A stretch of DNA of 64,000 nucleotides from a virus: IMG/VR virus record IMGVR_UViG_3300027714_002832; one strand, written 5' to 3'. Numbering within the stretch: the first letter of the stretch is position 1; the number at the start of each line of letters is the position of its first letter. Below, piece after piece: positions 1 through 64,000 of the stretch. The translations under genes and the position numbers were made by a program. The notes beneath the pieces are model-generated. The model ran no database searches, was not told the origin of the DNA, and saw only the letters and a list, made by a program, of their open reading frames with translations.

Positions 1-169
1 TCAAGGTGATATGTTCCCCGATTTAACCAATACGATACTGAGTGCATTAACTGCTCAAGTGGAAGAATTCGGTTATGATGATGATTTATTAACGATACAT
101 GAAAAATTAAAGTACAATAAGTAGGTTATTTTTATAGTATAAATAATACTATAGACAGGGAGAAAGATA

Positions 170-844
170 TTGTTCAAGGGAATATATAATCTTTTTAAGC
201 AGAAAGAAGAGCCTATAGCAGAGATGATTGAAATCCCTGTTAAAAAACCAGAATTACCTCATATTGTGTTTATACATGGTGCTGGATGTAGTCATCGCAG
301 TTGGAATTATATATTAGCAAAACTTAACCCTACTCGTTACACTATGTTAGAGTATTCGATAGATGATAAGTTTTATACTAATCTAAATAAACTGTCGACT
401 ATTGTTGGTCAAATACATGATAGGGATTTATTTATAATATCTCATTCTATGGGTGGCATATATGCATTGCATTTATGTCAGAGTTTTAGTCATAGAGTAA
501 TTGGTTCAATATCTATCGCGACTCCGTTTGCGGGATCTAGAACAGCAGATTTTGTAAAATATGTGTATCCATCGTACATGTTGTTTCGGGATGTTGGAGT
601 AAGAAGTGCGCCTATTATGAGGTGTCATGATATTACAATCAATGTACCTTGGACACAGATAGTTACGACAGATGGGTATGTACCGTGGCATAAGGGTGAG
701 AACGATGGTGTTGTGACGGTAGAAAGTCAGCGTCATCGTAAAGATATAGATTATGTAGAAATACATGTAACCCACCATGAAGCGTTGGTGAGTGATGAAG
801 CATTAGATATTATAAAAGAAAAATTAGATATCAAAAACGCTTGA
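170..844 (+). CDS. alpha/beta-fold hydrolase (esterase/lipase-like)
   Basis: 224-aa ORF with HG oxyanion motif (FIHGAG) and nucleophile elbow SHSMGG typical of alpha/beta hydrolases. Confidence 0.6.
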   Translation: MFKGIYNLFKQKEEPIAEMIEIPVKKPELPHIVFIHGAGCSHRSWNYILAKLNPTRYTMLEYSIDDKFYTNLNKLSTIVGQIHDRDLFIISHSMGGIYALHLCQSFSHRVIGSISIATPFAGSRTADFVKYVYPSYMLFRDVGVRSAPIMRCHDITINVPWTQIVTTDGYVPWHKGENDGVVTVESQRHRKDIDYVEIHVTHHEALVSDEALDIIKEKLDIKNA

Positions 845-869
845 CAGAACGCGTTACATAGTGTATAAT
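841..869 (+). promoter_or_regulatory. sigma70-like promoter upstream of tRNA cluster
   Basis: TTGACA 841-846, 17-nt spacer, TATAAT 864-869. Confidence 0.5.
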
Positions 870-918
870 AATTTATTAGATAAATAAAGTAGTAAGTATG
901 AAGTGGTTACATAACCGT

Positions 919-994
919 GGGGATATAGCTCAGTTGGGAGAGCGACTGCCTTGCACGCAGTAGGTCGTAGGTTCGATCCCTATTATCTCCACCA
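919..994 (+). tRNA. tRNA-Ala (anticodon UGC)
   Basis: 76 nt incl. CCA; acceptor GGGGATA/TATCTCC with G3:U70 Ala identity pair; anticodon loop CTTGCAC; T-loop TTCGATC. Confidence 0.85.
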
Positions 995-1043
995 TTATGT
1001 GACTATTAGTCTAATAAATAAAGTAGTAAGTATGAAGTACAAT

Positions 1044-1119
1044 GGGGATATAGCTCAGTTGGGAGAGCGACTGCCTTGCACGCAGTAGGTCGTAGGTTCG
1101 ATCCCTATTATCTCCACCA
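1044..1119 (+). tRNA. tRNA-Ala (anticodon UGC), second identical copy
   Basis: identical 76-nt sequence to 919-994. Confidence 0.85.
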
Positions 1120-1154
1120 TTTTAAAATTAAAGAGATATCAAATTTCTTTAAAA

Positions 1155-1230
<76 letters not shown>

Positions 1231-1241
1231 CTTATATAATA

Positions 1242-1263
1242 ACTCCCTTCGGGGAGTTTTTTG
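1242..1263 (+). terminator. rho-independent terminator after tRNA cluster
   Basis: ACTCCC-TTCG-GGGAGT hairpin followed by TTTTTTGTTT. Confidence 0.75.
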
Positions 1264-1308
1264 TTTCTGCAATAAATACAATTATGAAAATTTATAAGAA
1301 TAATCCGA

Positions 1309-2334
1309 ATGTATGACATTAAAACAATAGAATTGGAATTAGCAACTGTGTGCAATGCATATTGTCCCGTATGTATTCGCTATGATGCAAGAGACGAAGG
1401 TTTATTTTTAAACCCCAAAGCCAATCTTAATCAATTGATAGATCTAGATACTATCGACAAATGTTTTAAATCAGACAAAATACCCGATGACGTAGAAGTG
1501 AGTCTAGTTGGTACTTCTGGCGATCCACTTGCTCATCCTAAAATTTTAGATATTATCAAATTGATATTACATCATAAGTCGCATGCAACATTTAATATCC
1601 ATACTAATGGTGGACTTAGATCAACAAAATTATTCGCTGAACTTGCACATATATTAGGAGATGGCGATAGGTTTTGTTTTAGTTTAGATGGGTTAGCAGA
1701 TACCAACCATATATATCGAATAGGGGTTGACTTCAAGAAAGTAATATCTAATATGACTGCATTCATTGAAGCGGGCGGCACACCAATTTGGCAATTTGTG
1801 ATATTTGATTGGAACAAACATCAGATAGAAGAATGTAGAAAATATGCATTTGATTTAGGCTGTAGAGCATTTGAGTCTCGCGAAAATGTCAATCCCGGGC
1901 TTATAGATGTCGCCATCGCATCTGCAAATAAGCAGATAGTTAATGCTGTATCTCCATCGTTTTATTCTGATAGTATGGTCGAGTCTGATGACTATGATTA
2001 CATAGACGATGCGTGTATTCAAGAACAAGGAATATTCATGGCACCAGATGGTAAAGTATATCCTTGTTGTATGTTCTATGCGGAACGTGCGGGTCCAGGT
2101 TCTACATTGGTGTACGATACCATGTATAAGAAGTTTGGATATGATTGGAATGATTTAACTATATATTCACTAGATCAGATTCTAGATCATGCTTGGTGGG
2201 ATGAACTACATACCAGCATAGTTAAAAGTCCATGTGTTACATGCATCAATAACTGTGGTGCTGTTCGTGATGAACGTAGTAATTCTGACATAAACGAAAA
2301 GGCATATCAAAATATTTCAAGGACATTAATATGA
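1309..2334 (+). CDS. radical SAM enzyme with C-terminal SPASM/twitch-like Cys motifs
   Basis: CNAYCPVC (Cx3Cx2C) near N-term; C-terminal C..G....PCC and CVTCINNC; shares HTNG and DGLxDTxxIYR blocks with ORF 16049-17083. Confidence 0.8.
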   Translation: MYDIKTIELELATVCNAYCPVCIRYDARDEGLFLNPKANLNQLIDLDTIDKCFKSDKIPDDVEVSLVGTSGDPLAHPKILDIIKLILHHKSHATFNIHTNGGLRSTKLFAELAHILGDGDRFCFSLDGLADTNHIYRIGVDFKKVISNMTAFIEAGGTPIWQFVIFDWNKHQIEECRKYAFDLGCRAFESRENVNPGLIDVAIASANKQIVNAVSPSFYSDSMVESDDYDYIDDACIQEQGIFMAPDGKVYPCCMFYAERAGPGSTLVYDTMYKKFGYDWNDLTIYSLDQILDHAWWDELHTSIVKSPCVTCINNCGAVRDERSNSDINEKAYQNISRTLI

Positions 2335-2681
2335 CAGTACCATTATTCAATAAGACATTCAAATTATTTGTATTTAAGGGTGATAACGAAGTAAGTATAT
2401 CACTTAGAATCACCGATAAATGTTGTAGATCATTCATGATGCCATTAGAAGATTTCACGTATATCATTAACAATTGGCGCACAGGTGTTGATGGTAGAAA
2501 CATAGATGGTAATCGTTGGTGGTGGGAATACAGAGATTGTGGTCCGAGACCAGAAATAGCCCCAGCAGATTTTGTATCTATTAGTGTACATGGATGGAAC
2601 TGGCGCGTTACGGTAGCAGAGATGGAAGAGTTAGAAAGTGCATTTAATTTTCAGTTAATCAATAAAAATCATTGGGATTAA
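2331..2681 (+). CDS. hypothetical protein
   Basis: 116-aa ORF, ATGA overlap with upstream gene. Confidence 0.45.
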   Translation: MTVPLFNKTFKLFVFKGDNEVSISLRITDKCCRSFMMPLEDFTYIINNWRTGVDGRNIDGNRWWWEYRDCGPRPEIAPADFVSISVHGWNWRVTVAEMEELESAFNFQLINKNHWD

Positions 2682-2693
2682 CTAAATAAGTGT

Positions 2694-3185
2694 ATGGGAA
2701 AAATAATAAAATCAATTAGTCTAACACAACTCGTATTTACGTTGATATTTTTATCTATGTTTACGGCTATTGGCTTAAATATATATCTATATGTGAAGTT
2801 ACATCAAGCATGGCCATTAGAACATTTCAATGGTAATATAGAAACTCCTGTTGATATATCGGTTGATAAAACGATTGTTGCATCTGGTACATTTAATCGT
2901 CGTGTGGCATGTGAAATGTATAATTTCAGTTTGCAGTTACGAAATGTAGACACGAGAGATATAATTATATTAAATCCCGAACATTTAGCAACGGCACCTA
3001 CCACTACGATGTCACCAGCGAAAGATATAGATGTTAATTTTTCGCTACATATTCCAAGTAATCTATATGTTGGATTTTGGACACCTACATTCACTGGGCA
3101 CTATATCTGTAAAAGCGGTATGTTCACACAAAATAAGACTCAGCGCCTCGTCGTTGATTCATTCGAAGTAATCAAATCTAAATAA
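2694..3185 (+). CDS. hypothetical membrane-anchored protein
   Basis: 163 aa, N-terminal hydrophobic helix. Confidence 0.45.
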   Translation: MGKIIKSISLTQLVFTLIFLSMFTAIGLNIYLYVKLHQAWPLEHFNGNIETPVDISVDKTIVASGTFNRRVACEMYNFSLQLRNVDTRDIIILNPEHLATAPTTTMSPAKDIDVNFSLHIPSNLYVGFWTPTFTGHYICKSGMFTQNKTQRLVVDSFEVIKSK

Positions 3186-3202
3186 TCAAAAATAGGTAAT
3201 AT

Positions 3203-4066
3203 ATGAACTTATTAAAAAATATTGAATTGAAAGAAATTCAATCTACTGGTAGACCAGTGATTTTTAAGCACCCATCATTAATCGCCAACTTTCCTGACAG
3301 ACTAGACAAAGCAAAAACACTATTTGATCAGATGACAGTACCAATGTGTGAAAAATATAATAAATTTGATTTTGAAGATGAACATTTCAGAACAGATCAT
3401 TGGGAAGACGAAGAAGTACCTGATAAGATCTACGCACATCGCTATGGTGGTCCTGCATTCAGTTATGACATAGATACTATGGTAGGTCCTCAAGATTGGG
3501 AAGGTGATGGCGATGCTACCAAAGTAGGCGATCATGTGCTAAGACGTAAGATTTATCTGTATGATTGGACACGCGAGCGTATGAAAGATGGCAACATACA
3601 ACCAACCGCAGAAATGGAATATTTCTTGGACTTGCTTGATGTAGTTAAACCTATATTAGAACATTATAACAAAGAATGTTTATCAGATCAAACAGATAAA
3701 GTTAAGTTTTATCTTATTAAGATGATGTTGATCGAGTATAGCACACCGTGTGCGACAGATGATAATGTAGTAGAGCATAGGAAATTTAACACTGATCGTT
3801 TCGGTCCGTCTCATTGCGATGAAGCATTGTTGGGATTGCACGTTGGTGAGAGTATTAAAGAAATACAGACACGAAACCATGTTACTGGTGAATGGACTTA
3901 TTTACCAGATAATGAGACATCACTTCTATTGTTTGGCGAAGATGCTGCAAAGAGTGACTGGGACCCGACCTATCATCGTATGATTCACAATCCAAATGGT
4001 GGGTCATCAGATTCACGTTATGTGATTCTAATAGATTATCAAGCACGTTACAAAAATAATGATTAA
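3203..4066 (+). CDS. hypothetical protein
   Basis: 287-aa ORF, acidic, no motif recognised. Confidence 0.45.
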   Translation: MNLLKNIELKEIQSTGRPVIFKHPSLIANFPDRLDKAKTLFDQMTVPMCEKYNKFDFEDEHFRTDHWEDEEVPDKIYAHRYGGPAFSYDIDTMVGPQDWEGDGDATKVGDHVLRRKIYLYDWTRERMKDGNIQPTAEMEYFLDLLDVVKPILEHYNKECLSDQTDKVKFYLIKMMLIEYSTPCATDDNVVEHRKFNTDRFGPSHCDEALLGLHVGESIKEIQTRNHVTGEWTYLPDNETSLLLFGEDAAKSDWDPTYHRMIHNPNGGSSDSRYVILIDYQARYKNND

Positions 4067-4069
4067 GTG

Positions 4070-4098
4070 TTGACAAACAGCCACTTAGTTGATATAAT
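4070..4098 (+). promoter_or_regulatory. sigma70-like promoter upstream of clpP
   Basis: TTGACA 4070-4075, 17 nt, TATAAT 4093-4098. Confidence 0.55.
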
Positions 4099-4130
4099 AG
4101 TTCATAACCTAAATCGGAGTAGTAAATAAT

Positions 4131-4745
4131 ATGTTAGTACCAACAGTAGTAGAATCAACAGGACGTGGAGAACGCGCTTATGATATTTATAGTCGCTTGC
4201 TTCGTGATCGGATTATTATGCTCAATGGAGAAGTAAACGATCACACCGCAAACCTAATCGTAGCACAGATGTTATTTTTGGAATCAGAAAATCCATCAGA
4301 AGACATCAATTTTTACATCAATAGTGGCGGTGGTTCTGTCACCGCTGGACTTAGTATCTATGATACTATGCAGTATATCAATTCACCAGTGTCTACCATC
4401 GTAATGGGACAAGCGTGTTCAATGGGATCATTGTTATCGCAAGCGGGCGCTCCAGGAAAGCGATTTGTTTTACCTAACAGTCGTACTATGATTCATCGTG
4501 TTAGTTCGGGCACTCAGGGTACACGTGGTAGTATTCATGTACAAGAACTTGAGTTTGAAGATGCAAAGCGACATATGGATGAGTCAGTTAATTTGAACAA
4601 TCGTCTTACGCAGTTGTATGTAGATCATAGCAGCAAAGGAAAATCATTTGATGAGTTTTATGCTACTATGAAGCACGACACTTTCATGTCAGCACCAGAA
4701 GCAGTTGAATTTGGTCTTGCTGATAAAGTGATTGCTAAGATCTAG
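4131..4745 (+). CDS. clpP: ATP-dependent Clp protease proteolytic subunit ClpP
   Basis: [16 protein letters not shown]..., [21 protein letters not shown] (Ser), MIHRV (His) blocks of ClpP/S14. Confidence 0.9.
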
Positions 4746-4851
4746 ATTGATCAGAAGTTGGACAGTCAGTTCAACTTCATTTAGTCCCGCTAATGATAAA
4801 TATGTATATCAGTCATATTATTGTGACATTAATATAAAAGGAATTTAATCA

Positions 4852-5703
4852 ATGACGTACAGACACGACCACAAAGATCCAAATATGAGTGGATCACAAA
4901 AAGCATTAAAATATGACGTAGATGGTGAACCAACATTGCGCGTAAGCATTGAGGAGATGGCTTCTAATTTGGTTACGCCTGTTGGCTCAAACAAGCCATA
5001 CTTGCTAGAAGTAGCACAGGGATTAATTCCAGGATACGGTTGCAACCACAAGTTTGGTGCAGTGCCCACTATGAGTAATAACACCACAGGTAGTGTATGG
5101 GATGTTCCTAACACAGTATACCCATTTAACGCATTTGGTGCTGGTAGTGTTATCAACGTTGAACGTACTAATGCAGCAGATGTAGGTAGTGTAATTAGAA
5201 TGCAAGGCTTAGATGTAAACTTTAATTTCATCGAAGAAGACATCCCACTTAATGCGAGAGACCAAGTAGGCACACTGGTATTCATTAGATTAAACAGAGC
5301 GTTCATGGTTACTGATGGTGGATCAAACCTTGGCGACATTAATTTTGAAATTGGTGTACCAGGCGGTGTAACGATTGCTCGTATAACAGAAGGTTATGGA
5401 CAGACGCTTATGGCAGTGTACACAGTGCCTGCAGGCGTAACAGCATATTTACTTAATATTTCTGCTACTGCATCAGATGACGCAGATGCCACAATCTCAC
5501 TATTAAAACGTGAGCCTTCTAGTGACGTTTTTAGAATAATGACAACATTTGAATTACAACAACGTGGCGGCGGATTTACACAAGAGTTCCCTTGTGCACT
5601 AAAGATCGTAGAAATGACAGACATTGATTTGAGAGTTATTTCACGTGCAAGTGGCAAGCGTTTCACGGGAACATTTGATATGCTATTAGTAGATAATGTA
5701 TAA
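4852..5703 (+). CDS. hypothetical protein (possibly structural)
   Basis: 283-aa ORF, Gly/Val-rich, no catalytic motif. Confidence 0.45.
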   Translation: MTYRHDHKDPNMSGSQKALKYDVDGEPTLRVSIEEMASNLVTPVGSNKPYLLEVAQGLIPGYGCNHKFGAVPTMSNNTTGSVWDVPNTVYPFNAFGAGSVINVERTNAADVGSVIRMQGLDVNFNFIEEDIPLNARDQVGTLVFIRLNRAFMVTDGGSNLGDINFEIGVPGGVTIARITEGYGQTLMAVYTVPAGVTAYLLNISATASDDADATISLLKREPSSDVFRIMTTFELQQRGGGFTQEFPCALKIVEMTDIDLRVISRASGKRFTGTFDMLLVDNV

Positions 5704-5711
5704 ATAAGTAT

Positions 5712-6398
5712 ATGAGATTACATAATTTATTTGAAAACAACAAACCAATATTAGATGAGGGTCCAAAAGATCCTCATATCTTTAAATCAGTATTTCTTGC
5801 GGGCGGACCAGGTTCTGGTAAAAGTTTTGTAGCAGGTAAATTACTTAAAGGCGGCGGTCTTAAAGTAGTTAATTCTGATGATATTTACGAATACTTAATG
5901 AAACAGCAGAACTTAGAAATGGACCCAGAGACTATTTTTAGTCCTCAAGGTCAAGCAATTCGTGATAAAGCGAAAGGTCTAACAGGCATCCGTCAAGGCG
6001 GATTTCTAGATGGTCGTTTAGGTCTTGTTATAGACGGAACTGGTAAAGATACTGGTAAAGTAAAAAAGGAAAGTGATAAACTACGTGATTTAGGTTATGA
6101 TACGATGATGGTATTCGTTAATACTAGTTTAGAAGTAGCACAAGCGCGAAATCAAGCACGATCTAGAAAACTTGCACCAGAAGTAGTTGAGGCGATGTGG
6201 AATAAAGTTCAACAGAACATAATGAAATTCCAGCAAATCTTTGGCGCGGCGAACTTCCATGTTATTGATAATTCTGGTGGATTAGAAGACCCAGATAGAG
6301 CAGAGAATTTCGATACCGTATATAAAGAAATACAAAAGTTTATTAATACACCACCATCAAGTCATATTGCTAAAAAATGGCTAGATAATAATAAATAA
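5712..6398 (+). CDS. P-loop NTPase, nucleotide-kinase-like
   Basis: Walker A GGPGSGKSF near N-terminus, small size. Confidence 0.55.
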   Translation: MRLHNLFENNKPILDEGPKDPHIFKSVFLAGGPGSGKSFVAGKLLKGGGLKVVNSDDIYEYLMKQQNLEMDPETIFSPQGQAIRDKAKGLTGIRQGGFLDGRLGLVIDGTGKDTGKVKKESDKLRDLGYDTMMVFVNTSLEVAQARNQARSRKLAPEVVEAMWNKVQQNIMKFQQIFGAANFHVIDNSGGLEDPDRAENFDTVYKEIQKFINTPPSSHIAKKWLDNNK

Positions 6399-6502
6399 TT
6401 CTATAACATATTAAACCATCTTATAACTAAGAACTCATGTATTGCTAAATATAGATATATGGGTTTTTTTATGCCTGTAACATAATAAGAGGAACACATA
6501 TC

Positions 6503-6847
6503 ATGTATACATATCGTGTTAAATTAGTAAGAGTAATAGACGGTGACACCATTGATGCAGAAATCGATCTAGGCTTCAATGTGGTGATGAGACAGCGAAT
6601 TAGATTGTACGGTATAGCGACACCAGCGACTCACACAAAAGATTTAGAAGAAAAAGAGCGTGGTCTAGCATCAAAGCAGCGCCTGACCGAACTATTACCA
6701 AAAGAGTTTATTGTTGAAACAATATTAAACAAGCGTGGAAAGATTGGTAGAATAATGGGCATCGTGTATGTAGAAGAATATGATACGTCTATCAATATCA
6801 ATGATGTAATGGTTGAAGAAGGTCACGCAATTAGGTATAATAAGTAG
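6503..6847 (+). CDS. staphylococcal-nuclease (SNase/thermonuclease)-like protein
   Basis: VIDGDTID...RIRLYGIATPA resembles SNase V(I)DGDT and DTPE blocks. Confidence 0.5.
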   Translation: MYTYRVKLVRVIDGDTIDAEIDLGFNVVMRQRIRLYGIATPATHTKDLEEKERGLASKQRLTELLPKEFIVETILNKRGKIGRIMGIVYVEEYDTSININDVMVEEGHAIRYNK

Positions 6848-6857
6848 AGGATAAATT

Positions 6858-8414
6858 ATGAGATATTTTGGTATTTGGACAGTTTTTGTAGCATTAACTA
6901 TTAGCGTAGTAGCAGCGTATTATTCAATCATTGGACTAGTTGCTATATTCGCCGCATCAATGGTTCCTGTCATAATCATGGGCAGTGTATTAGAAGTAGG
7001 CAAAATAACAACCGCAGTATGGTTACATAAGTACTGGGATAAAGCAACATTCTTGATGAAATCTTATTTAACTATTGCTGTACTGTTACTCATGTTTATT
7101 ACTAGTATGGGTATTTTTGGTTTCCTATCTAAAGCACATATTGAACAGACAGCAATGGCTGGTGAAGGTGTAGCACAATTGGAACGTGTGGAAGCCGATA
7201 TTGCACGAAATCAATCAGTTATCGCTCGTGCAGATGATAAGATGATCAAACTAGAATCATCAGATGAAACAATAGATACCAATATTCAAACAAAGATTGC
7301 GACAGAAGAAAATCGTATCGCAGGGAAGTCACAGAGATTACAAACAGCAATAGCAGAACAAACAGCAGCGATAGAGTTAGCAGTTGCACCGTATATGACA
7401 CAGCAACAAGCAGCAGACAATGCACTCGCATTAATGAATGGGTTTGTTCAGAATAATGAAATTAAGAAGATACAAGGATTAATTGGCGAAGTACAAGATG
7501 GTTCATATGGAACAAAGACTGCCACTGGAGTTAAGGAATATAGAAATAACCTACTTGATGAACGTGCAACAGCCTTATCTATTGTCAATGAATTACGAGC
7601 AGATACCAGAACTGAAATCGCTAGACTACGTGCAAATTTTGAACAACAGGTAGAATCATCGAATGCACTGATTAGTCGAATGACAACTGAACTTAGCGTA
7701 GTTGAACGTGTAGACACAGAAGCAGACATAACTGCATTGCAATTGAAAATTAAGAATTCAGAAGAATCACTTGACAAACTCTATGAAACAAAGTATACTA
7801 TAGAGACTGAAAGCAGAAAGTTAGAAGCCGAAGTAGGACCTGTTAAATACATAGCAGCATTAATATATGGTGATGATCCTACTAAAGACACATTGGAAGA
7901 TGCTGTACGATGGATTATTATGATACTTGTAGTTGTGTTTGATCCGTTAGCCGTTGTATTAGTAATTGCGGGCATTTCTATTCTTGAGCAAAAGAAAGTG
8001 AACGTAGTACGTGATGATCAGGCTGAATACGATAGAGCAAGAGTACAGCGTATGGTTGATAATACACCTCATAAAGAAGTGGTGGTTGAGTCAATTGAAG
8101 TTGCTGAAAAAGAAACTTCAACAGTAGAAACAGAATTAGAGCGTGAGATTCGTGAATTAAATGAACAACGTGAATTAAATGAATCAAGTCGTAGCATACA
8201 AAAAGAAGCAAATCAGCAAGCATTATTGCTTGTTAAAGATATATCAAATCGCATGATTCAAAGCGGAAGTAATATCACATGTATCAGTGATGTAATAGCA
8301 TCAGACGATACAGGAACCCTGAAGCAGTTATTAGAGGGTGCTGATAAAGACACATTGAATGATGTACAAACTATTATAGCAAACACAATTAATCAAATAC
8401 AGGAAAGTAAATGA
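6858..8414 (+). CDS. membrane protein with long coiled-coil regions
   Basis: 518 aa; three N-terminal TM helices, heptad-rich middle, internal TM WIIMILVVVFDPLAVVLVIAGISIL, acidic C-term. Confidence 0.5.
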   Translation: MRYFGIWTVFVALTISVVAAYYSIIGLVAIFAASMVPVIIMGSVLEVGKITTAVWLHKYWDKATFLMKSYLTIAVLLLMFITSMGIFGFLSKAHIEQTAMAGEGVAQLERVEADIARNQSVIARADDKMIKLESSDETIDTNIQTKIATEENRIAGKSQRLQTAIAEQTAAIELAVAPYMTQQQAADNALALMNGFVQNNEIKKIQGLIGEVQDGSYGTKTATGVKEYRNNLLDERATALSIVNELRADTRTEIARLRANFEQQVESSNALISRMTTELSVVERVDTEADITALQLKIKNSEESLDKLYETKYTIETESRKLEAEVGPVKYIAALIYGDDPTKDTLEDAVRWIIMILVVVFDPLAVVLVIAGISILEQKKVNVVRDDQAEYDRARVQRMVDNTPHKEVVVESIEVAEKETSTVETELEREIRELNEQRELNESSRSIQKEANQQALLLVKDISNRMIQSGSNITCISDVIASDDTGTLKQLLEGADKDTLNDVQTIIANTINQIQESK

Positions 8415-8854
8415 AGCAAGACAACAGTAGTTATACAATAACAAATCCTGATCTATTTTTAACAAATGATGGGATTTCTGTATTAATCACGAGTACTAAC
8501 AAAGAATTCATTGACGAAGTAAAATTAATAGTAGAGCATCACATTGAACATAGTATTGTGTTTAATGTGCAGCCTTCTAGCACCACCGAAACAGGTGTTC
8601 CCTGGATGTGGTATGTGAGTCGTGCAGTTGACATTATGTTTGTTGATTTAGACACATGTGCTTGGGTAGACATTTGTACTGCATTGACAAAAGAACAGGA
8701 TGATAATCATGTTGTTGTGTTTTTTAGTGACAGGAACAAAAAACGCGATGCTATTAAATTGATAAATGCAACGAGTAAGTATATTATACTGAAAGATATT
8801 AAAGAGATCAGTGCATACATGGAAACACATGTTCAACTGTCTGCTCCTTTATGA
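8411..8854 (+). CDS. hypothetical protein
   Basis: 147-aa ORF, ATGA overlap. Confidence 0.45.
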   Translation: MKQDNSSYTITNPDLFLTNDGISVLITSTNKEFIDEVKLIVEHHIEHSIVFNVQPSSTTETGVPWMWYVSRAVDIMFVDLDTCAWVDICTALTKEQDDNHVVVFFSDRNKKRDAIKLINATSKYIILKDIKEISAYMETHVQLSAPL

Positions 8855-10080
8855 CAGAAATGTTAAAATGCGCATTTTGTCATAAGACACAAAAGCAAGT
8901 TTCTAAGTTACTTGCTGGTATAGACGAGCATATTTATATTTGTAATAAATGTGTTCATTTGTCACACAGCATTTTAGAGAAAGAAGATAAAACAAAAACA
9001 CTCAAAGATAAGAAACGTAAGTTACGTGATATTTTTGATACTGTCCCACCTAAACAAGTCCATGAATATTTAAACGAACATGTGATTGGTCAAGAAAAAG
9101 TTAAGAAAGGAATTAGTGTAGCAATATACAATCATTGTAAGAGAATCTTTAATGACACCGTTGTGCAAGTACAAAAATCAAATGTATTACTATTGGGTCC
9201 TACAGGTGTTGGTAAAACACTTATTGCACAAACGCTAGCAAGTTCAATGGATGTGCCATTCGTCATTACAGATGCAACTACGATTACTGAAAGTGGTTAT
9301 GCTGGAGATGATGCAGAAGTATTGATACATAAGTTATTCCAAAATTCTGATTATGATATTGCACGAACCGAGATTGGTATCATCTACGTAGATGAGATAG
9401 ACAAGAAAGCCAAGCGTAATGACATGGTAAGTTTAAGTCGTGATGTATCAGGCGAAGGTGTTCAACAAAGTTTACTGAAACTCATGGAAGGCACCACCAT
9501 CGCAGTACCTAATAAACATGATAGATCTCCTGAAAAAATAGATATAAATACAGAGAACATCTTATTCATTGTGGGCGGTGCTTTTATTGGATTAGAGAAA
9601 GTAGTTGAGCAGCGTCTAGGTAAATCAAAAATAGGATTTACTGGAAAAATGGCAAGCAAAGATTATAATTGGGAAGATGAACTTGAAACGAGTGATCTAG
9701 TTCAATATGGTCTAATACCAGAATTCTTAGGAAGATTACCATCAGTTAATGTATTACATGAATTATCTAAAGATGATTTGGTGCGTGTGTTGACTGAACC
9801 GAAAAATAGTATTGTAAAGCAATATCAAGCATTATTTGAATTAGATAATGTTAGTTTAGAATTTAAGCCATCTGCATTAAGAGCAATCGCAGAGACTTCT
9901 ATTAAGCAAGATCTAGGTGCAAGGGGATTACGCAAAATAATCGACAATGCACTCATTGATACACAATATGAATTACCCGACCTTGTAAGACAAGGCGTTC
10001 AGAAGATTATTATTAGTGAAGAAACTATAACTAGAGGAACAACACCACACATGATCAAAGGATCCATAAGTGAAAAATAA
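8851..10080 (+). CDS. clpX: ATP-dependent Clp protease ATP-binding subunit ClpX
   Basis: N-terminal C4 zinc finger CAFCHK...CNKC, Walker A LLGPTGVGKT, ClpX-type IGF/sensor blocks. Confidence 0.9.
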   Translation: MTEMLKCAFCHKTQKQVSKLLAGIDEHIYICNKCVHLSHSILEKEDKTKTLKDKKRKLRDIFDTVPPKQVHEYLNEHVIGQEKVKKGISVAIYNHCKRIFNDTVVQVQKSNVLLLGPTGVGKTLIAQTLASSMDVPFVITDATTITESGYAGDDAEVLIHKLFQNSDYDIARTEIGIIYVDEIDKKAKRNDMVSLSRDVSGEGVQQSLLKLMEGTTIAVPNKHDRSPEKIDINTENILFIVGGAFIGLEKVVEQRLGKSKIGFTGKMASKDYNWEDELETSDLVQYGLIPEFLGRLPSVNVLHELSKDDLVRVLTEPKNSIVKQYQALFELDNVSLEFKPSALRAIAETSIKQDLGARGLRKIIDNALIDTQYELPDLVRQGVQKIIISEETITRGTTPHMIKGSISEK

Positions 10081-10576
10081 AAAACCAATGTTGATGTTTA
10101 ATCAATTCATAACATTTCGCGAAGTACGTGTCAATTTTGAAGACGGCGAAAGTAAAGTACTAAATACAGTAGAGGCATTATCTATCGCAGAAGGTAGAGG
10201 ACTGGATTTGATTGTTATCAATGAAATTGCAGTTCCACCAGTATGTAAGATTGCTGATAAAAATAAGTTTTTGTATGAACAGAAACAAAAACAAAAAGAC
10301 ACTGCAAAAAAGGCAAGAGCCAGTACAGTAGAACATAAAGAAATCCGTATGGGTTTGAATATCGAAGAAAATGATATTACTGTTAAATCTAATAAGATTA
10401 AAACATTATTGGAAAAGAATTGCAGAGTTACTATTACCGTGACCTTGAAGGGTCGTGAACGAAGTAAGCAACATATAGCACGTGAACTAATCCAATCTAT
10501 TGCAGATCGATTAGGTGTTGAGTTGGAATTATTCGGTGCAAGTGGTAATAGAGTTAGTGCGAAAATAAAAGGTTAA
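10070..10576 (+). CDS. infC: translation initiation factor IF-3 homologue
   Basis: EVRVNFEDGE..VLNTVEALSIAEGRGLDLIVINEIAVPPVCKIADKNKFLYEQ and C-domain KEIRMGLNIEENDI...TLKGRE colinear with bacterial IF3. Confidence 0.8.
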   Translation: MKNKKPMLMFNQFITFREVRVNFEDGESKVLNTVEALSIAEGRGLDLIVINEIAVPPVCKIADKNKFLYEQKQKQKDTAKKARASTVEHKEIRMGLNIEENDITVKSNKIKTLLEKNCRVTITVTLKGRERSKQHIARELIQSIADRLGVELELFGASGNRVSAKIKG

Positions 10577-10578
10577 GA

Positions 10579-10821
10579 ATGGCATATAATAGAAATGAGC
10601 GTCAAGGTTTGACGGTTGCAGTATACAATGATAACATCGAACAAGCGTTGCGTAAATTTAAGAAGAAGATGACCACAGATGGTAAACTTCAAGAAGTAAA
10701 GGATCGCGCAGAATTTACACCAAAATTTGAAAAGCGTAAAGCATCACAAGCAGCAGCAAAGGCACGATTGCGCAAGCAATTGTCACAAGAGAATAATGTT
10801 ACTAAAAAGCGTTTATTCTAA
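10579..10821 (+). CDS. rpsU: ribosomal protein S21 homologue
   Basis: 80 aa, basic; ALRKFKKKMTTDGKLQEVKDRAEFTPKFEKRKASQAAAKARLRK matches bS21 pattern. Confidence 0.7.
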   Translation: MAYNRNERQGLTVAVYNDNIEQALRKFKKKMTTDGKLQEVKDRAEFTPKFEKRKASQAAAKARLRKQLSQENNVTKKRLF

Positions 10822-10850
10822 ATAGACAACTGGTAACTTTACACTAACAA

Positions 10851-10875
10851 AGGAGCATTAAATGCTCCTTTTTGC
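10851..10875 (+). terminator. rho-independent terminator
   Basis: AGGAGCAT-TAA-ATGCTCCT hairpin then TTTTG. Confidence 0.75.
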
Positions 10876-10904
10876 TTGCTTTATTATTAATTCCGTAGTA
10901 TAAT
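10876..10904 (+). promoter_or_regulatory. candidate sigma70-like promoter upstream of clpS
   Basis: TTGCTT 10876-10881, 17 nt, TATAAT 10899-10904. Confidence 0.4.
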
Positions 10905-10931
10905 ATATGTTAACCAATAAAGGAAATACCA

Positions 10932-11240
10932 ATGACACAATCATCAGCATCAACATCATCCGAACTAACACACACACGACTACGTGGCCCATCAAAGTAT
11001 AATGTTATCTTTTTAAATGATGACGCAACCTCTATGGAATTTGTTATTTCGGTACTAACTGCTATCTTTCATAAAGATGCAACAGAAGCAGCAGAAGTAG
11101 CAGTACACATTCATGAAAAAGGCAAGGCAATCGCTGGAACCTATCAGTATGAAGTAGCAGAACAGAAAGTAACTGAGACAGTATCTAATGCTCGTTCAGC
11201 AGGCTTTCCACTTTCATTAACGTTGGAAGAAGTTGAATAA
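10932..11240 (+). CDS. clpS: ClpS adaptor protein homologue
   Basis: YNVIFLNDDATSMEFVISVL...EAAEVAVHIHEKGKAIAGTYQYEVAEQKV matches ClpS core. Confidence 0.8.
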   Translation: MTQSSASTSSELTHTRLRGPSKYNVIFLNDDATSMEFVISVLTAIFHKDATEAAEVAVHIHEKGKAIAGTYQYEVAEQKVTETVSNARSAGFPLSLTLEEVE

Positions 11241-11244
11241 ACAC

Positions 11245-11273
11245 TTGACAAGTAAGAAGCCTTGGTATATAAT
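11245..11273 (+). promoter_or_regulatory. conserved phage promoter module
   Basis: ACACTTGACAAGTAAG..17 nt..TATAAT then GTTATATAAGTTAATTAAAG. Confidence 0.6.
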
Positions 11274-11307
11274 AGTTATATAAGTTAATTAAAGCAAGGA
11301 AGTTATT

Positions 11308-11673
11308 ATGGGTATGTTAGTCAGTGTTTATCGTAGTAATAAATTAGGCGATTGTACAAATGGCGGAGTATCTGCTAAGTTAGACCGATTCATCGTAGCG
11401 AATGTTGAAGGACCGTTTATGTCAGAACCGACTGCAACAGATGTGTTGGTTCTTGTACAAGGTCCGTTAGATAGTGCACGTTTAATTCCAGCAGTATATA
11501 ATGACTCAACTGATGCGTGGGAACCTATTAATAAGGCACTAGGTGAATGGGTAATGTTTGGTGGCAATTACGCTGGTACATCTGATTCACGATTCTGTGA
11601 GGCTACTAGTTTTCTCACTGGTGGTACACGACTTGATATTGTTAAAGTATTTGATAGGATTGAGGCTTTTTAA
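11308..11673 (+). CDS. hypothetical protein
   Basis: 121-aa ORF after promoter and RBS. Confidence 0.5.
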   Translation: MGMLVSVYRSNKLGDCTNGGVSAKLDRFIVANVEGPFMSEPTATDVLVLVQGPLDSARLIPAVYNDSTDAWEPINKALGEWVMFGGNYAGTSDSRFCEATSFLTGGTRLDIVKVFDRIEAF

Positions 11674-11894
11674 TGGAACAATCATTTAAGAAAGCAGTAT
11701 GTTATGCATTTCATGGCGAATCTGATGACGCTATTCTTGAAAGCGGATTCGTTGGCGATTTGATAGAAGTACATGAGTACGCACTAATGCTTGCTGAAAA
11801 ACTTTATGAAACAGATTATGATTTGCTTGAAGTATACGACTTTGTATATGCATGGTCTAAAAACGACGACATTAAATTTCCTTGGGAAACGTAA
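11673..11894 (+). CDS. hypothetical protein
   Basis: 73-aa acidic ORF, TAATG overlap. Confidence 0.45.
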   Translation: MEQSFKKAVCYAFHGESDDAILESGFVGDLIEVHEYALMLAEKLYETDYDLLEVYDFVYAWSKNDDIKFPWET

Positions 11895-11911
11895 TCAATT
11901 ACATTAAACCC

Positions 11912-11940
11912 TTGACAAGTAAGGCTTATTGTTATATAAT
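11912..11940 (+). promoter_or_regulatory. conserved phage promoter module
   Basis: CTTGACAAGTAAGG, 17 nt, TATAAT 11935-11940. Confidence 0.6.
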
Positions 11941-11971
11941 ATTTATATAATTTAATCAAAAGGAAGTTATC

Positions 11972-12115
11972 ATGGAATTATCAAACGCAGATCTTTTATC
12001 ATATGTAATGGTTTCAGCAATTCTTACGTATGCACTGTTTTGGATGCCTTATGTTATCATCAAGTCGATGTCGGCAAAGTGGAAACAAATCACTCAAGGA
12101 AAAGTAACAGAATAA
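11972..12115 (+). CDS. small membrane protein (47 aa)
   Basis: RBS AAGGAAG 6 nt before ATG; one predicted TM helix; below ORF-track cutoff. Confidence 0.4.
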   Translation: MELSNADLLSYVMVSAILTYALFWMPYVIIKSMSAKWKQITQGKVTE

Positions 12116-12143
12116 TGTACATTTTAACTCAAGGAATCATTTA

Positions 12144-13394
12144 ATGCAACCGTTTGAACTATTGGATAGGTTTGAACTGATGTACCCTAACAACAGTAAG
12201 TTATCAGATCTGCGTAGGGCATACATTGACAAAGATCTAAGTAGTATCTTTCGATTACTACCAGCAGGACATAACGACTTACGTAAGGCAGTGATAGAAC
12301 AAAACTTACATAGTATCTTTCGATTACTACCAGAAAAACATGAAGACTTACGTAAGGCGGTGATAGAACAAAACTTACATAGTATCTTTCGTTTGCTACC
12401 AGCAGAGCATGAAGAACTAGGCAGAGCAGTGATAGAACAAAACTTGCATAGTATCTTTCGATTACTACCAAATGTTAGTAATGATGATCTTGAAGACTTA
12501 CGTAAGGCAGTGATAGAACAAAACTTGCATAGTATCTTTCGTTTGCTACCAGACGAGCATGAAGAACTAGGTAGAGCAGCAATAGAACAAAACTTACATA
12601 GTATCTTTAGACTAGTAGACGATGAAGACTTGCGTAGAGCAGTGATAGAACAAAACTTGCATAGTATCTTTAGACTAGTAGATGATGAAGAATTACGCAA
12701 ACTACTATTAGAAGATAATATTTGGAAGTTATGGCCTGTGCTATCTAGATACACTGATACACAGTTCGTTGAAGCATTCAAAAACTTCTTTGTCAATGAT
12801 ACTGAGATATGGGATGATTGTTTCGCAAGAGGACAGTTAGAAAGTAAACTATGGTTAGTGCGTGAATTGCAACAATGTAATATACCACTAGGCACTGTGT
12901 TTATTTGTGCGGGCTGGTATGCAACTATCGCTACTATGTTGTTTGAGAGCGACATGGAAATAGATAAGATTCGCAGTTTTGATATTGATACTACTTGTGC
13001 AGAAATCGCAGAAGTGTTTAATAAGCCTTGGGTAGTAGATGGATGGAAGTTTAAAGCGGCTTACAAAGATATACACGATATTGATTTCACAGGAAAAACA
13101 CCCTATAGTGTTTATAAATCAAATGGCGAAGAGCAATTGTTATGTGATAGTCCAGACACTGTTATAAACACAAGTTGTGAGCATATTGATAACTTTGAAG
13201 CATGGTATTCCAAGATACCAGATGGTAAATTGGTGATATTACAAAGTAATAACTTCTATGAAGTGGATGAACACGTAAATTGTGTTGCAGATGTTGATGA
13301 ATTTATTGACACTGCGCCTATGAGTACTGTATTGTACAGTGGAGAATTAGAGTTGCCTAAGTATACTAGGTTTATGATAATTGGATATAAGTAA
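12144..13394 (+). CDS. tandem-repeat protein (N-terminal repeats of the AVIEQNLHSIFRLLP motif, C-terminal globular domain)
   Basis: 416 aa; RBS AAGGAA upstream; about 7 consecutive 21-22-aa repeats LRKAVIEQNLHSIFRLLPxxHE(D/E). Confidence 0.7.
   Translation: MQPFELLDRFELMYPNNSKLSDLRRAYIDKDLSSIFRLLPAGHNDLRKAVIEQNLHSIFRLLPEKHEDLRKAVIEQNLHSIFRLLPAEHEELGRAVIEQNLHSIFRLLPNVSNDDLEDLRKAVIEQNLHSIFRLLPDEHEELGRAAIEQNLHSIFRLVDDEDLRRAVIEQNLHSIFRLVDDEELRKLLLEDNIWKLWPVLSRYTDTQFVEAFKNFFVNDTEIWDDCFARGQLESKLWLVRELQQCNIPLGTVFICAGWYATIATMLFESDMEIDKIRSFDIDTTCAEIAEVFNKPWVVDGWKFKAAYKDIHDIDFTGKTPYSVYKSNGEEQLLCDSPDTVINTSCEHIDNFEAWYSKIPDGKLVILQSNNFYEVDEHVNCVADVDEFIDTAPMSTVLYSGELELPKYTRFMIIGYK
12213..12714 (+). repeat. 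in-frame tandem DNA repeats (about 63-66-bp units, about 7 copies) inside the CDS
   Basis: repeated GCAGTGATAGAACAAAACTT(A/G)CATAGTATCTTTCG(A/T)TT(A/G)CTACCAG units. Confidence 0.8.
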
Positions 13395-13517
13395 ATTAAT
13401 CAATAATATTGGAGAGTAACATGGATGACAAACATTTAATATGGGGTACTATTGTACTGTTTATTGCATTTTGGGGTGAGCCTGACTTGCTTGATAGTGC
13501 GATTTCTTATTTAACCT

Positions 13518-13859
13518 ATGCATCTGGCGGTAGGTAGTATGGACGAGTTAAAGAATGCAGGTGATGTGGTAGAGAGAGCATTATTACATGCATACCAGCA
13601 GTCGAGTCATAACATGGAGTCTACTATGCAAATAGACGCAATGTACCCACAAACTATCCATAATAGTGATGGTGTATCAGTTCAAAGATATACTGTCGTG
13701 GCTTCTACATTATCTGCATCTGGTAATACCACAGTGGTATGCTTTGGTATGGATTTACAGTATGTTATTACAACTCCTAATACCAAATTTTATAAAGACT
13801 TAAAAGATAATATATTGGTGCTGGATCAAGATGTTGCAGGATGGTTATATAATGATTGA
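13518..13859 (+). CDS. hypothetical protein
   Basis: 113-aa ORF. Confidence 0.4.
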   Translation: MHLAVGSMDELKNAGDVVERALLHAYQQSSHNMESTMQIDAMYPQTIHNSDGVSVQRYTVVASTLSASGNTTVVCFGMDLQYVITTPNTKFYKDLKDNILVLDQDVAGWLYND

Positions 13860-14136
13860 TCTAATGCAAGCGAATCCGCGATTAACTATTGTTTTACTTG
13901 CTACAATTGTATATGCATTGGCTTACTGGATGGGACGAAATTCTTGTCAAAGTATGATTGACGATGCGGTGCAAGCATCTGTTGCAGTCTCAATAAAAAT
14001 AACAACAGAAACGGTAGTCAATGAACTTATTGATGCTGGTTATATTTGCTGTCGTGAGGAAGAAGAAGATGGTGAGATTGTATCTTACATGATTACATAT
14101 GAAGAATATATTGCTTCAAATCCTCAAACTAAATAA
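13831..14136 (+). CDS. hypothetical small membrane protein
   Basis: 101 aa, one TM helix. Confidence 0.4.
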   Translation: MLQDGYIMIDLMQANPRLTIVLLATIVYALAYWMGRNSCQSMIDDAVQASVAVSIKITTETVVNELIDAGYICCREEEEDGEIVSYMITYEEYIASNPQTK

Positions 14137-14977
14137 TACTATGACAAGACTAGCAAAAGATAGTGTCGCACAAGATGACATTAAAGTAACCATTTTCAAT
14201 CCAACCGATATTACTGAAATAGCAGATACAGAGGAATTATATAATGCGTTTGAATCTGGTTGGCCCGTGGTCATATCTGGATTAAAGATCCCTGGCATTG
14301 ATTACGATTATTATAACGATTTGCCAGATTGGGTAATCGAAGATAATAAATGGATTGCACCTTGGTATCCAAGTGATATTCGTAAACGAGATAGGTTACG
14401 CAACGAGCGAGATTGGTCAGAAGAACAGATTGATGAATTCGCACAGCAACACAAAGAATCAAATAAAGCATGGAATAATTTCTTTGCTGAGTTGATGCCT
14501 CGTTATGCAAATGCAACGGGCAAAAGTGTTAGTCACCGATACAATATGTTAGTTGAAAACAATTTACACTTCGACGAACTAGACCAAGAGCATACTGGAC
14601 AAGAACAACAGATTCGTGTATTGACTAACATGGATAAACAACGCTGTCGTATTACTGCGGTAGGTCCTAACATAGAACAATTGTATAATAAATACTATGA
14701 TGAATTTAAGTTATGGGAATTAGATAAAGAAGACCCGCACGCATTCATTACAGAAATGCGCAATCGTTGTATTTGGAACGATAAAAATTGGTCACATTTC
14801 CACCACCCATTGCATTATATAACATGTGATCCAGGTGATATTTGGTTACTCAATGCACAGTGGGTATCACATCAAATTGTATTCGGAGCAAAGTTACAAG
14901 TATTCGAAGCAGATATTCAGAAAGAACACATGCTAAACCCAGAGTTGGTTATGGCAGAACGTATTAAAAATTTATAA
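14099..14977 (+). CDS. hypothetical protein
   Basis: 292-aa ORF; true start may be the internal ATG at 14141. Confidence 0.45.
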   Translation: MKNILLQILKLNNTMTRLAKDSVAQDDIKVTIFNPTDITEIADTEELYNAFESGWPVVISGLKIPGIDYDYYNDLPDWVIEDNKWIAPWYPSDIRKRDRLRNERDWSEEQIDEFAQQHKESNKAWNNFFAELMPRYANATGKSVSHRYNMLVENNLHFDELDQEHTGQEQQIRVLTNMDKQRCRITAVGPNIEQLYNKYYDEFKLWELDKEDPHAFITEMRNRCIWNDKNWSHFHHPLHYITCDPGDIWLLNAQWVSHQIVFGAKLQVFEADIQKEHMLNPELVMAERIKNL

Positions 14978-14987
14978 GGAATAACAT

Positions 14988-16052
14988 ATGAACGCAGTTA
15001 ACGCTTGGACAGAGTTTCAACCATTGAAGAAAGTAGTATTGGGTGCACCATTCCCAGAAACTGCATTTGATTGGCACGAAGATGAAGAGACACGAGACAC
15101 TATGCGACAAATCTTCCGTGAAACAGCCGAAGATATTGAAGTACTAGCACAACTATTAGAAGCACGTGGAATTGAAGTGGTACGTCCCAAGAACATCTTT
15201 ACAATCACTGGTGAAGAACAGATTCAATTACCGTGGGCTCATTGTGCGTTTCCGAACCATCCATTAATGCCGCGCGATACGTTGATGCCATATGGTCATT
15301 CAATTTTTGAATGCTTTACAGGCGGTGACAATCGTTACTTTGAAAACCTAGCATACTATGATCACGTAGTAGAATGGTTTAAACAAGGTGCTGATTGGAT
15401 TTCAATGCCTGGCTGCATGGTAGAAACTGGTAAAGGATATGATGAATACGTAGCAGAGCAGCGTGTACTGTATCATGCTGCAAATATGATCAAGTGTGGT
15501 GATACTATCTTATTCAGTCAACCATACGAAGGTGACAACAAGCGTGGACGTGGTACGAATTTGGGCAAGGAATGGATGCAAAGAGAAATCAAACAGCGTT
15601 ATCCTGATACTAAATTTATTGATATTCCAATTGGTGGTCACATAGATGGTAAGATTGCATTATTGAAGCCGGGTGTTCTTATGACGTGGAACAAAGCATG
15701 GGTCCCAGAAGAATTCAAGAATTGGACAATCATTGAAGTAGAAGATGATTTTGACATGCCAGCAGATTTTCAAAATACACGTAAGCGTAGATACTATAAA
15801 GAGTATGTACAGAAGTGGTTAAGTCATTGGGTAGGTTATGCAGACGAGTCTGTATTTGATGTTAATGTATTATCATTGGATGAAAAGACGGTAATCTGTA
15901 CAGGTAAAAACGATGCAGCATTTGCTGAAATGGAAGCAAACGGAATTGAACCAATTGTTTGGCGATTCCGTCATCAGTATTTTTGGGATGGTGGTATCCA
16001 TTGCTTGACTAGTGATATCGTACGTGAAGGTAATTGTGAGAATTATTTATGA
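14988..16052 (+). CDS. amidinotransferase / guanidino-group-modifying enzyme superfamily protein
   Basis: C-terminal GGIHCLTSDIVREG resembles the catalytic-Cys GGxHCxT motif of amidinotransferases/ADI/DDAH. Confidence 0.55.
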   Translation: MNAVNAWTEFQPLKKVVLGAPFPETAFDWHEDEETRDTMRQIFRETAEDIEVLAQLLEARGIEVVRPKNIFTITGEEQIQLPWAHCAFPNHPLMPRDTLMPYGHSIFECFTGGDNRYFENLAYYDHVVEWFKQGADWISMPGCMVETGKGYDEYVAEQRVLYHAANMIKCGDTILFSQPYEGDNKRGRGTNLGKEWMQREIKQRYPDTKFIDIPIGGHIDGKIALLKPGVLMTWNKAWVPEEFKNWTIIEVEDDFDMPADFQNTRKRRYYKEYVQKWLSHWVGYADESVFDVNVLSLDEKTVICTGKNDAAFAEMEANGIEPIVWRFRHQYFWDGGIHCLTSDIVREGNCENYL

Positions 16053-17083
16053 GTATGCTATGGCGTGATAATATACAAAGCCTACAAGTAGATGTTACTA
16101 GTTATTGTAATGCTAAGTGTGGTGGATGCGCTAGAAATGACGACGGTCATGAAACAAGACCGGGTCTTATTCTTGAAAACTTTGATGTTGATGTATGGAA
16201 TCGTATGGCAGAGCATGATACCAAAGATATTTTTATTAATGAACTGGTATTAAACGGGAATTGGGGTGACTCTATGATGCATCCTAAAATTAAAGATATG
16301 GTTACAACATTTGCAAAATTTCATCCAGAAGCGAGTTTATATATCCATACCAATGGCAGTATGCGCACGACCAAATTCTGGGCTTCTTTTGCCAAAGTTT
16401 GTCGTCAATTCTCAAATCATCGTGTAGTTTTTGCAGTAGACGGTCTAGAAGATACACATGCGATATATCGTCGTAATACCGACTTTCTTAAAATTATGGA
16501 GAATATTAAAGCATTCACCGATGCGAATGGACGAGCGAGTGTAACCATGACCCTATTTGAACACAATAAACATCAAGTAGAAGAAGTTAAAAAAATAGCA
16601 CAATCGCTTAATGCAGATTTTACCTTACGTTACAGTCATGGAGATGGACTAGAAGTAATTGCGCCTGGCGAAAATTATATGATATATGCATGTGATGAAT
16701 TGCCCGAAGAGGAGGTAGAAGTAGAGCATGATAATTATAGATTAAGTGATTTACCAAATTATATGGATAATCTAATTATATCAGATGCAATAGAACCTGT
16801 CGCATCAACATGTCCGTGGTTAGCAGATCGTCAAGTGCAAATTGATCCATGGGGTACGGTGTGGCCATGTTGTCATATTAGTAATCATGCAAATTCCTTT
16901 TCATCAGAGTATACTGGGATCGCCGCAACTGATGATAATTTCGATGAAGGTAAACTAGCAAATAACCTGAAGCATACGCCGTTATATGATATCCTTAGTA
17001 ATCGGTGGTATGCGGATGTGTTACCTGATGCGGTAAAACATGAAAAATGGCTAGTTTGTCGTGATTCATGCTTTAGTGATTAA
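16049..17083 (+). CDS. radical SAM enzyme with C-terminal SPASM/twitch-like motif
   Basis: CNAKCGGC (Cx3Cx2C); C-terminal CPW...GTVWPCCH and CRDSC; paralogue of ORF 1309-2334. Confidence 0.8.
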   Translation: MSMLWRDNIQSLQVDVTSYCNAKCGGCARNDDGHETRPGLILENFDVDVWNRMAEHDTKDIFINELVLNGNWGDSMMHPKIKDMVTTFAKFHPEASLYIHTNGSMRTTKFWASFAKVCRQFSNHRVVFAVDGLEDTHAIYRRNTDFLKIMENIKAFTDANGRASVTMTLFEHNKHQVEEVKKIAQSLNADFTLRYSHGDGLEVIAPGENYMIYACDELPEEEVEVEHDNYRLSDLPNYMDNLIISDAIEPVASTCPWLADRQVQIDPWGTVWPCCHISNHANSFSSEYTGIAATDDNFDEGKLANNLKHTPLYDILSNRWYADVLPDAVKHEKWLVCRDSCFSD

Positions 17084-17087
17084 AGTG

Positions 17088-17116
17088 TTGACATACACCA
17101 CCAATTGCTGTATAAT
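17088..17116 (+). promoter_or_regulatory. sigma70-like promoter
   Basis: TTGACA 17088-17093, 17 nt, TATAAT 17111-17116. Confidence 0.55.
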
Positions 17117-17146
17117 ATGTATATACATTAATAACTTGAGAGAAAT

Positions 17147-17500
17147 ATGAAGAAATATATAATAATTAACACTGTATTTGCACTCGCAATCTACTTAGGA
17201 TTATACAGTGGACTTGACAATGTGTTATCAAGTCTTGCGATTGGATACGCATATGCAAACGCATGGATCGTCATTGTGCTTGGTTTGCTTGTTGGTTGGT
17301 TTTTGTATGATGAAATGGTTGAACAAATACAAAATTCCGATGGTTGGAAACCACCTCTTTATTTTGATACATTATTCGACATAGCAGTTATCATAGCCTT
17401 TGCATATGTGGAATCTTATGTTACTGCGGTATTATATACGGCGCATTTACTTATGTGGAACGATATGCACAATACTGCAAGAAAATTAAATCTTAAATAG
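17147..17500 (+). CDS. hypothetical membrane protein
   Basis: 117 aa, 3 predicted TM helices. Confidence 0.5.
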   Translation: MKKYIIINTVFALAIYLGLYSGLDNVLSSLAIGYAYANAWIVIVLGLLVGWFLYDEMVEQIQNSDGWKPPLYFDTLFDIAVIIAFAYVESYVTAVLYTAHLLMWNDMHNTARKLNLK

Positions 17501-17513
17501 TATGTTATTAACT

Positions 17514-17541
17514 TGACATAATATATAAATAATAGTATAAT
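17514..17541 (+). promoter_or_regulatory. sigma70-like promoter
   Basis: TTGACA 17514-17519, 16 nt, TATAAT 17536-17541. Confidence 0.5.
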
Positions 17542-17564
17542 AACTTCTACGATAGGAATTACGA

Positions 17565-18011
17565 ATGGCATATTTTTCAAAAAAACACTATGGTCATAGC
17601 ATTGGGTTATCCTCAGTATTTAGACAGCCGAATGCAGATCATTCACATTGTCACCTACTACATGGGTATAGTTTAGCATTTACATTTACATTCGGTTGTA
17701 CAGAACTAGATGATAAGAACTGGGCTGTTGACTTCGGTGGATTAAAACCATTGAAGAAATGGCTTGAAGACAACTTTGATCATAAGACTGCAATTGACAA
17801 AGATGATCCGTTCTTAGCAAAGTTTATGGAACTTGAAGAATTAGGATTAGCAGAGATTGTAGTAATGAATGGTGTTGGTACAGAGAAGTTTGCTGAACAT
17901 GCATTTAACTTTGCAGATGATCTTGTTCGCAAGATGACTAGTGATCGTTGTTATTGTGTACGGGTAGAATGTGCAGAACATGACTCAAATTCAGCAGTAT
18001 ACGAACGATAG
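17565..18011 (+). CDS. 6-pyruvoyl-tetrahydropterin synthase / QueD-like protein
   Basis: HYGHS, HCHLLHGYS (Cys and His zinc ligands) and NWAVDFGGLKP blocks of PTPS/QueD family. Confidence 0.65.
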   Translation: MAYFSKKHYGHSIGLSSVFRQPNADHSHCHLLHGYSLAFTFTFGCTELDDKNWAVDFGGLKPLKKWLEDNFDHKTAIDKDDPFLAKFMELEELGLAEIVVMNGVGTEKFAEHAFNFADDLVRKMTSDRCYCVRVECAEHDSNSAVYER

Positions 18012-18045
18012 AAGTATTAATTAATAATATATTAGGAGAAGTAAA

Positions 18046-18267
18046 ATGTTACAAGCAATTTTAAAATGGTTAGGATTCCCATCAGCAAATACAATGGATA
18101 AGGTTGAACCTACATTCACATCATTACACACAGAAGATAGTTTATCTGGACTAACAAAGTCAAAATTAAAGACACTGGGTGAGACTAAATTTGATGTTGA
18201 ATTCAAATCAAGTGATCGTAAAGTTGAAATGATTATGCGTATCTTAGCAGCACAATCGGAAAAATAA
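18046..18267 (+). CDS. hypothetical protein
   Basis: 73-aa ORF with RBS GGAGAAG. Confidence 0.4.
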   Translation: MLQAILKWLGFPSANTMDKVEPTFTSLHTEDSLSGLTKSKLKTLGETKFDVEFKSSDRKVEMIMRILAAQSEK

Positions 18268-18633
18268 ATGACATATATCGTAGATGATTCTTGCATTAAA
18301 TGTAAGTACACGGACTGCGTAAGTGTGTGTCCCGTTGATTGCTTTTATGAAGGTGAAAACACTCTTGTAATTAATCCAGACGAATGTATCGACTGTGGTG
18401 TATGTGAACCCGAATGTCCAGCAGGTGCAATTCATCCTGATACTAACTTAGATCCCACGGGACCTGATTGGGTGGAGATTAATCGTAAGTATAGCGAAGA
18501 TCATAACTGGCCTGTTCTAACCGTACAGAAAGATGCATTACCAGATGCTGATTTGTTTAATCCAAAGAAAGGATACACGGGTCCAAGTAAGTTGATTGAT
18601 TTAATTGAAATGGCTGGTCCTGGAGATCAATAA
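18268..18633 (+). CDS. ferredoxin (2x[4Fe-4S] / 7Fe FdxA-like)
   Basis: [14 protein letters not shown] and [12 protein letters not shown] cluster motifs. Confidence 0.85.
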
Positions 18634-18923
18634 TGTCTAACAAAACTGATAATACAGATGTCTACGTAGGCGCATGGTTGCTTGTTACTGCGCTTATTCT
18701 CATACCTGCGTTGCTTCTCGGTGGCGGACCAGGTTGGTTGATAGGTGCACCAATCTTAGCGGCATGGGGCATGCTGATAGGTCACAGTGGCAACAATACT
18801 AATGATGACGATGATGATCATCGTGGACCTAGACGAAAATCATCATCTATAGGAAAAAAAGTTCTTATAGGTGGAGGTGCACTCGCAGCAGGATATGCGG
18901 TAGGTAAGAAATTAGAACTCTAA
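18633..18923 (+). CDS. hypothetical membrane protein
   Basis: 96 aa, Gly-rich TM helices, poly-Asp stretch. Confidence 0.45.
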   Translation: MSNKTDNTDVYVGAWLLVTALILIPALLLGGGPGWLIGAPILAAWGMLIGHSGNNTNDDDDDHRGPRRKSSSIGKKVLIGGGALAAGYAVGKKLEL

Positions 18924-18946
18924 GAGTTTATTAAGGTAGATCAGTA

Positions 18947-19468
18947 ATGAAATATAGTGACTTTATTAGAACAGTACCAAATTATCCAATTGATGGTGTT
19001 AATTTCTATGATGTGAATAGTCTATTCGCTGATAACAAATTGTTCAGTGTGATGATAGATGATATGGCAGATAAGTTATCACTTGTTGATGATAAGTACC
19101 CAACGCATATCGCAGGATTAGAAAGTCGTGGTTTTGTAATAGGTGCTGCATTGGCATACAAAATGGGATTACCATTCGTAATGATTCGAAAGAAAGGTGC
19201 GAAATATCCTGGCGATCTATTAGAACAAAGTTATGGTACAGAATATTCAACAGATACCATTGTATTACAAGAAGGGTTGCTAAGTCACACCGATCGTGTT
19301 ATACTAGCAGATGATCTAATCGCAACAGGCGGTAGTATGATGGCAGCACGCTCACTGGTTGAATCAACTGGCGCTAAAGTAGTAGGCATTGGTGTAATCA
19401 TTGATCTATTTTATGTGCATTGCAAAGAATATGACTTATTAAATGTCATAGCATTAGACACTGTATAA
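18947..19468 (+). CDS. apt: adenine phosphoribosyltransferase
   Basis: IAGLESRGFVIGAALA and PRPP-binding VILADDLIATGGSM motifs. Confidence 0.85.
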   Translation: MKYSDFIRTVPNYPIDGVNFYDVNSLFADNKLFSVMIDDMADKLSLVDDKYPTHIAGLESRGFVIGAALAYKMGLPFVMIRKKGAKYPGDLLEQSYGTEYSTDTIVLQEGLLSHTDRVILADDLIATGGSMMAARSLVESTGAKVVGIGVIIDLFYVHCKEYDLLNVIALDTV

Positions 19469-19503
19469 GGAAGACAGTGAGTAGTATATAAGGGAGAACG
19501 ATC

Positions 19504-19905
19504 ATGATTGAAATAACAAAAAAAGCACAAGAGTATATGACCACTATCGCGACAGGTGACAATGAAATAGTTAAACTTGCGCTTGAAGGTGGTGGTTGTT
19601 CTGGATTCCAATATTCGTGGAACATCATCGATAAAGATGGTATCGATGAAATGAGCGATGAGGTTATGACGTTTGAAGATGGTGGTGGACTAATCATAGA
19701 CGGTATGAGTCTGATGTATTTGTTCGGTAGTGAAATTTCATTAGAATCAAATCTAATGGGTACAAAACTAATCATAAGCAATCCACAAGTAACCAGTTCA
19801 TGTGGTTGTGGCGATAGCGTCAACATAGATACTGGAGCAGCATCTTGTCCCAAAGAAGAACCAGCAGCATATAATGCGGATATGTTTTACGATCCCTCAG
19901 AGTAG
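19504..19905 (+). CDS. IscA/HesB-family Fe-S cluster insertion protein
   Basis: GGGCSGFQY and C-terminal SCGCGDS Cys ligands. Confidence 0.8.
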   Translation: MIEITKKAQEYMTTIATGDNEIVKLALEGGGCSGFQYSWNIIDKDGIDEMSDEVMTFEDGGGLIIDGMSLMYLFGSEISLESNLMGTKLIISNPQVTSSCGCGDSVNIDTGAASCPKEEPAAYNADMFYDPSE

Positions 19906-19911
19906 TAAAAA

Positions 19912-20673
19912 ATGAAGAAAATAGCAATTATCGGTTGCTCACATAGTTATTATCTCGAATGTGATAAGAACTGGACAACTATGTTTCCAGAAGATTACAT
20001 TATTCACAACTATTCAGCGGCTGGTCATGGCGTTCAATATTTTGATTTTGTACTAAAGTATATTGTTGCAAATAAATTAGATTACGATTGCGTAATCATT
20101 CAACTGACAAGTAGTACACGTTGGCAATTTCCTATTACAGGACATACCTCAGATAAGTTACGAACAGATGAGATATCTGATAGATATATAAATTATTCAT
20201 TTAACTATGCACATGTACTCGCACATGAATCAATGGATTTTGAAGATTTATACGAAAATCATGAACTATCATTTCTCGATGACATTTCAATAATTAATGA
20301 CAGCATGATACAACCATGTGATAATATAGAAGATACCAATTTTAAAGAGTTCCCGATTAATAGGTCTACTAGCGACACATGGACCTCTGAATATTATAAT
20401 TTATTCACACAAACATTGCATATGTATGAACATCATTTTCCTAATGTATTTTGGTGGAGATTTGCAAATGAATCTATTAATAATATTGGTCATGATACCA
20501 CCGCATTAGAAACAGTAATAAAACATGAAGAATTATATGGTGATTTGAATGATATCATTGATGATACATTACATTTAACACCACTAGGATATCGTATTCT
20601 ATTTGATGAATACATAATGAAGAGTAAAATTGGCGATTACGTAAGGAGTAATACAAATGACAAATCCATTTAA
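19912..20673 (+). CDS. SGNH/GDSL-like hydrolase (paralogue 1)
   Basis: block I IAIIGCSHS, Gly block AAGHG, C-terminal DTLHLTPLGYRI (DxxH). Confidence 0.5.
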   Translation: MKKIAIIGCSHSYYLECDKNWTTMFPEDYIIHNYSAAGHGVQYFDFVLKYIVANKLDYDCVIIQLTSSTRWQFPITGHTSDKLRTDEISDRYINYSFNYAHVLAHESMDFEDLYENHELSFLDDISIINDSMIQPCDNIEDTNFKEFPINRSTSDTWTSEYYNLFTQTLHMYEHHFPNVFWWRFANESINNIGHDTTALETVIKHEELYGDLNDIIDDTLHLTPLGYRILFDEYIMKSKIGDYVRSNTNDKSI

Positions 20674-21013
20674 CGATGTAGACATGTTCCAAGAAGCATG
20701 TGATCAAGCACCAAGTGAAGCAAACTATAAAATGTATCTTGGTTTGATTGAAGAAGAAGTTGGTGAACTAAATGATGCGGTAGCAGATGATGATACTGTA
20801 GAACAATTAGATGCATTAGTAGACATTTTGGTCGTTACCATGGGCGCTATACGTGCCGCAGGGTGGGATGGCGAAGGTGCGTGGAAAGAAGTAATGAACA
20901 CTAACTTTGCGAAGGTAGATCCTACAACTGGTAAAGTTATTAAACGTGAAGACGGTAAAGTACTAAAACCAGAAGGCTGGTTAGCACCTCAACTTGCAAA
21001 ATTTGTATACTAA
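20657..21013 (+). CDS. MazG-like nucleotide pyrophosphohydrolase
   Basis: EEEVGELNDA...EQLDALVDILVV acidic helix pair typical of MazG/HisE NTP-PPase. Confidence 0.65.
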   Translation: MTNPFNDVDMFQEACDQAPSEANYKMYLGLIEEEVGELNDAVADDDTVEQLDALVDILVVTMGAIRAAGWDGEGAWKEVMNTNFAKVDPTTGKVIKREDGKVLKPEGWLAPQLAKFVY

Positions 21014-21022
21014 TACTAGATT

Positions 21023-21229
21023 ATGAAATTACTATCAGAGTATTATAGAGAAGATGGTGCAAGTGCAGAAGTACTTGCAATTGATGGTTTTTATGCTATA
21101 ATGTACTATAACGATGAAAACATGTTATGTGAACTATTAGAATTTAAAAACAGTTCATTGGTGCAAGTTGAAGAAGTCGCAGAAGATTGGGCTTTGGGAA
21201 TTAATAAGGAACCTATAGTACTATGTTAG
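21023..21229 (+). CDS. hypothetical protein
   Basis: 68-aa ORF. Confidence 0.4.
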   Translation: MKLLSEYYREDGASAEVLAIDGFYAIMYYNDENMLCELLEFKNSSLVQVEEVAEDWALGINKEPIVLC

Positions 21230-21492
21230 AATATGAAGGTAAACCACTTGATACATTATCATTAGAAGACACAATCGAGTTTGAGAAAGTTTTATTGAAA
21301 CGATTGCTTAGTGCTGGTATGATGAGTGAGCAAGTTCAAGATCAACTACAAATGTATGTTGAAGAAATTAGAATTCATAAGTCAGAGATGATTGCTCATT
21401 TACAATTTGATAATGTTACTACTAAAGATAAAGTAGAGACTACACTGAACATTGGCGATATCGATGGTGAATTCGATGATGATGAACAGTAA
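21223..21492 (+). CDS. hypothetical acidic protein
   Basis: 89-aa ORF. Confidence 0.4.
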   Translation: MLEYEGKPLDTLSLEDTIEFEKVLLKRLLSAGMMSEQVQDQLQMYVEEIRIHKSEMIAHLQFDNVTTKDKVETTLNIGDIDGEFDDDEQ

Positions 21493-21982
21493 TCAACAAA
21501 TGGTATTGACAGAGCGCGATGTAATTAGATCTTGGCTCTCAGATATACGCATCAACAAGGCGCAGTTTGAAGATATTGAACCAATTAATATCTATAATGA
21601 ATGGTGCACCGAGTATGAAATAGGAAATCCTATTGATGCTACCATAGCAGATGATTCAGATGGTTACGTTGAGAAATGCATTAACAATTGGCATATGCCC
21701 GATGAGTATCATCAATATAACATTCGCAATCATTTAGAGAATCTATGTAAAACAAAAGAAGAATTAACACGTGTTCGATATGAATTAGAATTGTATGAAG
21801 ATCGTGGATTGATAATTGCTCTTAATTTTCTAAGATATCTTGAACGAGTATGTGATGATAATGATATTGTATTGGGCGTAGGTCGTGGTAGTAGTGTATC
21901 TAGTTATTGTCTATATCTTCTAGGAATTCATAGAGTAAATAGTATTAAGTACGAACTAGACATAAAGGAGTTTTTAAAATGA
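21452..21982 (+). CDS. hypothetical protein
   Basis: 176-aa ORF. Confidence 0.45.
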   Translation: MAISMVNSMMMNSNQQMVLTERDVIRSWLSDIRINKAQFEDIEPINIYNEWCTEYEIGNPIDATIADDSDGYVEKCINNWHMPDEYHQYNIRNHLENLCKTKEELTRVRYELELYEDRGLIIALNFLRYLERVCDDNDIVLGVGRGSSVSSYCLYLLGIHRVNSIKYELDIKEFLK

Positions 21983-22437
21983 AAAGTGCAAAAACAGCGT
22001 TAGGTAGAACGATCAACATGGCAGCGTTAGCATCTAAAAATGAAACAACTCGTGCAGTGAGTAATATCCCTGTAAATGCGAGGGGTGATATTATTGATAA
22101 TCGTGGTAATGTTAAAATATCAAAAGAAACAATTGCTAAAGAATTCAATAAAGATGTTCTTACTGGTGTAGAAGAGAACATTAGCATCAAAGATGAAAAT
22201 TCAACTACCACACCTAAACAGAAAAAAACAGAATCCGCTATTGACACGGATGTGCTTGACGTGTATAATGATGATAGACTAAGTACACCAACTGATATAA
22301 GTAATTTATCACTTGATGAAACAGTTATCGAAGTGAATCGTACGCTACGTACACGTGAAGATGGTGCATCATATCATGAAATCGAATACTCAGATGGTAG
22401 CATGACAGAAGAGTTCTACACAGACGGTCCCATTTAA
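21979..22437 (+). CDS. hypothetical protein
   Basis: 152-aa ORF, ATGA overlap. Confidence 0.45.
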   Translation: MKSAKTALGRTINMAALASKNETTRAVSNIPVNARGDIIDNRGNVKISKETIAKEFNKDVLTGVEENISIKDENSTTTPKQKKTESAIDTDVLDVYNDDRLSTPTDISNLSLDETVIEVNRTLRTREDGASYHEIEYSDGSMTEEFYTDGPI

Positions 22438-23207
22438 TGACAAAGCGAATACTAATCGTTGGCACAAGTCATAGCATGGGTTGTTGTGAGGGGTATCGGT
22501 CTGACACTGAATACCTTAAACATGATGAGAGATGGCATGATTACTTTAAATCAGAGTTCGGATATGAAGTAGTAAATATTAGTATGAGCGGCTGTACTGC
22601 TCAACAACAAGTACTAGCAGTATACGCATATTTTCAAGATAATCCAACTGCTCATTTTGACTTAGCAATAGTTGAAGGTCGTGGAATTGAAGGAACTGTA
22701 TCAGACCCTATGCATTTTTTGGGCGGACCCCCATATGATATATTAAATCATCCGTCTGACGATGTATATGAGTTTGAAACGTATTATGCAAAGTGGTTAG
22801 ATTCATCAGTAGAAAACTTCTACTCTCCAACCACTGCATTGCCACCAGATCATGCTTATGATTATCAAAAGCGATACATGGCTTGGTATATTGAATATGT
22901 TTATAGCATGAATCATGCAGTTGATACATGGAGTGCAAATGTAACATTATGTAACTATATATCAAAATATAGCGATATAGTTAAATGGTTTACTTGGTCA
23001 TACTCAATAGATGAAGTGAGTGATCTAAAATTATCATTAGGTAAAGATTTATTATCCGAATATGCCATTGACTGGCCCATATTAGATAAAATGGAAGATA
23101 TTGGAACATATGATGTATCATGTGACTGTGGTCATTTCAATCCCGAAGGACATAAGATGGTTTGGGAACAAATTAAAGATAAACTAGAGAGAAGTAATAT
23201 ATTATGA
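22437..23207 (+). CDS. SGNH/GDSL-like hydrolase (paralogue 2)
   Basis: ILIVGTSHS block I, C-terminal DCGHFNPEGHKMV (DxxH). Confidence 0.5.
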   Translation: MTKRILIVGTSHSMGCCEGYRSDTEYLKHDERWHDYFKSEFGYEVVNISMSGCTAQQQVLAVYAYFQDNPTAHFDLAIVEGRGIEGTVSDPMHFLGGPPYDILNHPSDDVYEFETYYAKWLDSSVENFYSPTTALPPDHAYDYQKRYMAWYIEYVYSMNHAVDTWSANVTLCNYISKYSDIVKWFTWSYSIDEVSDLKLSLGKDLLSEYAIDWPILDKMEDIGTYDVSCDCGHFNPEGHKMVWEQIKDKLERSNIL

Positions 23208-23536
23208 AAGCAAAAGCAGTAGGTAATTGTGTGTTAGCGTCAATGGTTAAGGTAACTGGCGGACATAGAGTATTAGCAAGCGGTATTTTATTAGCAGATA
23301 AAGACATGACAGAATCGGGTATTCGTCCACGATGGTTTAAAGTAGAATCAGTTGGACCCGATGTGACATTCGTTGAGGAAGGACAGTTTGTATATGTTGA
23401 ACACGGTCGTTGGAGTAACGAGATCAAGATTCAACAGGGCAACGGTAACGAATCTACTAGCGTATGGTTATTAGATAATGAGAAGTGTCTGTTAGTATCA
23501 GATGATGACCCAGTAAACAGCGGATATGAGATGTAA
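23204..23536 (+). CDS. GroES/gp31-like co-chaperonin candidate
   Basis: 110 aa; SGILLADKDMTESGIRPR mobile-loop-like segment and VESVGPDV...EEGQFVYVEHGRWSNEIKI beta-core resemble GroES. Confidence 0.35.
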   Translation: MKAKAVGNCVLASMVKVTGGHRVLASGILLADKDMTESGIRPRWFKVESVGPDVTFVEEGQFVYVEHGRWSNEIKIQQGNGNESTSVWLLDNEKCLLVSDDDPVNSGYEM

Positions 23537-23538
23537 AT

Positions 23539-24219
23539 ATGCTATTTAATAAAGATGAAAAGAAGAAAAAGAAGTCACCAAAAAAAGAGATTCCTTCAGT
23601 AATTCCAGTACCCAAACAAGAACCAATGATGCCACCGCAGCCTGCTATGCCGATGCCTCCTGGACCTCCAAAGCAGCCGGGTGAACATTTACGCGATAAT
23701 GGTGTATTGTTCATGGATAAAGAATTCAATCAAGATAACTGTATGCCATTGGTAAAGATGATCATGGAATACAATCTCATGCCAGCAGATAAAGCACCAC
23801 AAGTTATTCACTTATATATCAATTCGCCTGGCGGGTATGTAGATTCGTGTATGCATCTGATTGATGTTGTAAAGCAATCCCGCATCCCTGTATATACATA
23901 CGGCATGGGTTCTATCGCTAGTTGTGGTGTAATGCTGATGATGTCTGGCGTTAAAGGACATCGTTATCTAACCCATAATACAGCAGTCATGTCACATGAA
24001 TTTAGTGGTGGCACTCGTGGTCAATATCACGATATGGTTGACAGTCAAAAACATATGGATTGGACAAATAAAAAATTGCTAGAACATTACAAGAAATGCA
24101 CTGGTAAGAATGAAAAATATATCCGTGAGTTTACACTAGCACCTAAGACAGATCATTGGTTAACACCAGAGCAAGCAGTAAAGCATGGTATCGCAGATCA
24201 TGTGATCGCAACATACTAA
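23539..24219 (+). CDS. ClpP-family (S14) serine peptidase, second paralogue with Pro-rich N-terminus
   Basis: INSPGGYVDS, GMGSIASCGVMLMMSG (Ser), AVMSHEFSGG (His); N-terminal KKKKK/PMMPPQPAMPMPPGPP. Confidence 0.75.
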   Translation: MLFNKDEKKKKKSPKKEIPSVIPVPKQEPMMPPQPAMPMPPGPPKQPGEHLRDNGVLFMDKEFNQDNCMPLVKMIMEYNLMPADKAPQVIHLYINSPGGYVDSCMHLIDVVKQSRIPVYTYGMGSIASCGVMLMMSGVKGHRYLTHNTAVMSHEFSGGTRGQYHDMVDSQKHMDWTNKKLLEHYKKCTGKNEKYIREFTLAPKTDHWLTPEQAVKHGIADHVIATY

Positions 24220-24229
24220 AGGTAGAATA

Positions 24230-24601
24230 ATGTTAAATAAAATATACAGCGTTATTGGTAACTTTTTTCTGAAACGTACTGATGAATATTGGCAAGAATG
24301 TGATTACGGCGAATGTGACGATGTTCCATTTAGTACTAGTAGGTTTGGGCGTAACGTTGGTGCCACTACTACGAAGTTGAAGAATCAAAGTCACCATCAA
24401 CTCACACCTGACACAGACCCATCATTCAATATCCGTATATATTCTGCAAAAGGTGGTCGCGTAGTTGAATGTCATACAACTACTAATCACGCTAATCAGC
24501 AATTCCAAGGTAGTAGTACAGACTTATATGTAATACCAGATGGTACTGATTTAGTTGATGAACTTGGTAAAATCTTAATGATGCACTCCTTGACAAAGTA
24601 G
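24230..24601 (+). CDS. hypothetical protein
   Basis: 123-aa ORF. Confidence 0.45.
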   Translation: MLNKIYSVIGNFFLKRTDEYWQECDYGECDDVPFSTSRFGRNVGATTTKLKNQSHHQLTPDTDPSFNIRIYSAKGGRVVECHTTTNHANQQFQGSSTDLYVIPDGTDLVDELGKILMMHSLTK

Positions 24602-24618
24602 TAAAACTAGTGTATAAT
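24590..24618 (+). promoter_or_regulatory. sigma70-like promoter
   Basis: TTGACA 24590-24595, 17 nt, TATAAT 24613-24618. Confidence 0.5.
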
Positions 24619-24650
24619 ATCTTATTAACAACTTAAATTAGGAATAGCAT

Positions 24651-25574
24651 ATGGCTAAGGAATTATGGGTAGAAAAGTATCGTCCCAATACAGTAAAAGA
24701 ATACGTATTCAAAGATAATACCCAACGTAAACAGGTACAGAACTGGATCAATGATGGTGGTATTCCACACTTATTGTTCAGTGGTAGTCCGGGAACTGGT
24801 AAGACGACAATTGCAAAAGTGCTTATCAATGAACTTTCTATTCAAGATGCTGATGTACTATATATTAACGCTAGTCGTGATAACGGTGTTGAAATGATTC
24901 GTAAGAAGATCACCGCATTCAGTGAGACTATGCCTTGGGGTGATTTCAAGGTTATCTTATTAGATGAGGCTGATCATATTTCACCAGAAGGTCAAGCAGC
25001 ATTGCGTGGCGTTATGGAACAATATCATGCGAGTGTTCGGTTTATCTTAACATGTAACTATCCTAACATGATTATTCCAGCATTGCATAGTCGTTGTCAA
25101 GGTTTCCATATTGAGAAACTAGATCAAACAGATTTCACAGTGCGTGTTGCAGAGATTTTAGCAGACAATGATGTTGAATTTGATATTGATACATTAGATG
25201 CAATGGTTCGTGCGAACTATCCCGACTTGCGTAAAACGATTAATACGGTACAGATGAGTATCGCAGACAATCTATTACAGAAGCCTGTTGATGATAGTGG
25301 TGCTAGTGCAGTCTGGCGTATGGAAATGATTGATCTATTCAAATCTGGTGACATCAAAAAAGCGCGTCAATTGATTGTGTCTAAAGCGCGTGCAGATGAG
25401 TATAATGAAATTTATACTTGGCTATATCGCAATATTGATTTGTATACATCAAATGATGACCAATATGATGCGTGTGTTCTTGCAATCCGTAATGGTTTAG
25501 TAAAGCATACTCAAGTGGCTGATGTAGAGATTAATTTATCTGCGACAATGATTGAACTAGCACGCGCATTATAA
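24651..25574 (+). CDS. clamp-loader ATPase subunit (T4 gp44 / RFC small-subunit homologue)
   Basis: WVEKYRP, Walker A GSPGTGKTT, DEAD-like LLDEADH, SRC motif; colinear with T4 gp44. Confidence 0.85.
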   Translation: MAKELWVEKYRPNTVKEYVFKDNTQRKQVQNWINDGGIPHLLFSGSPGTGKTTIAKVLINELSIQDADVLYINASRDNGVEMIRKKITAFSETMPWGDFKVILLDEADHISPEGQAALRGVMEQYHASVRFILTCNYPNMIIPALHSRCQGFHIEKLDQTDFTVRVAEILADNDVEFDIDTLDAMVRANYPDLRKTINTVQMSIADNLLQKPVDDSGASAVWRMEMIDLFKSGDIKKARQLIVSKARADEYNEIYTWLYRNIDLYTSNDDQYDACVLAIRNGLVKHTQVADVEINLSATMIELARAL

Positions 25575-25576
25575 TA

Positions 25577-26077
25577 ATGAAGTATGTAGATATCGTTAAA
25601 TCTTTCATTAGCAATCATACATTAAATGTGATCGCAAGCACCATGATGTTTATTTCTTTATGTATGATTGATGATAATAAAACTATTGTGTCATTATGGG
25701 ACGGGTTTGCATTTTTTATGTATATGCTAGGTATTATACTTATGATTAGCCCACTTCATTATAAATCATATAGAATATTATACAATATCTACAGTAGATT
25801 TCCAACTTGGTTACAGATTCATTCACCATCTATACCGATACATTTGCGTAGAACTTATCAGACTGACATACCTGATGCGTGGAGTACAGTTGTACTACCA
25901 GAAAGAAATATACATGATGATTACTTCTCGTACGCTGATTGGTGTGCTGAAAACGTGATAGGTAGATATTATGTGGGACAGTGTTATCTCAATCCAGATA
26001 ATGCAAGATTACATGGATTTAAGGTTTATTTTGAATGTGAAAAAGAAGCATTCATGTTTAGAATGGCAAATACATAA
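25577..26077 (+). CDS. hypothetical protein, member of the C-terminal FKMA-motif family
   Basis: 166 aa; N-terminal TM region; C-term ECEKEAFMFRMANT. Confidence 0.5.
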   Translation: MKYVDIVKSFISNHTLNVIASTMMFISLCMIDDNKTIVSLWDGFAFFMYMLGIILMISPLHYKSYRILYNIYSRFPTWLQIHSPSIPIHLRRTYQTDIPDAWSTVVLPERNIHDDYFSYADWCAENVIGRYYVGQCYLNPDNARLHGFKVYFECEKEAFMFRMANT

Positions 26078-26081
26078 CAAG

Positions 26082-26101
26082 GCTCCTACTGGAGTTTTTT
26101 T
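26082..26101 (+). terminator. weak rho-independent terminator candidate
   Basis: CTCC-TACT-GGAG short hairpin then TTTTTTT. Confidence 0.35.
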
Positions 26102-26141
26102 GCGTCTTAAACATAAATACTATTAACGGGAGAATATTGCA

Positions 26142-26579
26142 GTGACAAAAGATTTTTTATTATGGTGGTTGATTTTTGTAATTCAATTGCTTGCACTTGG
26201 TACGGCATACTATTATGATTTACATATATATGCATTTGAAAATGACCAAACATATATAACTTTTGTATTGTTGGCACTATGGTTTTTAACAAGTTTGAAA
26301 ATTGGTCATAGAATCTATAAAAATTCTACCACATCAGATGAAACATATTGGTTCATCGCAGAAACATGTATGTCTATTGGTATGATGGGCACAGTTCTTG
26401 GATTCATCCTCATGTTAGATGGTAGCGAATTAGGTTCGTTAGATCCATCAAATATTCAAGCAATGAAAGGCGTAATCGGACAATTGGCGAATGGCATGGC
26501 AACAGCATTGTTGACTACATTGGTTGGATTGATCGTGTCTGTTTCATTGCGATCTCAACTTATCTTACAGGATAGATAA
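26142..26579 (+). CDS. MotA/TolQ/ExbB-family proton-channel protein (short form)
   Basis: GMMGTVLGFI and GQLANGMATALLTTLVGLIVSV match the conserved TM2-TM3 core of ExbB/TolQ/MotA. Confidence 0.6.
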   Translation: MTKDFLLWWLIFVIQLLALGTAYYYDLHIYAFENDQTYITFVLLALWFLTSLKIGHRIYKNSTTSDETYWFIAETCMSIGMMGTVLGFILMLDGSELGSLDPSNIQAMKGVIGQLANGMATALLTTLVGLIVSVSLRSQLILQDR

Positions 26580-26581
26580 AA

Positions 26582-27205
26582 ATGAGAGAAAGATATAGTT
26601 CTAATCTCGCATTCAATGATATATTATTCAATGCATTGTTAGGCTTTGTAACTTTATTCATTCTAGTACTAGTTCTAGTAAATCCTATTTCAAAACAAAA
26701 TGATATACCTGCATATGCAGAAATAATGATAATACTTGAATGGGATGGTGAAGTGGTCGATGATCTAGATATATGGGTCATAGGTCCTGGCATGGAATTC
26801 CCATTGAGTTTCCAAAATAAAACTAGTGGCTTCATGCATCTTGATAGAGATGATTTGGGAACCTCATCTGATACAGTACTGATTGACGGTGTTACACAGA
26901 TAATAAAAATTAATAGAGAAGTAGTTAACATGCGTGGTATAATGCCAGGCGACTATTTTGTTAATGTACATGTATATAGTAGACCGACTACAACAGAACC
27001 AACATCATTCACAGTATCGTTAATAGATATTAATCCATATAAAGAAGCAATTCATGTACAGCATCATGTAACCATGCGTAACGAAGTATTCAAAATACCA
27101 GCGTTTACAGTAGACGCTGAAGGTAATATATCAGATATTTTTATTAGTGATAGGTTGATACCACGACTAAATGCTGCAAGTGAATCTTCAAATGGAAGGG
27201 GATAA
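26582..27205 (+). CDS. ExbD/TolR-like membrane protein with extended periplasmic domain
   Basis: N-terminal AFNDILFNALLGFVTLFILVLVLV resembles ExbD/TolR TM segment; adjacent to ExbB-like gene. Confidence 0.4.
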   Translation: MRERYSSNLAFNDILFNALLGFVTLFILVLVLVNPISKQNDIPAYAEIMIILEWDGEVVDDLDIWVIGPGMEFPLSFQNKTSGFMHLDRDDLGTSSDTVLIDGVTQIIKINREVVNMRGIMPGDYFVNVHVYSRPTTTEPTSFTVSLIDINPYKEAIHVQHHVTMRNEVFKIPAFTVDAEGNISDIFISDRLIPRLNAASESSNGRG

Positions 27206-27207
27206 TT

Positions 27208-27726
27208 ATGTATAATATAATAGACACAATGAATATAGATACCATGATCATGTTGTATGTAATTGGCTTGTTTTTATTAGTAGTAATATGTGTATATGCA
27301 TTAATACAGAGCAAAGCAAATAGATTATACACATTTATCATTATACCAGCATCACTGGTAATGTCACTATATAGTTGGCAAGCGATTACCGCGTTACAAG
27401 GACTCCCAATATACGGATTGCCATATGATAAAGAGATACAGATATTATATACATATGACGAAAAGCCTTGGATATACATCCTATTGTCAGAACCAAATAA
27501 AGGACCTATATTATATAAAACAGATTGGAGTAAAGCCAATTTGCAGAAGTTAAATGAATTATCAGGAGACAATGGTCAATCACAGGCTCAAGGTAAATTC
27601 AACAAAGGGTTAAATGGTGAAGCAGTATCATTTGAAATGTCAAACATATTGCCTAATGGTCAGAGCGCACTTAAACGACCACCCAAACCCCGTAGTATAA
27701 CAATAAACGAAGGAGGAGGTCTATAA
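27208..27726 (+). CDS. hypothetical membrane protein
   Basis: 172 aa, 2 TM helices. Confidence 0.45.
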   Translation: MYNIIDTMNIDTMIMLYVIGLFLLVVICVYALIQSKANRLYTFIIIPASLVMSLYSWQAITALQGLPIYGLPYDKEIQILYTYDEKPWIYILLSEPNKGPILYKTDWSKANLQKLNELSGDNGQSQAQGKFNKGLNGEAVSFEMSNILPNGQSALKRPPKPRSITINEGGGL

Positions 27727-27977
27727 TGGATGCACCACAAGCAGTATTATTAGTAGCACATTATGTAGTATCATTATTCGGAATGCAATTAGGCGGACCA
27801 GTAATGAAATCATATCCATATCCAACAATGGAAATTTGCGAAATATATAAAAAAGAGATGGAAGGTGATTTTAAACTTGACATGGAATATAGCCTAATCA
27901 CACGAACAGATTGTGTTACTATAGCAAAATTCAAAGAGATAACCGCGCCTAAGAAACAGGAGACTACTGATGAATAA
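27726..27977 (+). CDS. hypothetical small protein
   Basis: 83-aa ORF. Confidence 0.4.
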   Translation: MDAPQAVLLVAHYVVSLFGMQLGGPVMKSYPYPTMEICEIYKKEMEGDFKLDMEYSLITRTDCVTIAKFKEITAPKKQETTDE

Positions 27978-28854
27978 AATAATGAACGTATTCAAGATTG
28001 TGCTTGGATACATTAAACATATACCATTGGTTACATTGATAATCAGGTTATACAATAAAATATCACATAGTGTACCATTAGTAATAATGGCGATAATCAT
28101 ATTATTATTCTCTGCTAATCAAATACATACATGGTATTCCCATTACATGGTTCTTTATATTGAAGCAAATAAAGATAAAGAATCAGAAGAATCTAAGAAA
28201 GAACCTGGACTTGTATTCACTCAAATAGATGATAACTTATATACATTGACAGGCGCAGTGGGTGAAGGAGATTGCGAACGCATTGTTCCTGACTTACCAC
28301 AATCATTTACTGTTATTTTAGAAAGCCCAGGTGGTAGTCTATCAGAAGGTTCATGTCTTGCTGCACATTTTAAGTTACGTGATGTAGTTACAGTAGTACG
28401 TGGAACAGAAGTATTTAATGAAAATGGCAAAGTAATATACACGCCAGGCACAGTGAATTTAAACAGTGAAAATACAAAAGATAGCAACAAAGATAAGTCA
28501 ATGTGTGCATCTGCATGTGGTCTTTTATTTCTAGCAGGCGATAAACGATACTTAATAGGTGATGTCTTGTTCGGCATACACGGTCCACGCACACCATTAG
28601 AATCTATTACTAAAATGCACCCAGCAGCACTAGAAGCATCTGCATATCGCACAGCGGCAGCATTAATAAAACTATTAGAAAGACTAGGAGTTGATGAAGC
28701 ATTAAGATTGCTATTCATACAAATTCCATCCGCGTCAATGTATTGGTTACATCCAAGAGATTTTAACGCAAAACCAGAATTAGTTACAATTGCAACTAAT
28801 TACAAAAACTTCTGGAGTTATTCAGCATCAAACTCAGAAGCAGCCCTAAAATAG
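27970..28854 (+). CDS. membrane-anchored ClpP/S49-class (NfeD-like) serine protease candidate
   Basis: 2 N-terminal TM helices; ILESPGGSLSEG and SMCASACGLLFLAG blocks resemble ClpP-fold S49/NfeD proteases. Confidence 0.45.
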   Translation: MNKIMNVFKIVLGYIKHIPLVTLIIRLYNKISHSVPLVIMAIIILLFSANQIHTWYSHYMVLYIEANKDKESEESKKEPGLVFTQIDDNLYTLTGAVGEGDCERIVPDLPQSFTVILESPGGSLSEGSCLAAHFKLRDVVTVVRGTEVFNENGKVIYTPGTVNLNSENTKDSNKDKSMCASACGLLFLAGDKRYLIGDVLFGIHGPRTPLESITKMHPAALEASAYRTAAALIKLLERLGVDEALRLLFIQIPSASMYWLHPRDFNAKPELVTIATNYKNFWSYSASNSEAALK

Positions 28855-28865
28855 GAGAAGATTAA

Positions 28866-29930
28866 ATGTTAAAAAGTTTCTTTGGAACTAAAGAAAGCGC
28901 AGTATATGCATGGGTAATGCTTGCATTCTTGTTAGTTATTACTTGGTACAATGTACAAATATTAGTAGCATACAACTTGTGGAACAAAGAGTTCTATGAT
29001 TCAATTCAAACTCTTCAACAAGAAAGATTTTGGCAACTACTATGGGGATTTGATATGATCAGATTTACCGAGTTGCTAACATTAAAAGAAGACACCGTAC
29101 CATCATTCTTGGAAATTATAATCCTATATACACCAATGGCTACATACGTTATATGGCAGACACAGAGATATACATTCAGATGGCGTGAAGCGAATACACA
29201 TCACTATCTTAAACGATGGGAGAAATCTACCGCTAAGATAGAAGGTGGTTCACAGCGTATTCAAGAAGATTTAATGGTATTCGGTAAAACATTACAAGGT
29301 CTATTCACTGGATTCTTTAGTGCAATACTTGTATTATTTGCATTCTTACCTATCTTATGGGAATTATCAGAAGGTCTACCAGTTTGGAATGGTCAAATCA
29401 TTCCAGGATTCTTAGTGTGGGTAGCACTGACTATCTCAATCGGTGGCACATTGATCTCATTCATATTGGGTATGAAATTGCCTGGACTAGAATACAATAA
29501 CCAAGTGGTAGAAGCAAAATTCAGAAAGAAATTAGTTCATTCAGAAGATGATATAACGCAGCGTGTAACTGATGATTTATTTCCAATGTTCGCAGCAGTC
29601 AAGAAAAACTATTATCGCTTATTTAACTGGTATATGGGCTTTGGTGTATGGTCAACTGCATTCGGTTTAGCAGCGGGCAATATCGCAATCGTGGTATTAG
29701 CACCAAGTTACTTTGAGCAGTTAATCACATTAGGTGTTCTATTCCAAGTACTTAACGCATTTGGTAGAGTAGAAGGTTCAATGACATTCTTTATTGATAG
29801 ATGGACAACGATTGTTGACTTCCAATCAGTGATTAAACGATTGCGTGAATTCAACAAAGTATTGGATGAAGCAGAATTAAATCCTACACCACCAGTAAAG
29901 AAGAAACGAGCATATCGTAAGAAAGCATAA
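28866..29930 (+). CDS. SbmA/BacA-family inner-membrane peptide transporter homologue
   Basis: MLKSFF start, NLWNKEFYDSIQ, KIEGGSQRIQEDLMVF, LPGLEYNNQVVEAKFRKKLVHSEDD, VKKNYYRLFNWYMGF, VLNAFGRVEGS blocks colinear with E. coli SbmA. Confidence 0.75.
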   Translation: MLKSFFGTKESAVYAWVMLAFLLVITWYNVQILVAYNLWNKEFYDSIQTLQQERFWQLLWGFDMIRFTELLTLKEDTVPSFLEIIILYTPMATYVIWQTQRYTFRWREANTHHYLKRWEKSTAKIEGGSQRIQEDLMVFGKTLQGLFTGFFSAILVLFAFLPILWELSEGLPVWNGQIIPGFLVWVALTISIGGTLISFILGMKLPGLEYNNQVVEAKFRKKLVHSEDDITQRVTDDLFPMFAAVKKNYYRLFNWYMGFGVWSTAFGLAAGNIAIVVLAPSYFEQLITLGVLFQVLNAFGRVEGSMTFFIDRWTTIVDFQSVIKRLREFNKVLDEAELNPTPPVKKKRAYRKKA

Positions 29931-29946
29931 CACATCTTATGTAAAA

Positions 29947-29971
29947 AAAGACGCTAAATGCGTCTTTTTTA
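29947..29971 (+). terminator. rho-independent terminator
   Basis: AAGACGC-TAAAT-GCGTCTT hairpin then TTTTTT. Confidence 0.8.
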
Positions 29972-29994
29972 TTGCATTTATTTTACTCAAACAC

Positions 29995-30023
29995 TTGACA
30001 AGTAAGACGCATTGCGTTATAAT
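29995..30023 (+). promoter_or_regulatory. conserved phage promoter module
   Basis: ACACTTGACAAGTAAG, 17 nt, TATAAT then GTTACATAAGTTAATTAAAG. Confidence 0.6.
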
Positions 30024-30055
30024 AGTTACATAAGTTAATTAAAGCGAGAAAGATT

Positions 30056-30367
30056 ATGAAAGCAGTAGTTCGTATTGAAGTTTCAAAAGCCCATCCAACT
30101 GCAAAGTTTTTAACTGTTCGTGATTACCCTGTGCTAGTTGCAAATATCAAAGGCAAAGGTAAGGATGACATTCAGCGTAAAGTAGATCGTTTAACAGATA
30201 AAGTTCGTCGTGAAGAAGGTGTTCAGTATATGGGTTCTACTACTCTGTTCAACAAAGAAATGTCTGGGCTTGGCTTTATTAAGTACAGTAACAAAAACGG
30301 ATTTACTGGTAACTGGAGTAAGTGCAAAAAAGATTTGGAAATGTTTTCCACACTAAAGAGAGCATAA
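30056..30367 (+). CDS. hypothetical basic protein
   Basis: 103-aa ORF with RBS. Confidence 0.5.
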   Translation: MKAVVRIEVSKAHPTAKFLTVRDYPVLVANIKGKGKDDIQRKVDRLTDKVRREEGVQYMGSTTLFNKEMSGLGFIKYSNKNGFTGNWSKCKKDLEMFSTLKRA

Positions 30368-31251
30368 TGATAACAAATATTAATTCTAAAGACGATATCG
30401 CTAATCATAAAGATTACATACTTGAACAAGAACATTGGCTTGCTGATTTAAAAGATCCCGTCATACAACAACATATGGCAAAAAACTTTCAAAGTGCCGC
30501 AGTCTTTGACGAAGCATTCACCAAAGAAGAAATAGAGTGGATTTATGGCTTCGCTTTCAGTCGTTGTACCACAGTAAGACATAATGATAACGGTACTATG
30601 TTTATCAGTGGTAACTTACAAGGTGTTTATGAAAAGTTTGCTGATAGAATTAATCAAATGATTCCTGGAGCAGAAAACTCACCATGTGTAGGAGGTAACT
30701 TTTTCATTACTCCTAGTCAGTATGGTTTACACAATGATAGCACACGTGAAAGCGATTGGGTTCAAAGTTTAGAAAGAACACCTCGCGATAGCGATAGACG
30801 TAAATGGATTCCGTGGCGCAACATGATCATTCCACTATTTACTGCACCTAGTGGCATTGATAGTCATGCTACATTCTTTGATCAACGACATGCTGATTTT
30901 GCACACGTATATCATCATGGTAAGAAAGCAAATCAAACAGTTGCTACCACATATCCCATAGCAGATGATCACGGTAAACTAGATTTCCGCTTATTGGATG
31001 GTACAGTGCAATCAACAGAAGATAATCTACGTAAGTATAATGTTGAACACCATGAAGAGTATCTATATTATACCCCTTACAGGAGATTGACAGGACTTAC
31101 ACCAGAGTTAACATGCGAATGGAAACCAGCAAGTCCTATTGTATTTGATGCTGTACAATTACATGCAACCAATAAAGGATTCAAAGATCAAACTCATTGG
31201 ACTACTAAAATGGGATTGTTACTTACATTTATGAAAGAAGTACCACAATAA
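30367..31251 (+). CDS. hypothetical protein, possible cupin/2OG-Fe(II)-type oxygenase
   Basis: start moved to TAATG overlap (MITNINSKDD); GLHNDS (HxD) and later IDSHATFFD His; weak. Confidence 0.4.
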   Translation: MITNINSKDDIANHKDYILEQEHWLADLKDPVIQQHMAKNFQSAAVFDEAFTKEEIEWIYGFAFSRCTTVRHNDNGTMFISGNLQGVYEKFADRINQMIPGAENSPCVGGNFFITPSQYGLHNDSTRESDWVQSLERTPRDSDRRKWIPWRNMIIPLFTAPSGIDSHATFFDQRHADFAHVYHHGKKANQTVATTYPIADDHGKLDFRLLDGTVQSTEDNLRKYNVEHHEEYLYYTPYRRLTGLTPELTCEWKPASPIVFDAVQLHATNKGFKDQTHWTTKMGLLLTFMKEVPQ

Positions 31252-31269
31252 ATTAAAGAGAGCATTATT

Positions 31270-31509
31270 ATGACTGAATTTATATTATTAATTTTTTTGA
31301 CAGTGTCGTCCGAAGGGCATGATACCGCTTTAAACAAACCATATCCTCGTACGTTCGTGTCAAGAGAAGAATGTATCGCAATGACAGTCGATACTACCGC
31401 AAGAACACACCTTTATCGTTATTTGACAGAACAAATTATTGGTACTCAAACTATTGTTGATATGCGATTCAGTTGTCTACCAGTAACGAAGAAATCAGCC
31501 AATGGCTAG
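31270..31509 (+). CDS. hypothetical protein
   Basis: 79-aa ORF. Confidence 0.4.
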   Translation: MTEFILLIFLTVSSEGHDTALNKPYPRTFVSREECIAMTVDTTARTHLYRYLTEQIIGTQTIVDMRFSCLPVTKKSANG

Positions 31510-31865
31510 ATCTCCAAAAACTGATAAAAAGTTTTCAGTGTGTCGCACTATGGAAGAAGCACGTGGATAACATTAGAACACAATATATATGCAGACTATT
31601 CCCAAACGGTGTAATTAGAGAAGAGCAATGGGGATATGATCCGATAAATGCCGAGAATCATCGTGGAGACTATGAATACATAGTTAGGTGGCATCGCCTA
31701 GATGGACCGGCACATATCGTGTATAATAAGTTGGGTTATATCACGCGATATAAATGGTGGGTCAATGGTGAACTAATAACTAGTGACGTATTAGAAAAAT
31801 ACTTTGTGGATGCACTAAACCCAACAGACGAAGAGATATTTATATTTAAAATGGCTAAAGTATGA
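31473..31865 (+). CDS. hypothetical protein, WHxxDGPA/FKMA family
   Basis: WHRLDGPAHIVYNKLGYITRYKWWVNGE and C-term DEEIFIFKMAKV; paralogue of 59263-59514. Confidence 0.45.
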   Translation: MSTSNEEISQWLDLQKLIKSFQCVALWKKHVDNIRTQYICRLFPNGVIREEQWGYDPINAENHRGDYEYIVRWHRLDGPAHIVYNKLGYITRYKWWVNGELITSDVLEKYFVDALNPTDEEIFIFKMAKV

Positions 31866-32059
31866 TTAAAAATAAAATAAATCCTAGATGGTTTCGTGTA
31901 ACACGACCTATTGGTAGTTTGATAAGTCGTTCGGCAGATGTAGATGAGCATTGGTGCGAAAAAAATTGCATCGGTAAATTCACAAACTCTCCTATGGGAT
32001 CGAACTTCTGGTTTGAGAAAGAAGAAGATGCAATGATGTTTAAAATGGCAAACAGTTAA
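31862..32059 (+). CDS. hypothetical small protein, FKMA-motif family
   Basis: C-term FEKEEDAMMFKMANS matches 25577-26077 C-term. Confidence 0.45.
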   Translation: MIKNKINPRWFRVTRPIGSLISRSADVDEHWCEKNCIGKFTNSPMGSNFWFEKEEDAMMFKMANS

Positions 32060-32065
32060 AACTAG

Positions 32066-32094
32066 TTGACAAGTAACACTCGTCATGCTATAAT
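32066..32094 (+). promoter_or_regulatory. sigma70-like promoter upstream of prs
   Basis: TTGACAAGTAAC, 17 nt, TATAAT 32089-32094. Confidence 0.55.
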
Positions 32095-32127
32095 AACTGA
32101 CATCATGAATATAAAGGATTTAATAAA

Positions 32128-33099
32128 ATGAAAATTATTGCAGGTAACAGTAACAAAAAAATGGCACTTGCCATTGCAGAAAGGTGCTTTGCGTCACTCG
32201 TATCCGCAGATATCAAAACATTTGCAGATGGTGAATCAAGTGTACAGTTTAACGAGAACATTCGTGGCGAAGATGTTTTCATCATTCAATCAACGTCTAC
32301 TCCTGTTAATGACAATCTTATGGAATTGTTGGTTATGATTGACGCTGCAAAACGTAGCAGTGCAACTCGCATTACCGCAGTAATGCCATACTTTGGATAT
32401 GCACGCCAAGATCGTAAGAGTGCATCCCGTACTCCCATCACAGCAAAACTAGTAGCAGACTTACTAACAACAGCGGGCGCAGACAGAATCCTTACAATGG
32501 ACTTACACGCAGGACAAATACAGGGATTCTTTGATATTCCAGTCGATGATCTAACATCCCGTATTGCGTTTGCTAAAGATATTAAGAAGCAATTCTTCAA
32601 AGAAGGTGCTGACGTAACCGAGATTGAAACTGTATTTGTAAGCCCAGATGCAGGCGGTACAGTTCGTGCACGTAAGTTTGCTGACATGTTTGGTGGTGAT
32701 ATTGCCATTGTAGACAAGCGCAGACCACGTGCTGGTGAAAGTGAAGTTATGGGATTAATTGGCGATGTCAAAGGACAACACGCTATTCTAGTAGACGACA
32801 TTATTGACTCAGGTGGTACATTATGTAATGCTGCTCAAGCAATCATGGATGCTGGTGCACTTAGTGTTAGGGCATATATTACACATGGTGTACTTAGTGG
32901 TACTGCTTGTCAAAAAGTTGAAAAGAGTGTACTCACTGAACTAGTAATCACTGACAGCATTGAATTTAATTGTCCAGCAGATCATACAAAAACTAGAACA
33001 GTAAGTGTAAGTCAAATGTTTGGTGAAGCAATTCGTCGTGTCACTAACGAAGAAAGTGTCAGTAGTTTATTCACCCAACTAGTAAGACCTATAGTATGA
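32128..33099 (+). CDS. prs: ribose-phosphate pyrophosphokinase (PRPP synthetase)
   Basis: N-terminal [37 protein letters not shown] loop [11 protein letters not shown]. Confidence 0.9.
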
Positions 33100-33839
33100 A
33101 GATTAAGTATATGAGCGATCTTCATTTGGAGTTCGGTCAACTAAATGAAGAACCAACTGATAATGCAGATGTATTAATATTAGCAGGCGATATTAATATT
33201 AAGGGAAGAGTAGGTTGGATTAATGAACAAATTGAAAAATATAAGCACGTTATCTATGTTACTGGCAACCACGAATATTATAACTCTAATATTTCTCATC
33301 TCGATAGTAGATTAGAAGAAAATTTAGATCCACGTATACATTTCCTACAAAATAAATCAGTGAAGATAGAAGACACTATGTTTCATGGTTCTACTCTTTG
33401 GACTGATATGTCATCAGCTGATGAATACTTCATTAATAGAGGTATGTCGGATTTTAACGTCATTAGTATTAATAATGATGATGTAATTAATGATGGTTTT
33501 CGTAAATTCAGAACACATGACTCTAAAGTAGAACATTATGCTGCTATGGAATATCTAAAAGCGAATGTAAAGAAAGGTGATGTAGTGATTACTCACCATG
33601 CTCCATCATTCAAATCGTCGTTGGATTGCTTTATAGGAAGCACATTAAGTCCTGCTTTCGCAACTGATTTATCAGCATTCATTATGGACTACAGGCCTAA
33701 GTTCTGGATTCATGGTCATATGCATAATACATCAGATTATATGATTAGTGGCACTCGTATATTGTGTAATCCTAGAGGGTACATTCATGAAGAAAATCAT
33801 GAATTTGATGTTAACAAAACATTTGAAATAGGAGAATAG
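33096..33839 (+). CDS. calcineurin-like metallophosphoesterase
   Basis: [22 protein letters not shown] motifs. Confidence 0.75.
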
Positions 33840-33840
33840 T

Positions 33841-34056
33841 ATGATAACAATTTTTGAATTTTTAGCATTTGGTGTAGTTAGTGTTATGTGGTTTATGGTG
33901 GTTACATCATTAAGCACCATAATATATGGTAATAGGCCCACAGATAAACAAGTTCTTATTATATCAGTATTTGCAGGTCCATTTGCGTGGGCAATATTCG
34001 CCTCAATATACGCATATGAATATTATGATAAGATAGTATCAAAACTAGGTGAATAA
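33841..34056 (+). CDS. small membrane protein
   Basis: 71 aa, 2 TM helices. Confidence 0.45.
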   Translation: MITIFEFLAFGVVSVMWFMVVTSLSTIIYGNRPTDKQVLIISVFAGPFAWAIFASIYAYEYYDKIVSKLGE

Positions 34057-34294
34057 TCGTAGTAAAGCACGCAGTAAGAAACAAGAAAAACTACGTATTG
34101 AGCGAGAATATCCAATCATCATGGAAATTAATGTTGGTCAACATAGATCGATTGATTGGCGAGCAATTGATAAAGTAGTTGATTGTGTCTTTATATCTTA
34201 TGCATCTACTCGCATGCAGGCATCTTATCTACCATATGGTGTAATACGATTTAAAACAATACAAGATATGTTTCTAGTAAAACTAATATTATGA
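34049..34294 (+). CDS. hypothetical protein
   Basis: 81-aa ORF. Confidence 0.35.
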   Translation: MNNRSKARSKKQEKLRIEREYPIIMEINVGQHRSIDWRAIDKVVDCVFISYASTRMQASYLPYGVIRFKTIQDMFLVKLIL

Positions 34295-34312
34295 AAAAAG
34301 AGATATAATTTA

Positions 34313-34774
34313 ATGCACGATAAGATGTTTGACCACGTAGTTACTAGTACTATACTTGCTGATTTATGTGATGAAAGTTATTATGATGTATGTCCGTGTA
34401 CGATGACTGCTCCATTGATTAATACTAATGAGTGCCCATTATGTAATGGACATGGTGTGTTGATTATGACTGACTACGATGTCATATTAGCAGATACTTA
34501 TTTTACCAAAAAATCACTCACGCCAATTAACAAAGTGAGTCGCGCAGAAGTTGGTAGGTTTGATACGGTCACAATTGATGGTGTAGAACATGAATTTCAT
34601 AAACCTATATCCACTCATGAACAGACAGTGCGATTACGCATAGCGACAAGGGATGATGATATGGAACATATGTATCCAGAATTATTGAAAGAAAGTGAAA
34701 AACTAACAGCAGCAGAAAACGCATATAAGGATTTACTAGAAAAATGTGAATTACTTGAGAAATTAAAAAAATAG
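34313..34774 (+). CDS. hypothetical protein with CxxC/CxxH zinc-ribbon-like pair
   Basis: 153 aa; CPCT...CPLCNGH. Confidence 0.45.
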   Translation: MHDKMFDHVVTSTILADLCDESYYDVCPCTMTAPLINTNECPLCNGHGVLIMTDYDVILADTYFTKKSLTPINKVSRAEVGRFDTVTIDGVEHEFHKPISTHEQTVRLRIATRDDDMEHMYPELLKESEKLTAAENAYKDLLEKCELLEKLKK

Positions 34775-34776
34775 AC

Positions 34777-34805
34777 TTGACTTATCTTAAAGTCTTTGCT
34801 ATACT
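34777..34805 (+). promoter_or_regulatory. weaker sigma70-like promoter
   Basis: TTGACT 34777-34782, 17 nt, TATACT 34800-34805. Confidence 0.4.
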
Positions 34806-34847
34806 ACTACATGAGCAATATCGCTTATTAAAACTAAGGAATTAAAA

Positions 34848-35759
34848 ATGAACGAAACAACTCGAACACGTAGGTCCCCAGGAGCCAAAATCGCCATTGG
34901 TGCATTCACCGCAATCGTTGCAATTGTTGTGCTTATAGTCGCATTCAATGCATGGACAATTGTAGGTGTAGGTAAAGAGAAAGTAGGTGCTACTTTTGGT
35001 AAAGTGCACGAGTCTGCACTAGGATCAGGCTTCTATATTGTTAACCCACTTGCAGACTTTGAACGTTACGACTTGCAAGAAGTTACGTATACATGGGAAG
35101 ACTTGGGTGTACCAGCACAAGATAATCTAAAAACATCAATGGACGTTGCTATTACTGGTCATTTTATATCTGGTATGACAGCAAATGTACGTGAAAATAT
35201 TGGTTCTAGCGATGGATTTATGGCATCACAAGTAAATCGCAGGGTGCCTGCTATGATTGTTGAAGTAGGTAAAGAACTTGCTGTTGTTTCACAAGACTTT
35301 TATGGTGAAACTACTCTTGCACGTATGGAAACTGAAATCAAGTTCCGACTTAATAAAGAACTACAGCAACGTGGATATCAAATTACTACTGTGAAGTTCT
35401 CAGATATCAACTTACCACAAGTAGTAACAGCAGCAATCGTAAAAACTAAGCAACGTCAACAAGAAGTTAACGAGCAGTTGGCTAAGTTGAAAATCGCTGA
35501 CTTGCAAGCACAAGAGAAGACAGCAGAAGCACAGGCTGCATCTAAGTCTGCCGCATTTAATGCAACAGCAGCAGAGTTAACAGCAGATGCAGAATTATAT
35601 CGCATTCAACGGGTCGCAGAAGGTAACTTAGCACTATCAGCGTCAGTTACAGACAAATTGATTGAATTGAAAGAAGCAGAGGCAGGTCTATTGTGGAATG
35701 GTGTTATGCCAACTACCATGCTAGGTGCAACTCCAAATGTATTAATGAATCTTAAATAA
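34848..35759 (+). CDS. SPFH/band-7 (prohibitin/HflK-like) membrane protein
   Basis: N-terminal TM helix followed by SPFH-like core and C-terminal Ala/Gln coiled coil. Confidence 0.55.
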   Translation: MNETTRTRRSPGAKIAIGAFTAIVAIVVLIVAFNAWTIVGVGKEKVGATFGKVHESALGSGFYIVNPLADFERYDLQEVTYTWEDLGVPAQDNLKTSMDVAITGHFISGMTANVRENIGSSDGFMASQVNRRVPAMIVEVGKELAVVSQDFYGETTLARMETEIKFRLNKELQQRGYQITTVKFSDINLPQVVTAAIVKTKQRQQEVNEQLAKLKIADLQAQEKTAEAQAASKSAAFNATAAELTADAELYRIQRVAEGNLALSASVTDKLIELKEAEAGLLWNGVMPTTMLGATPNVLMNLK

Positions 35760-35773
35760 AAAGGAACTGTAAC

Positions 35774-36148
35774 ATGACAGAAGAGAATACCGTAGTTAAG
35801 TCAGTAGGTGAAATGATTAAAGAGGGTTCAATGAATCCTCGCGATATTCACTCAGAATGGGAAAATAACAAAGATGCACTCATTACAAAACTACAAGAAA
35901 GTATTGTAGAAGTTACATTCCTAAAAGTGAATGGTGACGAACGAGTTATGACGTGTACACTGCGCAACGATATTAAGCCTGCTGCAACTAAAAAAGATCC
36001 ATTGTCACAAGAAAAAGTTCGTAAGATTAGCGAAGAAGTTCTTAGTGTATGGGATGTTAAAGCAGAAGGTTGGCGATCATTTCGCTGGGGTTTAATTCGC
36101 GCTGTAAATGAAGCATCTAACGTAATTGTAGAAAAGGAACTAGTATAA
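35774..36148 (+). CDS. hypothetical protein
   Basis: 124-aa ORF. Confidence 0.45.
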   Translation: MTEENTVVKSVGEMIKEGSMNPRDIHSEWENNKDALITKLQESIVEVTFLKVNGDERVMTCTLRNDIKPAATKKDPLSQEKVRKISEEVLSVWDVKAEGWRSFRWGLIRAVNEASNVIVEKELV

Positions 36149-36393
36149 TGGGTAAAGTATTTACTATCATGAGTGAACAGAATCAGAATCCAGTGACTAC
36201 ACAATGTATTGACACTGATGATTCTACTAAATCTTGGACAGAAGCAGGTCAACAACGTACACGTAATGCACGTGACAAAATTCGTCTTGCACTAATTCAA
36301 GCTAGGAAAGACGGCGAAGCAGGTAACAAAGCGAAGGTATTAGAAGCAGCAGAATTGCGATTGCAACTAGTGGCATTTGATGCTGGTAAGTAA
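36148..36393 (+). CDS. hypothetical protein
   Basis: 81-aa ORF, ATGG overlap. Confidence 0.4.
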   Translation: MGKVFTIMSEQNQNPVTTQCIDTDDSTKSWTEAGQQRTRNARDKIRLALIQARKDGEAGNKAKVLEAAELRLQLVAFDAGK

Positions 36394-36908
36394 CCGTAAC
36401 ACATAAATTCGCAAAGAATTGCGATGTAATTAAATTAAAAAAGGTAGAATACAATGAACGAAATTCATCAACAAATCGTAGAAGCATATGAAGCATACTT
36501 AACAGAACATGCATCATGGGAAGATAAAGGCGTTAAGGCAGCAGCAGCGCGTGCACGTAAAGCACTTGGCGATCTTGGTAAACTTACCAAATCTCGACGC
36601 AGCGAAATCCAAGACAAAAAGAACGCAATGTAATTTACAGCAAATGATAAATATGAGGGTCAGTAATATGATCCTTATACAATCAAATTGCAACTCGACA
36701 CATTCGAGTGAAGGATCACTGATAATATAGTGAGGTTGAATTTAAAAAGGTTATGGGTTTGTTAGAAGTGGCATTTATGGTGTCTAGTTGTGGTGGAATT
36801 ATAGCATTACATGAGTATGTTATGTATAGAGAAGATGTCGATGAAAGCGATCGATACGATGAAGCAGATCAATACGAAGATTGATAAATAATTATATAGG
36901 TATACAAT

Positions 36909-37370
36909 ATGAAATTAAGTAAAAATTTCACAGTAAGTGAATACACAAAATCATCAACTGCAACTCGTAGGTGCATTGATAATTCAATGACTCCAGAACA
37001 TCTAGTAAGTGCTAAAGCCTTATTTGAAAATGTAGTTCAACCAGTAAGAGATCACTTTGGTCCTACTGTTATCACATCTGGATACCGATCAGATGCATTA
37101 AATGATGCAATTGGCGGTGCACGTGGTTCTCAACATTCAAAAGCAGAAGCCGCAGATTTTGAAACAAAATATTCTACAGTAGAAACTGCACAATGGATTG
37201 CAGATACTTTAGACTTTGATCAACTAATCTTGGAATTTTATGTTCCCGGTGACCCTAACTCAGGTTGGACTCATTGTAGTTATAAATCAAAGGCGGAAAA
37301 TAGAAACCAAATCTTAACCGCAGTCAAGGAAGATGGTAAAACCGTTTATAAACATGGAATCGTAACATAA
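36909..37370 (+). CDS. peptidase M15 family (L-Ala-D-Glu / D-Ala-D-Ala peptidase, endolysin-like)
   Basis: FTVSEY...ITSGYRS..LN..IGGARGSQHSKAEAADFE zinc-peptidase M15 motifs (H-x6-D ... H). Confidence 0.7.
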   Translation: MKLSKNFTVSEYTKSSTATRRCIDNSMTPEHLVSAKALFENVVQPVRDHFGPTVITSGYRSDALNDAIGGARGSQHSKAEAADFETKYSTVETAQWIADTLDFDQLILEFYVPGDPNSGWTHCSYKSKAENRNQILTAVKEDGKTVYKHGIVT

Positions 37371-37404
37371 TTAGAATTGGTATAATAACCCAAGGAAATA
37401 AAAT

Positions 37405-37611
37405 ATGAGTACATTAGATAGTTTAACACACCATAAAGAAGTACTAGAACAACGTCATCGTTTATTAGATAAGGTCATTGCTGACATGTATAAACAAAAT
37501 TCAGATGATGTATTACTACATACTATGAAAAAAGAAAAGTTACAACTACGTGACGAAATTGAAGTAATGAATATTCAATTGGAACAAAATAAATCAAAAA
37601 CTTTCAATTAA
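37405..37611 (+). CDS. hypothetical coiled-coil protein
   Basis: 68-aa ORF. Confidence 0.4.
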   Translation: MSTLDSLTHHKEVLEQRHRLLDKVIADMYKQNSDDVLLHTMKKEKLQLRDEIEVMNIQLEQNKSKTFN

Positions 37612-37614
37612 CAC

Positions 37615-37643
37615 TTGACAAGTAACTCATATTGTTATATAAT
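37615..37643 (+). promoter_or_regulatory. conserved phage promoter module
   Basis: ACACTTGACAAGTAAC, 17 nt, TATAAT 37638-37643. Confidence 0.6.
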
Positions 37644-37777
37644 ATCTATATTAAATAAGGAAGTAATTATGTTTTGGTTATTACACGCAGCAGCATTAAT
37701 CGTTATGCCTCTTGCATTATTTGTGACTATACCACTACATCTCATTTCTAATCAACTATAGTTAAGGAATTAACAAT

Positions 37778-38431
37778 ATGAAATTTTTACTTGTATGTTC
37801 ATTTTTGACGTTATTAGGTGCAGCGGCTTACGGTGAATTTGGAATGGCATCAGGAAAATTGCTCGTACCTGCAAAGATTGATTTATCAGAAGATGAGTCT
37901 TGGATAAAGATTCAAGGTCGTTCTGATAGAAAATTCTTTCTGACTAATCCAGAGAAGCATCCCCAAATCTTTTGCCTTGCAAAGAATATATATTTTGAAG
38001 CAGGTATTGATAGTCGCGCTGGCATGTACGCTGTGGCAGATGTAACATTAAATCGTGTAACAGACTCACGATGGGGTAATACAGTATGTGATGTTGTTCA
38101 TCATGGAGCAAAAAAAGAGAGTTGGAAAACAAAGCAAGATCCTACTCTTCCTGATTCATTACGAATATATTATCCTGTTAAGAACAAGTGTGCATTTTCA
38201 TGGTATTGTGACGGCAAGCCAGACACCATCCCTTATGGAAGCACCAACTGGATTAAATCACAACACATAGCATGGGATATTTACATGAATGGTAATTATA
38301 GTGGAATCACAGAAGGATCTACCCACTACCATGCATCGTATGCTACATTCGGACAAGGTGATTGGCGCAAAGATCGTGGCATGCAATTCATAAGTCTTAT
38401 AGGACAGCACATCTTTTATCGGTGGAACTAA
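37778..38431 (+). CDS. secreted cell-wall hydrolase (SleB/CwlJ Hydrolase_2 family)
   Basis: signal peptide MKFLLVCSFLTLLGAAAYG; CLAKNIYFEAG...GMYAVADVTLNRV...WGNTVCDVV blocks. Confidence 0.7.
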   Translation: MKFLLVCSFLTLLGAAAYGEFGMASGKLLVPAKIDLSEDESWIKIQGRSDRKFFLTNPEKHPQIFCLAKNIYFEAGIDSRAGMYAVADVTLNRVTDSRWGNTVCDVVHHGAKKESWKTKQDPTLPDSLRIYYPVKNKCAFSWYCDGKPDTIPYGSTNWIKSQHIAWDIYMNGNYSGITEGSTHYHASYATFGQGDWRKDRGMQFISLIGQHIFYRWN

Positions 38432-38589
38432 TTAATAAAGTGATCAAGTTAGTATATGGACAATGGTCACATTGGCGCAATACAACGAGACACCTTAATC
38501 AATTAAAAAATACATTATATGCATTAACATGCAGTGATAATGATAAATATTACTAAATACATCAGTATTACAATTTAAAGGAGAAACTT

Positions 38590-38907
38590 ATGTTTACTAG
38601 AACATCAACATATACTAACACAACAGGATCATGGACTACCATAGAAGAAGCACTCACAGAAATAGATGCACTATTATCCTCAACAAAAACTGATCAGGAT
38701 CAGATTAAGCTTGATGAGTTAAAGTCTACTAATGACTTGAGTTGGGCTGTGGAAACACTAAGTGAAGATAGAACAACCGTTTCTTGTGTTATAACGGCAA
38801 GTCAACATGCCCTAGATGTGTTTGAAGGATTAACAGCAACTGCTGGCAATATAGAGGCATCTTCAATTCACAAGTATCAGTCTGACTGGACACTAGTGGT
38901 CGAATAA
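38590..38907 (+). CDS. hypothetical protein
   Basis: 105-aa ORF with RBS GGAGAAA. Confidence 0.45.
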   Translation: MFTRTSTYTNTTGSWTTIEEALTEIDALLSSTKTDQDQIKLDELKSTNDLSWAVETLSEDRTTVSCVITASQHALDVFEGLTATAGNIEASSIHKYQSDWTLVVE

Positions 38908-39242
38908 TGACTCAATGGCATGGCGGCAAAGGTGATTTAAGACGCGCTTCTACCTACGGTTCTAAATTTGGTGATAATTATGACAAAATTTGGGGCAAAA
39001 AAGAAGCGACATTTGAGAAGACGAAGTCATCAGTGTCAGATGATGACTTACGTCCAATCGATGGAAGACTTGTCGAAGCAGATGAATGTGTGTGTCATAA
39101 ATGTATTACGGACAATAAATTAATTGATTCTAGTGGATTCTTAATAAGCGTCTCTGGTAGGGTAGTATGCCCAGAGTGCAAATCAACACGATGTGCTCAC
39201 GCACAAGATCATAATAACAAATGTGGTGGTTGGTCACTGTAA
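38907..39242 (+). CDS. hypothetical zinc-ribbon protein
   Basis: CVCHKC...CPECKSTRC; C-terminal codons lie in the 31-bp direct repeat. Confidence 0.45.
   Translation: MTQWHGGKGDLRRASTYGSKFGDNYDKIWGKKEATFEKTKSSVSDDDLRPIDGRLVEADECVCHKCITDNKLIDSSGFLISVSGRVVCPECKSTRCAHAQDHNNKCGGWSL
39208..39238 (+). repeat. 31-bp perfect direct repeat, copy 1
   Basis: ATCATAATAACAAATGTGGTGGTTGGTCACT, identical to 39886-39916. Confidence 0.9.
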
Positions 39243-39287
39243 TAGGTACCGTGACAGTACACCATGTATGAATAATGGGAAATTAGT

Positions 39288-39851
39288 ATGCAAGGAAGAA
39301 CAGAATACACGCACGACAAATTACATGAGACAATTCGATGCCAACGAAATTGGGATTGGGATAATCAAGTAACACCAGAGCATTTAGCAATTCTTGATGA
39401 ATATGTAGCAAAGCCTGCGCAACAACAAGGTGAACGAATGTTTAGTGTTGCACGAATTCATAATGATATGGAAAAAATATCTGACATACATGACAATTTA
39501 AACAAAAGTAATACTCAAGTACTGGCCCCTTTGGTGTATATTTGGTTTCCACTTGACGAACACGTCTGGGATCACCACCTTCAAGCAGGGTTTCATGCAG
39601 GAATTATATCTAAATTAGCAAACGAGTTGGGGTATGCTACTGGGTTTTGTGGTTGTGGAGCAAGTGAAAATAGTGAATGGTCTAGTATTACAGAAAAATA
39701 TAACCTAACACCAGTAGAAGATTATAAAAATCCTATTTTTATATTAAGTATAGGACACGGAAAACCTGATACTCCATACAACAAAGACCATCTTGAAAAT
39801 TTTATTCATACGCACCATCGATATGATCACGCACCAGTAAAAACAGTATAA
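39288..39851 (+). CDS. hypothetical protein (bracketed by 31-bp direct repeats)
   Basis: 187-aa ORF with RBS. Confidence 0.5.
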   Translation: MQGRTEYTHDKLHETIRCQRNWDWDNQVTPEHLAILDEYVAKPAQQQGERMFSVARIHNDMEKISDIHDNLNKSNTQVLAPLVYIWFPLDEHVWDHHLQAGFHAGIISKLANELGYATGFCGCGASENSEWSSITEKYNLTPVEDYKNPIFILSIGHGKPDTPYNKDHLENFIHTHHRYDHAPVKTV

Positions 39852-39885
39852 TTTAATATAGGCATATGCTACGTGACACTAGTAT

Positions 39886-39916
39886 ATCATAATAACAAAT
39901 GTGGTGGTTGGTCACT
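39886..39916 (+). repeat. 31-bp perfect direct repeat, copy 2
   Basis: identical to 39208-39238. Confidence 0.9.
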
Positions 39917-39970
39917 TTAAGATAAGTGGTCGACGATTCACAAAATTCGCAGTTACTAATGGAGATTAAA

Positions 39971-41185
39971 ATGTCGAATCCAACATATATGGATTATTCA
40001 TCAACGACCCCAGTAGATCCACAGGTCGCCAAAAAAATGGCAGATTGTTTAACAATGGAAGGCAACTTTGGCAATCCTGCATCACGTTCACATACGTACG
40101 GATGGGAAGCAGAAGCAGCCGTTGATAAAGCACGTAAACAAGTAGCAGATTTGATTGGAGCAGATACACGAGAGATTGTATGGACATCAGGCGCAACTGA
40201 ATCAAACAATCTAGCACTTAAAGGCATTGCTCAGTTTTATGCAAAACGTGGTAAGCATATTATTACGTTACGAACAGAACATAAAGCAATACTAGATACT
40301 TGTCGTCAACTAGAACGAGAAGGGTTTGAAGTAACTTACTTAGACCCAATGCCCAACGGTTTACTAGACATTGAAGTGTTTAAAAATACAATCAGAGAAG
40401 ACACCATTTTAGCATCATTTATGCATGTTAATAATGAGATTGGTGTTATACAAGACTTACACGCCATTGGTGATATCTGTAGAGAACATAAAGTATTCTT
40501 CCATGTTGACGCTGCTCAATCAGTAGGCAAAATGCCAATTGACTTAGCAACGCTCCCAGTAGATTTAATGAGTTTTTCCGCACATAAGATATACGGACCT
40601 AAAGGCATGGGTGCATTGTATGTATCACGTAAACCTAGAGTTCGTCTTGAAGCACAAATGCATGGTGGTGGACACGAACGCGGTATGCGATCTGGTACAT
40701 TAGCAACACATCAAATTGTTGGAATGGGTGAAGCATTTGCTATTGCACAAGAAATGATGGCAGAGGAAGAAGTTAGAACACGCGCACTCAGAGATAGGTT
40801 ATACGCGGGATTCTCAGATATGGAAGAAGTAGTAGTCAATGGTGATTTTGAACAGCGTATTGGCAGCAACTTAAATATCAGTTTCAATTACGTAGAGGGT
40901 GAATCTCTATTAATGGCAATCTCTAATATTGCAGTATCTTCTGGTTCTGCATGTACATCTGCAAGTCTTGAACCATCATACGTTCTTAGAGCGTTAGGAC
41001 TTAGTGACGAATTAGCACACAGTTCAATTCGATTTAGTGTTGGTCGTTATACAACAGAAAAAGATGTAGATGATGCAATTATTCTAGTACGACAGAAAGT
41101 AGAAAAATTAAGAGACTTATCACCATTATGGGACATGTACAAAGATGGTGTTGATTTAAGTACGGTACAATGGGCTGCTCACTAA
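39971..41185 (+). CDS. iscS: cysteine desulfurase IscS/NifS
   Basis: start set at [16 protein letters not shown] (RBS GGAGA); PLP Lys block [16 protein letters not shown]; active-site SSGSACTS. Confidence 0.9.
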
Positions 41186-41228
41186 TAAGCAACCCTAAAT
41201 AATAGTAAATTAACTAAGGAATATAATT

Positions 41229-41612
41229 ATGGCATACTCAGAAAAAGTGCTAGATCATTACGAAAACCCACGCAACGTAGGTAAGATGGATGAATCTGAT
41301 GAAAATGTAGGTACAGGAATGGTAGGTGCACCAGCATGTGGTGACGTAATGCGTCTACAAATCAAGGTTAGCGATGAAGGCATCATTGAAGATGCTAAGT
41401 TCAAAACCTATGGGTGTGGTTCTGCAATTGCATCAAGTTCATTGGTGACAGAAATATTAAAAGGTATGGATTTAGACGAAGCAGTTTCTATTTCTAATAG
41501 TGAAATTGCACAAGAACTTGCATTACCACCTGTTAAAATTCACTGTTCTGTATTAGCAGAAGACGCTATCAAAGCAGCAGTCGCAGATTATAAAGAAAAG
41601 CACGCCATCTAA
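41229..41612 (+). CDS. iscU: Fe-S cluster scaffold IscU/NifU
   Basis: YENPRNVG, GAPACGDVM, KTYGCGSAIASSS, LPPVKIHCS motifs. Confidence 0.9.
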   Translation: MAYSEKVLDHYENPRNVGKMDESDENVGTGMVGAPACGDVMRLQIKVSDEGIIEDAKFKTYGCGSAIASSSLVTEILKGMDLDEAVSISNSEIAQELALPPVKIHCSVLAEDAIKAAVADYKEKHAI

Positions 41613-41908
41613 TGTGGGACATCATACAAAGCATGTCATCAGATAGACTCTGGATATGGACTGCATTGGCTGGTAGTATTTTCGGTGCATTGTTTATAGC
41701 ATGGATTACTGATACTCGTGTCGCTCTATGGACTTATGGTAAATGGTCTACATTACTAAATTATCTAGTAACTAAATGGGGTTGGACATGGTTTCAAGAA
41801 GATCCCAATGCATGGAAAAAACTAAACCCTAACCTATCTAATAAGATAGTTGATCTAGAATCTCGCATTATCGAACTAGAAAACAAAAAAACATTAGAGG
41901 ACAAGTAA
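41612..41908 (+). CDS. hypothetical membrane protein
   Basis: 98 aa, 1 TM helix, ATGTGG overlap. Confidence 0.4.
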   Translation: MWDIIQSMSSDRLWIWTALAGSIFGALFIAWITDTRVALWTYGKWSTLLNYLVTKWGWTWFQEDPNAWKKLNPNLSNKIVDLESRIIELENKKTLEDK

Positions 41909-42691
41909 TTGGCAACCACATATGAAACTGTGTTAGAAGTAATTCATTACACAGACGAATTATTTTATTTCAAAACAACACGTAATCCAGGATTCAGATT
42001 TAAAGATGGTGAATTCGTTATGATGGGTTTAGATCATTTCTCAGAAAAACTTCAAAAGAATAAACCTATATTGAGAGCATACAGTATTGCTTCTCCATCG
42101 TACGCTGAATACTTAGAATTCTATAGTATCAAAGTACAAGATGGTCCGTTAACAAGTAAATTACAGCATGTTAAAGTAGGTGACAAAATCCTAGTAGGTA
42201 CTAAACCAACTGGTACATTAGTCCCAGATAATGTCAAGCCAGGTCGTAATCTATATATGTTAAGTTCGGGCACTGGCGTAGCACCATTTATGGGGTTAGC
42301 ACGTAGTCTTGATATTTACGACAACTATGATAATGTAATATTGGTACACGGTACTAGAAAGATCGAAGATTTAGTTTGGAAAGATATGTGGTTAGGTCTT
42401 AACGAACACGAATTGTATGGTGAGTTAGTGCAGAATAAATTCCATTATTACGCAACGGTTTCTCGTGAAGAATATGAGAATGAAGGCAGAGTAACTACCG
42501 CACTATTCGATCATTCGATAGAAGACAAGTTACAGTTACCACATCTTGATTCTGAATTCGATAGAGTTATGATTTGCGGGTCTATTCCATTCAATGAGGA
42601 TTTACAAAATCATCTACTTGAAAAAGGATTCGTTGAAGGTAACATGAGTGATCCAGGCACATTCGTAGTAGAACGTGCATTCGTAGGATAA
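41909..42691 (+). CDS. ferredoxin/flavodoxin-NADP(+) reductase (Fpr-like)
   Basis: FAD-binding RAYSIASP, NAD-binding LYMLSSGTGVAPF blocks of plant-type FNR family. Confidence 0.75.
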   Translation: MATTYETVLEVIHYTDELFYFKTTRNPGFRFKDGEFVMMGLDHFSEKLQKNKPILRAYSIASPSYAEYLEFYSIKVQDGPLTSKLQHVKVGDKILVGTKPTGTLVPDNVKPGRNLYMLSSGTGVAPFMGLARSLDIYDNYDNVILVHGTRKIEDLVWKDMWLGLNEHELYGELVQNKFHYYATVSREEYENEGRVTTALFDHSIEDKLQLPHLDSEFDRVMICGSIPFNEDLQNHLLEKGFVEGNMSDPGTFVVERAFVG

Positions 42692-42695
42692 CAAT

Positions 42696-42720
42696 AGCCC
42701 AGTTTAACTGGGCTTTTTTA
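42696..42720. terminator. bidirectional rho-independent terminator between convergent genes
   Basis: AGCCCAGTT-TAA-CTGGGCT hairpin flanked by A and T runs. Confidence 0.75.
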
Positions 42721-43524
42721 TTTGCGTTGTTTAATCTTTTCAATATAATTAGTACTTAGGTGATCATAAATCCCATCAAAAAATTGAAACTTACTCCATG
42801 CTTTAAATGTACCTTTTACTTTATCAACAAATCGTTGCCACCAAGTAAGATCAGTTAATATTTTAAAATCATAAGTTATATAATTTAACTGTCCAACATG
42901 ACGATAATATCCTAATATCGGAACTTGTGGTATAATGTCATTATTGTTTACGAAGCGATATGCTTCTATGTTATCAAACTGTACACCCCATTCCTTATTG
43001 CCTGTTCTTGGGCATCCATATGTATACAATACCAAATCTGCGTCTAATTTAGCCACCCTACTTGCAAGGATAGTTGCCATTGCAGCACCTAGACTATGTC
43101 CTGTTATAACAAGTTTTTTAGTGGTTACTCGCTTACCTAACCATTTAATAATTGATGGGTATAACTTATCAATTTCTGTTTTAAATCCATAGTGTACATA
43201 ACCAACTGTTTCACTATCGGATGGCCATGCTTTAATGTCTGCTAACATATCTTTTGCTTGTGTTGGCTCGGTTCCTCGTAATGCTATAACTATATAGTCT
43301 GGCATAACAATACCATATCCTTGTGCACTATCGTTTGTAAAAAACTTGATACTAGAATATTTTATATTATTATCTTTTAAGTATGCAGACATTCTTGCTT
43401 TATCATAATATGCTTCATCGCATAAATGTGCACATAATTCTGCAATTTTCCAATCTACTTCTTTATTTTGTGGCATGTAATATCTCCAATTATGTATATA
43501 TTTAGTCAAATAAAGTGTTGACAA
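42718..43524 (-). CDS. class-3 lipase (alpha/beta hydrolase)
   Basis: nucleophile elbow ITGHSLGAAMATILA, Lipase_3-like context. Confidence 0.7.
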   Translation of the reverse strand: MSTLYLTKYIHNWRYYMPQNKEVDWKIAELCAHLCDEAYYDKARMSAYLKDNNIKYSSIKFFTNDSAQGYGIVMPDYIVIALRGTEPTQAKDMLADIKAWPSDSETVGYVHYGFKTEIDKLYPSIIKWLGKRVTTKKLVITGHSLGAAMATILASRVAKLDADLVLYTYGCPRTGNKEWGVQFDNIEAYRFVNNNDIIPQVPILGYYRHVGQLNYITYDFKILTDLTWWQRFVDKVKGTFKAWSKFQFFDGIYDHLSTNYIEKIKQRK

Positions 43525-43546
43525 GTAAGGCTTCTTATTGTATAAT
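43518..43546 (+). promoter_or_regulatory. conserved phage promoter module
   Basis: GTGTTGACAAGTAAGG, 17 nt, TATAAT then GGTTACATAAGTTAAT. Confidence 0.6.
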
Positions 43547-43577
43547 GGTTACATAAGTTAATAAAGAGAGCAAGACT

Positions 43578-43718
43578 ATGAACAATGAAGAAATCATGCA
43601 GAAGATTGAACAGGCTGAACGTTACGTAAATTCATTACATGGCAATACATCTGATATTAAGATGAAGAAGTATGCTATCAACAAAAAAATTAATAAATTA
43701 AAAGCACAATTAGTATAA
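43578..43718 (+). CDS. small hypothetical protein (46 aa)
   Basis: RBS AAGAGAG upstream; below ORF-track cutoff. Confidence 0.35.
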   Translation: MNNEEIMQKIEQAERYVNSLHGNTSDIKMKKYAINKKINKLKAQLV

Positions 43719-43725
43719 TTAGGGG

Positions 43726-43754
43726 TTGACACGTAAGGCTCCTTATAGTATAAT
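43726..43754 (+). promoter_or_regulatory. conserved phage promoter module
   Basis: GGTTGACACGTAAGG, 17 nt, TATAAT then GGTTACATAAGTTAATTAAT. Confidence 0.6.
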
Positions 43755-43793
43755 GGTTACATAAGTTAATTAATGAAAGAAAGAGAGAACGAT

Positions 43794-44186
43794 ATGAGTA
43801 CTAGAAGCGCAATTGGTTACATGACTCCAAACGGTAGTGTTCGTGCAGTATATTGTCATTTCGATGGCTACGTTACTAACGGTGTTGGCGAAACACTAGT
43901 TACCGAATGGCAGTCGGCTTATCGTGTAGCACAGTTAGTTGAATCAGGTGATATGAGTGAACTAGGATACGATCTTACAGATTGCATCATATATGGTCGT
44001 GATCGTGGTGAAACTGATGCATCTACTAATGAATTTGAGTCAGTACTTGAATACATCAAGTTTTATGATGATTGTGAATACTTCTACTTATATACTCGTG
44101 ACGGTTGGTTAGTTCAGACTGAGGCAGGCGGAAGATTTACTCGCGTTGACACATATCTACAAGCAGAAAAAAACATGGCGGTATAA
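43794..44186 (+). CDS. hypothetical protein
   Basis: start chosen at MSTRSAIGY (RBS AAGAGAG); ORF-track start 43773 is too close to the promoter. Confidence 0.5.
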   Translation: MSTRSAIGYMTPNGSVRAVYCHFDGYVTNGVGETLVTEWQSAYRVAQLVESGDMSELGYDLTDCIIYGRDRGETDASTNEFESVLEYIKFYDDCEYFYLYTRDGWLVQTEAGGRFTRVDTYLQAEKNMAV

Positions 44187-44188
44187 TA

Positions 44189-44743
44189 ATGAGTAAAGAA
44201 ATCTTGGCAGAAACGGTTGCTCACACTGCTCATGCAGCAGTCGGACAATTAAGGAAATACAGTGATGAACCATACATTGTTCATCCTCGTGAAGTAGCAG
44301 AGATTGTTAGGTTTTACGGTGGATCTACTATTCAAATTCAAGCCGCATTCCTTCATGACGTGGTAGAAGATACTTCACTTACAGTTGATTTCATATCTAA
44401 AATGTTTGGTACAGAAGTCGCTACAATGGTAGATTGGCTAACTGATGTATCTGTTCCCGACGATGGTAACAGGAAAATTAGAAAAGCACTTGATCGCGCA
44501 CACTTAGCAGATGCTCCTTTAGAGGCTCAATTTGTAAAAGTTGCTGACTTGATTTCAAACACCAAATCTATATGCGAGGCTAATGAAGGGTTCGCAATAG
44601 TCTATATGCAAGAAAAAGAATTATTGTTACGTGACATGACCAAAATTCACGGGACTGACATATACAATCGTGCAATGCGATTACTAGAACAATATTATGT
44701 GGGAACACCACATGAACCGTTATTAACAGGAGAACTCAAATGA
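44189..44743 (+). CDS. HD-domain (p)ppGpp hydrolase (small alarmone hydrolase / Mesh1-like)
   Basis: YIVHPREVAEIV and AAFLHDVVEDT: canonical RelA/SpoT-type HD hydrolase motif, no synthetase domain. Confidence 0.7.
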   Translation: MSKEILAETVAHTAHAAVGQLRKYSDEPYIVHPREVAEIVRFYGGSTIQIQAAFLHDVVEDTSLTVDFISKMFGTEVATMVDWLTDVSVPDDGNRKIRKALDRAHLADAPLEAQFVKVADLISNTKSICEANEGFAIVYMQEKELLLRDMTKIHGTDIYNRAMRLLEQYYVGTPHEPLLTGELK

Positions 44744-44988
44744 CTAAACTAGAAGAACTTAAAGCTGCTCGTGATGCTTATGTTGCTCGTGATGCTGTTT
44801 ATGATGCTTATTATGCTGTTCGTGATTCTGATGCGCGTGATGCTTTTGCAGATAACCAAGAACTTCCAAAAATAACTCGTGTAGAAGTTATTGGAAATGA
44901 TGGTAGATTGCTTGTTAAGTATGTTAAGAATGCTAGAATCAGTATGCAAGATGATTACAGCACTTTAAAGATATTCTTAGAAGAATGA
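44740..44988 (+). CDS. hypothetical protein with ARDA-type internal repeats
   Basis: ARDAYVARDAVYDAYYAVRDSDARDAF encoded by imperfect 12-nt GCTCGTGATGCT repeats. Confidence 0.4.
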   Translation: MTKLEELKAARDAYVARDAVYDAYYAVRDSDARDAFADNQELPKITRVEVIGNDGRLLVKYVKNARISMQDDYSTLKIFLEE

Positions 44989-45033
44989 GCATGATGCAGA
45001 AAGAGTTTAAACTCAAAGCAAAAAGAAGAAACA

Positions 45034-45477
45034 ATGGGGAAATTTTTAATGACTATGTCACTAGTAGGTCCAGGACTAACAACTACATCTTATAAGAAGC
45101 GTAAGCAAACTAATCGTACTAAAGTGCAGCAATCTATATTTGAAAACCAACATCGAGATCACAATAAGCGTATGAAGCAAAGTGGTGCACATGATCAAAT
45201 GATGTCGTTAGCAGAATATGATTTGTATGTACGTGGTAACTACAAACCTAAAGCAAAGAAGTTCAAGGAACTTGTTCCATCGGCTGCATTTCAGCGTGAT
45301 ACAAAACAATATCCTAGCAAGGGAACTGGCATTGGTGTAGCATCTAAAAAAGAATCGCCTGCGTATACTGGTGAACAAAAACTACTTGGCATCGCTACAA
45401 TGCATAAAAGTAACATGGTTCCTATATTTGAAGATAACAAACAGATGGCAATTGAAATTGCAAGGATGAGACGATGA
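45034..45477 (+). CDS. hypothetical basic protein
   Basis: 147-aa ORF. Confidence 0.45.
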   Translation: MGKFLMTMSLVGPGLTTTSYKKRKQTNRTKVQQSIFENQHRDHNKRMKQSGAHDQMMSLAEYDLYVRGNYKPKAKKFKELVPSAAFQRDTKQYPSKGTGIGVASKKESPAYTGEQKLLGIATMHKSNMVPIFEDNKQMAIEIARMRR

Positions 45478-45698
45478 GCGATATTAAATTTACAACAGCA
45501 GGTGATTATATGAAGGATGTAGACATGATCGAAGAAGAAACAATTAATGAAGTAATGACAGAAAAGGCAGCAGCAGAACGTTTGCGCAAAAGTGAAGCGG
45601 CTCGTGCTAAACGCAAAGCAGTAAAAGAAAAAAAGGAATTAAACCGTGGTGTTTTTGATAAATCAAAACTAACCTATACAGATGGAGATAACACATAA
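45474..45698 (+). CDS. hypothetical protein
   Basis: 74-aa ORF, ATGA overlap. Confidence 0.4.
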   Translation: MSDIKFTTAGDYMKDVDMIEEETINEVMTEKAAAERLRKSEAARAKRKAVKEKKELNRGVFDKSKLTYTDGDNT

Positions 45699-45946
45699 TG
45701 ATACAAACTATTTTTGGGGTAATGTTGCTAGTTGGTGTGGGATTCGTATTTGGCGTTAGCGAATCAACAGTTAGAACTACACTACCAGATTACGAAATGG
45801 CAGTTGGTTTATGCGTTTTCAACGATGGTGTCGATTTCATGACAATTAATAGCGAAGCTAATAACGATGATTATATGGAATTAGTTACTTGCAACAACGG
45901 TGCTGAATTCAAACTGAAGCCACCATCGAAATATTTTGATGAATAA
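45698..45946 (+). CDS. hypothetical protein
   Basis: 82-aa ORF, TAATG overlap. Confidence 0.4.
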   Translation: MIQTIFGVMLLVGVGFVFGVSESTVRTTLPDYEMAVGLCVFNDGVDFMTINSEANNDDYMELVTCNNGAEFKLKPPSKYFDE

Positions 45947-46661
45947 AGATCAAGTAATTAAATCAAATTGGTTTGATAAATTTCATATCGGCAATGACAA
46001 ACCCGGCACTTATCACTTTCGTGAAGAAGGAGAAAAACGTGTCTGGGAATCAAATAAAATAGAAGCAACTAAATTAGGATGGAGTGAACACAATGTTACG
46101 TACAATATTAACGAACATGGTTATAGAGGCGCAATTGAACCAGGAGTGGGTGTTGCTGCCGCTTTCGGTTGTAGTTTTACATTTGGTTCAAGCGTAGACG
46201 AAAATCAACATTGGCCCTATATATTAGACATTGCAAACTGTGGTCAACCCGGCAGTTCTAATGACAAAATTGCACGACTCGCAATTAGTTATATAAATAC
46301 TTTTAAGCCTACTGATATCTATGTCTGCTGGACATTTCCACAACGTAGAGAATGGGTAGATGAAAAAGGCAATGTGATTGCATTTAAGAATGTAACACCC
46401 GTAGAAGCCTCTCAAATGTTATCACAAACTTGGGTAAGTTGGGATAACGCACTATTGTATCTTAGTAATGATTTGTGGGATGAATATAATTATATCAAGA
46501 ACATAATGCTACTAGAAGGTGTTTGTTCTATGAATAATATCAAATTACACCAAACAAGTGTATTAGATATGAACCACACACAATACCCATACGGAAGGGA
46601 TTTAACCCATCCAGGACCTGATTGGCATGTTATCATCGCAGAACAATTTCTCAATAATTAA
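45936..46661 (+). CDS. SGNH/GDSL-like hydrolase candidate (paralogue 3)
   Basis: AAFGCSFTFGSS block I-like, C-terminal DLTHPGPDWH (DxxH) aligning with DTLHLTPLGY of ORF 19912. Confidence 0.4.
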   Translation: MMNKDQVIKSNWFDKFHIGNDKPGTYHFREEGEKRVWESNKIEATKLGWSEHNVTYNINEHGYRGAIEPGVGVAAAFGCSFTFGSSVDENQHWPYILDIANCGQPGSSNDKIARLAISYINTFKPTDIYVCWTFPQRREWVDEKGNVIAFKNVTPVEASQMLSQTWVSWDNALLYLSNDLWDEYNYIKNIMLLEGVCSMNNIKLHQTSVLDMNHTQYPYGRDLTHPGPDWHVIIAEQFLNN

Positions 46662-47310
46662 TAACTGGTTTAATAACCATATCTCATTAGGTGGCAGTGT
46701 TCATATAGTACATGACACTGTTTCACTTATCGGTTCGCCCAAACCATATCTAACTGATATCTATGATAGATTCTCAAAACTAACATTCGAAGATGTAGAG
46801 CATTTCATGGGCTCTCGTATCTTAGACAATTCAATGCCCAATCGTGCATTGATCGAAGATGCAACTAAGTTGTATTATCTAGAAGAACAAATCAAACAAG
46901 ACAAACTAATATTCAAACCGCAACTATTACACGAACCTTGGGCAGATAGATATCGTGTTCATCCTGGTTCGGGTCGTATCGCAGCAATGTGGAAATGTGA
47001 TCCCATAAAACCTATAGAAAGCATCTATATTCACTTCAATGAAGACATATTTACTATCCCTCAGAATAGCACCGAAGTGAGGTCCTCAGAGGCTTTCTTA
47101 GACGCAATCACGTATAAGGCGACTAATAGCATAGATTGTACAGTGGAAACAGCGTTAAAACGTACGGAACGAGACACCGAATGGAATCCAACAATAGTAA
47201 GTACCGTAAATTGGGAATTCATTCGTTATAGTGAAGGGAAATATTTCTTGGAATATAAGCAAGCATGGCGTGACTACGCACTCGACTTATGGTTACTACT
47301 TAATCGCTAG
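46627..47310 (+). CDS. hypothetical protein
   Basis: 227-aa ORF. Confidence 0.45.
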   Translation: MLSSQNNFSIINNWFNNHISLGGSVHIVHDTVSLIGSPKPYLTDIYDRFSKLTFEDVEHFMGSRILDNSMPNRALIEDATKLYYLEEQIKQDKLIFKPQLLHEPWADRYRVHPGSGRIAAMWKCDPIKPIESIYIHFNEDIFTIPQNSTEVRSSEAFLDAITYKATNSIDCTVETALKRTERDTEWNPTIVSTVNWEFIRYSEGKYFLEYKQAWRDYALDLWLLLNR

Positions 47311-48000
47311 ATTAGATCTAACCCAGTCATGCATTTCAGGCGTGTTATGCGCATTGATAACTAACCAATAACTATCTTTAGTACTTGCATTAAATAATGC
47401 ATGCTCTAATGTAGTGTTCACTGCATATAGTTGGCCCATTTCAAAATAAAGCGGCTTATCTTCTAACATAAATCTAAACCACGGATTTGTAGTATTAGAT
47501 AACGCCATTATTAATCTAAACGTATCCACATTTTCACCACGACTATCTCGATGTGGTGGGAAATAACCGCCTGGCGATACTCTCAATATATGCGTTCTAC
47601 CACATAAATGTAATATATCACCAAGTAACTCTTTCATTGAAGTGAGATCATACACAGGGGTAGTTTTATCAAAATCTTTTTCACTGTAATCTGTATTATA
47701 TTTTCTATTCCATTCATACAGACTATTCAATGCGGGACCAGATTGATTTAAACCACTTTCATTTATTACACATAGACCGTCTCGCTTAATATGTGGTTTA
47801 AATTCATTGTATTGTTCCCATTTATCGTCAAACTGTGATAGTTCTTCCATAAATCTGCTAGTATTAATACTCTTATCTAATAAGATTTGATTTCCTAAAT
47901 TAAAAATTACAGACATATAACTATTCCTTAAAAGATTTATCGCCGGGAAACAATGGTAATTGTGTACCTGGCGCACGCTTAGGTATCTTACTATCTGCAC
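47296..48000 (-). CDS. cupin / 2OG-Fe(II)-oxygenase-like protein (candidate)
   Basis: GGYFPPHRDSRGE (HxD) and downstream LEHALFN His; first gene of minus-strand island. Confidence 0.4.
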   Translation of the reverse strand: MQIVRYLSVRQVHNYHCFPAINLLRNSYMSVIFNLGNQILLDKSINTSRFMEELSQFDDKWEQYNEFKPHIKRDGLCVINESGLNQSGPALNSLYEWNRKYNTDYSEKDFDKTTPVYDLTSMKELLGDILHLCGRTHILRVSPGGYFPPHRDSRGENVDTFRLIMALSNTTNPWFRFMLEDKPLYFEMGQLYAVNTTLEHALFNASTKDSYWLVINAHNTPEMHDWVRSNLAIK

Positions 48001-49090
48001 TACTCACGCACGCATTAGTCGTACATACTGTGGGTGCATCAAATAACTTGAAACCTGTTTCTATATTTCCTAACGGCTGATCTACGCAACTATAACTACG
48101 CTTCACACTACCATCTGGTTCTCTGATAATAATACTACGATGACCAGATGAACATTCCCAGCCCTTGAATTTATTAAAACCAAATGCGTTGAATCGTTCA
48201 GCCTGATCCATGAACCAATGCTTGTTATCTTTATCCATGAACTCAACTTGAAAATGCTGAGGCACTGTTACATTCTCTTCCCAATACAACGGATCCCCAT
48301 CTTTCTTAAATGTAGGTGTCGGGCGTGTAACCAACTGAGTCTTTTTCGCTTTATCTTCTGTATAACCACGCTGTGGCATACCGTTGTGTAATCGCTCCAT
48401 CTGCTCTGCGGTGTAACCATCTACTATCTTACTAGCAGTAGGATCAGACATAGGCTTTAATGTACAGTTGATTCCCTGATTATGAAAGAATAACGCATTA
48501 TCCCAATCTCGCTCAAACCATTCTGGAACCATCACTTGATTGATAGTTACTTGTACATCATGTTCTTGACAGAATATTAACTTATCAGCAAAGACTTGCA
48601 TCTTTTCTCTAGTGTCTAAATGCTCTGTGTGCAAACTTGCTGTAATACTTGCTCTATGAAATGGTGCGACATTCTTAACATAAGTCTCAAACCACTTCAT
48701 GGGACGTGACATATTAGTTGTCATGTGAACTGATGTGTAATTAGTGTTATCTACATCATCTGCAAGGTGTTTCATTATATCCAAATATCCCGGATGGAAT
48801 GTTGGTTCACCCCCGCTTAAACTAAAGTGAAAACTATTGAAACCATTGTCTCGTGCTTGACGCTTAATCTCGTCAACTGTACGTAAACATAACTCAGTAG
48901 GTCTAAAGTCTTTCTTATCACTACGAGCGTAAGGCCAGCAGTAACTACAACGATAGTTACAATAGCGTCCCAGTAACCAACTAATACTGAATAAATCGCG
49001 ATGAAGCATTGTGCGTTGCCCTACTCTTACTAAATCATCAAATGGTATTTTAGTAAAATCGTATGTACTGTATTTTAAATCTTCGCTCAT
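47921..49090 (-). CDS. radical SAM enzyme with C-terminal twitch/SPASM-like Cys region
   Basis: CNYRCSYC (Cx3Cx2C); C-terminal WECSSGHRS...SYSCVD...CTTNAC; start set at MSEDLKY (49090) 1 nt after upstream stop; ORF-track start is 49138. Confidence 0.75.
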   Translation of the reverse strand: MSEDLKYSTYDFTKIPFDDLVRVGQRTMLHRDLFSISWLLGRYCNYRCSYCWPYARSDKKDFRPTELCLRTVDEIKRQARDNGFNSFHFSLSGGEPTFHPGYLDIMKHLADDVDNTNYTSVHMTTNMSRPMKWFETYVKNVAPFHRASITASLHTEHLDTREKMQVFADKLIFCQEHDVQVTINQVMVPEWFERDWDNALFFHNQGINCTLKPMSDPTASKIVDGYTAEQMERLHNGMPQRGYTEDKAKKTQLVTRPTPTFKKDGDPLYWEENVTVPQHFQVEFMDKDNKHWFMDQAERFNAFGFNKFKGWECSSGHRSIIIREPDGSVKRSYSCVDQPLGNIETGFKLFDAPTVCTTNACVSSADSKIPKRAPGTQLPLFPGDKSFKE

Positions 49091-49091
49091 T

Positions 49092-49529
49092 TTAGATGCA
49101 CCATGAAATCTTTTTATCGCCATAATATTCTCTAGCAAAGCCTTCTGCTATGAGCATGTGTCTTAAACTCTTGCCATCTATAATGATATCACCAAGTACT
49201 CGACCACCATACTTGTCCCATTTATAAATGGCTACTTGTATAACCGTTGCTGCATTTAACATATCTTTAGTAAACTGTGACGCTTCTTCACCCCATGCTG
49301 CTTCTTTAGGACATTCTGCTCTCCAACTTTTTTCTGGAGTATCTACACCATATACACGAATACTTAATTCCTGCTTCAATGGTGCTGGTAAAAAGGTAGC
49401 TTCAAATGCAACGGTGTCGCCATCAATCACTCTTGTAATATTATAATCGTAGATGGTCATCTCTACTTCTTTTGCCATTGCTGGCATTGTTGATAGTATT
49501 GCAATTAATAAAATTATAATCGTTCTCAT
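49092..49529 (-). CDS. secreted staphylococcal-nuclease (SNase)-like nuclease
   Basis: signal peptide MRTIIILLIAILSTMPAMA; VIDGDTVAF...RVYGVDTPE SNase catalytic blocks. Confidence 0.6.
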   Translation of the reverse strand: MRTIIILLIAILSTMPAMAKEVEMTIYDYNITRVIDGDTVAFEATFLPAPLKQELSIRVYGVDTPEKSWRAECPKEAAWGEEASQFTKDMLNAATVIQVAIYKWDKYGGRVLGDIIIDGKSLRHMLIAEGFAREYYGDKKISWCI

Positions 49530-50464
49530 GCTGTCTCTCCGTTAATGTAGTATTTATTATAAAGTATATCGTATGCGTCTACGACCTGTTTGTAACGCCT
49601 ACCATATATCTGTGCTGCTTCTTTTAATATATCACTGTTACTTACACCTAAGTAATCAAGTATAACATCTGTATTTTTAAACCATTCAACGTCTACTACT
49701 AAATGATCAATTTTATCTTCTTCTATATAGGATAATGACTCATTTTGAACAAACACATCTTCGTAATCGTGTTTTTCTTCAAATAGCCTATGGAACGAAT
49801 ACTCAAATTCAAAAATACCATCACCAGTGTTATCGTCTATGTGACTTAGCGATTTCTTCAAATCCCAATGTGCAAAATTTAATTGCCACATATATTTCAA
49901 CTTACCATCGTGAAAATCCTCTATACATTTGTCGTGATAATCTCTATACCAAACTTCTTTCCATTTGCCAATAATATCTCCGTCCATTAGCATGTGATCT
50001 TCCCACCACAACTGCGTTTGTTCAATTATCTCATCTTCTGTTAATTCAATAAATGCATATTGCGTTATATAGAACATTGCACTTTGTTCGGTTGTGACTT
50101 GGGTGAATATGAGTTTGTCAGCAATTGGTGCGAACCTTGAATCATATGTAGCACCGAAATAATTACTCCACACTTTATATTGAAAATCTTCATTAAATTT
50201 AAAATATTCGGAAAGGCAATCAATCCCACCATCTGTTTCTGTTTTATTTTCCATCATTCTAAGCGTTTCTTGATGACTATAATATAAATCTTGATCAATA
50301 AGATGGGTATATCGGTTCTCTTCAACTATGGTTCCAATTGCTAGTCGTTCAGGTGTTGGCTTTAATCCAGAATAGATTTGAGGACCAAATCTATGATCTT
50401 GTGCAAGCCACCAATGAATCGCAGGTGCATGTGCATTTACTACTTGATATATTCCGATGTTCAT
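49526..50464 (-). CDS. hypothetical protein
   Basis: 312 aa, acidic, Trp/Tyr-rich, no motif recognised. Confidence 0.5.
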   Translation of the reverse strand: MNIGIYQVVNAHAPAIHWWLAQDHRFGPQIYSGLKPTPERLAIGTIVEENRYTHLIDQDLYYSHQETLRMMENKTETDGGIDCLSEYFKFNEDFQYKVWSNYFGATYDSRFAPIADKLIFTQVTTEQSAMFYITQYAFIELTEDEIIEQTQLWWEDHMLMDGDIIGKWKEVWYRDYHDKCIEDFHDGKLKYMWQLNFAHWDLKKSLSHIDDNTGDGIFEFEYSFHRLFEEKHDYEDVFVQNESLSYIEEDKIDHLVVDVEWFKNTDVILDYLGVSNSDILKEAAQIYGRRYKQVVDAYDILYNKYYINGETA

Positions 50465-50580
50465 AGTGCAAGGTAATTAGGCATAGCCATGATAGGCGAT
50501 GATGTTAAAATTATAGCCAATGTGACTGTCGCCACTTTAGCCAATAGCACTACTGCTTGCTTAATATATATTTTCATAAT
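50461..50580 (-). CDS. small hydrophobic peptide (39 aa)
   Basis: MKIYIKQAVVLLAKVATVTLAIILTSSPIMAMPNYLAL; below ORF-track cutoff. Confidence 0.25.
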   Translation of the reverse strand: MMKIYIKQAVVLLAKVATVTLAIILTSSPIMAMPNYLAL

Positions 50581-50586
50581 TATTCC

Positions 50587-51237
50587 TTAATTTTTTGAAC
50601 GGTTAATCCATTCTTCATCTGTCACCTGTATAGGATCAATACTTAATTCATTCAATGACAAATGTTCAGGCAATATCATCGCATATTCAATACAATCAAC
50701 CGCTTCTTCAAATGTCATCAACTTGCGTCCTGGATGCTTGTCTGCGTTATTCGGCAATGTACCAAACGTAACATAACTCACCTTTGGGCCACCTTGCCAG
50801 ATACTTTTCAATCCCATAGCGTTACTCGCACTACGTAATGCTTTCTTCTCTTGTTGATATGTCCAATCCGACCCTTTTGTTGCCCTGTCCGTGGTGGACC
50901 CGACAGACACTATATGTAGGGATTTCCGGGCACTCTGTGCGGTTTTATATACTACATCTAGTAGCAGTGCCTGATGGTACTGCCATAGTGCACTACAGTT
51001 AATAAAAATGTCGTATTCTAGTGCTTTATTTGCAACAGTTTTTTTCACATGATTCAATGTTAGATCATGGTCACTGATGCTTTGACTAATAAAATCTGTC
51101 TGTGGATATCGTTTTAATATCTCACTCGCTAGACCAATCTCTGGATTACCTGTACATAATATTTTCTTATTAGTTAAATCAATCACTTTACTTTCCTTTT
51201 TACTACTGGACGCAACGTCCATATTTCTTTTGTACAT
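50587..51237 (-). CDS. short-chain dehydrogenase/reductase-like NAD(P)-binding protein
   Basis: ILCTGNPEIGLA Rossmann turn, INCSAL (NNAG-like), YQQEK (YxxxK). Confidence 0.45.
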   Translation of the reverse strand: MYKRNMDVASSSKKESKVIDLTNKKILCTGNPEIGLASEILKRYPQTDFISQSISDHDLTLNHVKKTVANKALEYDIFINCSALWQYHQALLLDVVYKTAQSARKSLHIVSVGSTTDRATKGSDWTYQQEKKALRSASNAMGLKSIWQGGPKVSYVTFGTLPNNADKHPGRKLMTFEEAVDCIEYAMILPEHLSLNELSIDPIQVTDEEWINRSKN

Positions 51238-51288
51238 CGGTGTGGCATATCGTCAACGTAGGTACCACAATATGGGCATAGAATCTGA

Positions 51289-52551
51289 TTAGTTATTGTC
51301 ATTGATTTGTCCTTTAAATTCTGGACATGATTCTACTAACGTACCACGTTGCAATTCATCCATCTTCAAATTATAATCAATAAATTCTTGCCAGTGTTCA
51401 GCATGTGTATTCCCAGCATTTAAATACTTAATCACATCGTCTACCTTAGGCCATGCTTTATGACTTTTTAAATTATACAATGCCAACGTCTTTAAATGAT
51501 GTGGCAATACTTGTATATTCATACTACGCGGATGGTTTAATATATTGAAATATAACTGATCATGTTCTAATCCACGTGATTCCGCAAACTCGATAACCTC
51601 GTGTAGTGCACATACATTCAATGCTTGTACCGTACAATGAATCTGAATATATACATTATCCAATTTAGATAATTCATCAAAATTCTTTTCTACTATATGC
51701 CAATGACTAGGGTAACGAATATATCTGTCACGCGCACCAATTGCATCAATTGAGCAATTTAATTGTACACGCTTGAAATGTGACCAATATTCGATCATCT
51801 TCGGTGGCACATTAGTTAGGTTGGTGTTGTACTTTAAACGAATGCCCGATGCAAGATCATTTTCAATACAATAGTCTAACAACTTATATTGACTAACTGC
51901 CAATGTAGGCTCACCACCAGTTAAATAAATTTCTTCAACCGTATGAGCAATTTCAGTGAATGTAATACCTGTCTTTTCCCAATCTGGCCATTCAGTCATG
52001 GTATTCATGAATTCTAATGTGTCTTCATCCAATTTCTTTGGTGGATCTAAATATGCTGCATCAACTACTTTATTCCAATCTTTAACCCACATGCTACTTG
52101 CCCACGGATTACACATGCGACATTTTAGGTTACATAAGTTACCCAAACGTAAGTCAACATATTTCACATCAACTGGAATTTCAACATCTATCTTCACATC
52201 TTCTTTCAGCCACTTTTCATTAAATCCTGCTCGCGCACTACGAATGCCAGCATCTTCTTCTCTGAAACAACGCGCACACATATCTGGTCGCTCACCATCG
52301 ATGAACTGTTTTCTGATAGTTGTATAGGTTGGGCTATTCCATACTTCATCTAAATCATGCTTGTAGATTTTATATGGCTTGCCATTCTCTTGTAATATTG
52401 TGTTCTCACCGGGCGTGCTATTACAGCATACTCGATAAGATCCCGCAGCATTAGTTGCTACGTGCATAAAGGGTAAAACACAGAACGTGTCACTTACTTT
52501 TTTTGTCATTTGTTTAAATCCATTTTGTATAATCTTTGCCATCACTATCAT
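51289..52551 (-). CDS. radical SAM enzyme with N-terminal twitch-like Cys motif
   Basis: N-term CVLPFMHVATNAAGSYRVCCNS ... CARCF then CNLKCRMC (Cx3Cx2C). Confidence 0.8.
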   Translation of the reverse strand: MIVMAKIIQNGFKQMTKKVSDTFCVLPFMHVATNAAGSYRVCCNSTPGENTILQENGKPYKIYKHDLDEVWNSPTYTTIRKQFIDGERPDMCARCFREEDAGIRSARAGFNEKWLKEDVKIDVEIPVDVKYVDLRLGNLCNLKCRMCNPWASSMWVKDWNKVVDAAYLDPPKKLDEDTLEFMNTMTEWPDWEKTGITFTEIAHTVEEIYLTGGEPTLAVSQYKLLDYCIENDLASGIRLKYNTNLTNVPPKMIEYWSHFKRVQLNCSIDAIGARDRYIRYPSHWHIVEKNFDELSKLDNVYIQIHCTVQALNVCALHEVIEFAESRGLEHDQLYFNILNHPRSMNIQVLPHHLKTLALYNLKSHKAWPKVDDVIKYLNAGNTHAEHWQEFIDYNLKMDELQRGTLVESCPEFKGQINDNN

Positions 52552-53446
52552 CTAGTATCATTACATGATCAATCAATTGTTGTTTATTATCTTGATCATC
52601 CAATGCACCCGGAGCCATGTATGCGGGACTAATCAAATCACTCGCTCTATTGAAGTGAATATCGTGACTTGTCGCCCAATCATTCACTTCGTGAATGTTA
52701 TTAATATTTAGTACACTTGGTAAACACGTAATACATATACTCGTATTATCAGGTGAACTCTTGTGTATGTCAATGATATTATTACTTACTTGTTCCCAGT
52801 TTGCTCCTCGTCTAAGGTATTCAAAACGCTCACCTATGGCATCTACACTTGCAACTATTATAACACGTTTAAACGATTCGAACAAGGGATAATATGCATT
52901 AATATCTATTGTTCCATTAGTAATGAATTGTAATTCAATCGTAGATGAAACGTCTGCATCGATCAGATATTTAATTATCTTCTTTACTTGTGGTATCATG
53001 AATGGTTCACCACCTGTAAATTTAAGAATCTTTGCAAAATGCAATTGTGGGTATATCTGCTCAATATCTTTGTGCCAACCTGTATTTGCTTTGCGCTTAC
53101 CAGTTTTTACTGCCCACGAACTTGAACTATAACTATCACATGAGACGCACGTGAGATTACACGTGTTGTTAATCTTTAAGTCCCATTGCTCTGTGCCAAT
53201 GCTATCTGCTAGTACATCATTCATATACATTCGATAACTCTTACCATTTGATTCTTCATCTTGTTGGCACTCTATGCATTCAGGCAACCAACCTCGCAAT
53301 GACTCAACATAGTATTTGTTGTGCAACGATTCCCAATCATCGGTAATTGCAACACCAGATGATGCCGCATTCCAAGCACAGCATGGTCTAACTTCGCCTG
53401 TTACGCCTATCGTTACTGCATGTTTAAACGCCAAGCATTTTGGCAT
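52514..53446 (-). CDS. radical SAM enzyme with N-terminal twitch-like Cys motif
   Basis: N-term CLAFKHAVTIGVTGEVRPCCAW ... CIEC then CNLTCVSC. Confidence 0.8.
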   Translation of the reverse strand: MPKCLAFKHAVTIGVTGEVRPCCAWNAASSGVAITDDWESLHNKYYVESLRGWLPECIECQQDEESNGKSYRMYMNDVLADSIGTEQWDLKINNTCNLTCVSCDSYSSSSWAVKTGKRKANTGWHKDIEQIYPQLHFAKILKFTGGEPFMIPQVKKIIKYLIDADVSSTIELQFITNGTIDINAYYPLFESFKRVIIVASVDAIGERFEYLRRGANWEQVSNNIIDIHKSSPDNTSICITCLPSVLNINNIHEVNDWATSHDIHFNRASDLISPAYMAPGALDDQDNKQQLIDHVMILDDSDGKDYTKWI

Positions 53447-54179
53447 AGCCGCGATTCACCTGTTGTTTAAATTCATCACTAGGACCACCATCAAAGATCA
53501 TATGTATCCTTGGTTCTTCACTTTTATTCCATACAGAATGCTTATATCCTGTATTCAATTTCATCACTGAACCTGCTTCAAATGGAACAATACCCATACC
53601 TTCAAATACGAATTCGCATCCATCTGGATTGTTTAATGCTACATTAGTTGCACCTACTCCAACTGGATTAGGTCTATCGTTGTGAATGCCCAACCAACCA
53701 TCTGGTAACAGTGCCATGAACCTTACACGAGCAAACTGGTTGTACAACATTTCATCTTGCATCCATTGTACTGTTTTAGGGCAAAATTTAGCAATATCAG
53801 TCCAGTCACTATGGGTTTCTTCATAATCATCTGGTAAGTTATAATCTTCTGCACAATTAGTATGTACACTGCTTATTCCATGAATCGACAAACTCAACCA
53901 CCCCGAACTACAAGGACGGTGTGCAGTAAAGCATGACGTATATAACAAATGATTTGCTTCTTCAAACAAATCCTTGTGTGGTACATTAATTTCTGGTATC
54001 GATATATATGGAAAACGGGTATTGTCCATGATGTAATCAACATCGTGCTCACTTTCTTCTAAAAAATTCCCTGCATCTAATATTTTAAAATCAGGTTTAA
54101 TAATTCTATTTTCTTCATGCCATATAATTGATTCATCATCAATTTCTTCCCTATCTAAAGGTGATCCTTCAAACCACAT
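53424..54179 (-). CDS. aspartyl/asparaginyl beta-hydroxylase-like cupin oxygenase (candidate)
   Basis: WLGIHNDRPNP (HxD) and YKHSVWN (distal His) in a beta-rich C-terminal half. Confidence 0.45.
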   Translation of the reverse strand: MWFEGSPLDREEIDDESIIWHEENRIIKPDFKILDAGNFLEESEHDVDYIMDNTRFPYISIPEINVPHKDLFEEANHLLYTSCFTAHRPCSSGWLSLSIHGISSVHTNCAEDYNLPDDYEETHSDWTDIAKFCPKTVQWMQDEMLYNQFARVRFMALLPDGWLGIHNDRPNPVGVGATNVALNNPDGCEFVFEGMGIVPFEAGSVMKLNTGYKHSVWNKSEEPRIHMIFDGGPSDEFKQQVNRGYAKMLGV

Positions 54180-54189
54180 AATTTATCTC

Positions 54190-55749
54190 CTATTGTTCAA
54201 ATGTTAATGTTTCATTATTGGTTGTACTTATAATAGCCCTTGATGGACATGTTAAGTCGTTATCGTTTATATCAGTGCCCGAAAACCAACAATCATCATG
54301 CAATTCATTTAATTTAGTTATTAAACTAATGAAACTCAATTCCATTGCAAACGGTTTACTAAGCATCTTTGGCACAATATAACTATAGATATTAGATGTC
54401 CACATCAATGTTCTTTTATTTTCTACTGCTTCAAATAATTTATCATGTCCATATATTAAATCACATTCAATTACTTCCCAGTTGCTCTGTCTGATTCTAT
54501 CCCATACTGATAACCAATTAGTATCTCCATCAAATTGCTGTATTACGTTAGGCCATCTCTCAACAGTCAAGTCTCTTAAATTTCCATTTGCATCTGGATG
54601 CTGTTCAATCCATGCATCGACAAACTCAGGATAGTTTATACCATTCCATTGTTCTAGCATATCTCGTTTAAATTTACAACTCAATGGATCAAAATCATAT
54701 AACACAAATTTCGTGTCTTTTGTAAAACCATACTTGTATGCATAGTAGAATAATTTAAAGCCCGCAGTGGCACCGACATATTGATCAAATACCGTTCCTT
54801 CAATTTGTTCTGCAATACCAGGCTGACTAGATTCTGTATTTACAAAATATATAGGACTATCTGGTGCGAACATCTCTCTTATCATTCGATTTGCTTGAAA
54901 TGTTAGTTTATCACTGTCAAACGGTAAACCTTGTATAGCCTTCTCAAATTCAATTGAACCAACATGCGGCTTCATCGTGGCTAAACAATTCATAAAATCT
55001 GCACTCAATCCTGGGACAATTAGTTCTTGTCGCAATGACCATGTCAATAACGGATTGCACAATTTATGATGGTATTGTTCATTAAATTCTTCGTGTGTTA
55101 TCCACGGATTCCATGTAGCATGTTTGATATTTAATCGTGCAGCGCCTAGTTTTACAATACCAAATAAACTATCCTCAAAATCTTCAACTATTCCTTGTTT
55201 TCTAGTAACCCAATTGTCACTTGGCTTTTCATGTCGTGTACCTTGACGAGAATACCGATCTGCGGGATCTTGATTGTATAATACATCAGCGGGATCTTGT
55301 GCACCTTGCTCATACCACGTATCTAAATTAATCAGTATGATGTTTCTTTCAAAATGAGAATATCTTTCATCATCGGTTTGTAATATATTTCCTGCAACTA
55401 TCCATTTAGTGATATCAAATTCTTCATTAATACGATTTATTTCATCAAGTAATTTTAAGTTAACATCATCAGATGCTGACCAAGTGCCGTCAAACCACAT
55501 ACATACATAACGATATCCTAATTTGCGCATAGCGATCATCCAACTAATTTCGGATTGTCCTACAATGTTAACTATGCCTCCACGAAGATGATTATTATGT
55601 TCTACCTCTGCTATTTCACGTAACTTTTGCTTTAATATAGGTGTGTCACTTAATTCAATACTATCAGTGTTATTTGAATTGAATGCGTGAACTATTGGCC
55701 ATGAATTTTCTCCATGATAATAATTCCACAGACTCTGTCCTTTCTTCAT
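54190..55749 (-). CDS. large hypothetical protein (possible Rossmann/methyltransferase-like segment)
   Basis: 519 aa; Gly-rich YVGATAGFKLFYYAYKYG followed by acidic LYDFDPL, weak. Confidence 0.5.
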   Translation of the reverse strand: MKKGQSLWNYYHGENSWPIVHAFNSNNTDSIELSDTPILKQKLREIAEVEHNNHLRGGIVNIVGQSEISWMIAMRKLGYRYVCMWFDGTWSASDDVNLKLLDEINRINEEFDITKWIVAGNILQTDDERYSHFERNIILINLDTWYEQGAQDPADVLYNQDPADRYSRQGTRHEKPSDNWVTRKQGIVEDFEDSLFGIVKLGAARLNIKHATWNPWITHEEFNEQYHHKLCNPLLTWSLRQELIVPGLSADFMNCLATMKPHVGSIEFEKAIQGLPFDSDKLTFQANRMIREMFAPDSPIYFVNTESSQPGIAEQIEGTVFDQYVGATAGFKLFYYAYKYGFTKDTKFVLYDFDPLSCKFKRDMLEQWNGINYPEFVDAWIEQHPDANGNLRDLTVERWPNVIQQFDGDTNWLSVWDRIRQSNWEVIECDLIYGHDKLFEAVENKRTLMWTSNIYSYIVPKMLSKPFAMELSFISLITKLNELHDDCWFSGTDINDNDLTCPSRAIISTTNNETLTFEQ

Positions 55750-55758
55750 TTTTCGTCC

Positions 55759-56985
55759 TTATATATCATTATTGATGTCTATTAAAAAATCAGTAAGTGG
55801 CATATCAAGATATTGTTCTATCATCTCACTTAATTTAATCTTAGGATTGTATCTATTTTCTAAATCACGTGTGTACTTACGCATCTTAGTATATTGTATA
55901 TAATCTCGTTGATTATTTTCCATATAAGTAGCAAATGTATCCATCTCTGGATGTTCTTTTTCATGCTTTCGTAATTTATTAATAATAGCCGATCTATAAG
56001 GCTCAGGCCATATCGCTGGGCTTAGTATCTTTGGTGTATGTAATATGTTAGCAGTAATGAATGTCAATTCAATGTCACTCTGCTTCCAGTATTCATAAAA
56101 TTCTGGCATCTGAAATATATTATGTGCTTGTATAGTAATACCCAATGCTAAGTCTATATGCTCTATGTCATTCAATACACTCAGATTAGATTCTACTGTA
56201 CTCCAATCACCACCTTCACGAATGTAATCATAAACATCATTGACACCATCAAGTGATACTTTGATATTAACATGCTTGAATTGACTCCAAATTTCTAGCA
56301 AATTATATTTTTTAAATGTTAGATGACTCAGATTAGTAGCATATCGCAATTTGATCGTAGATCGTAGATGCTCTGGTATCGATTCAAGTAAGTCGTAATG
56401 CTCTTGATTAATGATAGGTTCGCCACCAGTGAATTGTAATACTTTAACTGTATCCCAGAACCCATCCCATTTGCCTATGCTATCAAACAACGTAGTTGGT
56501 CGTAGGAGACGTGTTTCGTGATGCTCTGTACCCATATACTTCTCAATGATGTCTAAGTCCTGTACGCGCTTGTACGAACTATGTGTACTACACATAATAC
56601 ATTTCAAATTACAGAAGTTAGAAACCTTCAACTCTATCCACAATGGTGGATTATCTACAGAGTAATCATCATTGAGTTTGATCAAGTCTTTATAATTATC
56701 CCAATCATCGTCAAACCATTGCTGTCTATTTGATACAACACCACTTGCTTCATTATGCCAACATACATCACACTCTGATGGTATCTCATTGCTAGTGAGT
56801 GCCCTACGAAGTTCTTTGTAGTTGTCATTATTCCATGTGTCTTCAATAGCAGCACCCGGCTCATTGAAAATCTTAGTTTGTGCTTCACAGCAAGGTACTA
56901 TATCGCCGCCCGCTGAACCGTACGTATGCATGAATGGTATCATACAAAATGATGTTGTTTTGGCTAGTTCATTAATATCTTTCAT
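55759..56985 (-). CDS. radical SAM enzyme with N-terminal twitch-like Cys motif
   Basis: N-term CMIPFMHTYGSAGGDIVPCCEA ... CDVC then CNLKCIMC. Confidence 0.8.
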   Translation of the reverse strand: MKDINELAKTTSFCMIPFMHTYGSAGGDIVPCCEAQTKIFNEPGAAIEDTWNNDNYKELRRALTSNEIPSECDVCWHNEASGVVSNRQQWFDDDWDNYKDLIKLNDDYSVDNPPLWIELKVSNFCNLKCIMCSTHSSYKRVQDLDIIEKYMGTEHHETRLLRPTTLFDSIGKWDGFWDTVKVLQFTGGEPIINQEHYDLLESIPEHLRSTIKLRYATNLSHLTFKKYNLLEIWSQFKHVNIKVSLDGVNDVYDYIREGGDWSTVESNLSVLNDIEHIDLALGITIQAHNIFQMPEFYEYWKQSDIELTFITANILHTPKILSPAIWPEPYRSAIINKLRKHEKEHPEMDTFATYMENNQRDYIQYTKMRKYTRDLENRYNPKIKLSEMIEQYLDMPLTDFLIDINNDI

Positions 56986-58105
56986 TTAATAATTTCTTAT
57001 ATCCTTGTATATATTCTTCTGCATCATTATTACGTAAATCAAACAATTCGTACATTTGATCTAAATAAATTTTACTATTATCTTCTGCGTTATTTGTTTT
57101 ACACAATGAAATTAATAATGTATATGCTTTCTTTAATTTCCAGTGACAGTCTTTATATTGCTCTTCTACTATCAATCTCAAATTATTCTTGAATGTATCT
57201 GTCTGATGTGCGATACTCAACCAGTCTGGCTCATGTATAGTTTGCAACATTACCTGCACACCTATCTCAAATCTTGCCCATCTCATTAGATCTATTAACA
57301 CTGGTGCATTTAATACACCAACTGTGCAAGCGACAAATACTTCTACCTTGTCGTATTTAGTTCCCAATTCTGTCCATTGCTTCAGTACAGATTCAATAGC
57401 AGGGAATTTGGATGGGTGACGTAATATATCGTTTAATTCGCCAACTGCATCTATACTATTCGTAATTCGCAAGTTATTGAATTCTAATAGATAATCTAAG
57501 TTCATCTTCGCTGGCCAGTATGTGCAATTCGTAAATATCTCAATATCGATCTGAGGTGCAATACCACTATCTACCAATCGTTTAATGAATCGTAAAAACT
57601 GCTTATGCATGAACGGCTCACCACCTGTCACTTTCATATATTTCAAATGAGATAGTTGATCCATGGATAGTGCATCTAAATCATATTCTCTATTCTTTGC
57701 AAAATGTTCTAATACTTCAACCATCACTAAATCAATCGCTAGTGCGTCTTTATCCCATGTATGACTATACTCAGGTCCGCAACCAACACATGCAAGATTA
57801 CATAGATTGCCCACTGTAATCTCTAGATATTCTAATTGGATTGAATCTGTGAAATCATCAAAGAATTCGTCTGCTTCTGTTCGCATACTAGTAAGACCAG
57901 TATCTTCATCGGCTTTGCATTTCCAGCAACCCTCATGCCATTCGTTCCTTAACATCGTCTCGCGAATATCTTTAAACACATACTTGTTATCATCATCAGA
58001 TAAGTAACGATCATGAAATTTACAACATGGTGTAGCGGGAGTACCGTTTGCAAGCATTGCTGCTTTGAACGGATATGCACAAGCGTTACTCGGCAAATTT
58101 GCCAT
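56972..58105 (-). CDS. radical SAM enzyme with N-terminal twitch-like Cys motif
   Basis: N-term CAYPFKAAMLANGTPATPCCKF ... CWKC then CNLACVGC. Confidence 0.8.
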   Translation of the reverse strand: MANLPSNACAYPFKAAMLANGTPATPCCKFHDRYLSDDDNKYVFKDIRETMLRNEWHEGCWKCKADEDTGLTSMRTEADEFFDDFTDSIQLEYLEITVGNLCNLACVGCGPEYSHTWDKDALAIDLVMVEVLEHFAKNREYDLDALSMDQLSHLKYMKVTGGEPFMHKQFLRFIKRLVDSGIAPQIDIEIFTNCTYWPAKMNLDYLLEFNNLRITNSIDAVGELNDILRHPSKFPAIESVLKQWTELGTKYDKVEVFVACTVGVLNAPVLIDLMRWARFEIGVQVMLQTIHEPDWLSIAHQTDTFKNNLRLIVEEQYKDCHWKLKKAYTLLISLCKTNNAEDNSKIYLDQMYELFDLRNNDAEEYIQGYKKLLNERY

Positions 58106-59003
58106 TATTTTTATACCTCTTTAGTGCTTTCGCTAAGTTGATGCGATTGTATGCGCGATCACGATGGAACATATCCCATTCTGGTGTATCAGGTGCTTGG
58201 GCAATATGTATCGTATTAGTCTCTTGCAATCCATAATGTTCACATACAATTTTATGTGCTTCTCTATATTTGTTAGGCATAGTATCTGGGCTGAACTTTT
58301 TCATTAACGCATTAGACAATGCTACATTCAAATGAATACCGTGATTCCATTCTGTCTGCACTCGCATACCACAACGCTCTTCATCTAAACGACTGAACAC
58401 AATACCAGCACGCCAGTTACCACCACTTAATCCTTTACCAGTGCTGAATGCAACCATCTTAATACAATCATGTGACAAATCAACATCAATATCAAAACAA
58501 GTTCCAAACCATGCACAATCTACCAGAATAGGAATATTCTTTGCTGTACACTCTTCAATCAACCAATCCCATCGCTCGTGCTTGCGTCCGTTACCACTGA
58601 ATGGAATACTAACGATAACCGCATCACCTACGGATAACCCAGTATCGTCAATGCTATCTGACCAATTCATTTCTGGTCCCAACCATACATCACGGTTATA
58701 CGGATATTCACCACGGAACACCTTTAAGTTCTGTCCAGTAGCGATGCACCAATACTGCCACCATTCTAATGCTTGTGTAGTACCTAAACTAACATAACGA
58801 TCAGGATATGTATCTAACCCAGTAAAGTTATTTAATTTGCTGCTTTGTATCCATTTGGGATATAATTCTAAGAATTCTGCTGGGGCTGTACCAACTCCTG
58901 CTAAATTCATATTTGGCAATACTTCATCTTGTATATAGTCAATAAATGGTTGATTCCAAATACTGTTGCCTGTCTTACCAAAATCGGGGTTGTTACTCAT
59001 CAT
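58086..59003 (-). CDS. truncated PLP-dependent aminotransferase-like protein
   Basis: AFSTGKGLSGGNWRAGIVFS resembles fold-type-I aminotransferase SxSKxxGxxGxRxG block; only 305 aa. Confidence 0.4.
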   Translation of the reverse strand: MMSNNPDFGKTGNSIWNQPFIDYIQDEVLPNMNLAGVGTAPAEFLELYPKWIQSSKLNNFTGLDTYPDRYVSLGTTQALEWWQYWCIATGQNLKVFRGEYPYNRDVWLGPEMNWSDSIDDTGLSVGDAVIVSIPFSGNGRKHERWDWLIEECTAKNIPILVDCAWFGTCFDIDVDLSHDCIKMVAFSTGKGLSGGNWRAGIVFSRLDEERCGMRVQTEWNHGIHLNVALSNALMKKFSPDTMPNKYREAHKIVCEHYGLQETNTIHIAQAPDTPEWDMFHRDRAYNRINLAKALKRYKNNGKFAE

Positions 59004-59263
59004 GTATTCCTTGTTAGTCCTAGTGCTATTGCATTATCAAATGTAATAGGATGTGCGCTTACAACGAGCATAAAGAAATCTCTCGCTTCATCGTAATCAT
59101 TAAATATAGATTCAAATACTATTTCACTTGTTGTACCACTAAGTGTAACACTATATTTGTCTGTAATTGTTTCATCCGAATATGTGAGTATAACTAAATC
59201 GTTATTAGCACCCATATTGTCTTTGAAGTCTTCTGTCGTTTTTATATATTGTCGTTTTATCAT
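59000..59263 (-). CDS. hypothetical small protein
   Basis: 87-aa ORF, ATGA overlap. Confidence 0.4.
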   Translation of the reverse strand: MIKRQYIKTTEDFKDNMGANNDLVILTYSDETITDKYSVTLSGTTSEIVFESIFNDYDEARDFFMLVVSAHPITFDNAIALGLTRNT

Positions 59264-59514
59264 TATAAATATGCCATCTTTAATAAAAATATTTCTTCAT
59301 CTGGTAGGTCAACTAGAGTAACCCATTCATTGAATGTATAATTAATTCCATCAATCCACCATGCAGCGTGACCATCAGGCCATATAACCGCAGGTCCAAT
59401 CTCATTATGCCATATACACTCATCGTCGTATATGTAGCCGCAATATTCTCTATGATGTACGATCACGATACCATCGGTTGTTACTACAAATGTGCAAGTT
59501 GCACTATCTGACAT
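59263..59514 (-). CDS. hypothetical small protein, WHxxDGPA/FKMA family
   Basis: WHNEIGPAVIWPDGHAAWWIDGINYTFNEW and C-term DEEIFLLKMAYL; paralogue of 31473-31865. Confidence 0.45.
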   Translation of the reverse strand: MSDSATCTFVVTTDGIVIVHHREYCGYIYDDECIWHNEIGPAVIWPDGHAAWWIDGINYTFNEWVTLVDLPDEEIFLLKMAYL

Positions 59515-60754
59515 AACTCTCGATTTCTGGTATATACTGCAATGTGTCTGTTTTTCGTAATCTATCTAAATCGTCAGTGTACCTTAGAAACCAATTCCAT
59601 TGCTTATCAGATTCTTGATCATCTTCGTTTGAAAACATTAACCCATTACGAATGGATTCAATACCTGTCTGATATCCACCTTCATCTGAGTTTGCACTAG
59701 TAAGTGGCCACATTTCTAAATTAGGGATATGCTTTATTTTATCATACGCCAATGCTTTCAACTCTTCTGGCATATTTCCTATATTCAAATAGCCAGGATG
59801 AACTACCACGTTACTCATCGAAATACTTGCACGATGCGCATGATGGGTAGCAAACCATTCCCAGACTTTATCTAAATTAAATATATTGGTAATCATTACC
59901 GTAACAGCAAACACTACCTCTACATTTGGGATATCGTAGAATTTTTCTATGTTCTCGTTCAATTGATCCCATGTGTAACTAGGACCGCCACGAATAATAC
60001 TATATAATTCATCAGTTGCTTCTACACTAATTAATAATTCTACATGCTTAAAGTGACTGAATAATTCTCTAAATTCTTCTTTGAATACGGTTGCATTTGT
60101 ACTGATGTCTAATGATACGCTACTTGCAATACCATTGTCTACAAACCATTGCAATACTGATAAACAGATTTCATCATACAACGGCTCACCACCACGCAGT
60201 GCCACCCATTGCAGATTGCGAAAATACTCTGGATTCTTAAATAGATTATCCATGAAGTCTATACTTGCACCATGATAACCTATTGGCTGTTTACTCCAAT
60301 ATTCTGGCTTTTCTCTATTAAGAGATTTACCATCTTTAGTCCAGCCTGTACTTACGAACGGATCACAATGAATACATGCTAGATTACATTTATTACTAAG
60401 AGTAAAATCAAGATACCTAATATCAGGAACAGAATCTACTGTAAGATCTTTACTCGCAACCTTTGTTTCATGATCAATTCTATCCCAGAAATATAAACGA
60501 CGACTGCGCCCAACTTTCTCTTTCTTCACGCAACCCTGACATGATTCTGGAATCTCACGCTTACGATGTGATTCTCTCAATTCAGTGTATGCATCTCCCT
60601 CTAGTATTTCACGCAATGATTGCTTACCAATATTACCTAATTTACCTTTATAGATAATGTCTGGGATGACGTTACCACCCCATTTAACAGTTAATGCGTG
60701 CCAAGGTGCTAAACAGGTAGGTAGATCTTTTCTATTTACGAATGTGTTTTTCAT
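59504..60754 (-). CDS. radical SAM enzyme with N-terminal Cys-rich region
   Basis: N-term CLAPWH...CQGC then CNLACIHC (Cx3Cx2C). Confidence 0.8.
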   Translation of the reverse strand: MKNTFVNRKDLPTCLAPWHALTVKWGGNVIPDIIYKGKLGNIGKQSLREILEGDAYTELRESHRKREIPESCQGCVKKEKVGRSRRLYFWDRIDHETKVASKDLTVDSVPDIRYLDFTLSNKCNLACIHCDPFVSTGWTKDGKSLNREKPEYWSKQPIGYHGASIDFMDNLFKNPEYFRNLQWVALRGGEPLYDEICLSVLQWFVDNGIASSVSLDISTNATVFKEEFRELFSHFKHVELLISVEATDELYSIIRGGPSYTWDQLNENIEKFYDIPNVEVVFAVTVMITNIFNLDKVWEWFATHHAHRASISMSNVVVHPGYLNIGNMPEELKALAYDKIKHIPNLEMWPLTSANSDEGGYQTGIESIRNGLMFSNEDDQESDKQWNWFLRYTDDLDRLRKTDTLQYIPEIESYVR

Positions 60755-61519
60755 TTAATTTATAGAACCTATGTTACGCCTGTTTATTTCCTTTAATTTT
60801 TCATAAGATATACGTGCTGCTGTTTCTATGTTAATCTCACAATCATCTAATACAGTATTATACGTTAATTTTTTATAAACGTCATATGTACTATTATAAT
60901 ACTCAAACAGCAAATTATAGTCAGCGCCAATCTTTGCGGCTTCATACAAAGTTTCTACAGCATCTATTACTAGGCATTCACCTATGTATTGTGAATCGTG
61001 AATTTGACCAAGAATGCAATCATCCCAATCAATAATAATCCAATCACCAATATCAAACTGCAATATATTACTACGTCCGCCGTCAACATTACAATAAGGA
61101 AATATCTTCAGATTTGTTTCTATATATTTTGGAAATACGTGTTTATTATACATATCCATATCGTTGTATATTGAGGATAATGGGTTAGAGTCATTCTCCA
61201 ACCAAGATAAATTTTTGTCTAATTCAAACCCGTAAGGAACTCTTGTCATTTTATACTTAATAAAAGAATTTGAGTTTGACTCATTACCATTCCAAGAATA
61301 ATCTAGTCTTTCAATAATTTCCCAATCATCATGTATTAGTTTTTTAGGGTGTAATGAATTTATTAGATCAATTTGTCCTTGAATACATTCTTCACCAATA
61401 GCTGCAGGTATTATTTTTACAATAAAATTACCATCGTCATATGCCCACCTTGGCATATGACATGATCTCTCATTAGGATCACCGGGTTCGAACTTATCTG
61501 GCATTAATTTCTTATACAT
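60755..61519 (-). CDS. hypothetical protein, possible APH/choline-kinase-like fold
   Basis: 254 aa; NVDGGRSNILQFD and IIDWDDCILGQ loosely resemble kinase catalytic and DFG-like loops. Confidence 0.35.
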   Translation of the reverse strand: MYKKLMPDKFEPGDPNERSCHMPRWAYDDGNFIVKIIPAAIGEECIQGQIDLINSLHPKKLIHDDWEIIERLDYSWNGNESNSNSFIKYKMTRVPYGFELDKNLSWLENDSNPLSSIYNDMDMYNKHVFPKYIETNLKIFPYCNVDGGRSNILQFDIGDWIIIDWDDCILGQIHDSQYIGECLVIDAVETLYEAAKIGADYNLLFEYYNSTYDVYKKLTYNTVLDDCEINIETAARISYEKLKEINRRNIGSIN

Positions 61520-61521
61520 TA

Positions 61522-61752
61522 TTAAAACAGTTCTCTTAATAATTTCTCTTCTGCTTTCTTCTTTGTACGACGATTTACGTCTGCTGCTGCAATTTCTCGC
61601 TGCATGTAATCTTCAAACATATTTTTCAGTTCATTCTCTTCTAAATTCACAATCTGTGATTTAATTGAAGATAACACTTTTGTTACACTCATATCTGTAC
61701 TTTTATTAATCTCATCTTGGATGATATTTGTTACTACGTCTGCATTAATCAT
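61522..61752 (-). CDS. hypothetical small protein
   Basis: 76 aa, first gene downstream of candidate minus-strand promoter. Confidence 0.4.
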   Translation of the reverse strand: MINADVVTNIIQDEINKSTDMSVTKVLSSIKSQIVNLEENELKNMFEDYMQREIAAADVNRRTKKKAEEKLLRELF

Positions 61753-61807
61753 GGTAATCCCCTATAAGTTTTATATATGTATATGTATGTATTATAACAT
61801 TGATACT

Positions 61808-61838
61808 ATTATATACTATGTTTATATGTTCTGTCAAG
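61808..61838 (-). promoter_or_regulatory. candidate sigma70-like promoter for minus-strand island
   Basis: minus-strand TTGACA (61838-61833), 16-18 nt, TATATAAT (about 61815-61808). Confidence 0.4.
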
Positions 61839-61842
61839 GTAT

Positions 61843-62844
61843 TTATTTACGAATTATTACTTCAAATGGCGTGATACCATCTCTCCAGGTCCCAGCAAAA
61901 TCTTTTATAATTACATCACAATTATTAGATTCCATAAATTTAGTTACACCATCTAGATCTGCTACTACTTCGGATAGTGTAATTAAATAACAAGGATCTG
62001 CATTCTTATCTGCTGCTAAGAACATCATATGTTCTATACCATTGTATCGCCAGTTATATCCTATACGGGTATCTTCATACTGCACAAATCCATCATGTCG
62101 TATAGAATCCCATAAGTAGAATCTGATATCTGCGACATCTGCTGACATAATATCATTCATTGTAGTACCTACTACATTCATGTTATCATCTACAACTACT
62201 GCACACCCATCAAACACTGTAGTGCCAGACTGTGTCAATATCTTAAACTGATCTGCACATACGTCAACCTTATGGATGAACTCGCCAGATACACTCCTAA
62301 ATTCTACCACTTCGCCACGAACAATAATATTCAATCGTACACCGTCCATCATCTGTTGTACCACGCAAGGAAACGAGATGTTTTTCATATTCTCTTCCGT
62401 GTATTCACTAGCACATTGCACTGGATAACCTTTTATTAAATTATTCCATACAGTGTTGATAGTATCTGCATCAAGTCCCCAATCGCATTCGTTTTTCATG
62501 ATTGCGACAAATATTGGCACTTCTTGATCGTTCATATGTGTCACTGCTAGATTACATGCGAATTTTGCTTCTGATGGTGTGTATTTGTTATTTAAAATTT
62601 CTTCAAATAAATGCATGAATCTTGGGATTCCCATGCCATGCATTTTGCCAGCGTTCAGTGGTGTCCAATCTTTCATATCAAATTGAAGCATTGGATCATA
62701 TGCAAAGGTAACTAACATTTTGATCAATGAGTTTTCTTCATATTTTTCTAATATTAATAATTTTTCTTCTTGAGTTGTCGCTAATGTCAATGCATCTGCG
62801 ACTCTACGTATTGTTGCTATTCTATTCATAACAGTATTTAGCAT
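61843..62844 (-). CDS. ATP-dependent DNA ligase, T4 gp30 homologue (motif-I Lys replaced by Met)
   Basis: N-term MLNTVMNRIATIRRVADA...KLLILEKYEENSLIKML parallels T4 Lig start; FPCVVQQMMDGVRL at the KxDG position; motif III VFDGCAVV; motif V DVIIKDFAGTWRDG. Confidence 0.7.
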   Translation of the reverse strand: MLNTVMNRIATIRRVADALTLATTQEEKLLILEKYEENSLIKMLVTFAYDPMLQFDMKDWTPLNAGKMHGMGIPRFMHLFEEILNNKYTPSEAKFACNLAVTHMNDQEVPIFVAIMKNECDWGLDADTINTVWNNLIKGYPVQCASEYTEENMKNISFPCVVQQMMDGVRLNIIVRGEVVEFRSVSGEFIHKVDVCADQFKILTQSGTTVFDGCAVVVDDNMNVVGTTMNDIMSADVADIRFYLWDSIRHDGFVQYEDTRIGYNWRYNGIEHMMFLAADKNADPCYLITLSEVVADLDGVTKFMESNNCDVIIKDFAGTWRDGITPFEVIIRK

Positions 62845-62881
62845 GAATAAATACCTATATAATTATAGGAGATAAACTATA

Positions 62882-63160
62882 TTGAAATATTATATTTTGA
62901 TTGACCCACACAAACCAGACTACTGTAAATTGGGTATCACGAAAGATCCAGAACAACGCATAAAGGCATACCGAACGGCTGCGCCAGATTGTTACTTCAA
63001 GAAAATATATGACATCCCCGACATTATACATGAGCGTACAATACTAAAACTATTGAAAGAATCATTCAAAGTTAATAGAGAGTATGTACATTGTAACCCT
63101 ATCATCGTACAGAATATAATAGAAGGTTATTTTACCGATGTTGATATAGCATACACTTAA
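62882..63160 (+). CDS. GIY-YIG / T5orf172-like small protein (TTG start)
   Basis: YYILIDPHKPDYCKLGITKDPEQRIKAYRT resembles GIY...YIG...R core; RBS AGGAG 10 nt upstream of TTG. Confidence 0.4.
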   Translation: MKYYILIDPHKPDYCKLGITKDPEQRIKAYRTAAPDCYFKKIYDIPDIIHERTILKLLKESFKVNREYVHCNPIIVQNIIEGYFTDVDIAYT

Positions 63161-63282
63161 TTTAAAGACGAGAGAATGCACTTAGTAGTTAATCTGATTG
63201 ATGACAAAAAATAGACAATAAAAAAGGCGCAATAAGCACCTATTTTTTAAATTCGTTTATATCAGTAATGATTTACACGTTT

Positions 63283-63429
63283 CTGATATGGCGCAGAACC
63301 ACGTTGAATGTTTTGCTGTCTATGTTCAAGATTAGATAAACTAGATGCACTTGACAGATACTGCTCTTCCTGTGTTGGTGTATGTAATTTTTTATTCAAT
63401 CGCTTCAGTACTCGTTTGATTCTACTCAT
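63283..63429 (-). CDS. small hypothetical basic protein (48 aa)
   Basis: minus-strand ORF MSRIKRVLKRLNKKLHTPTQEEQYL..., TAATG overlap with upstream small ORF. Confidence 0.3.
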
Positions 63430-63602
63430 TATGATAATTCCTCTTTTGATGGGGCTTTGCCCTTGTTGTTTAACATATGGTTATATACCATTTGCCAATC
63501 GTTCTTGTATTCAATTCTCGCCCAGCTTTCCAATTCTCTATTAGCCTTGGTAATAGCAGAGCGTTTTGCGAATTTTGTTCGCACTCTTTGTAATATTGAC
63601 AT
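63429..63602 (-). CDS. small hypothetical protein (57 aa)
   Basis: minus-strand ORF MSILQRVRTKFAKRSAITKANRELESWARIEYK...; below ORF-track cutoff. Confidence 0.3.
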   Translation of the reverse strand: MSILQRVRTKFAKRSAITKANRELESWARIEYKNDWQMVYNHMLNNKGKAPSKEELS

Positions 63603-64000
63603 TGTATGTCCCTCCAGTATGATTTAATAATCAGTACACATTACAGCATACTAACACCTTTATTTATACTAAAGTATTACATAAATGGTAGTTATATAGT
63701 ATATACTTGTTATTCATACCATTTATATAGACTGAGAATATCATGTTTTTTATTTTACTAAATACAAGTGATGATTTAAGAACATGTTTCTAAGAAAATC
63801 AGACATCTATGCAAAGCGCAATATAACACCAACTCGGGAGGTGAGAACCGCACGCGCTTTTGTAGTCACATATGTTGATCTCGCATAGATGTTACTTCTC
63901 ACGCAATATAGAAGGAAGTATGTTTTCAAAATGCTCTACCACCAATATATTTTGTTGATGGTATTTCTCTATCGTATTACATATATCTTTTAATTCAACC

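Follow-up and report, generated by a model that had tools for sequence, protein, structure and literature searches.

Phage-borne genes for ClpP, ClpX and ClpS in a gene block that holds no ClpA

Genes and transcription signals of the region

The ORF calls in the window, by which we mean the whole 64,000-nucleotide stretch of DNA that was analysed, placed clpP (204 aa), clpX (409 aa) and clpS (102 aa) on the plus strand at exactly the coordinates given by the original prediction, and all three products proved to be true members of their families. The features considered here are the following.

4070-4098, plus strand: perfect sigma-70 consensus promoter, TTGACA-N17-TATAAT with an extended -10 (TG), 33 nt ahead of the clpP start
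4131-4745, plus strand: ClpP, canonical proteolytic subunit (profile searches, alignment)
4852-8854, plus strand: intervening genes that accompany the block in relatives, itemised in the next five lines
4852-5703, plus strand: unknown protein, PHROG 8198
5712-6398, plus strand: zeta-toxin/AAA_33-type kinase
6503-6847, plus strand: SNase-like nuclease
6858-8414, plus strand: 518-aa membrane/coiled-coil protein, 4-nt overlap with the ORF of the 147-aa protein
8411-8854, plus strand: 147-aa protein, 4-nt overlap with clpX
8851-10080, plus strand: ClpX with C4 zinc-finger N-domain, Walker A/B, IGF loop, Arg finger and sensor II (profile searches, alignment)
10070-10576, plus strand: translation initiation factor IF3 homologue (TIGR00168, 120 bits, cut-off 60), its start overlapping the clpX end
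10579-10821, plus strand: ribosomal protein S21 homologue (profile searches), following ClpX as in PA5oct
10849-10873, plus strand: intrinsic-terminator-like 10-bp hairpin with U-run between S21 and clpS (-12.5 kcal/mol, z = -3.5)
10932-11240, plus strand: ClpS adaptor, N-degron pocket and ClpA contacts intact, N-terminal extension of 20 aa (profile searches, alignment)
11245-11273, plus strand: the next promoter with perfect sigma-70 consensus, bounding the block downstream
23539-24219, plus strand: second ClpP-family protein, 226 aa, beyond the range covered by the original prediction

The IF3 and S21 genes between clpX and clpS, as well as the second clpP-like gene, had gone unmentioned in the original prediction. 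The position of IF3 beside ClpX was conserved in relatives and in phage Phosso.

Fourteen perfect sigma-70 consensus matches were found in the window, against 0.09 expected, and two of them bracket the block. Each of the three clp genes had been credited with its own promoter, which was convincing for clpP but not for the other two. Upstream of clpX no promoter site scored above 10/12; its ATG (8851) overlaps the stop (8854) of the upstream ORF, which itself overlaps the preceding one, and clpX is thus translationally coupled to the genes before it. As read from the sequence, clpS has after the hairpin a perfect -10 (10899-10904) with a poor -35.

ClpS and its ATPase partner

The ClpS product matched the Pfam ClpS family (3.7e-27, 94.3 bits, gathering cut-off 23) and stayed below every NCBIfam ClpS equivalog cut-off (best scores 86.9 against 149 and 86.5 against 112). 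Alignment to solved structures showed that the N-degron pocket, which the original prediction had made the touchstone for this gene, is present, with six out of six residues (N34, D35, D36, T38, M40 and H66) identical to those of E. coli. N34, D35, T38 and H66 were invariant in all 43 orthologues, while position 36 was D, N or E and position 40 was M (29) or Q (13). The residues that we take to contact the ClpA N-domain, namely E79, E82 and K84 (1MBX/1R6O work), were also kept: the stretch YEVAEQK aligned with AEVAETK, with E79 and K84 invariant (43/43) and E82 present in 42 of the 43 sequences. About 20 residues precede the core, compared with 25 in E. coli; an N-terminal extension of about 14 residues is needed for substrate hand-off.

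ClpS binds ClpA or ClpC at the N-domain of these ATPases and is not known to interact with ClpX. ClpA was found neither in the window nor, in relatives, up to 10 kb from ClpX, and pattern-limited scans did not find it on a near-identical 192-kb contig. Every cultured phage matching ClpS also encodes a full-length ClpA, however; ClpA with a Clp_N domain was present on relatives' contigs, and contig 3300026189_001009 carries ClpS and ClpA together. The three genes had been described as a complete module able to redirect host proteolysis independently of host Clp levels. ClpP, ClpX and ClpS are indeed intact, but ClpA, the ATPase on which ClpS docks, is missing from the window, so that the notion of a self-sufficient protease, unfoldase and adaptor does not hold for a ClpS that keeps the contacts of a ClpA/ClpC adaptor. 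With no ClpA in the window, any redirection of N-degron substrates would have to rely on the ClpA of the host or on one that the phage encodes elsewhere. The block is therefore ClpXP plus an orphan ClpS rather than one closed module. A phage ClpS has been proposed to feed host ClpAP (PMC7824862).

Instead of delivering substrates, the phage ClpS could chiefly inhibit host ClpAP or serve it as a decoy, blocking the recognition of ssrA-tagged and other substrates by ClpA and thereby sparing phage proteins. E. coli ClpS reportedly inhibits both the autodegradation of ClpA and the breakdown of ssrA-tagged substrates by ClpAP (Dougan et al., 2002), and the invariant or nearly invariant ClpA contacts, together with a window that has no ClpA, would suit such a role. 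However, the pocket residues N34, D35, T38 and H66 were as strictly kept as the ClpA contacts, which is unexpected if docking alone mattered; the extension for hand-off is retained, and the pairing of ClpS with a ClpA of their own in cultured relatives fits a working adaptor-ATPase pair. We consider the decoy role unlikely.

ClpP and the second ClpP-like protein

The product of the gene at 4131 scored 7e-64 against Pfam CLP_protease (215.5 bits, cut-off 20.2) and passed the cut-off of the NCBIfam subfamily PRK00277 (252.8 against 249 bits), while the equivalog TIGR00493 was not reached (235.2 against 308.6). Over its full length it could be aligned with E. coli ClpP, the two being 54% identical. 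The catalytic triad sought by the original prediction was found by alignment to the solved E. coli structures 1tyf and 6uqe as S97, H122 and D171 (E. coli numbering), and it was invariant in 30/30 clade orthologues as well as when the PA5oct, Phosso and Atu_ph07 proteins were aligned. The protein starts where mature E. coli ClpP does, so that there is no propeptide. The axial-loop motif LVPxVxE…RGER…DIYSRLL aligned with mature E. coli ClpP, beginning at residue 2 of the latter, and P4, V6, E8, R12, E14 and R15 were kept in 29 of the 30 sequences; this motif (LVPxVxExxxRGER) serves ATPase docking and gating. The hydrophobic pocket receiving the IGF loop is formed by Y60, Y62, F82, I90, F112 and L189. 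Of these, Y62 and I90 were invariant among the 30 sequences, F82 was F or Y, F112 was L or F, L189 was V or I, and Y60 was N in 27/30. Position 60 varies among cellular ClpPs too.

The canonical handle region and Arg sensor, which join the two heptamer rings, were not found in the window ClpP. In the alignment, a 10-aa insertion in the handle follows the residue matching E. coli I137; where E. coli has R170, the window protein has H and relatives have F. PA5oct ClpP has the same 10-aa insertion and has also lost R170. Both changes lie at the ring-ring interface, and hence assembly of a ClpP tetradecamer cannot be assumed.

The second ClpP-family protein keeps the Ser/His/Asp triad, but a Lys/Pro-rich extension replaces the N-terminal axial-loop region. 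It is highly conserved, more so than the ClpP at 4131, and reached 62.7 bits with the model of ClpP-related phage head-maturation proteases NF045542 (cut-off 120). It is possible that this protein is a partner ring or a morphogenetic protease.

The ClpP at 4131 might itself be a head-maturation (prohead) protease, with ClpX and ClpS as unrelated accessory genes. Its best PHROG match was phrog_94, annotated 'head maturation protease', RefSeq gives that label to the PA5oct and Atu_ph07 orthologues, and the PA5oct protein carries an ESI-MS/MS flag. Nevertheless, it passed the cellular ClpP cut-off and fell far short of the curated cut-off of NF045542 (80.2 bits against 120). The extent of its identity to E. 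coli ClpP, axial-loop motif included, and the invariant IGF loop in the ClpX of the lineage also argue for a canonical ClpP. In addition, clpP lies among early-type promoters and metabolic genes rather than structural genes, and the protein encoded at 23539, more conserved and without an axial loop, would suit a structural role better. We therefore give a prohead protease at 4131 little credence.

ClpX

ClpX exceeded the cut-offs of two NCBIfam equivalogs (NF003745, 503.7 against 359; TIGR00382, 472.4 against 370.75), and its N-domain that of Pfam zf-C4_ClpX (49.4 against 27), with CxxC…CxxC in 38/38 clade sequences. The motifs GPTGVGKT, YVDEIDK, IPEFLGRLP and GARGLR were identified by alignment to solved E. 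coli structures. K125, E185, R307 and R370 were invariant in 38/38, as were Walker A and B. The IGF loop, on which the original prediction had proposed to judge docking to ClpP, is present as KSKIGFTGK, and the tripeptide was invariant across the same 38 members. Overall, the claim of intact phage-borne clpP, clpX and clpS was fully borne out in both gene calls and residues.

In contrast to E. coli, pore-1 of ClpX reads GYAG rather than GYVG (V154A) in 33/38 sequences, T199S occurred in 33/38, and the RKH loop was shortened, with R228 deleted in 32/38 and H230 non-conserved. These four changes co-occurred in 33 of the 38 sequences, while Y153 and V202 were retained. Six ClpX residues have been described as critical for binding ssrA and for specificity (PMC7652416), and four of them are thus changed in the window lineage. 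The pore-1 and RKH features define ssrA specificity and not family membership. What sets the lineage apart is these four altered residues, the 10-residue handle insertion in ClpP and the second ClpP-like gene.

For Atu_ph07 ClpX, whose gene adjoins topoisomerase genes, a role in replication has been suggested (Attai et al., PMC6102473). Such a suggestion would agree with a ClpX that works as a ClpP-free unfoldase or remodelling chaperone, acting on the replication complex or the ribosome, while the phage ClpP serves host ATPases. ClpX of E. coli does have ClpP-independent remodelling functions, as on the MuA transpososome, and the phage gene shares its transcript with IF3 and S21, not with clpP. 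But docking to ClpP is to our knowledge the only role of the IGF tripeptide, which did not vary in the clade, and ClpP lay within 5 kb upstream of ClpX in almost every relative with enough flank; we find a stand-alone ClpX very improbable.

Relatives and origin of the block

The order ClpP-(kinase)-SNase-TM protein-orf147-ClpX-IF3-S21-ClpS was found in about 55 IMG/VR uncultivated viral contigs, with 48-79% protein identity, and also on a 322-kb NCBI contig. Sequence identical or nearly identical to the window is catalogued as viral in IMG/VR, and part of the gene order of the block recurs in PA5oct and Phosso, two cultured jumbo phages. The phage origin was thereby supported. The invariance of the ClpP triad, of the IGF, Walker, R307 and R370 positions of ClpX and of the ClpS residues suggests purifying selection across the uncultivated relatives. 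ClpX is 48% identical to E. coli ClpX and 41% to that of PA5oct, so that a common phage ancestry of ClpX rests on synteny and not on sequence.

That the region is bacterial DNA (contamination, a mis-binned MAG or a recent host insertion) carrying cellular housekeeping clp genes is hardly credible: the proteins are of typical cellular families, one related NCBI contig was deposited simply as 'bacterium' and no structural phage gene was seen among the window ORFs scanned, but the viral listing and the gene order shared with PA5oct and Phosso contradict it, as do clp genes interleaved with IF3, S21, nuclease and phage-family ORFs (PHROGs 8198, 12810 and 452) instead of a clpP-clpX operon or clpS-clpA pair, the 120 best ClpX relatives, all metagenomic and 58-91% identical, and a consensus-promoter density, a strand-uniform packing and a tRNA cluster such as large phages typically have.

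Proposed function

We favour, with a probability of about 0.72 for the explanation as a whole, a jumbo-phage proteostasis and translation block that encodes ClpXP and a separate ClpS input. The source would be a large marine tailed phage of the jumbo class, of about 320 kb or more, in the broad group of Pseudomonas phage PA5oct, Agrobacterium phage Atu_ph07 and Sinorhizobium phage Phosso, and the region would be an ancestral, vertically inherited gene block. Judging solely from the promoter consensus, host sigma-70 RNA polymerase probably transcribes it early from the promoter at 4070.

Two separate proteolytic inputs would be encoded, a phage ClpXP machine and the ClpS adaptor. ClpX hexamers are expected to dock through their IGF loops on a phage ClpP tetradecamer, and to unfold substrates and feed them into it. 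Since four of the six ssrA-reading residues changed together, the degron set is predicted to differ from that of host ClpXP, and the phage machine may shift the choice of degrons rather than merely add capacity. ClpS, for its part, would bind N-terminal Leu, Phe, Tyr and Trp degrons and dock on the N-domain of a ClpA-type ATPase, the ClpA of the host or one from a phage gene beyond the window, turning ClpAP towards N-degron substrates and off its other substrates.

Comparison with known systems

The window holds a real phage Clp set, but such genes are already known from cultured jumbo phages. ClpP-ClpX of Bacillus phage G (gp257-gp258) and ClpX of Lak megaphages are canonical, phage-encoded and 44-45% identical in ClpX, and have been discussed in the literature as phage proteostasis genes. 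Unlike in the window, clpP and clpX are adjacent there as in bacteria, and no ClpS match was found in the records of these phages.

With E. coli ClpXP/ClpAPS (structures 8e91, 6po1, 1tyf, 7uiv and 3o2b) the identities were 48% for ClpX, 54% for ClpP and 44% for ClpS, and all catalytic, nucleotide-binding, IGF, axial-loop, N-degron-pocket and ClpA-contact residues are shared. The differences are V154A, T199S, the missing R228 and the shorter RKH loop in ClpX, and the missing propeptide, handle insertion, R170H and Y60N in ClpP. Bacteria have clpP-clpX and clpS-clpA pairs, whereas no clpA lies beside clpS in the window.

Atu_ph07 (490 kb) and Phosso (469 kb) encode ClpX, ClpP and ClpS like the window, and also ClpA; the set of Atu_ph07 comprises ClpX, ClpA, ClpB, ClpP and ClpS (PMC6102473). 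In Phosso, IF3 immediately follows ClpX, S21 and ClpS lie downstream on the same strand, and a second ClpP-like protein, about 225 aa long, is encoded as well. In contrast to the window, the Clp genes of both phages are scattered over tens to hundreds of kb, their ClpX has canonical GYVG and GGRK(H/N) loops and their ClpP a canonical handle. Their hosts are soil Rhizobiales, whereas the window lineage is of marine metagenomic origin.

Pseudomonas phage vB_PaeM_PA5oct (Wroclawvirus, 287 kb) encodes ClpX, S21, sHSP, ClpS, FtsH, ClpP, DnaJ and ClpA, in the order ClpX-S21…ClpS…ClpP…DnaJ-ClpA. It differs from the window in having no IF3 after ClpX, in the position of ClpP downstream and not upstream of ClpS, in the MGF docking tripeptide and GYVG pore-1 of its ClpX, and in the presence of ClpA, DnaJ and FtsH within 25 kb, none of which was seen in the window. 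Its ClpX and ClpS are 41% and 43% identical to those of the window. As in the window, however, its three Clp genes lie on one strand, with S21 right after ClpX and ClpS a few genes on, its ClpX is without the RKH motif, and its ClpP, 63% identical, shares both the handle insertion and the loss of R170.

Identity of the clp genes

Three open reading frames on the + strand, lying exactly at the coordinates of the original prediction, matched the family profiles of clpP, clpX and clpS:

4131-4745, + strand: clpP, 204 aa (Pfam CLP_protease, 7e-64)
8851-10080, + strand: clpX, 409 aa, with a C4 zinc finger of the ClpX type
10932-11240, + strand: clpS, 102 aa (Pfam ClpS, 94.3 against a threshold of 23)

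ORF 4131 scored 252.8 with the NCBIfam ClpP subfamily model (cut-off 249) and ORF 8851 exceeded both NCBIfam ClpX equivalog cut-offs (503.7 vs 359 and 472.4 vs 370.75). The score of ORF 10932 was under every NCBIfam ClpS equivalog cut-off, indicating that this is a divergent ClpS. When the proteins were aligned to the solved E. coli structures, ClpP was found to keep S97, H122 and D171 as well as the axial-loop motif, and the alignment began at residue 2 of mature E. coli ClpP, showing that there is no propeptide. ClpX retained both CxxC pairs, Walker A (GPTGVGKT), Walker B (YVDEIDK), the pore-2 loop, the Arg finger and sensor II (GARGLR), and ClpS retained E79, E82 and K84. The two features on which the original prediction depended were also present, namely the IGF loop of ClpX (as KIGF) and the N-degron pocket residues of ClpS (N34, D35, D36, T38, M40 and H66).

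Gene neighbourhood and promoters

The clpX gene was directly followed by two genes of translation, the first overlapping its end, which had previously gone unmentioned:

10070-10576, + strand: initiation factor IF3 homologue
10579-10821, + strand: ribosomal protein S21 homologue

Upstream of clpX we found genes for a 518-aa membrane/coiled-coil protein and a 147-aa protein (orf147), with stop/start overlaps of 4 nt between each other and with clpX, and farther upstream those for a SNase-like nuclease, a zeta-toxin/AAA_33-type kinase and an uncharacterised protein.

A generic promoter and terminator scan of the window gave totals that were not enriched (39 vs 41 and 5 vs 4). The only significant class among these counts was the perfect consensus TTGACA-N16-18-TATAAT, found 14 times against 0.09 expected, nearly always in intergenic gaps and on the coding strand.

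Perfect sigma-70 consensus sites found by pattern scan of the window
841, 4070, 11245, 11912, 17088, 17513, 22241, + strand
24590, 29995, 32066, 37615, 43518, 43726, + strand
61837, - strand

These 14 sites look like a class of early phage promoters read by the host sigma-70. Several of them had the extended motif TTGACAAGTAAG in common.

It had been proposed that the three clp genes have their own promoters. This was well supported for clpP alone, with a perfect promoter (4070-4098) 33 nt upstream of the gene. The next one (11245-11273) was 5 nt past the clpS stop codon, and the scan of the window gave no perfect-consensus promoter between the two, implying that clpX lacks a dedicated promoter and is coupled in translation to the genes just before it. 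The block contains three gaps of about 105 nt, each with a stable hairpin; the hairpin before clpS (10849-10871) led into a U-tract and was followed by a perfect -10 hexamer with a poor -35. A T4 MotA-type middle promoter before clpS was also considered, and an upstream TGCTT is present, but its distance of about 21 nt to the -10 hexamer does not fit.

Conservation of residues for the canonical activities

In the clade of uncultivated marine relatives of the window, the catalytic triad of ClpP was invariant (30 distinct orthologues), as were the IGF loop, K125, E185, R307, R370, Y153 and V202 of ClpX (38 distinct orthologues) and N34, D35, T38, H66, E79 and K84 of ClpS (43 distinct orthologues). 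This pattern points to purifying selection, which evidently maintains the canonical activities of all three proteins, including ClpP docking in the case of ClpX, and N-degron binding and ClpA docking in that of ClpS.

The main alternative is that ORF 4131 encodes a prohead protease, as suggested by annotation habits (PHROG 94, RefSeq) and by virion proteomics in the Pseudomonas jumbo phage PA5oct and in phage G; however, the protein scored 80 vs 120 on the head-maturation model and keeps its axial loop intact, and these points, the invariance of the IGF loop in the accompanying ClpX and the genomic context all speak against this role.

Lineage-specific features of ClpX, ClpP and ClpP2

Four changes occurred together in ClpX of 33 of the 38 clade sequences, including that of the window: the pore-1 loop was GYAG (V154A), T199 was replaced by Ser, the RKH loop was three residues shorter and lacked R228, and H230 was not conserved. 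The five sequences with the canonical residues formed the most distant branch. Fei et al. (2020; PMC7652416) identified Y153, V154, T199, V202, R228 and H230 as the six residues critical for ssrA binding and specificity; they note that the V154F and R228A mutations raise Km at least 50-fold, that R228A moves specificity toward an N-terminal degron, and that human ClpX, which is without these residues, leaves ssrA-tagged proteins undegraded. Since the changes in the phage protein affect residues critical for ssrA recognition, we predict from the alignment that phage ClpX reads degrons unlike those of the host ClpX; the loss of most of the ssrA-reading residues makes this new specificity a concrete and testable prediction.

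ClpP of the subclade of the window had an insertion of 10 residues where the handle helix begins and had lost R170, both at the ring-ring interface. The same insertion and the same loss were found in PA5oct, whereas the Sinorhizobium phage Phosso and the Agrobacterium phage Atu_ph07, also cultured jumbo phages, have a canonical handle.

The window contains a second gene of the ClpP family, ClpP2, between two replication genes:

23539-24219, + strand: ClpP2, 226 aa, between the DNA polymerase III alpha fragment and the clamp loader

ClpP2 retained the catalytic Ser, His and Asp and had a Lys/Pro-rich N-terminal extension in place of the axial-loop region. Its 75-89% identity across 155 IMG/VR contigs shows much stronger conservation than that of the canonical ClpP, and Phosso has a homologue. 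Candidate roles include those of a partner ring and of a morphogenetic protease.

Synteny and origin of the block

Identical ClpX was found on JGI metagenome contigs and on three viral contigs of IMG/VR, the longest of 192 kb (100% identity), and about 55 further IMG/VR viral contigs carried ClpX with 48-73% identity. When the proteins of the window were compared by tblastn with these IMG/VR ClpX loci, the order ClpP, (kinase), SNase, TM protein, orf147, ClpX, IF3, S21, ClpS was found in almost all contigs with enough flanking sequence. The same block (ClpP-SNase-...-ClpX-IF3-S21-ClpS) was present in NCBI contig JAOHXO010000001.1 (GCA_028125345.1; 322 kb), deposited as 'bacterium', which seems to be the genome of a jumbo phage submitted as a bacterial MAG. 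Part of the arrangement was also found in PA5oct (ClpX-S21...sHSP-ClpS...FtsH...ClpP...DnaJ-ClpA) and in Phosso (ClpX-IF3...S21...sHSP...ClpS). The synteny in viral contigs and in cultured jumbo phages together indicated that the block is an old, vertically transmitted trait of a large phage group, and neither a recent host capture nor bacterial contamination. At the DNA level, no close cultured relative was found among 50,697 phage records, which gave just short matches of 65-73% over the AAA and ClpP cores. In pairwise identities the phage ClpX or ClpS proteins were not closer to one another than to those of E. coli, and therefore no monophyly is claimed for them.

Search for the partner of ClpS

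As an adaptor, ClpS serves ClpA or, in some phyla, ClpC, and to our knowledge no interaction between ClpS and ClpX has been described. The clp genes of the window, which contains no ClpA, are therefore not the closed set of protease, unfoldase and adaptor that had been proposed. A tblastn search with three ClpAs against the window and all ClpX-type loci found no ClpA in the window or in the 10 kb around ClpX of the relatives, and a profile-based ClpA scan of IMG/VR gave, among the 600 matches listed, no contig in common with the ClpX list. Using ClpA of a relative as query in a pattern-limited single-protein scan, we obtained contigs that share ClpP2 with the window; the near-identical 192-kb contig was not among these matches. 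A protein-database search gave many ClpAs on contigs of 330-370 kb, the related ones carrying the Clp_N domain, and none on the 322-kb contig bearing the ClpX block.

Every cultured phage matching the ClpS query had a full-length ClpA (for example PA5oct, Atu_ph07, Phosso and Rak2-like phages), relatives with the ClpP2 gene of the window had ClpA on the same contig, and ClpS and ClpA occurred together on one IMG/VR contig. In many related viral contigs ClpA was located 2.5-8 kb downstream of the clamp-loader gene; other genes occupied the equivalent position of the window (25.6-30 kb), suggesting that ClpA has moved or been lost in this sublineage. ClpS binds the N-domain of ClpA and passes N-degron substrates to ClpAP, as established biochemically (see also PMC9663308). 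With 64 kb of the genome visible, the phage ClpS has as its partner either the host ClpA, as proposed earlier by Iyer et al. (PMC7824862), or a phage ClpA from another part of the genome.

Other genes of the window

The window is rich in accessory genes, carries nearly all genes of its first 46 kb or so on a single strand, and also encodes the clamp loader and the DNA polymerase III alpha fragment. The following features were identified:

919-1230, + strand: tRNA cluster of three genes, tRNA-Ala(UGC) twice and tRNA-Thr(UGU) once
1309-2334 and 16049-17083, + strand: radical-SAM ORFs
47921-49138, 51289-52551, 52514-53446, 55759-56985, 56972-58105 and 59504-60754, - strand: radical-SAM ORFs
12144-13394, + strand: 416-aa protein with no family match
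18947-19468 and 32128-33099, + strand: adenine phosphoribosyltransferase (APRT) and PRPP synthetase homologues, nucleotide-salvage auxiliary genes
19504-19905, 39926-41185 and 41229-41612, + strand: IscA-like protein, NifS/IscS-like cysteine desulfurase and NifU, for Fe-S assembly
28866-29930, + strand: SbmA/BacA-like inner-membrane transporter homologue (Pfam 4e-80)
34848-35759, + strand: SPFH/Band-7 family protein

There were at least eight radical-SAM ORFs, several of them with a SPASM-type Fe-S domain N-terminal to the radical-SAM core, an unusual order, and an Asp/Asn beta-hydroxylase-like ORF (53424-54179) lay amid them. The group may be a peptide- or metabolite-modification cluster, and the Fe-S assembly genes presumably serve these many enzymes. 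The SbmA/BacA-like transporter had 76% identity in a related 203-kb viral contig, and the N-terminal half of the 416-aa protein consisted of about eight tandem repeats of about 30 aa each (...AVIEQNLHSIFRLLP...). SPFH/Band-7 proteins of cells (HflK/C) act as regulators of FtsH, a protease that PA5oct encodes close to its Clp genes.

Proposed function

The host RNA polymerase would transcribe the block early, starting at the consensus promoter. ClpX and ClpP of the phage would then assemble into a ClpXP whose degron recognition is phage-specific, ClpS would draw a ClpA-type ATPase off its other clients and onto N-degron substrates, and the co-transcribed IF3 and S21 would act upon ribosomes. 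Candidate purposes are the remodelling of the host proteome, the quality control of a very large phage proteome, and the removal of defence or regulatory proteins.

In a wider reading, to which as a whole we give a probability of roughly 0.2, the lineage may run a takeover unit, expressed early, that rewires proteolysis and translation jointly. ClpXP with its remodelled pore (V154A, T199S, no RKH) would ignore ssrA-type tags and target host proteins chosen by the phage, such as defence proteins or those associated with ribosomes, ClpS would turn ClpA-type ATPases toward N-degron substrates, and IF3 and S21 from the same transcript would re-tool the ribosomes. ClpP with the handle insertion and ClpP2 without an axial loop could form a hetero-oligomeric peptidase unseen in cells.

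Comparison with known phage Clp systems

Attai et al. (2018; PMC6102473) reported ClpX, ClpA, ClpB, ClpP and ClpS in Atu_ph07, Iyer et al. (2021; PMC7824862) discussed ClpP, ClpS, ClpA and ClpX across jumbo phages, and the records of PA5oct and Phosso already annotate Clp genes. As ClpP, ClpX, ClpA and ClpS have thus been catalogued in cultured jumbo phages, their bare presence here adds little. Our additions are modest: the conserved gene order ClpX-IF3-S21-ClpS among marine phages, the co-varying loss of ssrA-reading residues and the shared handle insertion of ClpP. No description of these three was found in the literature searched, which was limited in coverage, and the marine jumbo-phage papers made no mention of the ClpP...ClpX-IF3-S21-ClpS block. 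This arrangement is old, widely conserved in uncultivated marine phages and partly common to PA5oct and Phosso, which argues for a selected, integrated function and not for sporadic gene capture. PA5oct, with the ClpP insertion and the ClpX-S21-ClpS order, is a cultured and tractable relative in which what phage Clp systems degrade could be tested.

Follow-up and report, generated by a model that had tools for sequence, protein, structure and literature searches.

A phage gene pair for initiation factor IF3 and ribosomal protein bS21 within a Clp protease cluster of aquatic jumbo phages

The DNA analyzed here, referred to as the window (64,000 nucleotides; IMG/VR virus record IMGVR_UViG_3300027714_002832), encodes a translation initiation factor, IF3, directly followed by a ribosomal protein, bS21. 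The locus is best explained as the translation part of a conserved aquatic jumbo-phage cluster with the order ClpP ... ClpX-IF3-bS21-(Hsp20)-ClpS. The two proteins represent their families in intact and full-length form, their genes are packed for translational coupling, and both have been inherited together across deep divergence. The analysis adds that, in aquatic jumbo phages of a large family with global distribution, IF3 and bS21 make up a translationally coupled, co-evolving unit, that this unit is embedded in a cluster of Clp protease, adaptor and chaperone genes, and that a cultured Vibrio phage carries it. The rather vague idea of a translation takeover by phage is made concrete in this way and becomes experimentally approachable.

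The features of the locus are listed in Table 1. As the initial annotation had claimed, the infC-like and rpsU-like genes follow clpX directly, one right behind the other, and all three open reading frames were found on the plus strand at the coordinates given there.

Table 1. Coordinates of genes and transcription signals in and around the IF3-bS21 locus of the window
Feature	Position	Strand	Description
Perfect sigma-70 consensus promoter	4070-4098	+	5' of clpP; candidate start of the unit ending after S21
clpP	4131-4745	+	204 aa; proteolytic subunit, first gene of the cluster; Pfam CLP_protease 7e-64
Zeta-toxin / AAA_33-like kinase	5712-6398	+	228 aa; Pfam; position kept in relatives
SNase-like nuclease	6503-6847	+	114 aa; Pfam SNase 1.4e-8; position kept in relatives
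518-aa protein	6858-8414	+	Hydrophobic stretches at the N-terminus and at about residues 357-379 (by eye)
147-aa protein	8411-8854	+	No Pfam match above cut-off
clpX	8851-10080	+	409 aa; AAA+ unfoldase; NCBIfam ClpX 503.7 bits (cut-off 359)
infC-like (IF3)	10070-10576	+	168 aa; GTG start; Pfam, TIGR00168, AlphaFold, Foldseek
rpsU-like (bS21)	10579-10821	+	80 aa; ATG start; Pfam, TIGR00030
Hairpin	10849-10871	+	10-bp perfect stem, AAAGGAGCAU-UAA-AUGCUCCUUU, then a U-rich tract; probable terminator
clpS	10932-11240	+	102 aa; N-degron adaptor; Pfam ClpS 3.7e-27
Next perfect sigma-70 consensus promoter	11245-11273	+	Just 3' of clpS; start of the following transcription unit

The infC-like and rpsU-like identities proposed in that annotation were borne out by Pfam and TIGRFAM scores above the cut-offs and, for IF3, by the fold of the predicted structure. 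The IF3_N profile (Pfam) matched residues 11-77 of the infC-like product with 73.9 bits (cut-off 26.9), IF3_C (Pfam) gave 53.5 bits (cut-off 34.8) in an alignment over profile positions 1-62 of 86 only, and the whole-protein profile infC TIGR00168 (NCBIfam) gave 120 bits (cut-off 60). Solved IF3 chains in the PDB also matched the sequence. An AlphaFold model of the protein (pLDDT 88.2) comprised two domains, N and C, joined by a linker helix of 22 residues. In this model, the lysine-rich helix spans residues 64-85 (KNKFLYEQKQKQKDTAKKARAS) and aligns with the E. coli linker, and residues 89-166 make up a C domain in which the beta-alpha-beta-alpha-beta-beta fold is complete, with pLDDT >90. The best Foldseek matches of the model were all IF3, with full-length TM values of 0.72-0.76 to 30S-bound IF3; for the isolated domains, TMt values were 0.82-0.87 for the N domain against 1tif and 6o6d and 0.82 for the C domain against 1tig. 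A complete two-domain IF3 is confirmed for this open reading frame.

When 11 positions conserved among bacterial IF3s were checked in the phage protein, against a set of 16 bacterial sequences only, 10 were found to be retained, namely R25, K66, K72, Y75, K94, R97, D106, K110, K131 and R133 (E. coli numbering); with few exceptions in the set, these positions are invariant or limited to K/R. The remaining one was position 70, a Tyr in 15 of the 16 bacterial proteins, which is K in the window IF3 and almost always a non-aromatic residue (L, I, M, T or K) in the IF3s of phages. In addition, the phage IF3 C domain is ∼13 residues shorter than that of bacteria. Given the replacement of Tyr-70 and the shortened C domain, the function of phage IF3, described as unknown in the Sharanji paper, could be altered relative to that of the bacterial factor.

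The downstream product is likewise confirmed as bS21. It scored 42.1 bits with Ribosomal_S21 (Pfam, PF01165; cut-off 27) over profile positions 2-55 of 55 and 45.5 bits with S21p TIGR00030 (NCBIfam; cut-off 28.95), and bS21 chains in the PDB matched it with E-values down to 8e-6. The window genes share with bacterial infC and rpsU not only family membership but also domain architecture. The protein is strongly basic (pI 10.4; 21 Lys and Arg versus 9 Asp and Glu) and terminates in KKRLF. Its N-terminus (MAYNRNERQG...) has 8 residues beyond that of E. coli bS21, an offset consistent with the PDB alignment. Among phage bS21 proteins, such extensions are variable, of 8 to ∼22 residues and rich in N, R, K and Y (for example MKKYNNNSRDRNRDNREDKDYG in a relative). 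N-terminal extensions of phage bS21 have been described before, with the proposal that they aid competitive ribosome binding (Al-Shayeb 2020), and the enrichment in basic and aromatic amino acids that characterizes these extra residues is seen in the window protein.

That the window is phage DNA is evident from its near-identity to IMG/VR viral contigs as long as 192 kb, from genes for a T4 gp44-like clamp loader and three tRNAs, and from 13 perfect sigma-70 promoters that all lie on one strand. No close cultured relative was found in searches of phage records. Megablast of window positions 40-64 kb against 50,697 phage records gave no match, a distant search with 8-12 kb of the window matched only clpX-like stretches, and tblastn with the window S21 against cultured phages gave partial matches to PA5oct-like phages only. 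The nearest S21 proteins outside the clade (P0131-139) are 46-50% identical to that of the window. When genome contigs were scanned with one of these, matches of 37-59% identity were obtained, 6 of 7 of them in gamma/beta-type proteobacterial MAGs, a weak pointer to a possible host among the Pseudomonadota.

The genes of the locus are closely packed. The TAA stop codon of clpX and the GTG start of infC overlap by 11 nt, this GTG being the first codon of its open frame and preceded at a distance of 7 nt by AGGA, and the rpsU ATG lies 2 nt downstream of the infC stop codon. The perfect consensus of host-type sigma-70 promoters (TTGACA-N17-TATAAT) occurs 13 times in the window, always on the plus strand, against an expectation of 0.07. 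Between the copy 5' of clpP and the copy just 3' of clpS, no other perfect match is present. The hairpin 3' of S21, although absent from the output of a simple terminator scan, gave a centroid energy of −12.5 kcal/mol (z = −2.6) when folded separately and is probably an intrinsic terminator that ends the clpX-infC-rpsU unit. An Rfam search over the whole window returned the three tRNAs only; around infC and rpsU, neither a leader nor a regulatory RNA was detected.

Two features of the window had been read in the initial annotation as signs of unusual initiation, and neither withstood analysis. Leaders said to have little or no ribosome-binding site are in fact enriched in SD-like motifs (AGGA, AAGGA and AGGAG), which were found upstream of the starts of 43% of 102 crudely called genes versus 8% of internal control sites. 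A TTG start had been taken to indicate altered initiation. The start codons accepted by IF3 are AUG, GUG and UUG, and others, AUU among them, are discriminated against; given that UUG is among the codons accepted, TTG is a canonical start and is uninformative about altered fidelity. Bacterial infC typically starts with AUU, which serves autoregulation, whereas phage infC starts with GTG, ATG or TTG. A canonical start with an SD motif was present in all 10 phage infC genes inspected, the GTG start is kept across the sub-clade of the window, and the AUU-type autoregulatory start of E. coli infC, which belongs to the regulation of the bacterial gene and is no property of the protein, is not present in the window gene.

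The initial annotation took an IF3 homologue next to S21 to be rare, a view that the wider survey contradicts. S21 lies immediately 3' of IF3 in half (32 of 64) of the distinct IMG/VR phage IF3 loci, 1310 viral genomes and contigs have been reported to carry bS21 (Mizuno 2019, PMC6375957), many jumbo phages have an annotated IF3, each of the two proteins has been reported from phages previously (Al-Shayeb 2020; Mizuno 2019), and for the pair itself an annotation exists in Vibrio phage 2.275.O. Given that the arrangement recurs in these 32 loci, whose IF3 identities range from 95% to 26%, the adjacency is not a matter of chance. The junction between the two genes ranges from −17 to +8 nt in relatives and is often an overlap of 4 or 8 nt. 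Both S21 and ClpS follow IF3 in 28 of the 64 loci; clpX and clpS flank IF3 in 21, of which 19 have the full order ClpX-IF3-S21-Hsp20-ClpS and 2 lack Hsp20. Pairwise identities of IF3 and of S21 were strongly correlated (Mantel r = 0.89), with none of 2000 permutations giving a value as high. The divergence of the two proteins therefore co-varies as expected of a pair inherited as one unit.

These counts refer to distinct loci, a raw count of 100 IF3 "phage" records having been set aside on suspicion of contamination. Many matches to IF3, ClpX or IscS were short unannotated contigs named for Listeria, Staphylococcus or Enterococcus phages and are probably bacterial contamination. The same origin was considered for the IMG/VR loci with IF3 alone and was rejected; no L35 or L20 gene is found downstream, and the neighbors are diverse and phage-like. 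Candidates for a hidden S21 were also dismissed, given that no S21 signal was detected in a 248-aa open reading frame in the place of S21 on a 337-kb Tara scaffold or in the 65- and 105-aa open reading frames after IF3 of Sinorhizobium phage Phosso.

Among cultured phages, the closest parallel in gene order is Vibrio phage 2.275.O._10N.286.54.E11 (MG592671.1; 349 kb; host Vibrio cyclitrophicus), which has an IF3-S21-ClpS core in the same order and orientation as the window. Its genes NVP2275O_044-046 are annotated as "translation initiation factor IF-3," "RpsU3" (Pfam S21 9e-13) and "ClpS-like adaptor." The two S21 proteins both start with MA(F/Y)N and have a basic C-terminus with an aromatic end, although identity is only ∼37% for S21 and ∼31% for IF3. 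The Vibrio phage differs in that a Dda-like helicase and small open reading frames, not ClpX, lie upstream of IF3, Hsp20 is lacking, and the IF3 start is TTG; in a rough neighbor-joining tree, its IF3 clusters with those of Rak2-like enterobacterial phages and not with the marine clade of the window. In Rak2-like jumbo phages (Asteriusvirus EJP2, Eneladusvirus fHe-Yen9-04, Xanthomonas phage XaC1 and others), a two-domain IF3, 30-40% identical to that of the window and likewise without Tyr-70, is followed directly by a ClpS-domain gene, with S21 absent between them. The ClpS-domain protein is 175-182 aa long, and its extra 70 N-terminal residues were discounted as an S21 remnant (S21 HMM E ∼1).

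The bS21 of pelagiphage HTVC008M was incorporated into E. coli ribosomes, rendered them nearly inactive in vitro and was proposed to replace host bS21 (Mizuno 2019, PMC6375957). Both it and the window protein are small basic homologues on large lytic aquatic phages; the HTVC008M protein is a recent capture, 54% identical to that of the host, whereas that of the window is linked to IF3 and comes from an old phage lineage. Huge freshwater phages with predicted Bacteroidetes hosts that do not use SD sequences carry bS21 among structural genes with late expression, and IF3 is not mentioned for them (Chen 2022, PMC9723584). Jumbo-phage bS21 with a divergent N-terminal helix, alongside chaperone genes, is common to these phages and the window. 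By contrast, bS21 of the window lies beside IF3 in a non-structural region rich in sigma-70 promoters within an SD-using genome. The moraphage paper (PMC12619734) concerns a different lineage without S21 or IF3.

That IF3 and bS21 both act at 30S initiation, as the initial annotation had it, is in line with established knowledge: IF3 is known as a 30S-binding factor that keeps the subunits from associating and proofreads the start codon, and bS21 as a component of the 30S platform close to the 16S rRNA 3' end. The most likely role of the pair, which we put forward tentatively, is an early and coupled supply of phage-made 30S initiation parts. Here, both proteins would be made early by host RNA polymerase and in roughly equal amounts, the timing being read from the promoter consensus only. 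Given that bS21 sits loosely on the platform and can be exchanged, phage bS21 would enter host 30S subunits in this way, with the incorporation of HTVC008M bS21 into E. coli ribosomes as the only precedent, and phage IF3 would bind these subunits in the manner of the host factor. With canonical starts and SD motifs in place of AUU, synthesis of phage IF3 should escape the host feedback loop; if codon discrimination is kept, the protein would also repress translation of host infC. The net result would be an initiation-competent 30S pool that is maintained under phage control through a long jumbo-phage infection in which host expression is shut down. Late expression in the unrelated bS21 phages (Chen 2022, PMC9723584), the Tyr-70 replacement and shorter C domain of phage IF3, and the near inactivity of E. 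coli ribosomes carrying HTVC008M bS21 count against such a role. The variable N-terminal extensions of phage bS21, with the competitive binding proposed for them (Al-Shayeb 2020), and the lineage-specific changes in phage IF3 would also suit a selective effect, in which bS21 and IF3 change the mRNAs or start sites that the 30S subunit accepts in favor of phage messages, and the tight pairing and co-evolution of two 30S-acting factors fit a joint function. Such retuning toward phage mRNAs, claimed in the initial annotation and put forward earlier for phage bS21 (Al-Shayeb 2020; Mizuno 2019; Chen 2022), is a possible but somewhat unlikely reading, given the ordinary SD motifs of phage leaders, in which no signature peculiar to the phage was noticed, and the retention of 10 of the 11 residues conserved across the bacterial IF3s compared; TTG and GTG starts, being canonical for IF3, are not evidence of altered fidelity. 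It is highly improbable that the pair is a functionless passenger, either decaying host DNA of recent capture or the product of a chimeric assembly. Phages in general pick up host genes, but the best bacterial matches of the window IF3 are ≤45% identical, and the pair is conserved, intact and co-evolving over dozens of independent contigs from many samples. In E. coli, infC lies in the thrS-infC-rpmI-rplT operon and rpsU in the rpsU-dnaG-rpoD operon, and IF3 was absent within 3 kb of rpsU in 7 bacterial rpsU loci; given that the two genes are not neighbors in the bacteria checked or in E. coli, one capture cannot explain the pair.

The surrounding cluster brings further explanations into consideration. 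A zeta-toxin-like kinase and a nuclease lie within it, and ribosome rescue or support of phage translation has been suggested for jumbo-phage IF3 (Iyer 2021). Both points would accord with phage copies that replace or shield host initiation components inactivated by abortive-infection or toxin systems, a purely contextual explanation that we regard as improbable, no specific connection to a known defence system having been found, and the same estimate covers a variant in which extra IF3 would counteract ribosome hibernation or 70S sequestration. Alternatively, phage ClpP, ClpX and ClpS may remove host bS21, IF3 or other initiation or hibernation factors, for which the phage copies would then substitute. 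In favor of this, clpX and clpS flank IF3 in the 21 loci noted above, with clpP upstream. Window ClpP, whose equivalent occupies the same position in relatives L006-L011, has stretches that, read by eye, resemble the Ser, His and Asp catalytic motifs. ClpX has a zinc finger, a Walker A motif and, at residue 261, an IGF motif, the loop that serves as the ClpP-docking element; the canonical GYVG of the pore loop was not found in the translation, which has GYAG. Alignment to the solved Caulobacter and E. coli ClpS proteins revealed that phage ClpS retains the LNDD.T.MEFV and H.H..G stretches, which we take to form the N-degron pocket. Moreover, clpS is the most deeply conserved neighbor of phage IF3, and IF3 is still linked to ClpS in those jumbo phages, Rak2-like enterobacterial ones and those of Xanthomonas, whose IF3 locus lacks S21, ClpX and Hsp20. 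However, the partner of ClpS is ClpA, not ClpX, and no clpA was seen within the window; L005-type relatives have no ClpX at the IF3 locus; and a shared neighborhood is no proof of a common pathway, since early proteostasis and translation genes may simply be co-regulated. Removal and substitution of host factors is therefore judged unlikely, although a phage protease against host bS21 has independently been the subject of speculation (McNutt 2023, PMC9976891).

In its fullest form, which we also consider an unlikely one, the whole cluster ClpP ... ClpX-IF3-bS21-Hsp20-ClpS would act as a single ribosome-conversion device, with the Clp protease and N-degron adaptor stripping host bS21, IF3 or both and the co-translated phage pair taking their place. 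If true, 30S initiation complexes specific to the phage would arise early in infection, and this device would be the protease envisaged by McNutt 2023 for bS21 phages. Two further proteins of the cluster keep their place in relatives: open reading frames of 468-693 aa homologous to the 518-aa protein occupy the equivalent position in L005-L011, and the 147-aa open reading frame is always found immediately 5' of clpX or IF3.

Two adjacent ORFs downstream of clpX encode a translation initiation factor IF3 and a ribosomal protein bS21. The predicted IF3 scored 73.9 bits against Pfam IF3_N (cut-off 26.9), 53.5 bits against IF3_C (cut-off 34.8) and 120 bits against the NCBIfam infC equivalog model (cut-off 60), and the IF3 chains of solved 30S initiation complexes aligned to its residues 9-149. 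In an AlphaFold model with 45 homologues as input (mean pLDDT 88.2), a 22-residue linker helix joins the N domain to a C domain with the complete beta-alpha-beta-alpha-beta-beta fold; the top Foldseek matches in the PDB were all IF3, with TM scores of 0.72-0.76 over the whole chain and 0.82 when either domain was compared alone. The S21 product (pI 10.4) matched the whole Pfam Ribosomal_S21 profile at 42.1 bits (cut-off 27), TIGR00030 at 45.5 bits (cut-off 28.95) and the bS21 chains of solved structures. By comparison with the E. coli S21 sequence, it carries an 8-residue N-terminal extension, an offset that agrees with the PDB bS21 alignment, and its C terminus (...KKRLF) is similar to that of the long proteobacterial type (...RTRLY). 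Thus, the profile searches placed the first ORF in the IF3 fold and found the S21 signature in the second, bearing out the infC and rpsU calls of the initial annotation.

In a 52-sequence alignment that included 16 bacterial IF3s, the window protein was found to retain R25, K66, K72, Y75, K94, R97, D106, K110, K131 and R133 (E. coli numbering). At these ten positions the bacterial proteins are, with few exceptions, invariant or K/R-conserved. R99, R112, R116, R129 and R147 are absent, and these positions are variable among bacteria too. Tyr70, present in 15 of the 16 bacterial sequences, gives way to Lys in the window, and nearly all phage IF3s have L, I, M, T or K there. The C domain is ∼13 residues shorter in the phage lineage.

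The IF3 frame opens exactly at its GTG codon, with an AGGA motif 7 nt upstream. Given that the closest relatives (P0002-P0004) have Val as first residue and no counterpart to the internal Mets of the window protein, this GTG can be taken as the real start. It overlaps the end of clpX by 11 nt, stop codon included, and the S21 ATG lies 2 nt past the IF3 stop. Between S21 and clpS is a perfect 10-bp hairpin with a U-rich tract on its 3' side. Unlike most relatives, the window has no Hsp20 gene in the interval 10822-10931, which contains only this hairpin and a weak TTGCTT-N17-TATAAT promoter-like site.

Coordinates of features in the window
Feature	Position	Strand	Remark
tRNA-Ala(TGC), two copies, and tRNA-Thr(TGT)	919-1230	+	in a row
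Perfect sigma-70 sites	841, 4070, 11245, 11912, 17088, 17513, 22241, 24590, 29995, 32066, 37615, 43518, 43726	+	overall span 841-43754
clpP	4131-4745	+	Pfam 7e-64
clpX	8851-10080	+	ORF table, raw sequence
IF3 ORF	10070-10576	+	168 aa; GTG start
S21 ORF	10579-10821	+	80 aa; ATG start
Hairpin and U-rich tract	10849-10871
Promoter-like site	about 10876-10904		weak
clpS	10932-11240	+	3' of hairpin
Repeat ORF	12144-13394	+	416 aa
Radical-SAM genes	1309-2334, 16049-17083	+
Radical-SAM genes	47921-49138, 51289-52551, 52514-53446	-
Radical-SAM genes	55759-56985, 56972-58105, 59504-60754	-
IscS-type cysteine desulfurase	39926-41185	+

The pair lies in a Clp-flanked cluster. The perfect promoter at 4070 precedes clpP, after which come a 283-aa ORF, a zeta-toxin-like kinase, an SNase-like nuclease, a 518-aa protein with hydrophobic stretches, a 147-aa ORF, clpX, IF3, S21, the hairpin and clpS; the next perfect promoter, at 11245, is 3' of clpS. 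Relatives at 41-52% IF3 identity (Tara, ENA and JGI; contigs up to 337 kb) have the same order, usually with Hsp20 between S21 and ClpS. On a 337-kb Tara scaffold (L006, 6525-7271), and also in locus L007, a 248-aa ORF occupies the place of S21 between IF3 and Hsp20; in L006, no S21 or other family was detectable in it. In Sinorhizobium phage Phosso (PV764938.1; 3511-4015), ClpX-IF3 is followed by two ORFs of 65 and 105 aa, the second very basic and ending ...NFLY, both without S21 or ClpS signal.

The initial annotation had regarded the pair as rare. A profile-guided scan of IMG/VR yielded 80 loci with IF3 relatives, and the 64 distinct loci among these were searched with HMMs made from proteins found in this analysis. 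S21 was immediately downstream of IF3 in half of them (32/64); the claim of rarity is therefore not tenable. The junctions span -17 to +8 nt, and overlaps of 4 or 8 nt are very frequent. The full order ClpX-IF3-S21-Hsp20-ClpS was observed in 19 loci, and some full-order or paired loci were on contigs of 245-343 kb. When the 31 distinct IMG/VR loci with the pair were compared with one another and with Vibrio phage 2.275.O (32 loci together), identities of 26-95% for IF3 and 17-99% for S21 were strongly correlated (Mantel r = 0.89, reached by 0 of 2000 permutations), which argues for long joint travel rather than repeated joining, and indicates that IF3 and S21 have been inherited together over a long time. 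Seven bacterial rpsU loci had no IF3 within 3 kb. The 28 loci with IF3 alone had diverse phage-like neighbors, and bacterial L35 or L20 was not found there. The pair thus arose in phages and is no captured host operon. In one of the IF3-alone loci (L092, IMGVR_UViG_3300035208_007127, 2170-2601), an ORF overlapping the IF3 stop looks like peptide deformylase (motif GIGLACPQIG) and, if so, would be a further translation-related pairing.

Among cultured phages, Vibrio phage 2.275.O._10N.286.54.E11 (349 kb; host V. cyclitrophicus) has three consecutive GenBank genes already annotated as 'translation initiation factor IF-3', 'RpsU3' and 'ClpS-like adaptor'; Pfam confirmed S21 and ClpS, and no other cultured record with this kind of S21 was found. 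By contrast, in the Rak2-like phages EJP2, fHe-Yen9-04 and XaC1 (enterobacteria, Xanthomonas), IF3 is followed directly by a 175-182-aa ClpS-domain protein, without S21. The extra N-terminal segment of these ClpS proteins was considered as an S21 remnant and rejected, having no S21 match. ClpS is thus a more constant IF3 neighbor than S21 among the cultured jumbo phages examined, whereas in the IMG/VR loci the two keep IF3 company about equally (31/64 and 32/64). A rough neighbor-joining tree, itself weak evidence, placed the window in a monophyletic marine clade and the Rak2-like phages with the Vibrio phage in a second; both stood apart from the sampled bacteria. The best bacterial matches were ≤45% identical to the window IF3. 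Many short unannotated records named as Listeria, Staphylococcus, Enterococcus or Salmonella phage or 'Bacteriophage sp.' (phage-collection hits H14, H18-H20, H62, H67-H76 and others) carry IF3, ClpX or IscS at bacterial-like identity; such records are probably bacterial contamination that inflates raw hit counts.

The IF3 is also present, near-identical (99% amino-acid identity), on IMG/VR viral contigs up to 192 kb and on one Logan contig. The window has 36% G+C, small genes in long co-directional arrays, a T4 gp44-like clamp loader, PRPP synthetase and DNA ligase; no cultured phage searched at the DNA level was close to it. Perfect TTGACA-N17-TATAAT sites number 13, all on the plus strand, where 0.07 would be expected; an extended TTGACAAGTAAG motif is common to many of them, and the set looks like a strong early promoter family that would be read by host RNA polymerase. 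SD-like motifs were observed 5' of 43% of 102 crudely called genes versus 8% of internal control sites, which contradicts the initial annotation's view of many leaders with little or no RBS. Together with the S21 tail, these promoters and SD use point weakly to a proteobacterial host; a search for the host by way of the nearest cellular S21s yielded only matches at 37-59% identity, mostly in gamma- and betaproteobacterial MAGs.

The window holds two intact, conserved, co-evolving 30S-initiation genes, arranged for coupled translation in a non-structural region rich in sigma-70 promoters. IF3 and bS21 would be made early and in roughly equal amounts. Since bS21 is a loosely bound, exchangeable ribosomal protein, the phage form may enter host 30S subunits by exchange, and the phage IF3 would bind those same subunits. 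In E. coli, infC is subject to start-codon-based autoregulation; all 10 phage infC genes inspected have ATG, GTG or TTG plus an SD and none an AUU-type start, so that phage IF3 synthesis should escape such control. If the phage IF3 discriminates between start codons, host infC would be repressed by it as well. This arrangement and these steps lead us to favor, tentatively, a model in which the phage controls the supply of 30S subunits competent for initiation while host expression is shut off.

Selective retuning of initiation toward phage mRNAs, as originally proposed partly from a TTG start, is possible but less probable, given that SD use is ordinary, the conserved IF3 core is intact, and TTG and GTG are canonical IF3 starts, which makes the TTG argument wrong. 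Removal of the host counterparts of IF3 and bS21 by the flanking Clp system is less probable still: an IGF motif occurs at residue 261 of ClpX, and ClpS keeps the LNDD.T.MEFV and H.H..G stretches when aligned to solved ClpS structures, but ClpS usually partners ClpA, of which none was seen in the window, and a shared gene neighborhood is no proof of a shared pathway.

The locus belongs to a known class, the jumbo-phage translation-initiation genes. IF1, IF3 and S21 were reported among huge-phage genes, with N-terminal extensions of phage S21 and a proposal of competitive replacement of host proteins (Al-Shayeb 2020), and jumbo-phage IF3, ClpX and ClpS were each described separately (Iyer 2021). 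A survey counted 1310 viral genomes or contigs with bS21, most of them from aquatic settings, and showed that the HTVC008M protein is incorporated into E. coli ribosomes, leaving them poor at in vitro translation (Mizuno 2019, PMC6375957). In phages predicted to infect Bacteroidetes, bS21 is expressed late, and IF3 is not mentioned (Chen 2022, PMC9723584). Phages with bS21 have been speculated to carry a protease gene directed at the host bS21 (McNutt 2023, PMC9976891), and the 2025 coliphage Sharanji paper calls the role of phage IF3 unknown. The full-text literature open to search (subscription journals lie outside it) contained no paper describing adjacent IF3 and S21 genes or their Clp-flanked setting. 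A modest advance here is to recognize IF3 and bS21 as a widespread, co-inherited operon set among Clp and chaperone genes; this operon is directly open to experiment in the cultured Vibrio phage.

Several other features of the window were recorded. ClpX has GYAG in place of the canonical GYVG pore-loop motif, with Walker A, IGF and zinc finger intact. The 416-aa ORF, for which a family search gave no match, contains six tandem repeats of ∼21-27 residues containing IEQNLHSIFRL (at residues 51, 74, 97, 124, 147 and 168), and the long antisense ORF 12137-12955 is a by-product of these repeats. The window encodes at least eight radical-SAM enzymes, six of them in a minus-strand cluster and one bearing a SPASM domain, plus an IscS-type cysteine desulfurase that shares 67-69% identity with iscS from contigs of gammaproteobacterial appearance; this Fe-S/radical-SAM load is unusually large for a phage.

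Follow-up and report, generated by a model that had tools for sequence, protein, structure and literature searches.

Early-Promoter Cassettes in Described Phages

The closest described relatives of the element considered here are the promoter-early stem-loops (PeSLs), known from the T4-type phages RB49/phi1 and also from PST/T4 and nt-1/KVP40 (Arbiol et al. 2010, PMC2839356; Comeau et al. 2014, PMC4122927). A PeSL begins with the stop codon upstream, set in AT-rich DNA, continues with sigma-70 consensus hexamers and a stem-loop placed mostly between -35 and -10, and closes with an SD and an ATG as its 3' end (PMC2839356). Such elements favour sites before ORFans in hyperplastic regions, and flanking copies recombine with each other (PMC2839356; PMC4122927), the crossovers having been mapped between the -10 and the ATG (PMC2839356). 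In the case of RB49, the PeSL stem is a stable polyG/polyC structure, which was shown to terminate transcription (PMC2839356).

A second point of reference is coliphage T5, in which the -10 hexamer and a downstream block of ~20 nt are reused among the promoters of one genome (PN25, P25, P26 and others). The T5 record annotates the -10 of PN25 together with its downstream block as 'repeat c copy 6', and further early promoters are labelled 'repeat b' or 'repeat c'; the sequence of PN25 was confirmed in T5 genomes at 100% identity. The T5-like vibriophage D419 likewise reuses a -10-plus-leader module, and the layout is the same. The T5 N25 promoter is limited at the step of promoter escape, and its output became about tenfold lower when the native initial transcribed sequence was replaced (PMC12464699). 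According to a large screen, the initial transcribed sequence counts as part of the promoter, and escape is easier where the first ~10 bp form a more stable duplex, so that an AT-rich transcript start does not represent a general optimum (PMC5961368).

The third system is the jumbo phage PA5oct, which was characterized by Lood et al. 2020 (PMC7318152) as dependent on the host RNA polymerase and sensitive to rifampicin. The same study reported TTGAC and TATAATA motifs for 32 putative promoters around the transcription starts of this phage (PMC7318152).

Comparison with the Window Module

The window, by which we mean the whole 64-kb stretch of viral DNA under analysis, carries a repeated element of 55-70 bp whose parts follow the order of a PeSL, namely stop codon, TTGACA-N17-TATAAT with a dyad, SD and ATG. 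As in PeSLs, a strong sigma-70 promoter is present in many copies before small ORFans; the dyad has its centre within the spacer, where it exceeds both shuffled and slid controls, and relatives show perfect palindromes; the module closes at its 3' end with SD and ATG, and the stop codon upstream lies in or beside it. Furthermore, modules occupy the junctions at which close relatives differ by an indel or a replacement, the crossover falling between -10 and ATG, and some copies, more of them in subclade B, carry a terminator hairpin with a T run ~14 nt 5' of the -35. In contrast to PeSLs, however, the element does not reside in a hyperplastic region of a T4-type phage, as the window genome is not T4-type and has PA5oct for its nearest cultured relative, and the block following the -10 is far more conserved than any PeSL counterpart described. 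The module is a PeSL-type cassette with a T5-like initial transcribed region, i.e., a known kind of element, represented in T5 and RB49, and current understanding is not overturned by it.

The reading favoured here, with a probability of roughly 0.7, is that of a self-contained early-gene cassette for a host sigma-70-type RNA polymerase, which doubles as a recombination site; that the modules belong to the early class and are used by the host polymerase is what we infer, as is the escape role of the block, whereas geometry, copy number, conservation, the register of the block, the unstructured leader RNA and the recombination history are observed directly. The earlier note had regarded the element as a regulatory site rather than a plain sigma70 promoter, a view that found no support, given a layout which is that of sigma-70 PeSL cassettes and a block which resembles T5 early promoters. 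From 5' to 3', such a cassette comprises an A-rich stretch holding the stop codon, a perfect -35, a 17-bp dyad spacer (rGTAAG-N4-CTTACy), a perfect -10, six variable bases and a conserved, predicted transcript start (ATAAGTTAAT(T)AAAG), which forms an unstructured, A/U-rich and C-poor leader of 17-28 nt, followed by SD and ATG. By analogy, the block after the -10 would belong to the promoter, broadly understood, presumably acting in start-site choice and fast promoter escape, and it would leave the ribosome site open. The repeated cassettes, in addition, supply portable homology for gene shuffling by homologous recombination, as the comparison with relatives shows. The cassette is a candidate for a compact strong expression unit in marine Gammaproteobacteria-like hosts. 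This reading does not account for the spacer palindrome, conserved and compensating, to which we return below.

Promoter Cores and Their Surroundings

The window has a G+C content of ~36%, and its genes occupy the + strand as far as ~47.3 kb, after which they switch to the - strand. A scan of the window returned 13 perfect TTGACA-N17-TATAAT cores, all on the + strand, which is the coding strand, between positions 841 and 43726 (Table 1), to be compared with an estimate of ~0.05 expected from base composition. These 13 sites match the sigma-70 hexamers at 12 of 12 positions with a 17-bp spacer, and one more does so with a spacer of 18 bp. Weaker promoter-like matches in the window equal shuffles in number (91 vs 90.8, 92 vs 98.4 and 80 vs 95.3), and the 12/12 class therefore represents a distinct population.

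All cores except one are intergenic (12/13). For the exception at 22241, an internal promoter serving 22437-23207 and a chance match are both conceivable. For 11 cores the predicted transcription start (TSS), taken throughout as the seventh nucleotide after the -10 and as the point from which leader length is counted, falls 17-28 nt 5' of the ATG of an ORF, and core 841 precedes a tRNA cluster. This placement, upstream of a same-strand gene and with space for a leader and for an SD-like AAGGA or GAGAG, is that of sigma-70 promoters.

Table 1. Promoter modules, simple promoters and associated elements located in the window
Feature	Position	Strand	Core start	Details
Simple consensus promoter	841-869	+	841	Drives three tRNA genes (919-1230); terminator 1241-1258 next
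Simple consensus promoter with leader	4070-4130	+	4070	ClpP gene, ATG 4131; block start degenerate (AGTTCATAACC)
Long module 1	11241-11307	+	11245	-35 11245-11250; spacer AGTAAGAAGCCTTGGTA; -10 11268-11273; block AGTTATATAAGTTAATTAAAG 11274-11294; SD AAGGAAG
Diverged full module	11908-11971	+	11912	TTGACAAGTAAGGCTTATTGTTA, TATAAT, ATTTATATAATTTAATCAAAAGGAAG; ATG 11972 (47-aa ORF)
Simple consensus promoter	17088-17146	+	17088	Degenerate block (ATGTATATACATTAAT); ATG 17147
Simple consensus promoter	17513-17564	+	17513	QueD/PTPS-like gene, ATG 17565
Perfect 12/12 core in ORF 21979-22437	22241-22269	+	22241	Without leader or ATG downstream
Simple consensus promoter	24590-24650	+	24590	gp44-like clamp-loader gene, ATG 24651; stop of upstream ORF in spacer
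Intrinsic terminator, 11-bp stem and T run	29944-29970	+		Directly 5' of long module 2
Long module 2, hybrid	29991-30055	+	29995	-35 29995-30000; spacer AGTAAGACGCATTGCGT; -10 30018-30023; block 30024-30044; ATG 30056
Promoter with TTGACAAGTAAC and -10 only	32066-32127	+	32066	PRPP synthetase gene, ATG 32128
Partial module	37611-37668	+	37615	ACACTTGACAAGTAAC and -10, without downstream block; ATG 37669 (30-aa ORF)
Long module 3	43514-43577	+	43518	-35 43518-43523; spacer AGTAAGGCTTCTTATTG; -10 43541-43546; block GGTTACATAAGTTAATAAAG; ATG 43578 (46-aa mini-ORF)
Long module 4	43722-43793	+	43726	-35 43726-43731 (TTGACACGTAAG); spacer dyad TAAGGCTCCTTA; -10 43749-43754; block GGTTACATAAGTTAATTAATG
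Sole minus-strand consensus core, TTGACA-N18-TATAAT	61808-61837	-		Without block

Long, Diverged and Partial Copies

That these promoters show conservation beyond the hexamers had been claimed in the earlier note, and the four long copies (11245, 29995, 43518 and 43726) agree with it: aligned in the 55-bp frame of that note, they are identical at 39-49 of 55 positions in pairwise comparison, and 35 of the 55 columns are invariant. The conserved unit is in fact longer than 55 bp, with identity that reaches the ATG (~70 nt) in some copies. The 22-mer TATAATRGTTAYATAAGTTAAT is present in the window in four exact copies, and in five if up to three mismatches are allowed, where 0.02 are expected. 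Outside the hexamers, long and simple copies have only ~15 of 43 positions in common, and an ACAC directly 5' of the -35 is confined to 11245, 29995 and 37615.

As to the individual sites, four of the five listed as sharing the complete module stand, namely the long copies; the fifth two-sided copy is 11912, with two mismatches in the 22-mer, and not 37615. The latter had been listed as partial, and it has in common with the others only the 5' part, ACACTTGACAAGTAA. Among the supposedly simpler copies, 32066 has only TTGACAAGTAA in common with the long copies, and 4070, 17088 and 24590 lack TTGACAAGTAA and offer the hexamers only.

Long module 1 precedes a 121-aa ORFan with its ATG at 11308, which belongs to phrog_6045. 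Long module 4 sits 208 bp past module 3, the probable start of its gene being ATG 43794, with another in-frame ATG at 43773. The genes behind the long copies are all ORFans without a Pfam match, and for this reason no link between the type of module and the function of the gene was found.

Leader and Post -10 Block

Each module is essentially equivalent to the complete intergenic gap between the upstream stop codon and the ATG. The stop codon is positioned 1-18 nt 5' of the -35 or inside the module itself, where it may be the TGA of TTGACA, as at 841, or a TAG in the spacer, as at 24590. The leaders, 17-28 nt in length, end in a ribosome site of the AAGGA or GAGAG type, followed by the ATG. 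A terminator as a constant part of the module upstream of the promoter was considered and could be ruled out, as it accompanies only one of the 13 window copies (29995); in subclades A and B, it is present at 4 of 67 and 15 of 71 copies, respectively.

The block TAAGTTAA lies at one single offset from the -10 in 56 of the 73 distinct modules compiled from the window and its relatives, with a distance to the ATG ranging, over the same 73 modules, from 12 to 56 nt (mode 16-18). Because the offset from the -10 is fixed and the distance to the ATG varies, it is to the promoter and the transcription start, and not to the ribosome site, that the block is coupled. The description of the downstream block as covering the TSS and the 5' UTR, given in the earlier note, is correct with respect to the predicted TSS.

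By prediction, the block supplies the opening 10-15 nt of every transcript, and it is A/U-rich and single-stranded, like S1, RNase E or translational-operator sites. It might for these reasons be thought to act at the RNA level, through a leader structure, as a processing site that equalises the 5' ends of read-through and own transcripts, or as the target of a RegA-like translational regulator. We regard such a role as very improbable. All 12 leaders folded were less stable than their own shuffles (z-scores positive throughout), with the block unpaired in 11 of the 12 folds; an Rfam search of the window returned three tRNAs only, with no family matching a leader; the block away from promoters shows no excess over chance; and its register is set by the -10, not by the SD or the ATG. 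The leader RNA structure offered as one possibility in the earlier note was rejected, the folds and the Rfam search giving it no support.

The favoured reading, in which the block is a part of the promoter, gains from the comparison with T5. The window block matches the T5 consensus (ATAAATTTGA / ATAAATTAAT) beyond shuffles: over the 20 nt after the -10, the mean identity between window and T5 promoters is 9.31, compared with 6.84 ± 0.38 in shuffles (P = 0.0005), and the best pair, 11912 and the T5 promoter P35, agrees at 17 of 20 positions. Written out, the T5 promoters read TATAAT-AGATTC-ATAAATTTGAGAGAGGAG, TATAAT-ATTTAT-ATAAATTAATGAGAG and TATAAT-ATTTAT-ATAAATTGATAAGGAAG, and the window promoter reads TATAAT-AGTTAC-ATAAGTTAATTAAAGCGAGAAAG. 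The common layout consists of TATAAT, 6 nt, ATAA(A/G)TT... and a purine-rich SD. On the other hand, the -35 of T5 is non-consensus (TTGCTT) and combined with a strong upstream A/T block, in contrast to the perfect TTGACA of the window, and the T5 spacers are devoid of a GTAAG/CTTAC dyad. A T5-like initial transcribed sequence recurs in distant phage lineages, and owing to this recurrence it appears to help make a consensus promoter productive.

The Spacer Dyad

The 17-bp spacer follows the consensus AGTAAG-N4/5-CTTAC, in which position i pairs with position 17-i. For the statistics, 58 distinct modules were used that had been picked by their downstream block only. These contain 240 Watson-Crick symmetric pairs, to be compared with 210.6 ± 7.5 in column shuffles, and 45 cells changed on both sides, to be compared with 21.7 ± 6.4 (attained in 0 of 500 shuffles; 13-29 in slid registers), although the shuffle controls overstate the significance of both numbers, the aligned modules being kin. 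Several modules contain distinct perfect palindromes of 12-16 bp (GTAAGACGTCTTAC, GTAAGGATCCTTAC, GTAAGATATCTTAC, TAAGGCGCCTTA and GGTAAAACGTTTTACC), and most copies in the window have one to three broken pairs. Away from promoters, the dyad is not above chance in the window. The conservation of the dyad is not accounted for by promoter strength.

Folded as RNA or as single-stranded DNA, the spacer yields weak hairpins of -2 to -6.6 kcal/mol with no U tract behind them, i.e., the stem is short and A/T-rich, unlike the one in the RB49 PeSL. A strand-specific hairpin was rejected, with 68 G-T pairs found and 72.1 in column shuffles; as G-T pairs are not enriched, the folding strand, if there is one, is not indicated.

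Of the alternatives to the cassette, the main one is an operator, in line with the binding site for a phage factor that the earlier note had offered. A dimeric protein of the phage (or of the host) would bind the palindromic spacer, and possibly the +1 block as well, and thereby switch all early promoters off or on. The excess of symmetric pairs and double changes is real, several of the palindromes are perfect and differ from each other, the spacer arms have been kept across relatives with proteins at 40-65% identity, and the interval between -35 and -10 is a classic position for a repressor. Nevertheless, we consider the operator unlikely. No candidate regulator was found, the genes behind the modules being without Pfam match; the centre of the palindrome varies freely within one genome, which would be odd for a single sequence-specific protein; and the broken pairs in most window copies, the inflation of significance by kinship and the absence of the dyad away from promoters in the window point in the same direction. 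Moreover, since the +1 block occurs in an unrelated phage group and in a T5-like form, it is host machinery which is indicated, and not a phage factor. The operators of LacI/PurR, TyrR and 434 were compared with the dyad and dropped, as their spacings or half-sites presumably do not fit.

The arms are kept over deep divergence, with a centre that changes in compensatory pairs. Taken further, and rather unlikely in this specific form, the fully palindromic 17-bp spacer might be bound, as an operator, by a global regulator specific to the clade, or adopt a supercoil-sensitive DNA structure, either of which would time the shut-off of dozens of early promoters in this uncultured family of marine jumbo phages, the +1 block marking the transcripts for common handling, as opposed to a role of the spacer as a weak terminator.

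Occurrence in Other Genomes

Among GenBank phages, near and distant DNA searches with a 3-4 kb region of the window gave no match, and two module consensus sequences gave matches at chance level only (E >= 0.4). The 22-mer was located in 34 IMG/VR loci, often in several copies per contig; from their sample identifiers we take these loci to stem mostly from marine metagenomes. The 10-kb locus L013 holds at least nine modules within ~6 kb, on both strands, and belongs to a contig of 192 kb that in other stretches reaches 97-99.8% identity with the window.

By protein similarity, the Pseudomonas jumbo phage PA5oct (Arenbergviridae) comes closest among cultured phages, with only 53% identity in the clamp loader, and T4-type phages are far more distant from the window. 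The window genome falls into a clade of marine, uncultured jumbo phages that are PA5oct-like. Promoters of the TTGAC/TATAATA type are common to both, distant as the kinship is. In the first 50 kb of PA5oct, however, consensus cores are few, and none is combined with an AGTAAG spacer or a ATAAGTTAAT block, a result that counts against the favoured reading of the module as an early-gene cassette.

A second scan, with TTGACAAGTAAG-N11-TATAAT, led to a large group of contigs with the arrangement AAAGG-TTGACA-AGTAAGACGTCTTGCCG-TATAAT-AGTAG-TATAAGTTAA. Four loci carrying this TTGACA-AGTAAGACGTCTTGCCG-TATAAT-...TATAAGTTAA module (L039, L045, L085 and L091) have genes in common with the window at ~24-83% protein identity, mostly 40-65%, and L039 is syntenic, with adjacent window genes matched as a run. 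Spacer arms and block, being kept at this level of protein identity, have outlasted a divergence that erases neutral intergenic DNA. Promoters in the loci of relatives that are beyond the reach of any scan pattern adhere to the same consensus in a weak form. With TTGACA-AGTAAG..CTTAC..-TATAAT-N6-ATAAGTTAAT as a signature, early transcription units can be annotated across the marine jumbo phages of this widespread, uncultured clade.

The -10 and the block also occur in other lineages, in combination with quite different spacers. In loci of 5-13 kb from an unrelated phage group, they precede head genes (portal, protease and HK97-type capsid), which argues against the 'phage-specific' character that the site had been given. 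A search for the 22-mer in 185,579 bacterial and archaeal genomes (596 Gb) yielded two matches, both AT-rich and without a -35, i.e., chance matches. In view of only two chance matches in 596 Gb, the module was not borrowed from a host promoter represented in that collection. The same two matches also provide an empirical chance rate for the 22-mer.

Recombination at the Modules

Compared with several loci that reach 97-99.8% identity, the window shows four indels, two of which are found at modules. In L016, L003 and L025, module 1 has an extra ORF of 462 bp inserted precisely at its left edge, and this ORF ends with the TAA contained in TTGACAAGTAA. The second case concerns module 2. In L022 and L011 the order is terminator, module A, extra ORF, module B and gene X, and the window has a single module, 29995, in their place. 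The left part of 29995, from the terminator to the spacer, matches module A (63/68 identities with the copy of L011), and its right part, which extends from the block into gene X, agrees with module B of L011 and L022, so that the crossover of this hybrid is located within the common TATAAT and block. As read from these alignments, recombination between two cassettes evidently inserts, deletes or swaps the gene between them, by which modular shuffling of the PeSL type is extended past the T4-type phages.

Exchange of this kind raises the question of whether copying by itself accounts for the likeness among modules, with only the hexamers and the ribosome site functional and all the rest a product of duplication, gene conversion, exchange during co-infection and template switching that perfects palindromes. 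Several observations are in line with this. Identical sequences from the -10 to the ATG precede unrelated ORFs in different genomes (that of module 3, for instance, is also found before unrelated ORFs in L008 and L141), and the identity between copies extends over ~70 nt. Besides the hybrid and the module swaps, the 16 mismatches of 29995 are clustered in the -35 and spacer, directly beside a flank identical at 215 of 215 positions. Finally, the copies grade without a break from near-identical to degenerate, and the information content past the hexamers is low in unselected promoters, i.e., outside the subset of near-identical copies, from which it follows that part of the similarity among modules is due to recent copying.

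As a complete account, copying is quite improbable. Block and spacer arms persist between subclades at 40-65% protein identity, the block is held in a fixed register relative to the -10, similar sequences after the -10 occur in coliphage T5, with a module of the same layout in D419, and the leaders are less structured than shuffles in 12 of 12 cases. The remaining two of the four indels fall on a repeated SD/start sequence and in the interior of a repeat-containing gene, respectively.

Promoter elements and repeat junctions in related and unrelated phages

The −10 hexamer together with the block, that is, the conserved bases at a fixed offset behind it at the predicted transcript start, is also found beyond the jumbo-phage clade, since both stand ahead of the head genes in an unrelated group of phages with a portal, a protease and an HK97-type capsid gene (IMG/VR loci L001, L005, L012, L019, L027, L028, L032 and L033; G+C 33-34%). 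In this group TTGACT is followed by a 16-nt spacer containing the palindrome ACCCAATATGGGT, and then by TATAATGGTTACATAAGTTAAT. The relative L013, part of a 192-kb contig which elsewhere is 97-99.8% identical to the window, carries nine modules within ~6 kb (1991-7860), on both strands and almost one for each small ORF; this stretch looks like a hyperplastic early region, located beyond the window. At 15 of 71 promoters of subclade B, a subgroup of the relatives, a terminator ends ~14 nt before the −35 hexamer; it consists of a conserved hairpin, AACCCTTG-loop-CAAGGGTT, and a T run, and forms a composite terminator-promoter unit with the promoter. On the minus strand the window has a single consensus core, and the leader behind it (ATACATACATATACATATATA) is odd, with AT/AC repeats.

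Compared with window 45679-45699, the relative L021 has an extra segment of ~217 bp (6076-6293), which may encode a small ORF. The segment is flanked by a direct repeat of 21-24 nt, CAGATGGAGATAACACATAATG, which represents a ribosome-site/stop/start junction; thus, besides promoter modules, repeated translation-start regions also serve as indel junctions.

Cargo genes of the window

Radical SAM/SPASM genes are unusually concentrated in the window, with five confirmed by Pfam and two further ORFs sharing the tblastn targets of these five in the relatives' loci. They are accompanied by phage-encoded genes for Fe-S cluster assembly, and the combination suggests a large phage-borne radical-SAM pathway, devoted to the maturation of peptides or the modification of nucleic acids. 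The QueD-like gene, taken with this radical SAM set, hints at DNA modification of the 7-deazaguanine type. With two ClpP-like proteases and one ClpX-like ATPase, the phage has its own Clp protease system. The SbmA/BacA-like transporter gene is an odd cargo for a phage; directly downstream of it lie an intrinsic terminator and the module at 29995. Within ORF 12144-13394, a 416-aa ORFan, off-diagonal blastn matches (12242-12699) are spaced at multiples of 69 bp, which indicates about six tandem repeats of 23 aa. The three tRNA genes, of which both tRNA-Ala(TGC) genes score identically, make up a small operon bounded by the simple consensus promoter at 841 and a terminator at 1241-1258.

Coordinates of genes and promoter-associated features in the window and in IMG/VR relatives or unrelated loci
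Feature	Location	Strand	Remark
tRNA-Ala(TGC) (two), tRNA-Thr(TGT) (one)	window 919-1230		
Radical SAM/SPASM ORFs	window 1309-2334, 16049-17083		Pfam or shared tblastn targets
Radical SAM/SPASM ORFs	window 51289-52551, 52514-53446, 55759-56985, 56972-58105, 59504-60754	-	Pfam or shared tblastn targets
NifS/IscS-like cysteine desulfurase	window 39926-41185		Fe-S cluster assembly
NifU/IscU-like scaffold	window 41229-41612		Fe-S cluster assembly
QueD/6-pyruvoyl-tetrahydropterin-synthase-like	window 17565-18011		own consensus promoter in front
ClpP-like proteases	window 4131-4745, 23539-24219		
ClpX-like ATPase	window 8851-10080		zinc finger
SbmA/BacA-like inner-membrane transporter	window 28866-29930		full-length, E = 4e-80
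Sole minus-strand consensus core	window 61780-61837	-	18-bp spacer
HK97-type group promoter (example)	L001 7045-7140	-	
Terminator hairpin upstream of promoter (examples)	L045 ~7460-7504; L052; L110		subclade B
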